From positions 186,001 to 250,000 of the forward strand of contig NIVC01000845.1 in assembly GCA_002269645.1 (NCBI GenBank): 64,000 nucleotides of DNA. The letters are read 5' to 3'. Under the pieces are notes generated by a model, which saw only the letters and a program-made list of their open reading frames with translations, was not told the DNA's origin and searched no databases. Positions 1-64,000 of this stretch are shown here, piece by piece. The position numbers and the translations under genes were made by a program. The stretch's first letter is position 1. Every line of letters begins with the position of its first letter. This stretch comes from Macrostomum lignano. Lineage: Eukaryota.

Positions 1-1241
1 ACAGAATGGATTGCTAATCTAGCCTACATCAATGAAGGAATAGAATGGATTGCTAATCTAGCCTACCCAAATGAAGGAATAGAATGGATTGCTAATCTAG
101 CCTACATGAATGAAGGAATAGAATGGATTTCTAATCTAGCCTACATCAATAAAGGAACAGAATGGATTGCTAATCTAGCCTACACAAATGAAGGAATAGA
201 ATGGATTGCTAATCTAGCCTACACAAATGAAGGAATAGAATGGATTGGTAATCTAGCCTACCCAAATGAAGGAATAAAATGGATTGCTAATCTAGCCTAC
301 CCAAATGAAGGAATAAAATGGATTGCTAATCTAGCCTACCCAAATGAAGGAATAAAATGGATTGCTAATCTAGCCTACCCAAATGAAGGAATAGAATGGA
401 TTGCTAATCTAGCCTACATCAATGAAGGAATAGAATGGATTGCTAATCTAGCCTACATCAATGAAGGAATAGAATGGATTGCTAATCTAACCTACATCAA
501 TGAAGGAATAGAATGGATTGCTAATCTAGCCTACATCAATGAAGGAATAGAATGGATTGCTAATCTAGCCTACATCAATGAAGGAATAGAATGGATTGCT
601 AATCTAACCTACATCAATGAAGGAATAGAATGGATTGCTAATCTAGCCTACATCAGTGAAGGAATAGAATGGATTGCTAATCTAGCCTACCCAAATGAAG
701 GAATAGAATGGATTGCTAATCTAGCCTACATCAATGAAGGAATAGAATGGATTGCTAATCCAGCCTACCCAAATGAAGGAATAGAATGGATTGCTAATCT
801 AGCCTACATCAATGAAGGAATAGAATGGATTGCTAATCTAGCCTACATCAATGAAGGAATAGAATGGATTGCTAATCTAGCCTACATCAATGAAGGAATA
901 GAATGGATTGCTAATCTAGCCTGCATCAGTGAAGGAATAGAATGGATTGCTAATCTAGCCTACATCAATGAAGGAATAGAATGGATTGCTAATCTAGCCT
1001 ACATCAATGAAGGAATAGAATGGATTGCTAATCTAGCCTGCATCAATGAAGGAATAGAATGGATTGCTAATCTAGCCTACACCAATGAATAGAATGGATT
1101 GCTAATCTAGCCTACATCAATGAATAGAATGGATTGCTAATCTAGCCTACACCAATGAATAGAATGGATTGCTAATCTAGCCTTCACCAATGAATAGAAT
1201 GGATTGCTAATCTAGCCTGCATCAATGAAGGAATAGAATGG
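1..1241. repeat. 39-bp minisatellite (AATGAAGGAATAGAATGGATTGCTAATCTAGCCTACATC)
   Basis: About 32 direct tandem copies; continues off the left edge. Confidence 0.97.
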
Positions 1242-1844
1242 TCATATAGATGCAGAACAAACAGAACTTATTCACTTCAAGCTCCATAAAAGCCGAGCTC
1301 TCAGCTCACTCAGCTTGTTAACAACTGCTGCTTCTGTGGCAATAGTCAAACCAGCTTTAGGCTAGGCTTTCGTTTGAAGCCTTTTCCAGAGGCGCAGAGA
1401 GAAGAAGAGCCTCATGCCTGACCACAATTCATGCTGGCATTGCGTCCGAAGTAAACAGTTGTTTTGACACAATGAATTCGGCAGCTCGCTCTGGAGCCGT
1501 CGCCGCCGCCCCGCAGTTGTGTGAAGGGCCTGCAAGCACATTGTGAGTCGGCTGCCTCACTTGCAGCCTCATCAATGCGCTGATGTGCGCTGAAATCTGC
1601 CTCCCTAATAAAGAACTCGTAGCACTTTTGATGCTCTACCGTCAGTCCTAATCTGCTTTTGATTTGTTCACATTTCTTTGTGAAAATATAGCCATCACAT
1701 TGCTTTATATTTCACATCAATGAGGACAGTTGCTATGCAGCTAATATTAGCTGATTAAGAAACTCTGGATAGTCGCGCTTATTTCTATCTTGTGCACCTT
1801 AGCAACTGTGAGCACCATAGCTCACATAGCATAAAGTGAGTCTT

Positions 1845-2705
1845 CCCACTCTCATTCTTCCCACTCTCCCTCTACCCAATTTCTATCTTTCCACTCTCCC
1901 TCTCTCCACTCTATATCTCCTCACTCTCCCTCTCCTCACTCTCCCTCTCCTCACTCTCCCTCTCCTCACTCTCCATCTCTCCACTCTCCCTCTCTCCACT
2001 CTCCATCTCCTCACTCTCCCTCTCCTCACTCTCCCTCTCCTCACTCTCCCTCTCCTCACTCTCCCTCTCCTCACTCTCCCTCTCCTCACTCTCCCTCTCC
2101 TCACTCTCCCTCTCCTCACTCTCCCTCTCCTCACTCTCCCACTCTCTCCCTCTCCTCACTCTCCCTCTCCTCACTCTCCCTCTCCTCACTCTCCCTCTCC
2201 TCACTCTCCCTCTCCTCACTCTCCCTCTCCTCACTCTCCATCTCTCCACTCTCCCTCTCTCCACTCTCCCTCTCTCCACTCTCCCTCTCCCCACTCTCCA
2301 TCTCCTCACTCTCCTTCTCTCCACTCTCCCTCTCTCCACTCTCCCTCTCTCCACTCTCCATCTCCTCACTCTCCTTCTCTCCACTCTCTCTCTCTCCACT
2401 CTCCCTCTCTCCACTCTCCATCTCTCCACTCTCTCTCTCTCCACTCTCCCTCTCTCCACTCTCCATCTCTCCACTCTCCCTCTCTCCACTCTCCATCTCT
2501 CCACTCTCTATCTCTCCACTCTCCTTCTCTCCACTCTCCATCTCTCCACTCTCCTCTCCACTCTCCATCTCTCCACTCTCCCTCTCTCCACTCTCCTTTT
2601 CTCCACTCTCCATCTCCTCACTCTCCTTCTCTCCACTCTCCATCTCTCCACTCTCCATCTTTCCACTCTCCATCTTGCCACTCTCCCACTCTCTCCCTCT
2701 CTTCT
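1845..2705. repeat. CT-rich 15-bp minisatellite (CTCCCTCTCCTCACT)
   Basis: Direct tandem copies. Confidence 0.95.
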
Positions 2706-3065
2706 CCCTCTCTCATTCGCTCCCAATGTCTGCCTGAATTGCAAGTTGATTCACAATTAGCCTGCATTTCTATACTTTCGTCCAGCCCAACCACTGGATG
2801 AAATTGAGCCCTGCCATTGTCCGTGGGTAGAGTCGAAGGATGATGGAGGCAACTTTTCTGGTTTGATTCGAGTCCGAGGGTCAAGCTGCTCTTTATTAAT
2901 AAAAATTCTAAAAATAGCAGAGAGTTTAAAACTGCAGTTTTTCAAACTGGCAGGTGACCAGTTCGGCTCGAGAACAATAGAGCCAAATTAATTCCAAAGC
3001 AAAGTATTCGTGTTTAAATTAATTGCTTCATTGTTTATCTGTTTGTAGTGCTTTTCCTGGATATA

Positions 3066-3372
3066 CCTGACCTAATCAGTGTGTCATAGTGGTGCACTGT
3101 GACTGACCTAATCAGTGTGTCATAGTGTTGCACTGTGACTGACCTAATCAATGTCATACTGGTGCTCTGTGCTCTGATACTGACCTAATCAGTGTGTCAT
3201 ATTGGTGTGCTATGCTCTGATACTGACCTAATCAGTGTGTCATAGTGGTGCTCTGTGCTCTGATACTGACCTAATCAGTGTGTCATAATGGTGCTCTGTG
3301 CTCTGATACTGACCTAATCAGTGTGTCATAGTGGTGCTCTGTGCTCTGATACTGACCTAATCATTGTCATAG
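3066..3372. repeat. About 41-43-bp minisatellite (CTGACCTAATCAGTGTGTCATAGTGGTGCTCTGTGCTCTGATA)
   Basis: About 7 degenerate copies. Confidence 0.9.
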
Positions 3373-3793
3373 CGTCCATTTCTAGCTATTCACAGTATAA
3401 CAGGCACAATAAAAAGCTTGGCACTAAAGTCCTACTTAAAGACCAGGCCAAGCAAATTGAGCTTAAGCCATAGAGAATGAATGAATCAAAGACAACAATA
3501 TACGAGCTGCATTGCCTACACCTGGACAGGTACAGAGTTGCACAGTATACGGGGCAAGTCTCTCTGAAAGGTAAAACCACCTGCTGTCAGCCTGTGACTC
3601 CGTGCACACCGCACACCCAAAAACAGTAGTTGAAGAGTAGGGGGGGGGGAGGGGTAGCTGATGTGTAAAGGCAGGGAGCAACTGCTCATCAATGCTATTA
3701 TGCCGTTCTATAATGCCCAGAAAACATTGCCTGACTGACACACAGAGCTGCTGCCAGTTTGCTGTCTTAACTTCTAGGAAAATCTAGACTTTG

Positions 3794-3825
<32 letters not shown>

Positions 3826-4077
3826 CGCTCGACCGTTCTCCACTTCAAACCGCTCCGGAGCAGGTCTGAGCAGGCAAGCGGGTGGTGCTCGCGGACGGCG
3901 AGATGTGAGCACTATATATACAGGGGCATGCATACACAGCTCAAGGCCTGGAGCTACTCAAACGTTTTCAACCGACTAACGCGAGAAGACAATAAAAAGA
4001 GACGATAGAAAACACTGGGGGCCTCAGTTTAGTAAAATTATTTCAATAGTAATTAGCTATCTGTGAATTTACTTGTC

Positions 4078-7000
4078 ATGTCAAGCTACAAGCCGGCTTA
4101 CTTCCGGGTTGCATCTGTTGATCCTTCACAGCCGCCACAGCAGCCACAGCAGCCACAGCAGCCACAGCAGCAGTCGACCACTGGTATGGTTTTTATACTC
4201 GTACATTGATGCCATTATTGCTTACTTGCGTCCGTCATAGAGAGTGACAAAAAATTAATAATAGCATACGAGTGATGCCATTCAGAGGAGTCCCAAGATT
4301 CCTTAGAGTGACAAGAGTTATGCGAGTGAAAAAATTCTAAAGAGTGAACAGATCTACGCTCGTAGAAGAGTGAACAGATCTACGCTCGTAGAAGAGTGAA
4401 CAGATCTACGCTCGTAGAAGAGTGAACAGATCTACGCTCGTAGAAGAGTGACCAGATCTAGAAGAGTGACCAGATCTAGAAGAGTGATAAGACTCATGAG
4501 ATTAACAGATTTAAACGATTGAAAACATCTCGTACGAGCTTCGTCAGAGTGACAAGATAGCCTAGAGTGACAAGATAGCCTAGAGTGACAAGATAGCCTA
4601 GAGTGACAAGATAGCCTAGAGTGACACGATATCCTAGAGTGACAAGATAGCCTAGAGTGACAAGATAGCCTAGAGTGACACGATAGCCTTGAGTGACAAG
4701 ATAGCCTAGAGTGACAAGATATCCTAGAGTGACAAGATAGCCTAGAGTGACAAGTTATTGCGTCGCCGCCCGCCCCCACCAGACCCAGCCGAGTTCGTTC
4801 GCGACCTGCTGGCCAAGGAGGCCTGCTGCGAGGCCACCTCCGTCAGGCCGCTGTTCTGCCAGCTGGACCAGCTGAACTCGGTGCCGGGCCCGGACGGCCT
4901 GTCCCTCACGCAGGTCTGGCGGGAAAAGTTTCGCTGGATAAAATTCGAAGAGGAACTCGAGGTGACCGGCAATCGATGGAGCGTCCCCTACGTGCCGGTG
5001 CTGTCGCCTTTCTCAGTGATGGAGGCTCGCCGGCAGCTGGACAGTGGGCTCACCTTGCTGATGAAGGTTGACAGCGACGACGGACCCGCGGCAGCGGGCG
5101 GACTGAAGCGCATCGCCGAGGAGGTCGAAGCCAACCTGGTCACCCGGCTGGGCACGGACGCCGCTGAGGAGGTCAAGCGGCTGCTGCTCACCCGGCACAT
5201 CAACTTCGTCGAGAAAGTTGAGGACAGTGAGTGACAGTCAGAGTGACTATTCTGGAGTGACCAGTCTAGAGCATACCAGTGTAGAACCGAGTGACCAGTC
5301 TAGAACAGAATTACCAGACTAGAACAGACTTACCAGTCAAGAACAGAGTGACCATACTAGAACAGAGTGACCAGTCTAGAACAGAGTGACCATACTAGAA
5401 CAGAGTGACCAGTCTAGAACAGAGTGACCAGTCTAGAACAGAGTGACCAGTCTAGAACAGAGTGACTTGTCTAGAACAGAGTGACCAGTCTAGAACAGAG
5501 TGACTTGTCTAGAACAGAGTGACCAGTCTAGAACAGAGTGACCAGTCTAGAACAGAGTGACCAGTCTAGAACAGAGTGACCAGTCTAGAACAGTGACCAG
5601 TCTAGAACAGAGTGACTTGTCTAGAACAGAGTGACCAGTCTAGAACAGAGTGACCATACTAGAACAGAGTGACTAGTCTAGAACAGAGTGACCAGTCTAG
5701 AACAGAGTGACTAGTCTAGAACAGAGTGACCAGACTAGAACAGAGTGACCAGTCTAGAACAGAGTGACTTGTCTAGAACAGAGTGACCAGTCTAGAACAG
5801 AGTGACTTGTCTAGAACAGAGTGACCAGTCTAGAACAGAGTGACCAGTCTAGAACAGAGTGACCAGTCTAGAACAGAGTGACCAGTCTAGAACAGTGACC
5901 AGTCTAGAACAGAGTGACTTGTCTAGAACAGAGTGACCAGTCTAGAACAGAGTGACCATACTAGAACAGAGTGACTAGTCTAGAACAGAGTGACCAGTCT
6001 AGAACAGAGTGACTAGTCTAGAACAGAGTGACCAGACTAGAACAGAGTGACCAGTCTAGAACAGAGTGACCAGTCTAGAACAGAGTGACCAGTCTAGAAC
6101 AGAGTGACCAGACTAGAACAGAGTGACCAGTCTAGAACAGTGACTAGACTAGAACAGAGTGACCATACTAGAACAGAGTGACTAGTCTAGAACAAAGTGA
6201 CCAGTCTAGAACAGAGTGACCAGTCTAGAACAGAGTGACCAGTCTAGAACAGAGTGATCAGTCTAAAACAGAGTGACCAGTCTAGAAAAGAGTGACCAGT
6301 CTAGAACAGAGTGACCAGTCTAGAACAGAGTGACCAGTCTAGAACTTCAACTACCATTGCAGAGGACGAGGAGAATGCCGGGCGCAAGACGAACAAGAAG
6401 TACAGAAAGAAGGTGCACAAAGATGCGGAGGGCTGCTCGATCATGGTGGGCGCGGTGCAGACTCTCCGAGCGCCCGTCTCGGTGTTCGTCAGGCTGGAGC
6501 AGCCGCTGAAGGACGAGCCGCTGATGGAAATCGATCTGCCCATCCGGTTTCTCTACCTGCTGTTGGGTCCGAAGCCCAGCGCCCTGTCGGACCTCGTGTT
6601 GGTTGCTAAGGCGGTTGCCACCCTGATGACTGACGAAATATTTCACAAGGTGGCCTATCTGGCCAATAGCAAGGTGAGTGACAGGGTCTGAGGGACAACA
6701 GAGGGAAACGAAAAGGCACTCTGGGTGACAAAGTTGCCTAATCGATATGAATTTTGTGTCAGAGAGTCCTCACGTGTCTGAGGTGGAATGGGCAAATTTT
6801 AAGGCTTTGAGAGTCTCTTGAAGGAGCGACAGTGTCTAGGAGTGCCAAATACAGACAGAGAGAGTGACAATATTCAGGAGTGCCAGACAGAGAGAGAGTG
6901 ACAATATTCAGGAGTGCCAGACAGAGAGAGAGTGACAATATTCAGGAGTGCCAGACAGAGAGAGAGTGACAATATTCAGGAGTGCCAGACAGAGAGAGAG

Positions 7001-10000
7001 TGACAATATTCAGGAGTGCTAGAATTGAAAAACTCCGCAGGTGGAGCTCATCGCTGGTGTGGACGAGTTCCTGAAGTGCTCCAGCATCCTGCCCCCCATC
7101 GGCTGCTCCCTGACCGATCGAATTCCACCGCCGATGGAGAAGCCGAACACCGAGCACCGCCACGCGGATCAGAAGGAGCCGCAGGAGCCGGCGGTGGTGG
7201 AGCACGGCGAGGCTGAGGGGCTCCAGCGAACTGGCCGTCTCTTTGGCGGCCTGGTTCAAGACATAAAGCGCCGAGCGCCTTGGTAAGTCGAGTGACAAGG
7301 CTTGAGTAAGGCTTGAGTGACAGATCAGAGTGAGTGACAGATCAGAGCAAGAGATCAGAGTGAGAGATTGAGTGACCGATTTGAGTGACCGATTGGAGTG
7401 ACAGATTAGAGTGACCGATTTGAGTGACCGATTTGAGTGACCGATTTGAGTGACCGATTGGAGTGACAGATTAGAGGGACCGATTGGAGTGACCGATTTG
7501 AGTGACCGATTGGAGTGACAGATTTGAGTGACCGATTGGAGTGACCGATTTGAGTGACCGATTGGAGTGACAGATTTGAGTGACCGATTGGAGTGACAAA
7601 TTGGAGAGACAGATTTGAAGACCGATTGGAGTGACAGATTAGAGTGACAGATCAAAGTGAGTGACAGATTAGAGTGACAGATTAGAGTGACCGATTGGAG
7701 TGACCGATATGAGTGACCGATTAGAGTGACCGATTGGAGTGACAGATTTGAGTGACCGATTGGAGTGACAAATTGGAGAGACAGATTTGAAGACCGATTG
7801 GAGTGACAGATTAGAGTGACAGATCAAAGTGAGTGACAGATTAGAGTGACAGATTAGAGTGACCGATTGGAGTGACCGATATGATTGACCGATTAGAGTG
7901 ACCGATTGGAGTGACAGATTTGAGTGACCGATTGGAGTGACAAATTGGAGAGACAGATTTGAAGACCGATTGGAGTGACAGATTAGAGTGACAGATCAAA
8001 GTGAGTGACAGATTAGAGTGACAGATTGGAGTGACAGATCAGAGTGACAGATTAGAGTGACCGACCTGGAGTGACAGACAGGGTGAAGTATTAAGCAGGT
8101 GATCAGTCGCCCCATGAAACCAAATCGCCCCCCTTACTCCAGGTACAAAAGCGACTTCCTGGACGCGCTGCATCCCCAGACGATCGGCTCGTTTTTCTTC
8201 ATCTACTTTGCCTGCATCGCCCCCATCATCACCTTCGGTGGCATGCTGAGCGACGCCACAAACGGCTACCTTGGCGCCATGGAGAGCATACTCTCCGGCC
8301 TCATCTGCGGCGTCTCATACGCTTTGTTTGCTGGACAACCGCTCACCATTCTAGGATCCACGGGACCGGTGAGGATGGGGATGGTTAGGGATTGTTACAG
8401 GCAATACTGATGGTGCTCAAGGATGTTGATGGTCCTCGGGGACGTTTGATGATGCTACTCAAGGATGCTGATGATGCTCAGGAATGTTTGATGATGCTAC
8501 TCAAGGATGCTGATAATGCTCAGGAATGTTTGATGATGCTACTCAAGGATGTTGATGATGCTCAGGGATGTTTGATGATGCTACTCAAGGATGCTGATGA
8601 TGCTCAGGAATGTTTGATGATGCTACTCAAGGATGTTGATGGTCCTCGGGGACGTTTGATGATGCTACTCAAGGATGCTGATGATGCTCAGGAATGTTTG
8701 ATGATGCTACTCAAGGATGCTGATAATGCTCAGGAATGTTTGATGATGCTACTCAAGGATGCTGATGATGCTCAGGAATGTTTGATGATGCTACTCAAGG
8801 ATGCTGATGATGCTCAGGGATGTTTGATGACGCTACTCAAGGATGCTGATAGTGCTCAAGGATGCTGATCAATGGTGTTGAAAGATTTTGATAGTGCTCA
8901 AGGATGCTGATGGTGCTCAAGGATGCTGATCAATGGTGTTCAAGGATGTTGATAAGTGCTCAAGGATGCTGATGGTTCTCAAGGATGTTTATGCTGCTCA
9001 AGGATGTTTATGCTGCTCAAAGATTTTGATGTTGCGGAAGGATGCTGATGGTGCTCAAGGATATTGATGGTGCTCAAGGATATTGATGGTGCTCAAGGAT
9101 ATTGATGGTGCTCAAGGATGTTGATGGTGCTCAAGGATGTTGATGGTGCTCAAGGATATTGATGGTGCTCAAGGATGTTGATGCTGCTCAAGGATTTTGA
9201 TGTTACTTAAGGATGCTGATGGCGTAAAATGATACACATGTATTAATAAGATCGTTGTTGGCCTAATCCAGGATGTTGGCTGGATTATTTCTATGATTTA
9301 GCTGTCCTAGGCGGACCCAGATACATTGCAATGAGACACAGATCGCCCCCCCCACCTTCCTCTCTCAGGTGCTGGTTTTTGAAACCATAGTATTCAAAAT
9401 GTGCGACCGCTACCACTGGGACTACCTACCATTCCGCTGGTGGATCGGCATGTGGACGGCTCTCCTTCTATTGGTGACGGTCGCCCTCGACCTCAGCTAC
9501 CTGGTGAAGTACATCACCAGGTTCACGGAGGAGAGCTTCGCCCTGCTCATAGCTGTCATCTTCGTCTACGAGGCGCTCGCCAAGCTGTTCAAGATCTCGT
9601 CGGACTACCCGGTGAACAAGTACTGGCACCCGAAGCAGGAGGTCATAGTGGAGTGCGAGTGCTTGCCCAATGACAACCTCACCGAGCTCATCCCCGTGCC
9701 GCCCAAGATGGCCCGCCAGCTGCCGACCTACCGGGACGGCAACGTCACCGTGGCGAACTTCAGCGCCATGGACTACTATTCCTGGGACCACGTCCTGTTC
9801 TGGAGGACCTGTCCGAAATACGGCGGAGTCTGGGTCGGCCGCGGCTGCGGACTCTTCAACGTGCCGGACGTTTTCTTCTTCTCCTGCCTGCTTTTCATTG
9901 CCACGTTCTTCCTCTGCTACACGCTGAAGAAGGCCCGGGCCAGCAGTTTGTTCCCCACCTTCGTCCGCCGCCTCATCTCCGACTTTGCCGTCATGATCGC

Positions 10001-13000
10001 CATCTGCGTGGTCACCTCCGTCGACTACATCATGGGTGAGTTGGAGCTCAAGGGTTGGAGCTGAGGGGGTGGAGCTGAGAAGTTGGAGCTGAGGGGGTTG
10101 GAACTGAGGAGTTGGAGCTGAGGGGGTTGGAGCTGAGGAGTTGGAGCTGAGAAGTTGGAGCTGAGGGGGTTGGAACTGAGGAGTTGGAGCTGAGGGGGTT
10201 GGAGCTGAGGAGTTGGAGCTGAGAAGTTGGAGCTGAGGGGGTTGGAGCTGAGGGTTGGAGCTGAGGAGTTGGAGCTGAGGAGTTGGAGCTGAGGAGTTTG
10301 AGCTGAGGAGTTTGAGCTGAGGAGTTTGAGCTGAGGAGTTTGAGCTGAGGAGTTGGAGCTGAGGAGTTTGAGCTGAGGAGTTTGAGCTGAGGAGTTGGAG
10401 CTGAGGAGTTTGAGCTGAGGAGTTGGAGCTGAGGGGGTGGAGCTAAAAGGTTGGAGCTAAGAGGTTGAAGCTGACGGGGTTGGAGCTCACAGCCTATTGC
10501 TCGAACTGTGAGCTCTGTGAGAAGCATTTGTGAGTGACAAAGCTGTGAATGAGCATTGCTGTGAATGACAAAGCTGTGAATGACAAAGCTGAGAATGACA
10601 AAGCTGTGAATGGACAATGATGTGAATGGCAAAGCTGTGAATGGACAATGCTGTGAATGGACAAAGTTGTGAATGGCAAAGCTGTGAATGGCAAAGCTGT
10701 GAATGGCAAAGCTGTGAATGGCAAAGCTGTGAATGGACAATGCTGCGAATGGCAAAGCTGTGAATGGACATTGGACAATGCTGTTAATGACAAAGCTGTG
10801 AATGGACAATGCTGTGAATGGCAAAGCTGTGAATGGACAATGCTGTGAATGGACAAAGCTGTGAATGGCAAAGCTGTGAATGGCAAAGCTGTGAATGGCA
10901 AAGCTGTGAATGGCAAAGCTGTGAATGGACAATGCTGCGAATGGCAAAGCTGTGAATGGACATTGGACAATGCTGTTAATGGCAAAGCTGTGAATGGACA
11001 ATGCTGTGAATGGCAAAGCTGTGAATGGACATTGGACAATGCTGTGAATGGCAAAGCTGTGAATGGACAATGCTGTGAATGGCAAAGCTGTGAATGGACA
11101 TTGGACAATGCTTTTAATGGCAAAGCTGTGAATGGACAATGCTGTGAATGGCAAAGCTGTGAATGGACATTGGACAATGCTGTGAATGGCAAAGCTGTGA
11201 ATGGACAATGCTGTGAATGGCAAAGCTGTGAATGGACAATGCTGTGAATGGCAAAGCTGTGAATGGACATTGGACAATGCTGTTAATGGCAAAGCTGTGA
11301 ATGGACAATGCTGTGAATGGCAAAGCTGTGAATGGACATTGGGCAATGCTGTGAATAGCAAAGCTGCTCCATCACCGCTGACCCACTCGAACTGCTCACG
11401 GTGCCAGATCTGCACACCCCGAAGCTGCTGATCCCAGTGAGTTTCGAGCCGACCCTGGGCTACACCTACCGCGGCTGGGTGGTTCGCCCCTTTGGCAACA
11501 ATCCCTGGTTCACGTCGCTCATCGCCATCGGCCCCGCCTTGCTCGCCACCATCCTGGTGTTTCTGGACCAGCAGATCACCAGCGTGATTGTCAACAGGCG
11601 CGAAAACAAAATGCGCAAGGGTGCTGGCTTTCACCTGGATCTGCTGGTAAGGCTGCAGCTGCACTTTAGATCACCCCAATCCACTAATCCACAATCCACT
11701 AATCCACAATCCACTAATCCACAATCCACTAATCCACAATCCACTAATCCACAATCCACTAATCCACAACATACTAATCCACAAACCACTTATCCAAAAC
11801 CCACTAATCCACTACCCACTAAACCAAAACTCACTAATCCGCAACCCACTAATCCTTAAACCACTAATCCGCAACCCACTAATCCACAAACCACTTATCC
11901 AAAACCCACTAATCCACTACCCACTAATCCACAAACCACTTATCCAAAACCCACTAATCCAAAACTCACTAATCCAAAACTCACTAATCCACAATCCACT
12001 ATTCCACAATCCACTAATCCGCAACCCACTAATCCACAATCCACTAATCCACAATCCACTATTCCACAATCCACTAATCCGCAACTCACTAATCCGCAAC
12101 CCACTAATCCTTAAACCACTAATCCACAACCCACTAATCCTTAAACCACTAATCCACAACCCACTAATCCTTAAACCACTAATCCTCAACCCACTAATCC
12201 ACAACCCACTAATCCTTAAACCACTAATCCGCAACTCACTAATCCGCAACCCACAAACCCTAAACCACTAATCCGCAACCCACTAATCCGCAACCCACTA
12301 ATCCGCAACCCACTAATCCGCAACCCACTAATCCGCAACCCACTAATCCGCAACCCACTAATCCGCAACCCACTAATCCGAAGCCCCAGCAGTCTGCAAC
12401 CCAGCAACTGCTCAATCCCTCAGGTTGTGGCGGTATGCATAGCCATCAACTCGGCCCTGGGCCTGCCGTGGTTCGTAGCCGCCACTGTGCTGTCAATCAA
12501 TCACGTGCTCAGCCTGCGCGAGGAGAGTGAGTGCACCGCGCCAGGCGAAAGGCCCGTGCTGCTCGGCTGCCGGGAGAACCGAGTGACCGGCTTGCTGGTG
12601 TTCCTGTGCATCGGCCTGTCGGTGTTCATATCGCCGCTGCTGCGCCACATCCCCATGCCAGTGCTGTACGGAGTGTTCCTGTTCATGGGCGTCGCCTCGC
12701 TTAACGGCATGCAGCTGTTCGACCGGTTCCTGCTGCTGCTGCAGCCGAGAAAGAACCAGCCGGATATGGCCTGCCTGCGGTGAGTGACTGGGTTGGAGTG
12801 ACTGGGTTGGAGTGATTGGGTTGGAGTGATTGGGTTGGAGTGACTGGGTTGGAGTGACTGGGTTGGAGTGACTAGGTTGGAGTGACTAGGCTGGAGTGAC
12901 TGGGTTGGAGTGACTAGGTTGGAGTGACTAGGTTGGAGCGAATAGGTTGGAGTGACTAGTTTGGAGTGACTAGGTTGGCGTGACTGGGTTGGAGTGACCG

Positions 13001-14435
13001 GGTTGGAGTGACTGGGTTGGAGTGACCTGGTTGGAGTGATTAGGTTGGAGTGACTAGGTTGGAGTGACTAGGTTGGAGTGATTGGGTTGGAGTGACTAGG
13101 TTGGAGTGACTAGGTTGGAGTGACTAGATTGGAGTGATTGGGTTGGAGTGACTAGGTTGGAATGACTAGGTTGGAGTGACTGGGTTGGAGTGACCTGGTT
13201 GGAGTGATTAGATTGGAGTGACTAGGTTGGAGTGACTAGGTTGGAACGACTAGGTTGGAGTGACTAGTTTGGAGTGACTAGGTTGGAGTGACTGGGTTGG
13301 AGTGACCGGGTTGGAGTGACTGGGTTGGAGTGACCTGGTTGGAGTGATTAGGTTGGAGTGACTAGGTTGGAGTGACTAGGTTGGAGTGATTGGGTTGGAG
13401 TGACTAGGTTGGAGTGACTAGATTGGAGTGATTGGGTTGGAGTGACTAGGTTGGAATGACTAGGTTGGAGTGACTGGGTTGGAGTGACCTGGTTGGAGTG
13501 ATTAGATTGGAGTGACTAGGTTGGAGTGACTAGGTTGGAGTCGCTGGGTTGGAGTGACCGGGTTGGAGTGATTAGGTTGGAGTGACTGGGTTGGAGTGAC
13601 CGGGTTGGAGTGACTAGGTTGGAGTGACTGGGTTGGAGTGACTAGGTTGGAGTGACTGGGTTGGAGTGACTAGGTTGGAGTGACTGGGTTGGAGTGACTA
13701 GGTTGGAGTGACTGGGTTGGAGTGACCGGGTTGGAGTGACTGGGTTGGAGTGACCTGGTTGGAGTGATTAGGTTGGAGTGACTAAGTTGGAGTGACTAGA
13801 TTGGAGTGACTAGGTTGGAGTGACTAGGTTGGAGTGACTAGGTTGGAGTGACTGGGTTGGAGTGACTAGGTTGGAGTGACTAGGTTGGAGTGACTGGGTT
13901 GGAGTGACTAGGTTGGAGTGACTAGGTTGGAGTGACTAGGTTGGAGTGACCGGGTTGGAGTGACCGGGTTGGAGTGATTAGGTTGAATGAGGATGAGAGT
14001 AGTATCTAACTGACTGTGGCTTATTGGGACTGACTATCTGAGAGTGACTTATTGAGAGTGACTATCTGACAGAGAATTATTGAGAGTGACTATCTGAGAG
14101 TGACTTCACCCCGGCCGGCCCTCAGAGAGGTGAAGCTGTGGCGAGTGCACCTGTTCACCGGCATCCAGCTGGGCTGCTTCGCTCTGCTGTGGGTCGTCAA
14201 GAAGATCTCCCTGATCAGCATCGCCTTCCCACTGATGGTGCTGTCACTGTGCTTCGCCCGCAAGCTGCTGGACTACGTGTTCACCAGGAATGAGCTTCGC
14301 CTGCTGGACGACCTGCTGCCCGAGCAGAAATTGGAGGAGACCATCCGACTGCGTCGACGCAGCCGCATGTCCACGGCCGTGGACCTCGAAGAGCTCGCCC
14401 AGGCCGAAGATGACGAGCAAGAGAAAGCCGTTTAA
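4078..14435 (+). CDS. SLC4-family bicarbonate transporter, Na+-coupled (NBC/NDCBE-like), 9 exons, about 966 aa
   Basis: Exons 4078-4183, 4783-5226, 6363-6673, 7041-7282, 8143-8368, 9369-10035, 11408-11646, 12424-12779, 14126-14435. All introns are GT-AG and phases join (2901 nt). Motifs: [63 protein letters not shown], Cys-containing loop 3, [22 protein letters not shown]-like segment, RVHLFT. Exon 1 is supported only by ATG, donor and phase fit. Confidence 0.93.
4365..4754. repeat. SLC4 intron 1: 26-bp unit then 18-bp unit (GAGTGACAAGATAGCCTA)
   Basis: Direct tandem copies. Confidence 0.93.
5255..6345. repeat. SLC4 intron 2: 19-bp unit (GAGTGACCAGTCTAGAACA)
   Basis: About 57 copies. Confidence 0.97.
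6835..7020. repeat. SLC4 intron 3: 34-bp unit (GAGTGACAATATTCAGGAGTGCCAGACAGAGAGA)
   Basis: About 5 copies. Confidence 0.92.
7290..8080. repeat. SLC4 intron 4: 13-bp unit (GAGTGAC(C/A)GATT(G/T/A)) with a 172-bp higher-order repeat
   Basis: Variant marker TTGGAGAGAC at 7601, 7773 and 7945. Confidence 0.95.
8407..9222. repeat. SLC4 intron 5: 18/21-bp units (CTCAAGGATGCTGATGATG)
   Basis: 39-bp composite period in the first half. Confidence 0.93.
10040..11365. repeat. SLC4 intron 6: 14-bp unit (GAGTTGGAGCTGAG, 10040-10490) then 15/16-bp units (GCAAAGCTGTGAATG / GACAATGCTGTGAATG, 10535-11365)
   Basis: Two adjacent arrays. Confidence 0.95.
11675..12385. repeat. SLC4 intron 7: 15-bp unit (CCACTAATCCACAAT)
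   Basis: About 47 copies. Confidence 0.95.
12782..13985. repeat. SLC4 intron 8: 14-bp unit (GAGTGACTAGGTTG)
   Basis: About 85 copies, starting inside the splice donor. Confidence 0.97.
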
Positions 14436-14566
14436 TAAATATGGAATGATGATTCCCCCTGAGATATCAGAGTGGAATGCACTGCAGGATGTAGGACTGT
14501 TATTTATAAACAATTTTAGCATTGTAAAAAAATACTTCACCGTTTGATTTTCTCAATTGCACCAAC

Positions 14567-15310
14567 TAAAAAATGCACAATGATTATATAGGCTGATTAT
14601 CTCGATGCAGTAACGTTAAAATCATTTATCCTGACTGTGATTATCCTGACTGTGATTATCCTGACTGAGATTATCCTGACTAAAAAATGCACAATGATTA
14701 TATAGGCTGATTATCTCGATGCAGTAACGTTAAAATCATTTATCCTGACTGTGATTATCCTGACTGTGATTATCCTGACTGAGATTATCCTGACTGAGAT
14801 TATCCTGGCTGTGATTATCCTGACTGTGATTATCCTGACTGAGATTATCCTGACTGTGATTATCCTGACTGAGATTATCCTGACTAAGATTATCCTGGCT
14901 AAGATTATCCTGACTGTGATTATCCTGACTGGGATTATCCTGACTGGGATTATCCTGACTGTGATTATCCTGACTGAGATTATCCTGGCTGGGATTATCC
15001 TGACTGAGATTATCCTGACTGAGATTATCCTGACTGAGATTATCCTGACTGTGATTATCCTGACTGAGATTATCCTGACTGAGATTATCCTGACTGAGAT
15101 TATCCTGGCTGAGATTATCCTGACTGTGATTATCCTGACTGGGATTATCCTGACTGTGATTATCCTGACTGAGATTATCCTGGCTGGGATTATCCTGACT
15201 GAGATTATCCTGGCTGAGATTATCCTGGCTGAGATTATCCTGATTGAGATTATCCTGACTGGGATTATCCTGGCTGTGATTATCCTGACTGTGATTATCT
15301 TGACTGTGAT
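14567..15310. repeat. 114-bp direct duplication followed by a 15-bp minisatellite (GATTATCCTGACTGA)
   Basis: CTAAAAAATGCACAATG.. occurs at about 14567 and 14680; the array runs to about 15310. Confidence 0.93.
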
Positions 15311-15755
15311 TGTCTTGAGTGAGTATATTCAGCTAAAATTAAAACATCTCACCATGTAAGTACAGGTATATAAGGCCAAAAGGCTTGAAAATTAACTTTG
15401 TATTTTATTTTATTAGATCAGAAGTGTCATATTATGCTCCTATTTATAAATTCATAGGATGTATTCCTCTTTTCAGTTACTTCCCTCATATTTTTATCCC
15501 GAAAAAAGTGCTTGGCTGGGCCTTAGTTACTTAATACACTCTCAATCTGCCCCACTAAATGGCTATTAGAGCAAATCATTATTTTTTATTTCAAATTAAA
15601 AAGTCATTGGCACTAAAGAGGGCTTTTTTGCTATTGGTAAATTCAATTTGTGTTTTATTCTTTTTTTCACGGCTATTCACTGGCAATTATCATGATAACA
15701 ACATTTAACACTTCGGAATAACAATAACAATATTAAGCATTTAACTGATAGACTA

Positions 15756-16120
15756 TCCTCTCTCTCCTCTCCCCTCTCTCCTCTCCCCTCTCTCCCCTCC
15801 CCTCTCCTCTCTCCTCTCCCCTCTCTCCTCTCTCCTTTCCACTCTTTCCTCTCCCCTCTCTCCTCTCTCCTCTCTCCTCTCCCCTCTCTCCTCTCTCCTT
15901 TCCATTCTTTCCTCTCCCCTCTCTCCCCTCTCCCCTCTCCTCTTGCTGGTGGGGTTAGACTGCCTCTCTTCTCTCCCCTCTCTCCTCTCTATTCTATCCT
16001 CTCTACTCTCTCCTCTTTCTGGCGGGATTAGGCTGCCTCCCTCCTCTCTCCTTTTCCTTCTCTCCTCTTTCCGTTCCTTTCTCCCCTCTTTCCTCTCCCT
16101 TCTCTCCTTTCTCCACTTCC
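15756..16120. repeat. CT-rich low-complexity tract
   Basis: (CTCTC)n variants just 3' of the DM9 gene. Confidence 0.9.
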
Positions 16121-16223
16121 CCTCCGCCCAGGCACCCAAGCTGGCTGCAAGAGCAATAAGAGCTGATTGCCAGACAACTAGGCAATTGTCTGGCTACGCC
16201 CCCTGTGAACAAAATCGAGCCTG

Positions 16224-18384
16224 TCAAACGCGGAACACCTTGGCAATATCCGGGTGCACAGATCGTTCAGCAAACACCAGCACCTCGAAGCCGCTGCTGC
16301 ACTGGTATCCGGTCAGCTGCTTGCTAACAAACTGAGCAGTGCCTCTGTGCGGTGCGAACTCCCCAGCTAGCGGATGGCCGTTCAAGATGGTCCTGGCGGT
16401 GTACAGCGGCCTGTCGGACTCGCAGCCGCTGATCAGCGCGTTTGGCGGAGCCTCGGAGCAGCCGCGCCACGGCTGCCAGCGCACCGGCCGGCCAAGGAAA
16501 CTGCCGATTGAAGTGCGGCGCAGAATCTGCTGGGGGGGCAACAAAAGTACAATGGCTACTTTGGAATTCATATTGCCTTCGAGGGTGTCGGCCCCTGGAA
16601 TTTCTACAGGTTTCTCTCTACAGGTGTCTCTACATGTGTCTCTACAGGTGTCTCTACAGATGTCTCTACAGCTGTCTCTACAGATGTCTCTACAGGTGTC
16701 TCTACAGATGTCTCTACAGGTGTCTCTACAGGTGTCTCTACAGATGTCTCTACATGTGTCTCTACAGATGTCTCTACAGATGTCTCTACAGGTGCCTCTA
16801 CAGATGTCTCTACAAGTGTCTCTACAGGTGTCTCTACAGATGTCTCTACAGGTGTCTCTAAAGGTGTCTCTACAGGTGTCTCTACAGGTGTCTTGACAGG
16901 TATCTCTACAGGTGACTCTACAGATGTCTCTACAGGTGTCTCTAAAGGTGTCTCTACAGGTATCTTAACAGGTGTCTCTACAGATGTCTCTACAGGTGTC
17001 TTAACAGGTATCTTTACAGGTGACTCTACAGGTGTCTCTACAAGTGTCTATACAGGTGTCTATACAGGTGTCTTGACAGGTATCTCTACAGGTGACTCTA
17101 CAGGTGTCTCTACAAGTGTCTATACAGGTGTCTATACAGGTGTCTTGACGGGTATCTCTACAGGTGTCTATACAAGTGTCTTAAGGGGTAGCTCTACAGA
17201 TGTCTCTACAGGTATCTCTACAGGTGTCTTTCCATGTGCACAGATGTCTTACGAAGTTTCTCGCCCCTGTGTGTCCCCAGTTATCTTCCCAAGTGCCTCA
17301 TCCAGGTGCTTAAGGCGTCTGTGTCACCCATGAATAGTTGTTTGTCTCGAACTTAGACTTAAAAGTAAGAAAAGTACATTAAAATCAGCGCATAACAACT
17401 CGCCTCGTAACTGTCTTTTAGTATTCTGCCTTCTGTTCCCATTAGCAGCATTGGAGGCACACTAAAACGCTTTAAATCCTTGCGATCCACGAGCTCCCTC
17501 AGCAGGTCGCCTCTGTCGTGGAACACTGTGCCGATGCGCCAGTCGTTGCCCACTTGGGTCCGGCCGACATAAACCCCTCTGAGTTAGTTGAGTAAAGCAG
17601 GGTTTAGCATCGGAGTTAGGGCTAAGGCTAGGGTTATGGTTAGGGCTAAGGTTAGGACCAGTACTAGGGCTAGGGCTATGGTTTGGGTTAGGGTTAGGCC
17701 TTGGGCTGGGGTAATGATTAGGGCTATGACCAGGGTTAGGATAAGGCCTAGGGCTAGGGCTAGGGCTATGGTTAGGGTTAAAGCTATGGTTAGGGCTAGG
17801 GCTAGGGCTATGGTTAGGGCTAGGGCTATGGTTAGGGCTAGGGCTATGGTTAGGGTTAAAGCTATGGTTAGGGCTAGGGCTATGGTTAGGGCTAGGGCGA
17901 TGGTTAGGGCCAGGGCTATGGCTAGGGCTAGGGCTAGGGCTAGGGTTAGGGTTAGGGTTAGAACTAGGGCTGAGGTAGGGCCAGGGCTGGATTCAAAATA
18001 TTGGTTTTTTCTGGAGCCTCAGAGAATATATTCTTACAGTTTTCTTAAAGTTTTATAATAAATTTAGTTTAAAAAGAAATTTAAAAAAACTCGTAACAGA
18101 TACAACCGGGCCAGTTCTCACCTGACAAAGTGCTCAAATTTCCACCTGGTGTCGAAAGTGGCGAACTCCGCGGACTCCAACTTGGTCTGGTGCTGCGTTG
18201 TCACGGGCCAGTCGCTGCCATCAAACAGCGGCATGAAGGCCTCACAGCGGAATGCAGCTATCAGCTCTTGGGCGTCAAAATCGTTTTTTAGCCAGCTGAT
18301 GGACAGCTCGACGCCACGGCCAGCCGGCTCGAAAACGGCGCTCATCTCTTTGCCAACCTTCGTCTTTTGATTGTCTCTGAAGAA
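16224..18384 (-). CDS. DM9-repeat (DUF3421-like) protein, last three exons; 5' end unresolved
   Basis: Exons 18384-18122, 17578-17404, 16526(or 16529)-16224. Two DM9-like units: VYVGR..G..SYE|IL and W..PPNALISG.ESDRPLYTAR..G...GFEVL. The second intron needs a GC donor. Confidence 0.7.
16605..17245. repeat. 12-bp minisatellite (TCTCTACAGGTG) in DM9 gene intron
   Basis: About 52 copies. Confidence 0.95.
17600..17985 (+). repeat. Telomere-like hexamer array (TTAGGG/CTAGGG/CTATGG) in DM9 gene intron
   Basis: About 60 hexamers including perfect TTAGGG runs. Confidence 0.88.
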
Positions 18385-20017
18385 CTGATTGAGAAACTAG
18401 ATCAGAATTCAATTCAAGAACATATTGTATCTAGATTTTGCAGGCCACATCGCGGGCCGAAATGAGGATATGTGAGGCTAGTCTATGACCAAAGTTTTGC
18501 CAGAACGATTGAGTATAACATATGTACTCGTAATTAACGTATACTTAAAAGTTGTAACAAATAACCATTAAATGTAATTGTCACAAACATTGCTAGGAAA
18601 ATTCATTGTCCGTTACAGGTTCACATCTTGCTTCCATTCACCGCTTGCCTCTTTTACAAGAAGAAGCTAATTTTAGCTCCATCCTTCTCCAGAGTAGCTA
18701 TTGTGTTGCGCGACGGCCGCCAGGCTCATTGTACTCCGTCTGGCGGTGCTCCATTGCACCTCCGACATCTTCGACTCTGAGTGCAATGCTTCCGTGAGAC
18801 TGCGAGAAACCTGGATCTTTCTCTTCCCAGAGATGCGCTTGGTGTATCGATTGACGGATTCATCGCGGCGATGACCTACAAAAAATCGGTTTCTTTAGAG
18901 TGATGCTATAATCGATAACTTAGCACACTACAAAAACAACTGAACACTGACCTGTCACTGAAGTTAAATTCAGAATGAAAAGAATTCTGATATCCACTAA
19001 CTGTAGTCAGACTCTGGTTGATTTTATATATGGTTAAAATGTGGGGGCGAAGCCCCCCACCCCAGTTTTTGCACTGGCGGGCAGAAACAACGATTCGGCC
19101 CGGGATTATAGTCTATGGTAAAGATGGTATATCGAAAACTGCATACTTTGCTTAGACCTGCATCTAGGAGCGGGCCGAAATGAAGTGATGCGGCCCGCGA
19201 AGTATGACACAATAGAAATATGTCTATGCTTCCTAGGGCCGAGACGGCACAAATACGAGGGCTGCTCAACCAATAACCTTTGCCAATTGTCTATGGCCAA
19301 AACTGACTATGGAAAGTGCATGCATTGAATTGAAGACATCGAGCAGTTGAATTTAGAATTTTAACCAAGGTCAAGGACTATTTGAAGTATTTAGTTGTAC
19401 CCAAAGATACTAGAATAACTAGATGGGCCACTCAGCACATTTGCGTGTAAGCTACTTTTAGTTCAGTAGTAAGTAGTAAGAATTTTAATGTATTATTTAA
19501 GCCAAGGCCCATTTATAGGTTCTTACCCCCAGCTTAAACCCTCCTCCAACCGCGCCTTTCCACACTACCCCCGCCCCACCCCAATTTTTATTGCCTTTCT
19601 CGGAATTCCAGCCTAAAGCTGCCATGTACATTTCTGTGGACTGGCTAATGTACATTATTGCTGAGAAACTGCAACTAAATTGTCAGACCGCATGTCAGCT
19701 GCTCAATCAGATGTTTTCACAGGCCAAGCAGCGAAGCAGGAAGCGCGCAGTGAGTGAGCAAACCAGTCTGCACTCTTGGCAATCGAGATGACATCCACGC
19801 TTAACTCCGCGATTCTCTGCAGTTACCATGGAAGGCCAATCCTGTGGATTGAGTTCATCTGGTGGACTCTGCAGCTTCAGTTGCACGGCGGGCATGACTT
19901 GTCTGAATTTAATTGCTTTATGTCTTTAATTCAGTGCTCTGTCTGTGCCTTGGCCACAGACCATAGACGGTGTTTTTACCATAGACTAATGTAGAAGCAT
20001 TGACTGAATGTGATTTT

Positions 20018-21560
20018 ACCATGGACTTCTCTGGATGCTAAGCTAGCATGGATCTCTATATCCTAAGCTACCATGGACTTCTCTGGATGCTAAGCTAGCA
20101 TGGATCTCTATATAATAAGCTAGCATGGATCTCTATATAATAAGCTAGCATGGATCTCTATATAATAAGCTAGCATGGATCTCTATATGCTAAGCTACCA
20201 TGGACTTCTCTAGCTGGATGCTAAGCTACCATGGACTTCTCTAGATGGATGCTAAGCTACCATGGACTTCTCTGGATGCTAAGCTAGCATGGATCTCTAT
20301 ATGCTAAGCTACCATGGACTTCTCTAGCTGGATGCTAAGCTACCATGGACTTCTCTAGCTGGATGCTAAGCTACCATGGACTTCTCGAGCTGGATGCTAA
20401 GCTACCATGGACTTCTCTAGCTGGATGCTAAGCTACCATGGACTTCTCTAGCTGGATGCTAAGCTACCATGGACTTCTCTAGCTGGATGCTAAGCTACCA
20501 TGAACTTCTCTAGATGGATGCTAAGCTACCATGGACTTCTCTAGCTGGATGCTAAGCTACCATGAACTTCTCTAGATGGATGCTAAGCTACCATGAACTT
20601 CTCTAGATGGATGCTAAGCTACCATGGACTTCTCGAGCTGGATGCTAAGCTACCATGGACTTCTCGAGCTGGATGCTAAGTTACCATGGACTTCTCTAGC
20701 TGGATGCTAAGCTACCATGGACTTCTCGAGCTGGATGCTAAGCTACCATGGACTTCTCTAGCTGGATGCTAAGCTACCATGGACTTCTCTGGATGCTAAG
20801 CTACCATGGACTTCTCTGGATGCTAAGCTACCATGGACTTCTCTGGATGCTAAGCTACCATGGACTTCTCTAGCTGGATGCTAAGCTACCATGGACTTCT
20901 CTAGCTGGATGCTAAGCTACCATGGACTTCTCTGGATGCTAAGCTACCATGGACTTCTCTGGATGCTAAGCTACCATGGACTTCTCTGGATGCTAAGCTA
21001 CAATGGACTTCTCTAGATGCTAAGCGACCATGGACTTCTCTGGATGCTAAGCTACCATGGACTTCTCTGGATGCTAAGCTACCATGGACTTCTCTAGCTG
21101 GATGCTAAGCTACCATGGACTTCTCTGGATGCTAAGCTACCATGGACTTCTCTGGATGCTAAGCTACCATGGACTTCTCTGGATGCTAAGCTACAATGGA
21201 CTTCTCTAGATGCTAAGCGACCATGGACTTCTCTGGATGCTAATACCATGGACTTCCCTAGATGCTAAGCTACCATGGACTTCTCTGGATGCTAATACCA
21301 TGGACTTCCCTAGATGCTAAGCTACCATGGACTTCTCTGGATGCTAATACCATGGACTTCCCTAGATGCTAAGCGACCATGGACTTCTCTGGATGCTAAT
21401 ACCATGGACTTCTCTGGATGCTAATACCATGGACTTCCCTAGATGCTAAGCGACCATGGACTTCTCTGGATGCTAATACCATGGACTTCCCTAGATGCTA
21501 AGCGACCATGGACTTCTCTGGATGCTAATACCATGGTTATCTCTAGATGCTAAGCTACGA
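20018..21560. repeat. 27/31-bp minisatellite (CCATGGACTTCTCT[AGCT]GGATGCTAAGCTA)
   Basis: About 55 copies. Confidence 0.96.
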
Positions 21561-22163
21561 GTACCTCTCGATGTCTTTAATATAACCTCATCACTCTATG
21601 GAAAGTAGGGCAGTCTAAAATCGTATTTTACTACTCAATAGTAGTCCAACTATGTTTTAGGGTCAAGAAAGATTAATTTGTTTTTAAAAAGTAAAAGACA
21701 TTTTTTGAGGTTTTCAATGTTCCTGGAAGCGAACAATTTTTTTTCATTTCCAGCCCATACAGGATAAAACAGCACTTTATTTTTAGTCTCAGCACAATGT
21801 CAAATATCCGAGCTTTAGTAAATTAACCCTAGCAAACTCGTTGATAAGACGAATCATGGCGTGAGAACCTGAGATCGCTGATCCCTTCTAATCAGCACAG
21901 AAGCGTAGAAGGTATAAGATTACCCTCTCTCTCTTGCCTCAGAAACAATGGCAAATAATTGCTGCAATTAAATGCCCGTGTCTTGTCCTTATCTGCCATT
22001 GCACCGGCACTTAAGTAAACCAATGCAGCGGCCTGAAGAACATTATTGATAAGATCAAAGAATTAGTAAAGAAGCGAGCGACTGCACCTGTGACTTTGTG
22101 GAAGCAAAATGCTGACGAAATAATTGATAGATTTTTTAAGTCACCTATATGTAGTACAGGCTG

Positions 22164-22211
22164 AGACAGACAGACGGACAGATAGACAGACAGACAGACA
22201 GACAGATACTA

Positions 22212-22294
<83 letters not shown>

Positions 22295-22299
22295 TACTA

Positions 22300-22388
<89 letters not shown>

Positions 22389-22465
22389 GGCAGACAGGCA
22401 GACAGACAGACAGACAGACAGACAGACACACACACAGACAGACAGACAGACAGACAGACACACAC

Positions 22466-22496
<31 letters not shown>

Positions 22497-22537
22497 GGCA
22501 GACAGGCAGACAGACAGACAGACAGACAGACAGACAC

Positions 22538-22608
<71 letters not shown>

Positions 22609-22609
22609 C
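22164..22609. repeat. (GACA)n microsatellite
   Basis: Direct observation. Confidence 0.97.
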
Positions 22610-23254
22610 AGGTTCAGAAGCAAACAGAGCCAGTTCAGTCTATCAGCTGCAGCACCGATGAGTCAGAGCCATGCCATGCAGCTCAGACAAAATCCTTTAT
22701 ACCAAAAATATTCAAACTAGAAATCAGTCCCCCGAAAAACGCCAGAGCCCCATTTCAACCAACAAGTTGAGGAGAGGAGAAATTCCACCCAACTCTGAGG
22801 GTGGGGGCAAATAGTGTTAATAGCATTTGGGGGCTTAGCAATGGAGAACACGGAACGGAGGGGGGATGAGGAGCACCCCCCCATAGCACAGATAAGAGCC
22901 ATGCGGAGTCAATCAATTAGTCATGCCATTCGAGGTAAGGAATGGGAGATTACATTATACAGCAGGGGTTTGGGGAACTCTTTGAAGCAACTTACTCAGC
23001 TTTGCGCTCAACGCGGTTTAGCGAACAAAGACTGAGACCAAGGGTAGGCCAAGGAGTCCCGGAACCAGAGCCTTGGATCGGAATTGCAGCTCTGCCATCC
23101 TTTACTGAAACTATTATTAACTCAGGAAGCGCCGGACAGGGGGGGCAGCTGCCCTCCTCTTGCCTGGAGATGGGGTGTGTGGCATGTGCCCCTCATACAT
23201 AATGCTCAACTGCTGTACCGGGGCGCCCCCAAAAATAATAAAAATCACGATTTC

Positions 23255-23862
23255 TACTTTGGCGCTTTATTGGCGCTAAAATCTCACCCGTGGCGCTTTA
23301 TTTAGCGCTAAAATCTCACCTTTGGCGCTTTCTTGGCGCTAAAATCTCACCTGTGGCGCTTTATTGGCGCTAAAATCTCACCTGTGGCGCTTTCTTGGCG
23401 CTAAAATCCCACCTGTGGCGCTTTATTGGCGCTAAAATCCCACCTGTGGCGCTTTATTGGCGCTAAAATCTTACCTGTGGCGCTTTATTGGCGCTAAAAT
23501 CTCACCTGTGACGCTTTATTAGCGCTAAAATCTCACCTGTGGCGCTTTATTTAGCGCTAAAATCTCACCTGTGGCGCTTTCTTGGCGCTAAAATCTCACC
23601 TGTGGCGCTTTATTAACGCTAAAATCTCACCTGTGGCGCTTTATTTAGCGCTAAAATTTCACCTGTGGCGCTTTATTTAGCGCTAAAATCTCACCTGTGG
23701 CGCTTTCTTGGCGCTAAAATCTCACCTGTGACGCTTTATTGGCGCTAAAATCTCACCCGTGGCGCTAATATCTCACCTGTGGCGCTAGAATCTCACCTGT
23801 GGCGCTAATATCTCAACCTGTGGCGCTAAAATCTCACCTGTGACACTCAATTGGCGCTAAAA
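23255..23862. repeat. 31/32-bp minisatellite (GGCGCTAAAATCTCACCTGTGGCGCTTTATT)
   Basis: About 19 copies. Confidence 0.94.
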
Positions 23863-24426
23863 TGTTTATGCATCTCGATCTCAGTTACTGGGGGGAATTT
23901 TGCCCACTGGGGAGATTCTCTTGTTCCACTGCCTGCGTCTGCTACAGTTTCCGATCTATAATAACTTTCAGTATCGAAAGAAACGAATTCTTATTTTCAA
24001 GGATCAATTTCGAAGGAATGCCTCTTTTTCTAAGGTCTCTTTGGCCGGGGGTTCGTAATTTTAGACCCCACTTCTCCACATTGTTGAAAAAAACGTTGCA
24101 TCGAAATCTTCTACAGAAGGGGAGGGGACAAAGCCTCGGAACTTCAGTCCTGTTTAGGGGTTGTCAGCTTTAGTCACGTGGTCGGAAAATACTGATACAC
24201 ACATTTGACTAACCTGGCCTATATGAGTAATGAGGACAGGGCATAAAAAAAGGCAAACTTACTAATGCTTGCTTGCATAGGCCTCACCCCCGGGGTCTGG
24301 GGGTGGCTGTGCCACTGAGTCACTCGCGTACAAGGACAGACAGTGACGCTGGTGGTGATTAGGTGGAGGAAACGGCTGGGTAAACCCTGGACCCGGGAGT
24401 CACAGGGGCCAAAACGGACAAAGAAG

Positions 24427-24590
24427 ATTGGCTGACAAAGGCCTTGGATATTTTGCACACACAGAGAGGCAGCTCCCTACAAGCTCTATATAAACGAGAG
24501 CAGGAGTGGCATAAGAGTAAGACCCAGATTCTGAGGCTCGATCTTCATCATCCTTGCTGATTCTTCCTGCTCAACTTTGCTCTGGTGAGT
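24427..24590 (+). promoter_or_regulatory. Candidate Pol II promoter and non-coding first exon
   Basis: ATTGG (reverse CCAAT) at 24427, TATATAAA at 24487-24494, strong donor G|GTGAGT at 24585, acceptor at 24697-24698. Confidence 0.3.
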
Positions 24591-25547
24591 GAGTTTACCA
24601 ATATTTTTATTCAAAAAAAACAATTAACGCTAAAATTATCAAATACGATAATTTTCTATTTGTTCTTCATCAAGTTAATGATCAATCTCCTAATCTAGGG
24701 TGGAGGCACCTGAGATGATCTCCATGGACTCAACCGAGCCTTGAGAAGAGGTGAAGTCCGATCCGATTCAATCCAGTGAAGAGCCATGATTCGATGCCTA
24801 TGATATTGTTGTACATATTTTTTGTTATTAACTAAGACTTATTTTATTGCAATCAGTCTGTCAGTTGGATTAGCACAGGTAACACGCGGCCATGTTGAAA
24901 TAGGCGCTGGTATCTGTACAAACTGCCAATCATTCTTCATATTTCTTATTTAATTAATATCCCCAATCAAATACGCTATTTGTACACATCTACCAGGTCG
25001 TTTTCTGTGATTCTCAGGTACAACTGTTCCACTAACCAACTTGACTGACTGTTGCTACGAGTACTAAATATAGTGTACTTTTTACTGTTACTAATATTTA
25101 AATACGCAAAAATCCAAATATTGATTTGAAAATCTTTTGATTTTGTTATTAATTATATAAAAAAATACAAGTTCAAACAATTCTTGTCCACAAATTTTGA
25201 CGGACAATTCAACCTTTTAATTGAATGGTCTTTTTAGTCAATTGTTTTGAGATATTTTATTGATACACGCGAAACAGGCTACTTACATTGGTTAGTCAGT
25301 AGAATAGTTGGAAAATGCGACGTAAATATTATTAACAATGTATTTAAATTGAATAAGTGAAATTATTTACATTTGAGTTTTGAACTGCAAGAGATATATA
25401 GTGAAGGTCATTTTAGTTTTTGTAAAACTAAGGGAAATGCCGCAAAATAATTACTTGATGCACCAAAGTGTTGGACGGAGTGCGGTATGGCACATGTGCG
25501 TGTAAATTGCATCAATTTATAGCATCCAGCCACCACAGACCGTTAAA

Positions 25548-27302
25548 CTGGCATGGGATAGCGGCCCACCAAGGACCATAGAGAGAGTGGCATGGGATAG
25601 CGGCCCACCAAGGACCATAAAGAGAGTAGCATGGGATAGCGGCCCACCAAAGGACCATAGAGAGAGTGGCATGGGATAGCGGCCCACCAAAGGACCATAG
25701 AGAGTGGCATGGGATAGCGGCCCACCAAGGACCATAAAGAGAGTAGCATGGGATAGCGGCCCACCAAAGGACCATAGAGAGTGGCATGGGATAGCGGCCC
25801 ACCAAAGGACCATAGAGAGTGGCATGGGATAGCGGCCCACCAAGGACCATAGAGAGAGTGGCATGGGATAGCGGCCCACCAAGGACCATAGAGAGTGGCA
25901 TGGGATATCGGCCCACCAAGGACCATAGAGAGTAGCATGGGATAGCGGCCCACCAAAGGACCATAGAGAGTATGGCATATGATAGCGGCCCACCAAAGGA
26001 CCATAGAGAGTATGGCATATGATAGCGGCCCACCAAAGGACCATAGAGAGTGGCATATGATAGCGGCCCACCAAAGGACCATAGAGAGTGGCATGGGATA
26101 GCGGCCCACCAAAGGACCATAGAGAGTGGCATGGGATAGCGGCCCACCAAGGACCATAGAGAGTGGCATGGGATATCGGCCCACCAAGGACCATAGAGAG
26201 TAGCATGGGATAGCGGCCCACCAAAGGACCATAAAGAGAGTGGCATGGGATAGCGGCCCACCAAAGGACCATAGAGAGAGTGGCATGGGATAGCGGCCCA
26301 CCAAAGGACCATAGAGTAGCATGGGATAGCGGCCCACCAAAGGACCATAGAGAGAGTGGCATGGGATAGCGGCCCACCAAAGGACCATAGAGTAGCATGG
26401 GATAGCGGCCCACCAAAGGACCATAGAGAGAGAGATAGTGGCATGGGATAGCGGCCCACCAAAGGACCATAGAGAGTAGCATGGGATAGCGGCCCACCAA
26501 AGGACCATAAAGAGAGTAGCATGGGATAGCGGCCCACCAAAGGACCATAAAGAGAGTGGCATGGGATAGCGGCCCACCAAAGGACCATAAAGAGAGTAGC
26601 ATGGGATAGCGGCCCACCAAAGGACCATAAAGAGAGTAGCATGGGATAGCGGCCCACCAAAGGACCATAAAGAGAGTGGCATGGGATAGCGGCCCACCAA
26701 AGGACCATAAAGAGAGTAGCATGGGATAGCGGCCCACCAAAGGACCATAGAGAGTGGCATGGGATAGCGGCCCACCAAAGGACCATAGAGAGTATGGCAT
26801 ATGATAGCGGCCCACCAAAGGACCATAGAGAGTATGGCATATGATAGCGGCCCACCAAAGGACCATAGAGAGTATGGCATATGATAGCGGCCCACCAAAG
26901 GATCATGAGAGTATGGCATATGATAGCGGCCCACCAAAGGACCATAGAGAGTATGGCATATGATAGCGGCCCACCAAAGGACCATAGAGAGTATGGCATA
27001 TGATAGCGGCCCACCAAAGGACCATAGAGAGTGGCATATGATAGCGGCCCACCAAAGGACCATAGAGAGTATGGCATATGATAGCGGCCCACCAAAGGAC
27101 CATAGAGAGTATGGCATATGATAGCGGCCCACCAAAGGACCATAGAGAGTATGGCATATGATAGCGGCCCACCAAAGGACCATAGAGAGTATGGCATATG
27201 ATAGCGGCCCACCAAAGGACCATGAGAGCACTGCATGGGATAGCGGCCCACCAAAGGACCATAGAGAGAGAGATAGTGGCATGGGATAGCGGCCCACCAA
27301 AG
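25548..27302. repeat. About 37-bp minisatellite (GCATGGGATAGCGGCCCACCAAAGGACCATAGAGAGT)
   Basis: About 46 copies; source of the overlapping minus-strand ORFs. Confidence 0.97.
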
Positions 27303-27438
27303 CACCAGGTACCCAGTAATGGACAAAGACATGCTTAAATTACTCTAATCTAAAAATAATTGGTATGGCTCGCAGTATCCTACAAGTCCTACTGCAAGTA
27401 GAGCATTAAAAGCATTGTAGTACTACAGAAATTTAAAT

Positions 27439-28510
27439 TTATTTTCCAGCAGCAGATTCCGGCGCATGTGAAGCCAGGCCCAGCCGTGCTTCAATCCTAC
27501 GCAGCCTGTCAGTAACCGAGGACTCCAGGTAGCCCACAGACTCTGCCAGACACATGAGCTCAGCGGTCAGGGCGTCAACAAGACGGCGGTTGCTTTCTGC
27601 CTCCTCTGAGGCAGTGCGACGGGATGAGGCCAACTCAGCTGACAGGCGGCGATGGTCCGACTCCACCTGAGTGAGGATAGTATCAGATGGGGATAATTGT
27701 GAAATCCGATGAGGGTAGAGCAATCCGATGGTGATAATTGAGAAATCAGATGGGATAAATGAGAAATTTCATGGGAGAATTAAGAAATCTCATGGGATAA
27801 TAAAAAAATCTCAAGGTATGATTGAGAAATCCCATGGGATAATTGAGAAATCTCATGGGATAATTGAGAAATCTCATGGGAGAATTAAGAAATCAGTTGC
27901 TCACAGATTTCAAGCGCCGCAGCAGTTCCGCCTGCGACACAGATGACTCATCATCATCTCTGCATAAGTTGTTATGATTATTAGTTTGCACTGAGGCGTC
28001 ACAGGTGCGAGTTCGAGCCGCATATGAAGTGGGATTCGATGCAGGCTGCCTGGGATTGGCGGTGACCTCAGCCCGAGCAGGCAGCATCATCACTGGCTGC
28101 TGCTTCCCCTCAGTGGTTGGCTGTCTCAGGTTTTTGCCAATCCCATCGCCGAAAACTGATCCACAGGTAGCCAGCGCTGTCTCGGTTCGTTCTAGCAGCT
28201 CGGCAAGCTGGGCGCTGTCGTTGACAGCAGCGCAGACAGGTGACAGCTCAGTCTCGTCGAATTTCTGCCTGTCGGTTTCTGCTGAGCGATGCTGTCGCTT
28301 CTTCTTCTGCTGTTGCTGCAACTGCGGAGCTTTGATCCGAACTGCGCCGAAATTTCTAGGCGCAGCTCGTTCGTGTCGGTCGCGCAGTTCAGCCTGGGTG
28401 GCTCGATGAGCGTCCAGATCTGTGACTGTCCAGTCCCAGGGCTTGGCTGCCGCGGCTGGGGCCTTGGCTGCTACTGACTGCGGCTTGACTGGCTGAAGTG
28501 TCAGTTTCAT
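27439..28510 (-). CDS. spice1: Spindle and centriole-associated protein 1-like, 2 exons, about 277 aa
   Basis: Exons 28510-27905 and 27666-27439, phase-0 GT-AG intron. WDWTVTDLDAHRATQAELRDRHE resembles the SPICE1 N-terminus as I recall it (EWDNTVTDLTVHRAT..L.RRHE), followed by a matching helix (AVNDSAQLAELLERTETALATCGSVF) and a C-terminal coiled coil. Confidence 0.72.
27735..27890. repeat. 21-bp minisatellite in SPICE1-like intron (GAGAAATCTCATGGGATAATT)
   Basis: About 7 copies. Confidence 0.88.
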
Positions 28511-28933
28511 GCTCTTCACTTATACACACACTCACATAGGGTGTATAGCCGTCCTGGCTTTCTAATTGCCAGGCATGTGCACTCTCTATGTCTTGGAGGT
28601 TTGCCTTCTAGAATATAAATTGCAAATAAACCTATAAAACCCAAATTAATAAGTATGTATAGATATGAACTAGACTCTAGAGGTTACAATGCAAGAGTTA
28701 GACATTTGCTAGTAATAATCAGTCTAATTTCTATTATACCACTTATTAGGTTTAATAGATATACAAAGCAGACATAAATAAAAGGATTTTTTTATTATTT
28801 TGCTTCATTATAGCCAATGCATGTTTTTTATAGATAACAATCTAGTGCAATTTAAAATTGGTTAGGGCCTAAAACATTGGCATATCAACATTAAAGTATC
28901 TTTATTTATTTTTATACAAAAAACATTTTTGTA

Positions 28934-30232
28934 CGAGGGGAAGTCAAAAAGTAATGATAATTTTGTTGTCACGAGTGTCAAACTTCAAATGGAAATCTAA
29001 TTTTCTACATAGTCCCCCTCCAGGGTCAGACGCTTCTCCATGCGGTGTCGCCATCTCTCCAGGCCGTTCACATAGAACTCAGGAGGCTGTGCAACAAGCC
29101 ACTGTACAGTAGCCTTTTTGGCAGCCTCTTTGTCCTCATTTTGGTCTCCTTTTGATTGCTTCCTTCAGCTTGGGAAGCAAAAAAAGTCCGATGGAGCCAA
29201 ACCAGGGCTATATGGAGGATGCTGGAGGATTTCCCAGCGGAAATCTTGCAGGGCTTCATGGCAGAGCCGAGAAGTGTGGGCTGGTGCATTGTCGTGGTGA
29301 AAGAGAATCCCAAGGTGCAGCTTGCCAGGTTGCTTTTTGGCCAGTTCGGTGCAGAGCTTTCGCAGAAGCGACGCATAATAGGTGGCATTGATGGTCTTCT
29401 GGCTTTCCAAGAAGTCCACCATCACCACTCCCTCAACATCCCAGAGAATCGTCGCCAAGACCTTCGCTGCAGACAGTTCCGCATGGAACTTCTTGGGGCC
29501 TGCTGAACCTCGTGGCAGCCACTCCTTGGATTGGAACTTGGACTCGGGATTGTACTGAAATATCCATGTTTCATCCTCGTCACTAAGCGCTGGTAGCTGT
29601 TTTCTGAACCAGCGTCCAAGCGGTTCAGCAGGTTGATGGCACACTCAGTGTGCTGAACCCAGTGTTCAGGCCGCAACAGCCTCGGGACCCAGCGGGCACT
29701 CAGCTTGCTCAGACCAAGACAGTCCGTCACAATGGAGTGAGCACTGCCATGAGCAATGCCCACTTTGTCAGCAATATTGTCTATGGTCACGCGCCGATCC
29801 AGCTCAATCACTGGCTGCACAGCTGCCACACTTTCCCCTGTGCGCGATGTTGTGGGCCTTCCCGACCGCTGGGCGTCTTCCATGGACTCTCGGCCTTCCT
29901 TAAAAGCCTGAATCCAGCAATAAATGGTTGGATCTGGTGGAGCAGTGTCCCCATAGACCTTCTTCAAAGCGTCAATGATTTCGGCTGGCTTCCAACCAAG
30001 CTATACAATAAACGTCACGTTAGTATGAGCTTCGATTTTTGAATTTTCCATTGCTGAAAGGGTATACTGTGATTAGAGTGTCACCATGCAAGCATCAATA
30101 ACTTTAGAAGAACCAAAACTCTGTCAAATAAAGATTAAAAGATGTTTTTTCAAATGAAACCAGTTGCAGTTCAATAACTCTGATATTTTAGGCGTGAGAG
30201 CAAAATTATCATTACTTTTTGACTTCCCCTCG
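28934..30232 (-). mobile_element. Tc1/mariner DNA transposon (mariner, D,D34D type), full length 1299 bp
   Basis: Perfect 32-bp TIRs CGAGGGGAAGTCAAAAAGTAATGATAATTTTG at 28934-28965 and 30201-30232, TA target duplications at 28932-28933 and 30233-30234, internal transposase. Confidence 0.97.
28997..30051 (-). pseudogene. Disrupted mariner transposase
   Basis: ATG at 30051 (MENSKIEAH..). Motifs SGRP, WVPRLL, DETW, HDNAPAH, HPPYSPGLAPSDFF and C-terminus ..LEGDYVEN*. Lesions: TAG at 30001-30003, a frameshift near 29580, TGA at 29165-29167. Confidence 0.93.
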
Positions 30233-30373
30233 TATTTTTAATAACAATATATTTAATATTATGATAGCTTTTAATACGCTTTTAAAAAGCCAAATTAATT
30301 ACTAAAAATAGCTTGCTAATTATTATTTCTATAAGTGAAAAAAAGATAAAAACAATTGAAATTTATATATCAA

Positions 30374-30672
30374 CAATGGTGTAGCCAGGAATTTCAATTG
30401 GGGGGGGGGCAGATTGGCCTAGCTAGCCATGCCTTATGCAATTGCCACTTTTGGCACTACAGGCACTCATTTTGATGCCATAGGCACTCATTTTAATGCT
30501 GCAGGCAACTTATTTTGGTGCCATAGGCACTCATTTTGGTGCCACAGGCACTCATTTTGGCACTGCAGGCACTTAATTGCCTCTTGGTTTTTGGTATCCA
30601 CTGTACCCAACCCCACCCCCCGGCAATTAGAGGGGGAGGCCGTGGCCCCCCAGCCCCCTGGCTATGCCATTG
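30374..30672. mobile_element. MITE-like non-autonomous element, about 300 bp
   Basis: 16-bp imperfect TIRs (CAATGGTGTAGCCAGG / revcomp CAATGGCATAGCCAGG) with inner G/C tracts and internal ~21-bp repeats. GC-rich island in AT-rich DNA; TA is present on the right flank only. Confidence 0.6.
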
Positions 30673-32559
30673 TATATCCAATGAAATATATTTTTTTCTA
30701 TGAAATAAAAGTATTCCTAGGCTTGTTATACAACAAATGGCAAAGTAATTAAAAGTAAGCTTTTGAAAATTTCCATTTTTTAAATATATATATATATGAA
30801 TTTTGTTATAAAATGAGTAATGGCTAGGCCTATTAGGACAATATTTAAAAAATGTATATACAAGAAATAATTGTTTTGATGTTTTGTATATTTTGTTATG
30901 AAATAAATAAGAAACAAAAAAACAACAGTCACAACACAATTATAATTTATATATTATAAATATATTGTATATTGCATATAGACTATGTTTAAAACTTGCT
31001 TAAGAAATGACCTTTTTATTAAAAAATCTAATTTCTATTTCTAATCTAAATTAGATTTTGCTTATTAAACAGAATTTATATTATTTGAATATTTGAAATG
31101 TCATTTAGGCCTATATTATCTTATTTCTTTAATTTCAATTTCAGATTAATCAAGCTTTAGGGTAGCCTATACAGGCCTATTATACTGGTTTTTTGATATT
31201 TTAATTCACTGGCATTACTATTAAGACCATAAATAAGTCATAGGCCTAGGCCTTTTAGCCAAACAGGTGAAACAGTATTATTTTATCTAATAGAGAGATT
31301 TCATTTTTAGACGATTTTGCTTAGTTTTTATGAAAACAAGACATGGCAAACAGGTCTACTAAATAAATAATTTAGCCTTTAATGTCAAGACAATAGCAAT
31401 AGCTAGGCCTGGTGACTTCCAAAGAAAAAGTACAAAAAGACAAATTTATATATTTTCCAGAGCCCATGAAATTAAGTTCTTAATAAAATAAAACCCTAGA
31501 CCTGCTAGAAACAACTCTTAAACTGCTTCACATTTCCATTTTATAAGTTACAGTTTTATGCTATATTATAATTTGCATACAATACAATATGCATGCAAAA
31601 TTCGCGGATAACTATATTGTAACGGTTTGACAATTCTGTAATTCAAATCTAGTTTACTTATTTAAAATTTAGTCAAGATACTATTCCTCAGCTGTTATAA
31701 TTATGTGCGTAATTTATTCTAGGCTTTTAATAATCGATTTTTTTGTTTAATTGGATTCCTTTCACAAGAAATTCGACTCCTACTTAACATGTAAGTTAAC
31801 ATGTAAATAAATTACAGACATTAGTCTTAATTTCTGTAAGACAAGAGTATGGCAGCCGAGCCTTGGACGACGAGCCTTTCAAATGTCAATCAAATTAAAA
31901 AGTGAAACCGCAGCACGTTGTGATAAATAATCAGAGCAGATCAGTTTACGCATTTCATAGTAAGACAGAACGATTTCTTATATAAATCGTCCAGGCCTGA
32001 CAGGCGTAGCTGCTCAACATATGCTACTAATAGTAGCACACCTAGTCTCCTTCGCCTTCGCTAAGTGAATCTAAAGCTTACCGGACTCGCTACACTATTT
32101 AAATTTCAACCAACCACTCAGTGCAAAAATTAAATATTATGTGTTCTTCGAGAAAATTATAATGCCAAAAATGACACCTACACATGTTTTTAGGCCTCTG
32201 CTGCCAAAAAATAAATGTATTTTCATAATAGAGTAAAGATGAGATCATTGGCGTGTAGTATGTGTATATGTGTTTTATATTTAGATCAAATCGTTTCACA
32301 GACCGCAATAGGTACTATCGAGTGTACTGTGCGGAGGCCATAATTTCATTCGAAAGTGAACAATTATCGTGGACATAAAATTTATAAACTAATGTACATA
32401 GTTTATAGTATACGTGCATATGTCCTTATTGTTCAATTATCAAATCTTACTAAGTCTGCAATAAGCAGCAACAAATAAATTCATAAACTACAAAGTACAG
32501 TATGTGCTGTTCTGGTTTCTTCTCTCAGCTATAATAACATGCTTTAGCAACTTTGATCT

Positions 32560-33862
32560 CTCTCACACAGCTGAGCAGTTAGACTCTCACACAGCTGAGC
32601 AGTTAGACTCTCTCACAGCTTTGCAGTTAGACTCTCACAGCTGAGCAGTTAGACTCTCACACAGCTGAGCAGTTAGACTCTCTCACAGCTGAGCAGTTAG
32701 ACTCTCACACAGCTGAGCAGTTAGACTCTCACACAGCTGAGCAGTTAGACTCTCTCACAGCTTTGCAGTTAGACTCTCACACAGCTGAGCAGTTAGACTC
32801 TCACACAGCTGAGCAGTTAGACTCTCACACAGCTGAGCAGTTAGACTCTCACACAGCTGAGCAGTTAGACTCTCACGCAGCTGAGCAGTTAGACTCTCAC
32901 ACAGCTGAGCAGTTAGACTCTCACACAGCTGAGCAGTTAGACTCTCACACAGCTGAGCAGTTAGACTCTCACACAGCTGAGCAGTTAGACTCTCACACAG
33001 CTGAGCAGTTAGACTCTCACGCAGCTGAGCAGTTAGACTCTCACACAGCTGAGCAGTTAGACTCTCACACAGCTGAGCAGTTAGACTCTCACACAGCTGA
33101 GCAGTTAGACTCTCACACAGCTGAGCAGTTAGACTCTCACGCAGCTGAGCAGTTAGACTCTCACACAGCTGAGCAGTTAGACTCTCACACAGCTGAGCAG
33201 TTAGACTCTCACACAGCTGAGCAGTTAGACTCTCACACAGCTGAGCAGTTAGACTCTCACACAGCTGAGCAGTTAGACTCTCACACAGCTGAGCAGTTAG
33301 ACTCTCACACAGCTGAGCAGTTAGACTCTCACACAGCTGAGCAGTTAGACTCTCACACAGCTGAGCAGTTAGACTCTCACACAGCTGAGCAGTTAGACTC
33401 TCACACAGCTGAGCAGTTAGACTCTCACACAGCTGAGCAGTTAGACTCTCTCACAGCTGAGCAGTTAGACTCTCACAGCTGAGCAGTTAGACTCACAGCT
33501 GAGCAGTTAGACTCACAGCTGAGCAGTTAGACTCACAGCTGAGCAGTTAGACTCTCACACAGCTGAGCAGTTAGACTCTCACACAGTTGAGCAGTTAGAC
33601 TCTCACACAGCTGAGCAGTTAGACTCTCACACAGCTGAGCAGTTAGACTCTCACACAGTTGAGCAGTTAGACTCTCACACAGCTGAGCAGTTAGACTCTC
33701 ACACAGTTGAGCAGTTAGACTCTCACACAGCTGAGCAGTTAGACTCTCACACAGCTGAGCAGTTAGACTCTCACACAGTTGAGCAGTTAGACTCTCACAC
33801 AGCTGAGCAGTTAGACTCTCACACAGCTGAGCAGTTAGACTCTCACACAGTTGAGCAGTTAG
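32560..33862. repeat. 24-bp minisatellite (CACACAGCTGAGCAGTTAGACTCT)
   Basis: About 55 highly homogeneous copies. Confidence 0.97.
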
Positions 33863-35524
33863 GGTTCTTTTATTTATTTATTTAGAAGCCGATATAAAGT
33901 CTCTATCAATCAACTAGTTGCGGGCAACTATATGAATTTACGGTAATTTTACCAGCAGTATCTGTAAGTATTCTTTCATATGATTGACAATTGTGCTTTG
34001 AAAGGCAGAGCAGAAAAATGGTATCATATTTTACATGTAGACTCATTCAAATGAAGATTTTGTTCAGTACGTTGTGAATACGCCCGCCCCCTGTCGCTGC
34101 CATGCCGTAAAAAACTGCATGCAGCAGCACCTGCAGTGGTCTCTGTGCCCCCTCCCCCTGAGCCCCTGCACTTGAATAGCAGCTGTACTGGAATTTCCAA
34201 GCTATATGTTTTAAACTCAAAACAAATTCTGAATTCGCATAATAAAAGAGGTTAGTGGGGGTTAGGGGTGGGCTTCGGTATGCGACTAAGCGTGCTGCAT
34301 GGGGCCACTGCATGGGGTGTTGGAGGGGCGGTTCGTAGCTTAGCAACTATCGATTAGCCTAAAGCTCCAATTGAGTGAGATAGTTAGTTGATAGCAGCGT
34401 GAGAAAGAGGGGGCACAGGGCGCATTTTTCTGCTTTGAAAAACTGGATCTTCTAATTTTGGAAAGCTAATCATCACGCGGAGCTATGTACAGTACAATAG
34501 TAGTTACAGTCTGCCGGGGTGAGGGGTTGGCTAATTCTACTGCGGGCAGCTGCAGGTCTGTGTTCAAGGATTTCTAGCTCAGACTATTAGAGAGGCAGAG
34601 AGAATTTCGGTCTGGGACGGACGGCCGTCTCAGCGATCGCGCGCCCTGGCGTGCACACGGCACAGAGGAGAGAAGGGGCTATATGTGGCTGAGCTAAGCC
34701 TGCCGCTATCTCCCCCCGGAGGGGGGCAGGGCTTGCTAGTCTTAATACAACATTTCTGCGCGTATATAGGCGGTGGGGGGGGGGGTATTTTTTCAATGCG
34801 GCAGCAGCAGCTGCGCCTGTAGTGGTATGCCTGTGCGCACATTCTAGATACTCTAGCCTGCAGTCTGCACCCCCCTCCCCTTGCAGTGGTCTGTGGGCGT
34901 TGTTAACAATATGCAGTCCGCGCTTTACACACTATAAAACAGCCCCAAACCGCTCTAACGACGGCGTCTGTCTCTCTAGCTCTTTCTATCAACATAAAGA
35001 TTTCTGCCTTTCTGGCTACTCATAACGATACTTGATGGCTTGAAGGTGAGATTTCGAATAATTATATAGCTTTGAACTAGTTAGTAAATACCCATCGGTC
35101 TACAAAGATTGCAATTGCTTCGTACCAGGTACTGCGTTTGTACTGTTTGAAAAGCTGATCATTAGCACTTTTTTTTGGCAAAATCAGCCTTGCTAAAGCA
35201 GTCTAACTATATAAATGCATGATCTGGTATGCAAGACGCGATCTGTATTCAACCACTTCCTTCCAAAAGTACATGTCATTTTTCTTTTTGAAACCGCAAC
35301 TTGTTATTACACTATGCTATACCATATCCATATACGGAAGTGTGACAAAATTCAAATTTTACTAATAAATATACTGATAATTTGCCCAGGCAGCACATTC
35401 AGTTTGGCATAAGTTTACTTACACAAGATTTGAAGTGTTTTTGGTGCAGACTCTTTTCTTCCTAAAATATGATTTCACACTACAGCTATTTCAGCCACTG
35501 GCTTCGCCCCCATTCTCATCGCCC

Positions 35525-35900
35525 CCTCTCTATGCCCTCCCTCTCTATGCTCTCCCTCTCTATGCCCTCCCTCTCTATGCTCTCCCTCTCTATGCCCTCC
35601 ATCTCTATGCTCTCCCTCTCTATGCTCTCCCTCTCTATGCCCTCCATCTCTATGCCCTCCCTCTTTATGCTCTCCCTCTCTATGCCCTCCATCTCTATGC
35701 TCTCCCTCTCTATGCTCTCCCTCTCTATGCCCTCTCTCTCTATGCTCTCTCTCTCTATGCCCTACCTCTCTATGCCCTCCCTCTCTATGCCCTCCCTCTC
35801 TATGCCCTCCCTCTCTATGCCCTCCCTCTCTATGCCCTCCCTCTCTATGCTCTCCCTCTCTATGCCCTCCCTCTCTATGCCCTCCCTCTCTATGCCTCTC
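35525..35900. repeat. 15-bp minisatellite (CTCTCTATGCCCTCC)
   Basis: About 25 copies. Confidence 0.95.
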
Positions 35901-36334
35901 TCCAACAGCCGTGTCTGACTCCCGGTGATCTATGTGACAAATGCAGACACAGTACACTCACACCCTCGATTGCAATCTTCATTCTCTTCTATTGCAAGCA
36001 GCCGCAGCTTCCATATTAGGCAATCTGAGGCGTATTAGTTAAATAGCATCCAACCGAAGCCAAGTTCTTTTAAAACTGAATTGCATTGCCGGAAATGGCG
36101 AATATTTACGCAAAAATGGCTGGCCGGAAATATACAAACAAATTTGCATATTTCATTTCTTTATCAATTCATTTCCATCTCTTAATTGTATAAGTGTATA
36201 GCTAGCAAGCACCACTAAGCCCTTGGTAACTAGCAGGCGCCATCATCAGTATGCAACATTCTTGCAGGCCACACACATTTCTATAAGAATTATTCTGCGT
36301 TAACTCAGCCAGTCTCCAGTCATTCATTCCAGTC

Positions 36335-36880
36335 TGTCTGTATGTCTGTCCCCAATATCCACTCCTGTCTGTCTCCATTATCTACTCCTGTCTGTCACCA
36401 TTATCCACTCCTGTCTGTCCCCATTATCCTTTCCTGTCTGTCCCCATTATCCACTCCTGTCTGTCCCCATTATCCCCTCCTGTCTGTCCCCATTATCCTC
36501 TCCTGTCTGTCCCCATTATCCACTCCTGTCTATCCCCATTATCCACTCTTCTCCGTCCCCATTATCCTTTCCTGTCTGTCCCCATTATCCACTCCTGTCT
36601 GTCCCCATTATCCACTCCTGTCTGTCCCCATTATCCACTCCTGTCTGTCCCCATTATCCACTCCTGTCTGTCTCCATTATCCACTCCTGTCTGTCTCCAT
36701 TATCCACTTCTGTCTGTCCCCAATATCCACTCTTCTCTGTCCCATTATCCAATCCTGTCTGTCCCCATTATCCACTCCTGTCTGTCCCCATTATCCACTC
36801 CTGTCTGTCCCCATTATCCACTCTTGTCTGTTTCCATTATCCACTCCTTTCTGTCCCCATTATCCATTCCTGTCTGTCTC
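36335..36880. repeat. 22-bp minisatellite (CTGTCTGTCCCCATTATCCACT)
   Basis: About 24 copies. Confidence 0.94.
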
Positions 36881-37758
36881 CTGACACGAAGATGGTGTCA
36901 GAAGCGCTAAGGATGAAGTCAGCAACACAGGCTATCTAGCATGTAGATATTTTTTATGCAAATTATTAATAAACAACCATAAGCTGAGACTAACTCTAAT
37001 ATAATTACATATTGAAAGCAATCAAAGCAGAGATTTCCCGACAGTCGCAAAAAGCACTTCGAACGGCACCGCTAGGGTGCAGAGGCCGGGTCGCCAATAA
37101 AGCAAAGTCCGGATATGAAAGTATTCCAACATCGAACTGTAAGGCTCAGGGTAGCTTAAAATTGTTTTCAAACTGCATTCTCAATGATCTGCGCACATGA
37201 AGTTAAAAATGGCGGAAGCAATGGCTTGAGAAGGTTCGCATCAGACAGGAACCGACAAAAATCGAGAGACTTCCCTTGTCGAAAAATGGGATAAATAAGA
37301 CCGGTCTCAGAGCTGAAACAGACTGCAGTTTACATCGAGCTCAATCAGCTTTAAGCTTCTGAAAGGACAACAATAACTTTTATTAAAGAGTCGAACTCAG
37401 CGTCGAGGTAAGCTGCTTTGTCTGTTGTCTCTGTCTTGGAATAATTTATTAGTTACTTAAGAATTATTTTAGTATATTAGACTAGCAATCTGCGTCCCCC
37501 GTTGGGGAGGCAACAGAGAAATGTATAAAATTTTTGAACTACTTACTGCATGTAGAAAGTAGATTGTGAACCTTAGGCAATGTGAAGTAGGATGCATTTT
37601 GGTTTTTGGCGTTGTGTCCCCAAGAGTCAAAGCATTTTTGCGATCCCCCCGAAATCCTTGACTTCTTACCTTGACTTCTCCAGCAATTCCCCAATGAATT
37701 TTTGCCCCCCGAAGCCTCGCGCTCATATTTTCCCGCAAAAAATTTTTCACCAAAGAAG

Positions 37759-40291
37759 ATGGCCTACAGCTACACATACGGCACCAACCCGTGCGGTCTG
37801 TACTACTCCGCTCCGGGGCCCTACGTTCAGTGCGCCGCGTCCTACGCCTCTGTGCCCTGCGTGCAGGCGCCAGCGTACACTCTGGCTGCTCCAGCCTGCG
37901 CCCCGGCTGCGGCAGCCACGCCCTGCGCCGTCGCTGCACCCGCCTGCGCGCCAGCCTGCGCGCCAGCCTGCGCGCCAACCTGCGCGCCAGCCTGCGCGCC
38001 AACCGTGACCTGCAGCCAGCCGTGTGGCAAGTCGTGCAGCTCCACCGAGCAGAAGGTGAGCACATATCGCTGGCACCCCTGTCCAATTTCCGAAGGTCGA
38101 ACTTTAAAAGGATGATGCAAAAACGTACTGGTTCGGGTAGAAAAAAATTAACGTTTTTTATCTTTGAAGTTGCATGGTTTCTTTAGTGAATAGACGAAAA
38201 AATTACCCCCTTCCTATCCCCCTCTCTTCTCCATTCTATTACCTCTCCTCTTCTCCTCTCGTCTATTCTCGCCTTCTCTGGTCTCCTCTCCCCTCCCCTG
38301 CTCTCCTCTCCTCTCCCCTCCCCTGCTCTCCTCTCCTCTCCCCTCCCCTGCTCTCCTCTCCCCTCCCCTGCTCTCCTCTCCCCTCCCCTGCTCTCCTCTC
38401 CTCTCCCCTGCTCTCCTCTCCTCTCCCCTGCTCTCCTCTCCTCTCCCCTGCTCTCCTCTCCCCTCCCCTGCTCTCCTCTCCTCTCCCCTCCCCTGCTCTC
38501 CTCTCCTCTCTCCTGCTCTCCTCTCCTCTCCCCTGCTCTCCTCTCCCCTCCCCTGCTCTCCTCTCCTCTCCCCTCCCCTGCTCTCCTCTCCTCTCCCCTG
38601 CTCTCCTCTCCTCTCCCCTGCTCTCCTCTCCCCTCCCCTGCTCTCCTCTACTCTCCCCTGCTCTCCTCTCCTCTCCCCTGCTCTCCTCTCCACTCCCCTG
38701 CTCTCCTCTCCTCTCCCCTCCCCTGCTCTCCTCTCCTCTCCCCTGCTCTCCTCTCCTCTCCCCTGCTCTCCTCTCCTCTCCCCTCCCCTGCTCTCCTCTC
38801 CTCTCCCCTCCCCTGCTCTCCTCTCCTCTCCTCTCCCCTGCTCTCCTCTCCTCTCCCCTCCCCTGCTCTCCTCTCCTCTCCCTTGCTCTCCTCTCCCCTC
38901 CCCTCTCCTCTCCTCTCCCCTGCTCTCCTCTCCTCTCCCCTGCTCTCCTCTCCCCTCCCCTGCTCTCCTCTCCTCTCCCCTGCTCTCCTCTCCTCTCCCC
39001 TGCTCTCCTCTCCTCTCCCCTCCCCTGCTCTCCTCTCCTCTCCCCTGCTCTCCTCTCCTCTCCCCTGCTCTCCTCTCCTCTCCCTCCCCTGCTCTCCTCT
39101 CCTCTCCCCTGCTCTCCTCTCCTCTCCCCTGCTCTCCTCTCCTCTCCTCTCCTCTCCCCTGCTCTCCTCTCCTCTCCCCTGCTCTCCTCTCCTCTCATCT
39201 CCTCTCCCCTGCTCTCCTCTCCTCTCCCCTGCTCTCCTCTCCTCTCCTCTCCCCTGCTCTCCTCTCCTCTCCCCTGCTCTCCTCTCCCCTCCCCTGCTCT
39301 CCTCTCCTCTCCCCTGCTCTCCTCTCCTCTCCCCTGCTCTCCTCTCCCCTCCCCTGCTCTCCTCTCCTCTCCTCTCCCCTGCTCTCCTCTCCCCTCCCCT
39401 GCTCTCCTCTCCTCTCCCCTCCCCTGCTCTCCTCTCCTCTCCTCTCCCCTGCTCTCCTCTCCTCTCCCTCCCCTGCTCTCCTCTCCTCTCCCTTGCTCTC
39501 CTCTCCCCTCCCCTCTCCTCTCCTCTCCCCTGCTCTCCTCTCCCCTCCCCTGCTCTCCTCTCCTCTCCCCTCCCCTGCTCTCCTCTCCCCTCCCCTGCTC
39601 TCCTCTCCTCTCCTCTCCCCTGCTCTCCTCTCCTCTCCTCTCCCCTGCTCTCCTCTCCTCTCCCCTGCTCTCCTCTCCTCTCCTCTCCCCTGCTCTCCTC
39701 TCCTCTCCCCTGCTCTCCTCTCCCCTCCCTGCTCTCCTCTCCTCTCCCCTGCTCTCCTCTCCTCTCCCCTGCTCTCCTCTCCCTCCCCTGCTCTCCTCTC
39801 CTCTCCCCTGCTCTCCTCTCCTCTCCCCTGCTCTCCTCTCCTCTCCCCTGCTCTCCTCTCCTCTCCCCTCCCCTGCTCTCCTCTCCTCTCCCCTCCCCTG
39901 CTCTCCTCTCCTCTCCTCTCCCCTGCTCTCCTCTCCTCTCCCCTCCCCTGCTCTCTTCTCCTCTCCCCTCCCCTGCTCTCCTCTCCTCTCCCCTCCCCTG
40001 CTCTCCTCTCCTCTCCCCTCCCCTGCTCTCCTCTCCTCTCCCCTGCTCTCCTCTCCTCTCCTCTCCCTGCTCTCCTCTCCTCTCCCCTGCTCTCCTCTCC
40101 TCTCCCCTGCTCTCCTCTCCCCTCCTCTCTTTTTGAAATTTCCAATCCGTGTTGCGTACAATAAATTAATCATCAAGTCGCCACTCTTACAGAGGACCTA
40201 CCTGACTACCACTAAAGTGTGCGACCAGCCAGCCAAGACCACCTGCTATTACGACACGAAATCTTACAAGGGCGGCCGTCCGTGCTACTAG
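37759..40291 (+). CDS. Small Cys/Ala/Pro-repeat protein, copy 1 (131 aa, 2 exons)
   Basis: Exons 37759-38055 (MAYSYTYG..CAPACAPACAP..CGKSCSSTEQK) and 40193-40291 (RTYLTTTKVCDQPAKTTCYYDTKSYKGGRPCY*). Intron position and flanking peptide are shared with copies 2 and 3. Confidence 0.85.
38280..40130. repeat. Pyrimidine-rich 15/20-bp array (CTCCTCTCCCCTGCT) in CAP-repeat gene 1 intron
   Basis: Direct observation. Confidence 0.96.
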
Positions 40292-40926
40292 AAAAAAGCG
40301 AGATCTGGTCATGACAACCAGCAGCAATGCAGAAAGGATCTCAGGCTGACAACCAGCCACTATGAACTGAACATTAACAGCTTGCTTTACTCCTGGACCA
40401 CAACAAATGATAGTTTCACTCCCGCGAGCCAGCACTCCGACTGAGCGCTCACAAAAATATTGTCATTTATTCCGGTCAAATTTAAGAACATTTTGAAAAA
40501 ATAAGTCCAACTTTTTGATACACAAGATTACTGTTCTATTAGACTTTTAGATACTAATTGGCCTTTGGTTGTCTCCTCGTGTGACTGCTTGATTTCGTAT
40601 TATTTTACGTCTATTAAACAGCTCTCACTTAGGCAGAATATTGCTGTCACCTGTCAAACTAGAATAAAGTTTCCTTATTTAAATCCTTTTAAAGTTTTCA
40701 AATTTGCCCTCAGTAAAATATTCTGCATGATGCAGTAGGTCCCAACTTACCTTAGGACTAACCAAACTTATAAATCATGTAACAGCTTATGGAATAGAGT
40801 TAGGCTATTAAGTTTAGGCTTAATTGTTTAAAACATCGTTATTGCAATATTTTACTACTCACAGTAACACTAAAGACATCTGGCTCCTGATTTCAGAGCA
40901 TCATCTTCAACTAACCAGCAGTCAGC

Positions 40927-41355
40927 ATGTCGTTCTGCAGCACCCAGGTCTCCTGCGCTCCTTCATGCAGCCCATGTGCTCCGGCCTGCGCTCCGTGTGC
41001 CCCGGCCTGCGCTCCCTGTGCTCCGGCCTGCGCTCCCTGTGCTCCGGCCTGCGCTCCCTGTGCTCCGGCCTGCGCTCCCTGTGCCCCGGCCTGCGCTCCC
41101 TGTGCTCCGGCGTGCAATCCTTGCGGAAAGACCTGCTGCGTTACTGAGCAGAAGGTAATTAAGCATGCAGTGTCAATAAACTAACATGCACGGTCATTAC
41201 TGAATGGCCTCTAAAGTACATCTGAAGCGTTTGCATCGAAAATTTGAAACAAACCAAAGGCGCACAATCAACATTTTCAGCGAACCTACACCACCACGAC
41301 AAAGGTGTGTGACGACCCGCCCAAGACCACGTGCACCTACAAGCCCTGCTGCTAG
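40927..41355 (+). CDS. Small Cys/Ala/Pro-repeat protein, copy 2 (100 aa, 24 Cys)
   Basis: Exons 40927-41154 and 41281-41355 (RTYTTTTKVCDDPPKTTCTYKPCC*). GT-AG intron, (CAPACAP)n repeat. Confidence 0.88.
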
Positions 41356-42081
41356 CTGCTGCTGAGAACTCCAGTTCTTCGAAATCTGCTAGCTTCTTTC
41401 TTTGGACTACAATAACACTGCAATTCAGTTTTTAACACAGTCACGAAACGCACTTTAAACAATAAGAACTTCTTGAATAAGAAACAAATTCACGGCACAT
41501 TTTTAAGATCCATGACTTTTAGATCTACTCTTTCACTCTTAAAAATGGATTAAAAGCCTATAAAAATAGTCAATTCACTTTCAAACGTGTTTTAAATTAC
41601 TCCCTTTCACTTTAAATACTATTTAGAAGTAGAATCTGAATCAGAACGCTTGCAACCAATTCCATCAAAATACACTGAAAATGCGATGCTATTCATCACA
41701 GTGCACAGCAGTTGTCCTAACGTTATAATATTTTTTTACTTTCATCTGACCCCTTTGCTCAGCAGACAGAATGTGTCTAAATAATTTAACAGCTAGCATA
41801 CTTAGTATATGGACTGTCATACTACTAGAATAGGCGTTCCTTTATTTAAGTCCTTTCAAAGTTTTCAAATTTGCCCTTAGTAAAATATTCTGCATGATTC
41901 AGCAGGTCCCAACTTACCTAGGACTAACCAAACTTATAAATCATTTAACAGCTTAGTTTTAGTATATTGGATTAGCGACTGTTTAAAACATCTTTACTGC
42001 GATATTTTACTACTCACAGTAACACTAACGGCATCCGTCTCCTGATTTCAGAGCATCATCTTCAACTAACCAGCAGTCAGC

Positions 42082-42469
42082 ATGTCGTTCTGCAGCACCC
42101 AGGTCTCCTGCGCTCCTTCATGCAGCCCATGTGCTCCGGCCTGCGCTCCGTGTGCTCCGGCCTGCGCTCCGTGTGCTCCGGCCTGCGCTCCTTCATGCAG
42201 CCCATGTGCTCCGGCCTGCGCTCCGTGTGCTCCGGCGTGCAACCCTTGCGGAAAGACCTGCTGTGCTACTGAGCAGAAGGTAAGCAGCAGTAATACTGCA
42301 AACTACGAGTAACATGCAAGATCGTTACTGGCTGAAGCGTTCGCATTGAGAAATTGAAAAAGAAAACAAAGACACGCACCCTCAAAATTTTCAGCGAACC
42401 TACACCACCACGACAAATGTGTGTGACGAGCCGCCACATACCACGTGCACCTACAAACCGTGCTGTTAG
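42082..42469 (+). CDS. Small Cys/Ala/Pro-repeat protein, copy 3 (90 aa)
   Basis: Exons 42082-42279 and 42395-42469. Near-identical to copy 2 with a different repeat arrangement. Confidence 0.88.
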
Positions 42470-43452
42470 CTGCCGCTGAGAACTCCAGTTCTTCGAAGTC
42501 TGCTATAGCTACCTTCTTTCTTTGAACTACAATAACTGCAATTAAGTTTTTAACGCAGTGCAGAAAATTCAGTAATAACTAAGATAAAAATTCGCACTTT
42601 AAATATATTAAATTATTTACTCCTTGAAAATTGGAACTAATACACCGCCCATTTTTATTAAGCCCCATAACTTTTCGATACGCAATTTTACTCTTTCAAT
42701 TCTACAAAAACAGTCAACTGATGGTCAAAACTGTTTTGAAATTTTCTCTTTCACATTTGACCAACTGGTACATTAGTTTAATTTATTAATATTAAATTAT
42801 TAATTTAGTGCAAAATTTATTTTAAATACAATGAAACTGCAGCCACCATTCATCACTTTGTATCAGCTATCCTAACGTTACATTCATTTATCTTATTTAT
42901 CTTATATTATTTTTATTGCATAAAAACCGAGGTGCATTCTAGCTCCTTCAAATATGATTGACTCATAAAGAAACCCGTTAAATGAAAGCAAATGTCAGTT
43001 AAAACAATGATATAAACTCGTAACTGTAGTTTCTGGACAAAAAGATTATAATTTAGTATTTATCTGTGAAATAAAGTTATCTTTTGCTCTGAGGAGTAAT
43101 TATAGTTAAAAAATGGTAACAGCGTATATTTTAAACATATACACACAGATGATTGAATTTTACTTACTATTGTCTATTGCGTGAGATGACTGATGAGCCT
43201 AGTTGCATATTTTCTTATACAAATAAGTCTACATAAGAAAAGTCATCACTTCAACGGCGAAAAAATCACCAACAGTCTTGGTTTTTAATTCTACATAAAC
43301 AATTGACTTTTGAGCCTACTGGTGATTTGCTTGCCTAGAAGATTTGCTATAATATATTTTTCAGCCTTTCAATATTTTTAGTAATGGTCTTTTATTATGG
43401 CAGCCTGATCTAATTATTAAAGATAATATTCATTCTCTTTTGTTATTAAAAC

Positions 43453-46451
43453 ATGGCCAGCAGTGCCAGCAACAAGGAATTTATTGTAAATCAGAAGTAT
43501 CGTCTAATAAAGAAAATTGGAAGTGGATCTTTTGGAGAAATATATCTTGGTGTAAACCAAACCAATGGAGAAGTAAGCAATTTTTGTTTTGTTTTTTACA
43601 AACAAAAAATCCAAATCACACAAGTCTAGCTTTAACCAACAAATGAATTCTTTAATAGGCCTAGTTTATTAATAAAACCACAACACAATGCTCCCTAAAA
43701 TTAAAAACTAGGTAAACCTAGGAAATGATGTTAGAGACTTTGTAATTAGTGAGAGTCCCATGACTTGCCAATGTTATGTATGCAAATAGCAAATTTGAAC
43801 AAAAATAGTTCTTTTTTTGCAAAAATCTATAGTTTTTTTGCAAATAAGTAATTGTGCAATGCAATTTTGTAAAAAAAGAAATTTAAAGCTAAAAGAAAAA
43901 ATATTTATACTATAGTTATACCATAGGTTAGGAAGTGACATGTTATAAGGGTCTAGCCAGCCACTAACTAGAGTCTAACATATGAGTAATAATAACTCAA
44001 ACAAGGTAGAATACTCCTAGATGGTATTTTCTAATTAAGCATAGAATTTTATATTTAATAACTGTATTTTTAATGTTTATATAAATAAGCAAGCTACAAG
44101 CTGGGAGAATAAGTCTGAGACACTATGGTATAACTAAGCTAAGCTTCATAAATCTATAGTCATGGCAGTGCTTAGTCTTAGCCTCTATTCATAGCTAGTT
44201 TTTGCAGAAGCGATTGGCATAATTTGGCAAACTAGTTGTTTAAGCAATTCAAAAGTTAGTATAGAGAGAGTAAAATAAATAAAGATTAGACATTTAATCC
44301 CTTGCTTATTTATAGTAAATTTTCCCAATGAAGTCCCTGTGAAACTATCTGCATTGTCACTTCCCATATCTTCTAGATATCATTTCAATTCTATTCTGGC
44401 CAATTCTCATAGTTTCCCACTCTTATGCAACTTCTTAAATGTCTTTATTTAAAAATGTAATTGATAAAGGCATACAACCCCACCCCACATAAAAGCATAC
44501 AACCCCTTTAAAGTGGAAGCAGACTTTTAGGGTGGCCTGCACTTGCCCTTTGCACAGCACTGCTATCTTTAAGCGCTTGTAGCTTTTTATAAGAGTGCAG
44601 CTATCCACAACTGCTATACTCTACCACACTTTGATAACAATGCAATTCCCTAATTTCTTAGCCTAAACCCTAAGTCCTATTCCTAATAGTTCCTACAATA
44701 GTCCCTAAATGACAGTTGATTACTATCTTTATACATGTACGCTAGGATTTCCCGGCATACAACAAGGGTCTTACCATTTTTCAGTATATATCAAGGTATA
44801 TTGCAATATACATAATAGTAGATACATTGTGTCAAATGACAATTTTTTTATATTAGCACACAAACCCAGCATACAAATAAGGTCTCATCATTTTTTGGCA
44901 TTTAACCTGGCATACACTAATATACAATCTAAACTATAGTAGTCATAGAAAGAAAAATTTATATATTATTAGTTTATATTATGTTATAATTTTTCATTTT
45001 CCTCTAAATATTTTCGTTAATACTGTATTCCTAAATCTTTATATATATGCTAGATTTTTCTAGTGTATAATAGACCTGAAAATATGCTTGGCATATAAAA
45101 TCTAGTGCATCACAATAGTTCACTATTGTAAATTTGTGCCATTTCATCACACTCTTAAATCTATTATACAATAGACCAAAAAAGTGATTTCTTACATTGT
45201 AAATTCAAATTTACACCAAAAAACAAATGTTTTTATGATATAATATGTCAGAAATTATTAAAGAAGCATTGCAACAATAAAGGCCCTTTTTCAAAGGCTG
45301 CCAAAATTGAATATACAATGCCAAAATTGAATCCAGTTTGCTGAATTTGAATATCAGTTTGTCTAAATAGAAACTTGAGTTGCTAAAATTTAATGCAGTT
45401 TGTCAAAATTGGTTTTTGGTTTGTCAAATTTGAATGCAATGTAGATGTGCGGCCATAGCTGATGCCAAAAATGAAAGCCAGTTTGCCGAAATTGAATGTA
45501 GTTTTATCAAAAAAGAATGCAAAAAGGTTTAGTTCCAGTATATGGTGCATAGAGCAGTGTTTCCTAATTTTGGATTGGACATAGATAGGCCTATTAGTTA
45601 AAAAATAGTAAAAACTTGCTTGAAATATTTATAAAGAATAAGTTTATGAGCAAAAATGATCATAATGCTTAATAGGCAAAATATTTTACAAAAATGTTAA
45701 AAAATTTTAATGCAAAAAGTTTTGTAACTTTTTTATTACTTGACCAATTAAAAAAAATTCAAAACCTTTCTTATAGGTTACTTGGGGTCCATTTTATAAG
45801 CCTAAGTTGAGTTTTTACCCAAAGGCTAAAAGTAATGGCTAGTAATAATTAGTCTAAGTTATGAATTTTTTGTGTAAGCTAATTTAGGTAGTTTAAACAA
45901 AAAAAGCTATAAAACTCTTATTTGGCAATTAGAAATCAATCTATAATCATATATTGGGCTTTTTTGGATAGATATTTCTTATAAAATAGCATTTTCATAG
46001 CATTTCATAGCTCTATTAATTTAGGTGTAATCTAGAGATTTCCATTTCTTTGAAATGGTCTACTTTGGAATTACTTAGTAGAGGTCCTAAAATCCTAGGA
46101 ATTCTAATAATCAATATTAAAGTAGTTCGATTGTTAATGCTCTATATGTGCAGTTGAACAAAGATTGAAATTCGGTATTAGAGGCTACAAAGTCATTAAC
46201 AAACAGCTTTGTAGATAAATTGCAAATCTCTAATATAATATACTATACAAATATCCATTTGACTGTTTATAAAACTCAGCAAAATACACGCGTTTCTTCC
46301 TTTTATTTCTAAGGAAATTGCTGTCAAACTGGAGAGTCAGAAGGCGCGCCATCCGCAGCTTCTGTATGAAAGCAAACTGTACAAGCTGCTGCAGGGCGGC
46401 ATTGGCATTCCACATGTGCGGTGAGTCTGAGGGATCTTGGCGCTGTTGTGC

Positions 46452-46491
<40 letters not shown>

Positions 46492-46508
46492 CTTCTGTCT
46501 GTCTGTCC

Positions 46509-46556
<48 letters not shown>

Positions 46557-46558
46557 CT

Positions 46559-46592
<34 letters not shown>

Positions 46593-46680
46593 CTTCTGTC
46601 TGTCTGTCTGTCCTTCTGTCTGTCTGTCCTTCTGTCTGTCTGTCTGTCTGTTTGACTGTCTGTCTGTCTGTTTGACTGAC

Positions 46681-46730
<50 letters not shown>

Positions 46731-46828
46731 ACTGTCTGTCTGTCTGTCTGACTGTCTGTCTGTCTGTCTGTCTGCCTGTTTGTCTGTCTGTCTGCCTGTC
46801 TGCCTGTCTGTCTGTCTGTCTGTCTGAC

Positions 46829-46884
<56 letters not shown>

Positions 46885-46897
46885 CTTCTGTCTGTCC

Positions 46898-46929
<32 letters not shown>

Positions 46930-47085
46930 CTTTTGTCTGTCTGTCTGTCCTTCTGTCTGTCTGTCCTTCTGTCTGTCTGTCCTTCTGTCTGTCTGTCTGT
47001 CCTTCTGTCTGTCTGTCCTTCTGTCTGTCTGTCCTTCTGTCTGTCTGTCCTTCTGTCTGTCTGTCTGTCTGTCTGTTTGACTGAC

Positions 47086-47135
<50 letters not shown>

Positions 47136-48992
47136 ACTGTCTGTCTGTCTGTCTGACTGTCTGTCTGTCTGTCTGTCTGCCTGTTTGTCTGTCTGTCTGC
47201 CTGTCTGTCTGTCTGTCTGACTGTCTGTCTGTCTGTCTGTCTGCCTGTTTGTCTGTCTGTCTGTCTGCCTGTCTGTCTATCTGTCTGTCTGTCTGCCTGA
47301 CACTCCCTGTCCATTGTCCTGAACCCGTACCCACTCTGTCTCCCCGCCCTCGCAGCTGGTTCGGTGTAGAGAAGGACTACAACGTGCTGGTGATGGACCT
47401 GCTGGGCCCCAGCCTGGAGGACCTGTTCAGCTTCTGCTCTCGCCGGTTCACTATGAAGACCGTGCTGATGCTGGCCGACCAGATGATCAACCGCATCGAG
47501 TACGTGCACAACAAGAACTTCATTCACCGCGACATCAAGCCGGACAACTTCCTCATGGGAATCGGGCGTCACTGCAACAAGGTGAGTCTGAGGGTGCAAA
47601 TAATCCACATTCCCCAGCTTAATTATCCCCAATCCTTAACCAAAAATCCCAATCCCCAACCCAAAAATCCCAATCCCCAACCCAAAAATCCTAATCCCCA
47701 ACACAATAATCCAAATCCCCAACGCTATAATCCAAATCCCCAACGCAATAATCCAAATCCCCAACCCAATAATCCGAATTCCTTATTCCCATTGAAGAAT
47801 TTGAATCCCTTAACTAAGAAATTCCAACCTCTTGCTCCACAAATCCTAATCCGTAATGAAAAATCCTATAAATCGATTTCCGCCCCGCCCGCGCCAGGTG
47901 TTCATCATTGACTTCGGATTGGCTAAAAAGTTTCGCGATAGTCGTTCCGGAAAGCACATCCCTTACCGGTGAGCATGTGATTAGTCATCAAGAGATCTGT
48001 TATCTAAAAATGATTAATGAATTAGTCTGGTATAAAATGTCCCAAACTCAATTCCCGCAGCGAGGACAAGAACCTCACTGGCACGGCCCGCTACGCTTCA
48101 ATCAATGCTCACCTGGGCATCGAACAGTCCAGACGCGATGACATGGAAGCGCTTGGCTACGTGCTGATGTACTTTAATAGGGGCTCGCTACCGTGGCAGG
48201 GACTGCAGGTGAAATCCTTTCCGGCTTTGTTTCATTCATCTACGTTGCTTCATATTCACCGATTATTGCTCATCTCCATTGCTCATAGTTTCGTAAATCT
48301 AAGGCTTCATAGTTTCATATTCATTACTCTTTTTACTCATAGCTTTTATCTATGGTCATGGCTAGAAAACCCATGGTCAGAGCTTATAGATCTATGATCA
48401 TAGCTCATAAATGTATGGTCAAAGCTCATAGATCTATGGTCATAGTTTATTAATCCATGATCATTGGTCATAAATCCATGGTCATTGGTCATAAATCCAT
48501 GGTCATTGGTCATAAATCCATGGTCATTGGTCATAAATCCATGGTCATAGCTCATAGATCTATGGTCATAGTTCATTAATCCATGATCATTGGTAATAAA
48601 TCATAGCTCATAAATCCCGGCTCATAGCTTATGTCTCACAGTTCATCACTATATACTATCTTAATTCCCAATCCCAAAGCCTCAATTCCCATAACTCCCA
48701 ACCGCAGGCCAACACCAAGAAGCAGAAGTACCAGAAGATCAGCGAGAAGAAGATGTCAACGCCAGTCGAGTCCCTGTGCAAAGGCTTCCCGGCCGAGTTC
48801 ACCATGTACTTGAACTATTGCCGCGGCCTTCGATTCGAGGAGGCTCCCGACTATATGTACCTCAGACAGCTCTTCCGGATCCTGTTCCGCACTCTCAATC
48901 ACCAGTTCGACTACACCTTTGACTGGACTCTGCTCAAACAGCGGAGCAGCGCAGCCGCCACCGCCGCCTCCGCTTCGGGCGCCGCTCAGTGA
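43453..48992 (+). CDS. csnk1a1: Casein kinase I alpha, 6 exons, 318 aa
   Basis: Exons 43453-43572, 46314-46420, 47356-47581, 47898-47968, 48061-48208, 48708-48992 join in frame. Motifs [59 protein letters not shown] and [14 protein letters not shown] (alpha-type). Confidence 0.96.
46451..47297. repeat. (GTCT)n microsatellite in CK1 intron 2
   Basis: Direct observation. Confidence 0.97.
47635..47800. repeat. 21-bp repeat (AATCCCAATCCCCAACCCAAA) in CK1 intron 3
   Basis: About 7 degenerate copies. Confidence 0.85.
48350..48610. repeat. 21-bp repeat (ATGGTCATTGGTCATAAATCC) in CK1 intron 5
   Basis: About 12 degenerate copies. Confidence 0.87.
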
Positions 48993-49079
48993 CGTTCGGG
49001 CTCTGTGTAGGTTTTTAACCCAGTGCTGGATTCAGCGGCTTGGGTTGCTCTTTTGCGATGTAGAATAAGGGCAAAATTG

Positions 49080-51035
49080 TAAGGGTTAGTGTGGGATTGT
49101 AAGGATTAGTGTGGGATTGTAAGGATTAGTGTGGGATTGTAAGGATTAGTGTGGGATTTTAAGGATTAGTGTGGGATTTTAAGGGTTAGTGTGGGATTTT
49201 AAGGATTGGTGTGGGATTTTAAGGATTAGTGTGGGATTGTAAGGATTAGTGTGGGATTGTAAGGATTAGTGTGGGATTTTAAGGATTAGTGTGGGATTTT
49301 AAGGATTAGTGTGGGATTGTAAGGATTAGTGTGGGATTGTAAGGATTAGTGTGGGATTGTAAGGATTAGTGTGGGATTTTAAGGATTAGTGTGGGATTGT
49401 AAGGATTAGTGTGGGATTGTAAGGATTAGTGTGGGATTGTAAGGATTAGTGTGGGATTTTAAGGATTAGTGTGGGATTTTAAGGGTTAGTGTGGGATTTT
49501 AAGGATTAGTGTGGGAATTTAAGGATTAGTGTGGGATTTTCAGGATTAGTGTGGGAATTTAAGGATTAGTGTGGGATTTTAAGGATTAGTGTGGGAATTT
49601 AAGGATTAGTGTGGGATTTTAAGGATTAGTGTGGGATTTTAAGGATTAGTGTGGGAATTTAAGGATTAGTGTGGGATTTTAAGGATTAGTGTGGGATTTT
49701 AAGGATTCGTGTGGGATTTTAAGGATTAGTGTGGGATTTTAAGGATTCGTGTGGGATTTTAAGGATTAGTGTGGGATTTTAAGGATTAGTGTGGGATTTT
49801 AAGGATTAGTGTGGGAATTTAAGGATTAGTGTGGGATTTTAAGGATTAGTGTGGGAATTTAAGGATTAGTGTGGGAATTTAAGGGTTAGTGTGGGATTTT
49901 AAGGATTCGTGTGGGATTTTAAGGATTAGTGTGGGAATTTCAGGATTAGTGTGGGATTTTCAGGATTAGTATGGGAATTTAAGGATTAGTGTGGGATTTT
50001 CAGGATTAGTATGGGATTTTCAGGATTAGTATGGGATTTTCAGGATTAGTGTGGGATTTTAAGGATTAGTGTGGGATTTTAAGGATTAGTGTGGGAATTT
50101 AAGGATTAGTGTGGGAATTTAAGGGTTAGTGTGGGATTTTAAGGATTCGTGTGGGATTTTAAGGATTAGTGTGGGAATTTCAGGATTAGTGTGGGATTTT
50201 CAGGATTAGTATGGGAATTTAAGGATTAGTGTGGGATTTTCAGGATTAGTATGGGATTTTCAGGATTAGTATGGGATTTTCAGGATTAGTGTGGGATTTT
50301 AAGGATTAGTGTGGGAATTTAAGGATTAGTGTGGGAATTTAAGGATTAGTGTGGGAATTTAAGGATTAGTGTGGGATTTTCAGGATTAGTATGGGATTTT
50401 AAGGATTAGTGTGGGAATTTAAGGATTAGTGTGGGATTTTCAGGATTAGTATGGGATTTTCAGGATTAGTATGGGATTTTCAGGATTAGTGTGGGATTTT
50501 AAGGATTAGTGTGGGAATTTAAGGATTAGTGTGGGATTTTCAGGATTAGTATGGGATTTTCAGGATTAGTGTGGGATTTTTAGGAATAGTTTGGGAATTT
50601 AAGATTTGTGTGGGAATTTAAGGATTAGTGTGGGATTTTCAGGATTAGTAAGGGATTTTCAGGATTAGTGTGGGATTTTTAGGAATAGTTTGGGAATTTA
50701 AGGATTCGTGTGGGATTTTAAGGATTCGTGTGGGATTTTAAGGATTCGTGTGGGATTTTAAGGGTTAGTGTGAGATTTTAAGAATTCGTGTGGGATTTTA
50801 AGGGTTAGTGTGGGAATTTAAGGATAAGTGTGGGATTTAAAAAAATTAGTGTGGGATTTTCAGGATTAGTGTGGGATTTTTAGGAATAGTTTGGGAATTT
50901 AAGGATTAGTGTGGGATTTTAAGGATTCGTGTGGGATTTTAAGGATTAGTGTGGGATTTTAAAGATTAGAGTGGGATTTTAGGATTAGTGTGGGAATTTT
51001 AAAGACTAGTGTGGGATTTTAAGGATTAGTGTGGA
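49080..51035. repeat. 20-bp minisatellite (AAGGATTAGTGTGGGATTTT) 3' of CK1
   Basis: About 97 copies. Confidence 0.97.
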
Positions 51036-52494
51036 ATTTAAAGAAATATTTATTATTTATAATTTTATTAGCTAGTACAGATAAAGTAATCTATAGAGTT
51101 TTCTGTAAGATTAAGAGTTCTGATTTAATGGATATGGCATTACAATGTTATCAGACTGAATAAAATGCCCTTGAATAATTAGCAACTAATAACAACGGAT
51201 CATTTCAGATTGCGAGCAGCCAACCAATAGACAGACAGTCAGCTGAGTTGAGCTGAGTTGAACAACGGACTCTCAATGCCCCGCAAATTTTCAATTGAAT
51301 TACCAATTAAAACCCCCATCCCCTTGTTGATTGACGCTTGTTCGCTTCGAACCAAATTAAAGCTTTCTTAAGCTCTCGTTGCGAGAAGATTCGTTTTTAA
51401 GTAATAATTGTTTCCGTACTTGCGTAATGTGTTGCTTTCTTTTGTATGCCTATCAATTCTTCGTAATAAGCATAGATAATATATAACTTAGATTTTTGGT
51501 CACTCTCCTGAGAGTTACTACTCTCAGGTCAGTAGTAGAATTTGCGTGTGCAAAGAAAAATTTTCATCGGCGCGTTAAATTAAATTGGAAAGAGAAAAAA
51601 CTATGTATTTGTACATGAGTTTTTTAATGACTGGGGTCTAGACACCGTCCGCTGATGCAAATCTGGCTGAAATTAACTATTTCGTTGAGTTTGTACTACT
51701 TACATCTGGACCTAAGAGTAGTGCGTCAATTAAATTTGGTGAAGTGACAAATCTAGGCATATGTATTATCTGTGCTAATAAGTAATGAATATTTTCTATG
51801 CAGTTTTCTTATTGTTTTAAATTTCAACTTTTTCCCAGGCCTTGTAGGGCCGGATTCTGAAATCCTCGCTACGAAGCTAAAAGAGGTTTATTGTTTTTGT
51901 TTTTTCTTTTAGTTGCAAAATCCCCGTCAACCTACTATTAGTAATAAAAGAGATTCCAAAATATCAGTAAACTTTATAAAATAGCGCGCACTTAGCCTAC
52001 TTGAAGTAGGATAGTGGAAATGTTTCTATTGTCAAACAAACTCTACAGTAGTTTATTTATTATTAATTAATATTGTTGTCTATCCTCTGCGCAAGCACAC
52101 TCAGACTTTATTTTTTAGGGGTCTATTCTTATAGAAAGATAGCTGTTTTTTATGGTTTAATAGCCGTCTTTACTTTTATTAAATGTACTATTACTGCGTT
52201 TGATGCTGCAAACCTGTTGTTTAATAACTCCATAAAAATGCTGTTTTAGTAAGGTTATTAAATGACTATGCTCCTATTATATTACTATAGTCGTATGTGT
52301 AGCCAGTGAAAAATTATTTCAAAATAATAATACATTGATGCAACTGGCAACAAGCGGCAAGTTCACTTGCTTTACGCAAAGTTTAATAATAAATCTGTAT
52401 TATAATATTATTATTTATTCTGTGAATTGCTACCTGGGTCTTATTAATGTTTCTGCTTTCATTATAGACCTGAGATCTGACTCTGATTCTCGGA

Positions 52495-52980
52495 GAGAAT
52501 TGAGTAGGTTGTGAGTGAATTGGGTAGTCTGTGAGAGAATTGGGTAGGTTGTGAGAGAATTGGGTAGGCTGTGAGAGAATTGGGTAGGCTGTGAGAGAAT
52601 TGGGTAGGTTGTGAGAGAATTGGGTAGGTTGTGAGAGAATTGGGTAGGTTGTGAGAGAATTGGGTAGGCTGTGAGAGAATTAGGTAGGTTGTGAGAGAAT
52701 TGGCTAGGCTGTGAGAGAATTGGATAAGTTGTGAGAGAATTGGCTAGGCTGTGGGAGAATTGGGTAGGTTGTGAGAGAATTGGGTAGGTTGTGAGAGAAT
52801 TGGCTAGGCTGTGGGAGAATTGGGTAGGTTGTGAGAGAATTGGGTAGGTTGTGAGAGAATTGGCTAGGCTGTGGGAGAATTGGGTAGGTTGTGAGAGAAT
52901 TGGGTAGGTTGTGAGAGAATTGGCTAGGCTGTGGGAGAATTGGTTCGGCTTTGAGCTAACATGGAGGGGCTGTGAGAGAA
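52495..52980. repeat. 20-bp minisatellite (GTGAGAGAATTGGGTAGGTT)
   Basis: About 24 copies. Confidence 0.95.
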
Positions 52981-53389
52981 TAGCAAGATCTAGACCTCAA
53001 CAGTTCCCCATGGCAACAGGTTAGGAACATAAAACAGGTTTGTGCTTTATTTTGGGCAATACTTGGCTGAATCGGGCTATTTTGCAGTTTTCTTGGAAAT
53101 ACCGAGGACACGAATTCGCGGAAAAAATATCGTATGATTCAATTTTGTTTAATAATAGGCTAGAATTGTGCATAACTTTGCTAAGTACAAGTTCTATTTT
53201 TAGCTTATGTGTACATACATGTAAATACTGTCTTGCACTGTACAATCTTATTACCTTGTTACAACACTCTTAAAACTGGTTTATATGCCTTGATTGGGGC
53301 CAACTTGGATTAGGCTTCGTCTTGGTTCCTGGTTGAACCGGTTGTTTGAGCTAGATAAATAGTTTTTATTTTGAGCTTCCACACTTGGA

Positions 53390-56300
53390 ATGGAAAATTT
53401 GATTCAATTGTTTGTCCGCGGCTTCAAAGGCAACACCACGACTATAGATATTCACAAGGTGAGCTTGCTAGGCTCTACATGTACTTTTATACTGTTTTTG
53501 TCCTTCAGCTGGACCCCTTCCTCTCCTTCAGCTGGACCCCCTCCTCTCCTTCAGCTGGACCCCCTCCTCTCCTTCAGCTGGACCCCCTCTCCTTCAGCTG
53601 GACCCCCTCTCCTTCAGCTGTAACCCCGCCCTGCTACATTCATTTCGATGAGACGCCGGTACGATACATTCCACACCCACCGCGCCGCTCTTGCGCAGGA
53701 TGCCCAGATCAAGGATCTGTTTCGCAAGCTGGAGGATAAGACAGGACTCAAGCCGGGTGCCTACCAGATGGTCTACGTGAGCAAGACTATCGACTTTGAG
53801 CAGCACAAGGACAAGCACCTGACCGAGTTTCACCTGGAGAATCACTCCAATCTCTTCATGGTGCTGCGTCTGCACGGCGGATCCAAGGTGAGTTCACTGC
53901 GAAGCGAGAGCACCCTCCGACGCCACATGCCAAAGGGAGAATCTCGGTAGGAGAATCCCGTTGGAGAAACCGGTGGGAGAACCCGGTGGGATAACTCCGG
54001 TGGGAGAATCCCGGTGGGAGAACCCGGTGGGATGACTCCGGTGGGAGAATCCCGATGGGAGAACTCGGTGGGAGAATCCCGGTGAGAGAATCCCGGTGGG
54101 AGAATCCCGGTAGGAGAATCCCGGTGGCAGAACCGGTGGAATAACTCCGGTGGGTGAATCCAGGTGAGAGAATCCCGGCAGAATCCCGGTAGGAGAATCC
54201 CGTTAGGAGAATCCCTGTGGGAGAATCCCGGTGGCAGAACCGGTGGAATAACTCCGGTGGGTGAATCCAGGTGAGAGAATCCCGGCAGAATCCCGGTAGG
54301 AGAATCCCGTTAGGAGAATCCCTGTGGGAGAATCCCGGTGGCAGAACCGGTGGAATAACTCCGGTGGGAGAATCCTGGTGAAAGAATCCCGGTGGCAGAA
54401 TCCCGGTAGGAGAATCCCTGTGAGAAAACCCAGTGGCAGAATTCAGGTGAGAGAATCACTGTGGAAAAAATCCCTTTGGCAGAATCCCGGTGGGAGAATC
54501 CGGGTGAAAGAATCCCGGTGGTAGAACCAGTGGTGTAAGAATCCTTGTGAGAGAATCCCGGTGGCAGAATCCGGGTGGCAGAATCCCGTTAGGAGAATCC
54601 CGTTAGGAGAATCCCTGTGGGAGAATCCCGGTGGCAGAATCCCGGTGGGAGAATCCCGGTGGCAGAATCCCGGTGGGAGAATCCGGTTGAAAGAATCCCG
54701 GTGGTAGAACCAGTGGTGTAAGAATCCTTGTGAGAGAATCCCGGTGGGAGAATCCGGGTGGCAGAATCCCGTTAGGAGAATCCCTGTGGGAGAATCCCGG
54801 TGGCAGAATCCCGGTGGCAGAATCCCGGTGGGAGAATCCCGGTGTGGGAATCCTGTTGAGAGAAGGTAGAAAAGTTCTAGCCAGAGAATCTCACGGACCA
54901 GGAAAATTTTTTTTCTCACAGGAGCTGGACGACTGCGTTGAGCTCACCGACCTGCCGGACATGATCACCTGGGACGATGACAAGGACGGCAAGCGGGCGA
55001 AGATGCCCTGCGGCCACGCCATCGGCCCGGAAAGCCTCACCAGCTATTGCCACAGTCTGCTGGACACGGGGCGCTACCGGTTCCTCTGCCCCTGGGTGGA
55101 CCCCGCCAACGCGGGCGTCGGCTGCCCCGCCGAGTGGGACTTCGTGATCGTGCGACGGCTGGCCGTGCTCACCGACGCTGAGAAGCGCGAGTTTGAGCGC
55201 AAAATCTCTGAGAACTACCTGCGACGGGCGGTGAATATTCAGGCAAGTATTGGCAGGCAAACGCTAGGCCTATAAGGTACAAAAACATACAGACATACAA
55301 ACAGACAGACAACCAGACACCCAGACATCCAAATGGACACTAAGACACCCAGATGGACACTAAGACACCCAAATGGACACTAAGACACCCAGATGGACAC
55401 TAAGACACCCAGATGGACACTAAGACATCCAAATGGACACTAAGACTTCCAAATGGACACTAAGACATACAAATAGACACTAAGACATCCAAATGGACAC
55501 TAAGACACCCAAATGGACACTAAGACACCCAGATGGACACTAAGACACCCAGATGGACACTAAGACATCCAAATGGACACTAAGACATCCAAATGGACAC
55601 TAAGACATCCAAATGGACACTAAGACTTCAAATGGACACTAAGACATCCAAATGGACACTAAGACACCCAGATGGACACTAAGACTTCCAAATGGACACT
55701 AAGACTTCAAATGGACACTAAAACATCCAAATGGACACTAAGACTTCAAATGGACACTAAAACATCCAAATGGACACTGAGACACCCAGAAAGACAGATG
55801 GACACCCGGACAGACAGATAGACATTAACACATTCAGACTCGCTCTCAACCCCGCAGGAGTGCCCAGGCTGCAGGTCGTTCTGCCAGCGCCGCAGCGGTC
55901 GCGATCGCCGAATGATCTGTCCGGTGTGCTCAGAGACGGACAAAGGGCGGCTGTTCGAGTTCTGCTGGTACTGCTTGAACAAGTGGCGCACCCCGGGAAC
56001 GACCAAGTGCGGCAACGACATCTGCTCGGGCAAGGACCCTCGGATCGCCATTCTGGCCGCGGCGAAGGTCAAGACGATCGTCGGCGTGCCCGGTAGGTCA
56101 TCAGGGCAATTAGCAATTCTTTATAAACCTAAACCTGTGCCATTCGAAATTCTCATGGATAACAACAGACTCGTTAAAGTAGCGTTAAAGTGCAATTTTT
56201 ATAACCATAATCTCGTCTCCAGACGTGCCCGGCCGCCGCGCCTGCATCAAGTGCGGCATGATCATCGAGCACGTGACCGCCTGCAAGCACATGAAGTGCG

Positions 56301-56425
56301 TCTGCGACCAAGAGTTCTGCTTCATCTGCTTGAAGCCGAAGAACGACAGGGGCAACTGGCAGTGCGGCAGCTACAGGGAGCCATGCGCTGTGGCACCGAG
56401 GCAAACCGAGGTTCCCGGGGAGTGA
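53390..56425 (+). CDS. Ubiquitin-like domain + RBR (degenerate RING1-IBR-RING2) E3 ligase-like protein, copy 1, 338 aa
   Basis: Exons 53390-53458, 53699-53887, 54922-55242, 55858-56092, 56223-56425. UBL ends LRLHGG. IBR: ECPGC..ICPVC..FCWYC. RING2: CIKC..IEHVTACKHMKC.C..EFCFIC. Intron 3 has a GC donor. Confidence 0.9.
53500..53622. repeat. 20/23-bp repeat (CCTTCAGCTGGACCCCCTCCTCT) in UBL-RBR copy 1 intron 1
   Basis: Six copies. Confidence 0.9.
53940..54870. repeat. About 14-bp minisatellite (GGGAGAATCCCGGT) in UBL-RBR copy 1 intron 2
   Basis: Degenerate tandem copies. Confidence 0.93.
55315..55790. repeat. 20-bp minisatellite (ATGGACACTAAGACATCCAA) in UBL-RBR copy 1 intron 3
   Basis: About 23 copies. 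Confidence 0.94.
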
Positions 56426-56511
56426 GGCGCATCTCTGCTGGCGTGACTGATGCGGCGGAGAATAAAGACTTTGAGATGGAACACTTGATGGAGCTGGTGA
56501 TGGAAGATCTG

Positions 56512-57385
56512 TATGAGATTGAGGATCTGTGGGAGATGGGAGCTGAGATTGAGGATCTGTGGGAGATGGGAGCTGAGATTGAGGATCTGTGGGAGACGGG
56601 AGCTGAGATTGAGGATCTGTGGGAGACGGGAGCTGAGATTGGGGATCTGTGGGAGATAGGAGCTGAGATTGAGGATCTGTGGGAGATGGGAGCTGAGATT
56701 GAGGATCTGTGGGAGATGGGAGCTGAGATTGAGGATCTGTGGGAGACGGGAGCTGAGATTGAGGATCTGTGGGAGATGGGAGCTGAGATTGAGGATCTGT
56801 GGGAGACGGGAGCTGAGATTGAGGGTCTGTGGGAAATGGGAGCTGAGATTGGGGATCTGTGGGAAATGGGAGCTGAGATTGGGGATCTGTGGGAAATGGG
56901 AGCTGAGATTGGGGATCTGTGGGAAATGGGAGCTGAGATTGGGGATCTGTGGGAAATGGGAGCTGAGATTTGGGATCTGTGGAAAATGGGAGCTGAGATT
57001 GGGGATCTGTGGAAAATGGGAGCTGAGATTGGGGATCTGTGGAAAATGGGAGCTGAGATTGGGGATCTGTGGGAGATGGGAGCTGAGATTGGGGATCTGT
57101 GGGAGATGGGAGCTGAGATTGGGGATCTGTGGGAGACGGGAGCTGAGATTGAGGATCTGTGGGAGATGGGAGCTGAGATTGAGGATCTGTGGGAGACGGG
57201 AGCTGAGATTGGGGATCTGTGGGAGATGGAAGCTGAGATTGGGGATCTGTGGGAAATGGGAGTTGAGATTGGGGATCTGTGGGAGATGGGAGCTGAGATT
57301 GGGGATCTGTGGGAGATGGGAGCTGAGATTGGGGATCTGTGGGAGATGGGAGCTGAGATTGGGGATCTGTGGGAGATGGGGGGGC
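56512..57385. repeat. 30-bp minisatellite (GAGATTGGGGATCTGTGGGAGATGGGAGCT) 3' of UBL-RBR copy 1
   Basis: About 29 copies. Confidence 0.96.
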
Positions 57386-57785
57386 TGGTGATGGCAAATC
57401 ATCGAGTAAATTGTTTTTTTAGTAAAAATCACCCAAGTAAAAATTAATATTTTATTTATTAGAAAGTTGATGTTTTGAATTGTTACGGTTGTACATGTGT
57501 GACCCGTGTGTTTTTAGTTTTTTAGTTGACTGTTTGGTTTGACTTTAAGTAATTGCATCTGCTCGTACTTGCGTACTTGAATTTTACTATTTATATTCCG
57601 GTGTATCAAGAGACAAAGCGATAAATAAATTCAACTTTAATCGTCTTTAATTCCATTAAAATTCGCGTTTTAGTTCGAGTCGAAATTTGCACTCAAAAAG
57701 GAAACTTTGAGTTAGTCATTTTTTCAAATCATCTGTTAAGCAGAACTGGTCGCGGTTAGTACGCAGTTGATATGCTTGTATTTAA

Positions 57786-57830
57786 GGTGGGTTGCTCAGT
57801 GGTTCCGGGTTCGATTCGTTGTGACCCCAC
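57786..57830 (+). mobile_element. tRNA-derived SINE-like head with anticodon arm missing
   Basis: GGTGGGTTGCTCAGTGGTT (A-box-like) directly followed by CCGGGTTCGATTCG (B-box). Confidence 0.4.
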
Positions 57831-58189
57831 TGCAGCGGAGGGCAGCAGATCTGAACTGCGATAGAAATTCAGGGAAAGAGAGCTGCGTTGCCCCACATCG
57901 CCAGTGCTGTACAATCGTTGTACCTACATCCGTGATTGTAGTGGCTCTTAAAGTGTACATCCTAGCTTGTTGTGTTTGAGCTATGGAGCTACGAACAGTC
58001 TTATTTGATAATGGAATGTACATTAGCAGTAGTAGACAGATGGTACCTAGTAACAGGCCAGAAAACTGTGCAAAGAAAGGCATTTATACCGAGAAAGCTA
58101 GGACCCAGGCTTTTAGTTGAGTCAAACTGGCAATCTGAGTTAATACATGTAAGTTTTCCTTTGACTTGTACTTGATAAGCTTGGTAAAA

Positions 58190-60708
58190 ATGGATAATTT
58201 ATTACAGATTTTCGTGAAGGATTTCAACAGCCGCACAGAGACAGTTAGCATTCTCAAGGTAAGAACTATGAGCACCTACTATTGTTTGTACTTACCTGTA
58301 CGAGGAAAACAATTAGGAACAGAGCTAGTGAGCAGTTTCAGTTCACAGGCAAACCCCGTTCTAACAAAGGATTACCCGTACTCTCTTAGTCTAACATATC
58401 CAGTGCCAACCCCGTAACGATGTGAAAGAAAAATGAAGCAATGCACTCTCCACGACCTATAGGATGCTCAGATCAAGGATCTGTTTAGCAAGCTGGAAGA
58501 AAAGACGGGACTCGAACCTGGCACCTACCAGATGGTCTACGCGAGCAAGACTATCGACTTTGAACAGCACAAAGACAAGCATCTGTCCGACTTTCACTTG
58601 GAGAATCACGCCAATCTCCACATGGTGCTGCGTCTACCAGGTGGCTCAAGACTGAGAGTGAGTAATACCTGTACCGGTTCATCACAGAATTCGGTATCGC
58701 TTCTGAACTTCTTAAATTCCGATATTTGCACGCAACTATAATTCTGTGTCAAGGAGCTGGACGACTGCATTGAGCTCACCGAGGAGCCGGACATGATCAC
58801 CTGGGACGACGACAAAGACAACTTGCGAGTCAAAATGCCCTGCGGCCACGCCATCGGACCGGACAGCCTCACCATGTACTGTCGCAGCCTGCTGGACTCC
58901 GGCCTCTACCGCTTCCTCTGCCCCTGGCTGGACCCGAACGATTCCAGAGTTGGCTGCCCCGTCGAATGGGACTTCGTCGTTATACGACGGCTGGCCGTGC
59001 TTAGCGACGAGGAGAGGCAAGAGTTTGAACGAAAGATTTCCGAGAACTATTTGCGACGGGCGGTGAATATTCAGGTAAGAAACGTTCGATTATAAGAAAC
59101 TTAATACTTTATAGAAATGCAAGATTGTCAGCTGACAGATATCCCGTGACGCCGCAAACGTTAACAGCGTGTTTTCTGTTGCAACTGGCAGCTTTAAAAG
59201 TGATTCATTTCCGAACGGTTCCTCACACAGGAGTGCCCGAGCTGTCACTCCTACTGCAAGCGCGTCAGCTCGCGCGATCGTCGCGTGGTCTGCCCCGCCT
59301 GTTCCAGCGGAGGCAGGCAGCGTTTCGAGTTCTGCTGGTACTGCTTGAACAAGTGGCGCAGTGCTGGCACGGACAAGTGCGGCAATGACATCTGCTCCGG
59401 CAAGGACCCTCGGATCGCCATTCTGGCCGCGGCGCCGGTCAAAGAGATTGTCGGCGTGAAGGGTCAGTTGGCCTGCAGGGGGGTGCACTTTAAGTATGAC
59501 GTAGTACGGGCGTATGGAGGGGGGAGCACCAGGAGGGAGGACTTTTCACCGTCGGGGCGTCAGTGTGATGACGGAATGCTTGAGAGACCAGCTGAGGATG
59601 TCCTGCAGTTTAGGCTTTCCCACTGTTGAGGATCCAGAAGCTCCGCCTGCGTGAAGGCCAGTGACCAACGAAGTCAGAGCTGATGCAGACGCATGTGGTT
59701 GACGTCCTGATGAAATCTGGAGGTCTAGCAAGGCCGCTCTGAGGCGCAGTGCTGATTGGCACACACGAGGTGTATTGAGCTCACTAGCGCTTATACGAGC
59801 TAGAAAAAATCTGACCTTCTGGCAGAATCGTTGAATATCTCGACGGTCTGGAGGGCTAGCGACTTGATTCTTGTTTGAGAAGGTTTACAACAGAAAGTTA
59901 GCCCCTGCTCCTAAATTTCGTGTGCCTGCGTGGTTCCCTTACGGCGCAGCAAAAAATTGTCAGGGGATTCCCCCCTTGGTAGTTCGATAGGCGGAAAAAA
60001 TGGCTTGTTGGCTTGTTAATGAGGCCGCGCTCAAAATCGAACCCAGGGTGCTTGGTGAGAGAATCAAGGGCGTTAACCGCTGAGCTGCTCTGCCAAAGAA
60101 TACGCCCGCAGACACTACGTAATATTCGTCTTCAGACCGTGTTAGACTGTGTTAGATCAATTAACTCTGAGTCCAAAATCCCGACATGAAGCATAAAGCC
60201 AAGTTTCGAAATCGAACGACCTCGAACCACTGGTCCCCCTTCTCGACTTGAGGCAAACCCTCTGCTGACAAGCATTAGGGAGACAAGCATTAAAGCTAAG
60301 GGAGGTGGCATTAAATACATGTATGAAGCGGCTAGCGTGCGGCGAGATGAAGACCGCTTGTCCTTTAATAAAGTGCTGCGACTGGGCCTTTTACGGCTCT
60401 AGTTTATTTGGGCCATAGACAGTTTGAGCAGCAGTGGCTGGCTCTGTCAAAAGTACGTGTCCACTACATGTAGATAATGTTTTATCCCCAAAATCACGCA
60501 TCCAGACGTGCCCGGTCGCCGCGCCTGCATCCACTGCGGCATGATCATCGAGCACGTTCGTTTTTGCAAGCACATGAAGTGCATCTGCGGCCAAGAGTTC
60601 TGCTTCATCTGCTTAAAGCCGAAGAACAGCGAGGGCAACTGGCAGTGCGGCAGCTTCAACGCCCCGTGTACAATTGCTCCAAGGCAAACTCAGGTGCCCG
60701 GAGAATGA
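58190..60708 (+). CDS. Ubiquitin-like domain + RBR E3 ligase-like protein, copy 2, 339 aa
   Basis: Exons 58190-58258, 58463-58657, 58754-59074, 59231-59462, 60506-60708. Same intron positions and phases as copy 1; UBL ends LRLPGG. Confidence 0.9.
59995..60094 (-). mobile_element. tRNA-like sequence (SINE head or tRNA pseudogene) inside intron 4 of UBL-RBR copy 2
   Basis: Minus strand GGCAGAGCAGCTCAGCGGTTAACG..CTCTCACC..GGGTTCGATTTTGAGCGCGGCC, then a T6 run about 22 nt downstream. Stems pair imperfectly. Confidence 0.55.
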
Positions 60709-61014
60709 GGCACTTCTTAAAGTACTATTAGCGTCGATGCTTTGGATGGTGTAAAACAATCAATATGTTTTTTTTTCAAAACAATAAAAAGCTAGTTAGA
60801 TCACAGTGCAGTGGCTAGAACCTGTTAGACTTACATGTAGTTTAGTCCTAAGCCGATTATTTTACCTGGTAGGATCTAAACAAAATATTAGAAAGTCTTG
60901 AAATATTAATTTCTGGCTTAATGTCTCTCGAGTCTAATCAGTTAAGTCGCACTTTTGTTAAAATTGAACAGGAAAATATTTATATGCATCTCAGTTGGTC
61001 AAGATCTCTCGCAG

Positions 61015-62200
61015 GATCGTTGGTTAATGTCTCTCGTGAGGTCTGAATTCTCAGTTGGTTAATGTCTCTCGTGAGGTCTGAATTCTCAGTTGGTTAATGT
61101 CTCTCGTGAGGTCTCAATTCTCAGTTGGTTAATGTCTCTCGTGAGGTATGAATTCTCAGTTGGTTAATGTCTCTCGTGAGGTCTCAATTCTCAGTTGGTT
61201 AATGTCTCTCGTGAGGTCTGAATTCTCAGTTGGTTAATGTCTCTCGTGAGGTCTCAATTCTCAGTTGGTTAATGTCTCTCGTGAGGTATGAATTCTCAGT
61301 TGGTTAATGTCTCTCGTGAGGTCTCAATTCTCAGTTGGTTAATGTCTCTCGTGAGGTCTCAATTCTCAGTTGGTTAATGTCTCTCGTGAGGTCTCAATTC
61401 TCAGTTGGTTAATGTCTCTCGTGAGGTCTCAATTCTCAGTTGGTTAATGTCTCTCGTGAGGTCTCAATTCTCAGTTGGTTAATGTCTCTCGTGAGGTCTC
61501 AATTCTCAGTTGGTTAATGTCTCTCGTGAGGTCTCAATTCTCAGTTGGTTAATGTCTCTCGTGAGGTCTCAATTCTCAGTTGGTTAATGTCTCTCGTGAG
61601 GTCTCAATTCTCAGTTGGTTAATGTCTCTCGTGAGGTCTCAATTCTCAGTTGGTTAATGTCTCTCGTGAGGTCTCAATTCTCAGTTGGTTAATGTCTCTC
61701 GTGAGGTCTCAATTCTCAGTTGGTTAATGTCTCTCGTGAGGTCTCCATTCTCAGTTGGTTAATGTCTCTCGTGAGGTCTGAATTCTCAGTTGGTTAATGT
61801 CTCTCGTGAGGTCTCAATTCTCAGTTGGTTAATGTCTCTCGTGAGGTCTCAATTCTCAGTTGGTTAATGTCTCTCGTGAGGTCTCAATTCTCAGTTGGTT
61901 AATGTCTCTCGTGAGGTCTGAATTCTCAGTTGGTTAATGTCTCTCGTGAGGTCTCAATTCTCAGTTGGTTAATGTCTCTCGTGAGGTCTCAATTCTCAGT
62001 TGGTTAATGTCTCTCGTGAGGTCTCAATTCTCAGTTGGTTAATGTCGCTCGTGAGGTCTCAATTCTCAGTTGGTTAATCTCTCGTGAGGTCTCAATTCTC
62101 AGTTGGTTAATGTCTCTCGTGAGGTCTCAATTCTCAGTTGGTTAATGTCTCTCGTGAGGTCTCAATTCTCAGTTGGTTAATGTCTCTCGTGAGGTCTGGT
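61015..62200. repeat. 35-bp minisatellite (CTCAGTTGGTTAATGTCTCTCGTGAGGTCTCAATT)
   Basis: About 34 near-identical copies. Confidence 0.97.
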
Positions 62201-63018
62201 GCGGGGCTGAAGTGCATACTCTGCTGTCATTCGAAGTTGCTTAATTACAAGTATTTTTAGAATTCGAAGCTTTCATTTTACAGAACTATAAAGCTGCAAC
62301 TTTAGCATATTACGTATGAGCTAAATTTAGAACTCAAGTGTGCAACTTTAATGATTTAGTACCTAGTCGTCTTTAAACTGTGGTTATGGTTCGCCATCTA
62401 AGTCTAAACAACTTAAAGAAAGTTGCTTCAAATCATTCTCTATACACTTCAATAATCATACTGGATAGTACCCTGTCTGGATACTTTTTGCAATGCTTGA
62501 TATTAGTAGGAGACACTGCTACAAGTTCAGTAACTCACTGTACGATTTCATTACAACCAGTTTGGCTGTACCCAATTAGTGATTACAGATGGCTCTAGTG
62601 CTGCACTGGATTCACGGGGCTGAGACAGACTTATGCGCCTTTTCGAGCTTGTGAAAGAATTATTGCTTTAGTTTCTTTGATGCTCTGCTAATATCCTTAG
62701 CTGTAATTTATTAATCTTAATACTACTGCAAGTGTACTACTGCAAACCTAGAAGCACCAGTAGTGTATTTCTTGCGCTATTGTAAAATAATAATAAAACA
62801 TGTAATGCGGGTTTTTAATGGTAAAATTTTTAATCATACTAAACACGTTGCGATGCTACTTTACAGCTAAATAGCCAAATCCAATTTATTTGCTACCGGC
62901 TTGCCTATAAAATCAATTTTTTTAACATTATCCAAGTTGAAATGCAGAGTATTGCAAGCAGATTCAGTTCCATAGATGAAAAACGCATCAAGCACCACTG
63001 TAAGTAGTATGAGCTTCT

Positions 63019-63606
63019 TTATCTCTTGCGCTTTCTAGTTCCCTGTCCGGATTTAGCAGGAGGCCTCTCAGCTTCGAGCTTCTTCGATTCAACCTCACCA
63101 TCAGCGGCGGCGTCGGCAGGTGTCTCAGTCGATAATGACGCCGGCTTGACCTCATCAACAATGGCGGGCGACTTCAAATGCTGGAATCTGGCCAAGTCTG
63201 CAGCGAACAGGACGGTGTGCGCCCAGCCGGCGTGCGGCTGCCACAGGCTGGGGAAGAAGTCGCTAATTGATTGATAGGCCGACTCGGTCAGGCTCTTTGT
63301 GGAGGCTGGTAGGCCGTACAGGCTGCGAGCGATTCGCATCACGTGCACATCCACTGGCACCAGGTGCAGCTGGTCCAGCGACATCAGGCAGACGCAATCG
63401 GCCACTTTACGGCCAACCCCGGTGAATTCTTTGGTGAGGCAGCGTCGGATCTCGTCTGGCTGCGCCGAGCCGCGCAGGCTGTGCAGCCAATCGGCGCCGC
63501 CCAGGTCGAGCAGCCGCCTGGCGCTCTCGACTACAAATTTGGCGCGATAGCCGAAGCCCAACTCGCGGAGTCGCGGTTCCGCCTCTGGTGAGCACAGGGC
63601 CGACAG
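63019..63606 (-). CDS. ogg1: 8-oxoguanine DNA glycosylase, terminal exon (rest lies beyond the window)
   Basis: Acceptor at 63607-63608. LRELGFGYRAKFV, HhH motif GVGRKVADCVCLMSL with catalytic K, VPVDVHV with catalytic D, AGWAHTVLF, basic tail KRKR. Confidence 0.93.
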   Translation of the reverse strand: MSALCSPEAEPRLRELGFGYRAKFVVESARRLLDLGGADWLHSLRGSAQPDEIRRCLTKEFTGVGRKVADCVCLMSLDQLHLVPVDVHVMRIARSLYGLPASTKSLTESAYQSISDFFPSLWQPHAGWAHTVLFAADLARFQHLKSPAIVDEVKPASLSTETPADAAADGEVESKKLEAERPPAKSGQGTRKRKR

Positions 63607-63649
63607 CTGCAGAGCGGCGGGGCGAGGCGCGAGGCATGCAACAGTGGAG

Positions 63650-64000
63650 CTGTTGGGGTGGTGGGTGCTGCCCTGGATTCCCGGGACTGATGGGGTGGTG
63701 GGTGCTGCTGCCCTGGATTCCCGGGACTGATGATGTGGTGGTGGGTGCTGCTGCCCTGGATTCCCGGGACTGATGGGGTGGTGGGTGCTGCTGCCTTGGA
63801 TTCCCGGGACTGATGATGGGGTGGCAGGTGCTGCTGCCCTGGATTCCCGGGACTGATGATGGGGTGGTAGGTGCTGCTGCCCTGGATTCCCGGGACTGAT
63901 GATGGGGTGGTAGGTGCTGCTGCCCTGGATTCCCGCGACTGATGATGGGGTGGTGGGTGCTGCTGCCCTGGATTCCTGCGACTGATGATGGGGTGGTGGG
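63650..64000. repeat. About 39-42-bp minisatellite in OGG1 intron (GTGCTGCTGCCCTGGATTCCCGGGACTGATGATGGGGTGGTGG)
   Basis: About 9 copies; runs off the right edge. Confidence 0.93.

What the first reader, a model, noticed from the sequence alone, without database searches (positions are those of the whole stretch)
53390..60708. Tandem pair of ubiquitin-like/RBR ligase fusions with a ubiquitin-type di-Gly junction: possible self-contained modifier plus E3 precursor
Seen: both genes encode an ~84-aa UBL (QLFVRGFKGNTTTIDI..LEDKTGL..VLRLHGG in copy 1, LRLPGG in copy 2). It ends 2-4 codons before a phase-0 intron and is followed by RING1-IBR-RING2 with an intact catalytic-type CKHM motif. Established: ubiquitin, NEDD8 and ISG15 precursors are cut after L-R-x-R-G-G-type tails, while the Parkin UBL lacks a terminal GG and stays attached as an autoinhibitory domain. 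Inference: these proteins may be processed into a free conjugatable UBL plus its own ligase, or the tail may be a DUB/E1 decoy. The H versus P difference at the -3 position could make only one paralog cleavable. The exon-bounded UBL also suggests exon shuffling onto an RBR scaffold.
Basis: partly seen in the sequence, partly recalled or inferred. Interest (0 to 1): 0.75.

Follow-up and report, generated by a model that had tools for sequence, protein, structure and literature searches.

The report
Ubiquitin-like modifier fused to its ligase
Two neighbouring flatworm genes each encode a small ubiquitin-like protein with a cut-here "Gly-Gly" tail joined to an RBR-type ligase; relatives from ciliates to mammals suggest that this is an undescribed protein-tagging system made as one precursor.

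Summary
Window 53390-56425 and 58190-60708 (+ strand) carry two five-exon paralogues (338 and 339 aa, 76% identical, dN/dS about 0.25) of Macrostomum lignano. Each has a ubiquitin-fold domain ending LRL(H/P)GG, a short linker, a one-zinc RING1-like domain, an IBR, and a RING2 with the catalytic Cys.

The family is large, old and, as far as I could search, undescribed. It occurs in animals, Glomeromycota fungi and ciliates. With a UBL profile that leaves out the tail, 125 of 131 homologues have GG at the exact place. R (-5) and L (-4) are nearly fixed, -3 is free (Pro commonest), and +1 is never Pro.

In vertebrates the same module is split exactly at GG. A free UBL gene ends GG plus 1-9 residues (tenrec, fugu, elephant shark) next to an RBR-only gene, with a USP protease gene alongside. 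In amphioxus and two hemichordates a divergent E2 (HLN in place of HPN) sits beside the fused gene.

Best reading: a precursor cut after GG into a dedicated modifier plus its own RBR ligase. Cleavage is about 0.75 likely and conjugation about 0.55; neither has been shown.

The parts
53390..56425 (+). Gene 1 (UBL-GG-RBR, 338 aa), five exons: 53390-53458, 53699-53887, 54922-55242, 55858-56092, 56223-56425
   Evidence: Splice-consistent model. The translation equals the annotated M. lignano protein P0001.
53390..53881 (+). Gene 1 ubiquitin-like domain (aa 1-84), split by intron 1 (53459-53698), ending LRLHGG
   Evidence: Aligns with ubiquitin 1-76. AF2 model pLDDT 93, with the UBL superposing on ubiquitin at rmsd 1.3-1.7 A.
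53876..53881 (+). Gene 1 Gly83-Gly84 codons (GGC GGA): the predicted processing site lies after 53881
   Evidence: Invariant in alignment A1. GG is at this place in 125/131 homologues.
54922..55242 (+). Gene 1 exon 3: post-GG linker motif (ELDDCVELTDLPDMITWDDD), one-zinc RING1-like domain (C116, H118, C142, C154) and the RING1-IBR helix
   Evidence: Conservation. The AF2 model of this exon best matches RING1 of HOIL-1L, parkin and HHARI.
55858..56092 (+). Gene 1 exon 4: IBR domain and IBR-RING2 linker helix
   Evidence: Pfam IBR/IBR_2. Invariant Cys 195, 198, 214, 217, 229, 232, 249.
56223..56425 (+). Gene 1 exon 5: RING2 (Rcat) with catalytic-position Cys292 (56282-56284, motif ACKHMKC) and conserved C-terminal tail APRQTEVPGE
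   Evidence: Pfam IBR hit 274-311. Alignment to ARIH1 RING2. C292 invariant.
58190..60708 (+). Gene 2 (UBL-GG-RBR, 339 aa), five exons: 58190-58258, 58463-58657, 58754-59074, 59231-59462, 60506-60708
   Evidence: Model, equal to P0003. 76% identical to gene 1, dS 0.63, dN/dS 0.25.
58640..58645 (+). Gene 2 Gly83-Gly84 codons (GGT GGC) in LRLPGG
60565..60567 (+). Gene 2 catalytic-position Cys293 codon (FCKHMKC)

Best explanation
These are tandem paralogues of an ancient, unnamed eukaryotic gene family. In it, a ubiquitin-type modifier is translated as the N-terminal part of a precursor whose C-terminal part is its own RBR-type ligase.

Proposed mechanism:
1. A deubiquitinase-type protease cuts after Gly84 (LRL-H/P-GG | S). 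This releases a roughly 9.5 kDa UBL with a free Gly-Gly carboxyl end, and a roughly 29 kDa RBR enzyme that starts at the conserved 'S/A..LDD.VELT..PDMITWDDD' segment.
2. The free UBL is activated by an E1. Its retained Arg at the Ub-R72 position fits a UBA1/UBA6/UBA7-type enzyme.
3. It is passed to an E2. In hemichordates and amphioxus a divergent HLN-type E2 is encoded next door.
4. It is taken over as a thioester on the RING2 Cys (C292/C293) of the RBR and transferred to substrates.
5. In vertebrates a USP encoded beside the split UBL and RBR genes would process and/or remove it.

Shown: the gene structure, the domains, the family-wide conservation of R-L-x-G-G, the natural split at exactly GG, and the linkage to E2 and USP genes.

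Inferred: cleavage (about 0.75), conjugation through this RBR (about 0.55), the identity of the E1, and the substrates and biological role (unknown).
For: - Ubiquitin fold with the tail in register with Ub L71-G76.
- With a UBL profile that excludes the tail, 125/131 homologues have GG at the projected place. R is at -5 in 118/125 and L at -4 in 114/125. Position -3 is free. Position +1 is S/A/E/G and never Pro in 125 cases. The linker after GG is 13-109 residues long.
- The range covers flatworm, hemichordates, amphioxus, cnidarians, molluscs, annelid, brachiopod, Glomeromycota and ciliates. Fused ORFs sit on intron-less 1-1.8 kb contigs that I read as cDNA assemblies, so the fused mRNA is real.
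- Natural fission falls at GG. Free UBL genes are:
  - tenrec, an 86-aa UBL ending LQLPGG-A-stop with no splice donor, 1.86 kb upstream of an RBR-only gene;
  - fugu, a UBL ending MRLPGG-LPY-stop between a USP and the RBR;
  - elephant shark, an annotated 98-aa UBL ending LRLPGG-LESYKIETN-stop between a USP and two RBR genes.
- Vertebrate RBR proteins start (M..EKRYDPxDxTLKFV) where the fungal fused proteins continue after GG (GG-AE-EKRHDPNDGVELT).
- Fused proteins P0153 and P0178 carry the vertebrate-type UBL and RBR, linking the two forms.
- Ciliate members are UBL1(RLRGG)-UBL2(no GG)-RBR. UBLs placed behind large N-terminal domains have lost GG.
- An orthologous divergent E2 (IYHLNVSQ..GQVCL) lies head-to-head with the fused gene in amphioxus and Saccoglossus, and within 10 kb in Ptychodera.
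- A USP is adjacent in fugu, elephant shark and platypus, and is fused into one Elephantulus gene model.
- Both M. lignano copies are under purifying selection in the UBL (dN/dS 0.23) and in the RBR (0.27).
Against: - There is no experimental evidence of cleavage, of a free UBL or of conjugates in any species.
- No E2 or USP gene lies in the M. lignano window or in the 10 kb beyond it. None lies near the Actinia, Rhizophagus or Gigantopelta genes.
- Some distant members keep a UBL without GG, so the domain can work uncleaved.
- The tail and linker are modelled with moderate confidence (pLDDT about 75) rather than as disordered.
- Invertebrate fused UBLs are no closer in sequence to the vertebrate free UBLs than to ubiquitin. 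Their equivalence rests on the linked RBR and on intermediate fused forms.
- The homologues counted are not phylogenetically independent.
- No E1 has been identified.
Confidence: 0.55

Rival explanations
1. Uncleaved regulatory UBL. As in parkin or HOIL-1, the UBL stays attached and regulates the RBR in cis, by autoinhibition or as a built-in allosteric ubiquitin. R-L-x-G-G is conserved because the tail binds a groove of the protein's own RBR, or serves as a hinge.
For: - The overall architecture is closest to parkin.
- The linker is short, only 13-15 residues.
- The tail and linker are not modelled as disordered.
- Distant members carry GG-less UBLs directly before the RBR.
- From general knowledge, RBR ligases are commonly controlled by Ub/UBL binding.
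Against: - Integral UBLs of known RBRs have lost GG. Here GG, R(-5) and L(-4) are kept from ciliates to animals, while -3 and the linker vary freely, up to 109 residues.
- Pro never follows GG.
- Vertebrates encode the UBL as a separate protein ending GG plus a short extension.
- Ciliates carry both a GG-UBL and a GG-less UBL in one protein.
Confidence: 0.2
2. Cleaved but not conjugated. The UBL is removed by a DUB, as ubiquitin or FUBI is removed from ribosomal-protein fusions. It acts only as a folding or expression aid, or as a non-covalent activator or partner of the RBR. The RBR itself transfers ordinary ubiquitin.
For: - The architecture is the same as in UBA52/RPS27A/FAU precursors.
- No E1 has been identified.
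- In most species, including M. lignano, no dedicated E2 or USP is linked.
Against: - R at the Ub-R72 position and a hydrophobic patch (F12, V48, F76, V78 in gene 1) are retained, which a mere leader would not need.
- A divergent E2 is linked in three deuterostomes, and a USP in vertebrates.
- The vertebrate free UBL is kept as a separate gene next to the RBR for more than 400 My. A folding aid in cis would not explain that.
Confidence: 0.2
3. Decoy. The ubiquitin-like tail is bait for foreign or host DUBs or E1 enzymes, and is not a substrate of a normal processing or conjugation pathway.
For: Only the resemblance of LRLxGG to Ub and ISG15 tails.
Against: Conservation across free-living ciliates, fungi and animals, linkage to an E2 and a USP, and the split genes all point to an endogenous pathway.
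Confidence: 0.03
4. Annotation artefact. The UBL exons and the RBR exons are separate genes wrongly joined in M. lignano.
For: - In vertebrates they are separate genes.
- If intron 2 were retained, both M. lignano genes would give UBL-GG plus a 24-31-residue extension and a stop (read).
Against: - Splice sites are in frame and in phase in both paralogues.
- A close relative (P0002, 84% identical) and dozens of other homologues are complete fused ORFs on intron-less 1-1.8 kb contigs.
- In Saccoglossus and amphioxus one exon runs across the UBL/RBR junction.
Confidence: 0.02

Closest known systems
Parkin (UBL-RING0-RING1-IBR-RING2)
   Same: An N-terminal ubiquitin-fold domain followed by an RBR module with a catalytic Cys in RING2. 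It is the best whole-model structural match.
   Different: Parkin's UBL has no GG tail and stays attached as a regulator. Parkin has RING0, a long linker and a canonical two-zinc RING1. Here there is no RING0, RING1 has one zinc site, and the tail is R-L-x-G-G. Sequence similarity of the RBR part is marginal.
HOIL-1/RBCK1 (UBL-NZF-RBR)
   Same: UBL plus RBR. The RING1-helix model matches HOIL-1L best.
   Different: The HOIL-1 UBL lacks a processing tail and binds HOIP. There is no NZF here.
Ubiquitin/UBL fusion precursors: UBA52, RPS27A, FAU (FUBI-eS30)
   Same: An N-terminal Ub or UBL ending GG, translated in frame with an unrelated protein and (in those cases) cut by DUBs. The +1 residue is small and never Pro.
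   Different: The partner there is a ribosomal protein, and the Ub part of UBA52/RPS27A is ubiquitin itself. Here the UBL is family-specific (about 30% identical to Ub) and the partner is a ligase of the ubiquitin system.
ISG15 system (ISG15, UBE2L6, HERC5, USP18)
   Same: A UBL with an LRLRGG-type tail made with a C-terminal extension. It has its own E2 and its own USP, a patchy phyletic distribution and lineage-specific losses.
   Different: ISG15 is a di-UBL, is not fused to or linked with an RBR, and its E3 is a HECT. No interferon or immune link is shown for the present family.
Ariadne (ARIH1/2) RBR ligases
   Same: The nearest solved sequences for RING2 and the IBR (E 8e-4 and 2e-3). They have the same catalytic C-x-H-M motif.
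   Different: They have no UBL, have an Ariadne domain and a canonical RING1, and are activated by neddylated cullins.

Membership tests
RBR (RING1-IBR-RING2) E3 ligases | RING1: canonical cross-brace C3HC4 RING with two zinc sites | tested here: not met
   Only C116, H118, C142 and C154 are conserved, enough for one site. There is no first C-x2-C and no C5-x2-C6. The predicted fold still matches RBR RING1 domains best (TMq 0.57, prob 0.97, but E only 0.07).
RBR (RING1-IBR-RING2) E3 ligases | IBR domain between the two RING-like domains | tested here: met
   The whole-protein Pfam IBR match is above cutoff (38.1 bits vs 24.3), though its best stretch is in RING2; the central region 191-237 gives only a sub-threshold IBR_2 hit. 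Seven invariant Cys lie at 195-249.
RBR (RING1-IBR-RING2) E3 ligases | RING2/Rcat with a catalytic Cys (C-x-H-M type) | tested here: met
   C279-x2-C282-x9-C292-K-H-M-x-C297. C292 is invariant. It aligns with the ARIH1 RING2 'GCNHMVC'.
RBR (RING1-IBR-RING2) E3 ligases | Forms an E3~Ub(l) thioester and transfers it | not testable with these tools
   Needs biochemistry.
Conjugatable (type I) ubiquitin-like modifiers | Beta-grasp ubiquitin fold | tested here: met
   Sequence alignment to Ub 1-76. Model rmsd 1.3-1.7 A, TMt about 0.9 to ubiquitin chains.
Conjugatable (type I) ubiquitin-like modifiers | C-terminal Gly-Gly, made as a precursor with residues after GG | tested here: met
   GG is at the Ub G75-G76 position in 125/131 homologues. 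Free-standing relatives end GG plus 1, 3 or 9 residues.
Conjugatable (type I) ubiquitin-like modifiers | Proteolytic exposure of GG | not testable with these tools
   Only indirect evidence: no Pro at +1, a variable linker, and natural split genes.
Conjugatable (type I) ubiquitin-like modifiers | Own E1/E2/E3 and deconjugating protease; covalent attachment to targets | tested here: inconclusive
   An E3 is fused or linked. A divergent E2 is linked in amphioxus, Saccoglossus and Ptychodera. A USP is linked in fugu, elephant shark and platypus. Neither is linked in M. lignano. No E1 is known and no conjugates are known.
Parkin subfamily | RING0 domain and a GG-less, retained UBL | tested here: not met
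   Only 13-15 residues lie between the UBL and the RING1 region, so there is no RING0. The UBL ends GG.
Ub/UBL-fusion precursors (UBA52/RPS27A/FAU type) | N-terminal Ub/UBL ending GG, in frame with an unrelated C-terminal protein | tested here: met
   Architecture shown. Cleavage was not tested.

The most novel reading that the evidence does not exclude
This is a previously unrecognised ubiquitin-like conjugation system of eukaryotes. It has a family-specific GG-tailed modifier and a dedicated one-zinc-RING1 RBR ligase. In some lineages it also has a dedicated HLN-type E2 and a dedicated USP. It is ancestrally made as a modifier-ligase precursor. It is kept in ciliates, Glomeromycota, many invertebrates, fishes, reptiles and some mammals, and lost in others; no hit from human, mouse, insect or nematode was listed in the searches.
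Probability: 0.4. Interest if true: 0.9.

Novelty: new variant of a known kind. Interest (0 to 1): 0.8.

Why it matters
Few ubiquitin-like modifiers are known, and each new one (for example UFM1 or FAT10) opened a field. Here the genome itself supplies the modifier, its E3, and in other lineages a candidate E2 and protease, so the whole pathway can be reconstituted from defined parts.

The fused form would be the first case I know of in which a modifier is made stoichiometrically with its own ligase. That arrangement suggests single-turnover or self-limiting tagging.

The family's one-zinc RING1 and HLN-type E2 also bear on how RBR ligases read E2~Ub(l). Its loss from the usual model organisms would explain why it was missed. 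M. lignano, zebrafish or fugu, and Saccoglossus offer tractable systems.

Tried and rejected
- Exon shuffling. Intron mapping in Saccoglossus and amphioxus shows no intron at the UBL/RBR boundary. The intron M. lignano shares with Saccoglossus lies inside the UBL. Rejected.
- H vs P at -3 as a cleavage switch. Pro is the commonest residue at that position family-wide and in the free vertebrate UBLs. Rejected.
- Literature. Searches for DDB_G0292642, ch211-212k18.15, and several combinations of RBR / ubiquitin-like / di-glycine / dedicated E2 / gene cluster / Macrostomum found nothing on this family. The only '212k18' hits concern another gene. Subscription journals are not covered.
- E2 or USP in the window. 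tblastn with the amphioxus E2, UbcH7 and the fugu USP found nothing. The genes called around the locus are CK1 and OGG1.
- Platypus. A UBL gene beside the RBR was not seen in an ORF list.
- Turtle. No neighbours were called within 10 kb, and the locus was not readable in scripts.
- Sequence linkage of vertebrate free UBLs to invertebrate fused UBLs. They are no closer to each other than to ubiquitin. The link rests on the RBR and on intermediate fused forms.
- tRNA/SINE in the long intron 4 of gene 2 and in the intergenic region. ARAGORN found none, and there is no repeat of these stretches within the window.
- Position of the UBL relative to the RBR in the AF2 model. It could not be examined, because coordinates and PAE are not returned.

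Full report
**What is there.**
The region is eukaryotic DNA with GT-AG introns full of minisatellites. I built two gene models on the + strand.
- Gene 1: exons 53390-53458, 53699-53887, 54922-55242, 55858-56092, 56223-56425, giving 338 aa. Intron 3 has a GC donor.
- Gene 2: exons 58190-58258, 58463-58657, 58754-59074, 59231-59462, 60506-60708, giving 339 aa.

The translations equal two annotated hypothetical proteins of the flatworm Macrostomum lignano (P0001 at 100% identity, and P0003). They lie on contig NIVC01000845.1, between a casein-kinase-1 gene and OGG1. The paralogues are 76% identical, with dS 0.63. dN/dS is 0.23 in the UBL and 0.27 in the rest, so both parts of both copies are under purifying selection.

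**Check of the observation.**
- Residues 1-84 align end to end with ubiquitin, with one 4-residue insert. LRLHGG (gene 1) and LRLPGG (gene 2) lie on Ub L71-G76, at about 28 bits per repeat and E about 1e-8 against single-ubiquitin chains.
- Pfam's ubiquitin model scores just under its cutoff, while IBR is significant.
- An AlphaFold2 model built on 66 homologues has mean pLDDT 93. Its UBL superposes on ubiquitin at 1.3-1.7 A, and the best whole-chain matches are parkin structures.
- RING2 has the RBR pattern C279-x2-C282-x9-C292-K-H-M-x-C297..., and C292 is invariant.

One correction concerns 'RING1'. It keeps only C116, H118, C142 and C154, which are ligands for one zinc, not two. A separate model of that exon (pLDDT 84) still finds RBR RING1 domains as its best structural neighbours: HOIL-1L, parkin and HHARI (TMq about 0.57, prob up to 0.97). 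The E-values are weak, 0.07-0.2.

**The family.**
A search with the whole protein finds full-length homologues at 45-56% identity. They come from hemichordates, amphioxus, cnidarians, molluscs, an annelid and Glomeromycota fungi. A search with the RBR part alone against 1.8 billion representatives gives 915 hits, 574 of them at E<=1e-10. More distant members include a brachiopod and ciliates, for example Stylonychia.

By sequence the RBR part is only marginally similar to any solved RBR (ARIH1 RING2, E 8e-4). Sources name these proteins 'uncharacterized', 'DDB_G0292642-like', or by loose analogy 'ARIH/RNF144/RNF217-like'. I found no paper on them. Subscription journals were not searchable.

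**Is GG conserved?**
To avoid circularity I built a profile of the UBL core that stops before the tail, and projected the tail position in every hit.
- Of 131 proteins whose UBL C-end is covered, 125 have GG at exactly that place.
- The residue at -5 (Ub R72) is R in 118/125.
- The residue at -4 (Ub L73) is L in 114/125.
- The residue at -3 (Ub R74) is free: P 30, L 25, R 20, H 20, K 13, and others.
- The residue after GG is S (65), A (20), E, G and others, and is never Pro.
- The linker from GG to the conserved 'PDMI' motif ranges from 13 to 109 residues.

From established knowledge, R72 is the main determinant of ubiquitin for its E1. L73 and G75-G76 are needed by DUBs. R74 is tolerant. Ub-Pro junctions resist DUBs. 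The pattern here is therefore the one expected for a tail read by ubiquitin-system enzymes, not for a mere hinge. The counts are not phylogenetically independent.

**Natural experiments.**
A homologue from an elephant shrew led to a vertebrate clade of this RBR (zebrafish si:ch211-212k18.15). It is present in sharks, ray-finned fishes, lungfish, amphibians, turtles, alligator, platypus, Afrotheria, Xenarthra, colugo and some primates. These proteins are 265-300 aa and have no UBL. A UBL gene with a GG tail nevertheless lies beside the RBR gene:
- Tenrec: an annotated 86-aa 'ubiquitin-like' gene ends ...LQLPGG-A-stop (DNA CCAGGCGGCGCCTGA, with no splice donor). It lies 1.86 kb upstream of the RBR gene on the same strand. 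An older manatee-type gene model fuses the RBR to such a UBL ending KLPGGA.
- Fugu: an unannotated two-exon UBL ends MRLPGG-LPY-stop. It sits between a USP gene and the RBR gene.
- Elephant shark: the order is USP, then an annotated 98-aa UBL ending LRLPGG-LESYKIETN-stop, then two RBR genes.
- Platypus: a USP is next to the RBR.
- Elephantulus: one gene model joins a USP N-terminal half to the RBR.

The vertebrate RBR proteins begin 'M..EKRYDPxDxTLKFV..DDI'. This is the same segment that follows GG in the fungal fused proteins ('GG-AE-EKRHDPNDGVELTNEPDMI'). The split therefore falls at the GG junction. Fused proteins with a vertebrate-type UBL and RBR also exist (P0153, P0178). Their UBLs are the closest relatives of the free vertebrate UBLs, at 55-60 bits versus 35-42 to ubiquitin.

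In ciliates the protein is UBL1(...RLRGG)-UBL2(no GG)-RBR. UBLs that sit behind a kinase, a B-box/coiled coil or long repeats have lost GG.

**A linked E2.**
- Amphioxus: a 151-aa E2 gene lies head-to-head, about 0.85 kb from the fused gene. Further E2 pieces accompany a further downstream 341-aa gene, which was not identified.
- Saccoglossus: a 153-aa E2 lies head-to-head, 531 bp away.
- Ptychodera: the same E2 ends 9.5 kb upstream, with another piece 4 kb downstream.

The three E2s are orthologous, at 69-74% identity over the C-terminal 81 residues. They share H-L-N in place of the HPN motif (IYHLNVSQ..GQVCL). They are far from housekeeping E2s: 88 bits to UBE2D1, and 26-37% identity to UbcH7.

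No E2 or USP is linked in M. lignano, Actinia, Rhizophagus or Gigantopelta.

**Interpretation.**
The most economical reading is that the M. lignano proteins are precursors. A DUB-type protease cuts after G84. This gives a free modifier with a GG end, and an RBR ligase equivalent to the vertebrate RBR-only protein. The modifier is then used by that ligase through its RING2 cysteine.

I put cleavage at about 0.75 and conjugation through this RBR at about 0.55. The main rivals are:
- an uncleaved cis-regulatory UBL, as in parkin (0.2);
- cleavage without conjugation, as in ribosomal-protein fusions (0.2).

A decoy role and an annotation artefact are unlikely. The fused ORFs occur on intron-less contigs that I read as cDNA assemblies, and one exon spans the junction in Saccoglossus and amphioxus. 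The biological role is unknown. An immune role is only a guess, based on the patchy distribution, the tandem duplications, and the resemblance to the ISG15/USP18 logic.

- H versus P at -3 does not predict cleavability. It is the one free tail position, and Pro is the commonest residue there.
- The intron just after GG is lineage-specific. Saccoglossus has a single intron, inside the UBL, at the same place as M. lignano intron 1. Amphioxus has one exon covering residues 26-146. The UBL is not an exon-bounded module, so exon shuffling is not indicated.

**Novelty and limits.**
UBL modifiers, UBL-fusion precursors and RBR ligases are all known kinds. A modifier fused to, or linked with, its own RBR ligase appears to be new. 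So do the dedicated E2 and USP in some lineages, and the one-zinc RING1. I could not test any biochemistry, could not inspect model coordinates, could not search the rest of the M. lignano genome, and could not search non-open literature.

Noticed in passing
window 50002-51043, 52493-52943, 53935-54864, 55323-55788, 56514-57380, 61019-62197, 63654-64000: There are long minisatellite arrays (units of 14-43 bp, 8-67 copies). They fill introns 2 and 3 and the 3' flank of gene 1, whereas the introns of gene 2 have none. Intron 1 of gene 1 holds a further short direct repeat at about 53500-53620. Many long 'ORFs' in the window are just translations of such repeats.
   Followed up: partly
window 55243-55857: Intron 3 of gene 1 has a GC donor (GCAAGT). 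The same intron in gene 2 has GT.
   Followed up: no
window 59463-60505: Intron 4 of gene 2 is 1043 bp, against 130 bp in gene 1. The extra DNA has no copy elsewhere in the window, and no tRNA was found in it.
   Followed up: partly
window 9369-14435 (+), 47249-47911 (+), 29165-29967 (-), 63019-63561 (-): Other coding pieces lie in the window: an SLC4-type anion-exchanger-like gene, a casein-kinase-1-like exon, a mariner-type transposase remnant, and an OGG1 (HhH-GPD) gene. CK1 and OGG1 are confirmed by the gene calls around the locus; the other two are my reading of the ORF translations and were not checked.
   Followed up: partly
L002 13419-13870 (- strand), Takifugu: A second, more ubiquitin-like UBL gene lies downstream of the fugu RBR. 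It ends QRLRGG and then has a 37-residue tail finishing CCIF, which looks like a CaaX prenylation box.
   Followed up: no
proteins P0047, P0050, P0094 (amphioxus): Some amphioxus paralogues carry linkers of about 100 residues between GG and the RBR. These linkers are low-complexity and rich in Gly, Asn, Thr and Asp.
   Followed up: no
proteins P0156, P0151, P0260, P0226: The same RBR type is also found behind other N-terminal modules: a macro-like domain, a protein-kinase-like domain plus a GG-less UBL, a B-box/coiled-coil TRIM-like region plus a GG-less UBL, and long repeats. These domain labels are my reading of the sequences and were not scanned against Pfam.
   Followed up: partly
gene 1 aa 326-338 (window about 56384-56422) and homologues: The C-terminal tail C-x-x-A-P-x-Q-T-x-(I/V)-P-G, followed by 0-2 residues, is strongly conserved (A329 and Q332 are invariant). 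Its function is unknown.
   Followed up: no
L005 14516-14635, 17062-17139, 21930-23161; L008 13406-14210; L003 18190-22850; L011 1-5307: The module is often tandemly duplicated. Examples are E2 pieces plus a further downstream gene in amphioxus, and extra RBR or UBL-RBR copies in Saccoglossus, elephant shark and the snail Gigantopelta. The M. lignano pair fits this pattern.
   Followed up: partly
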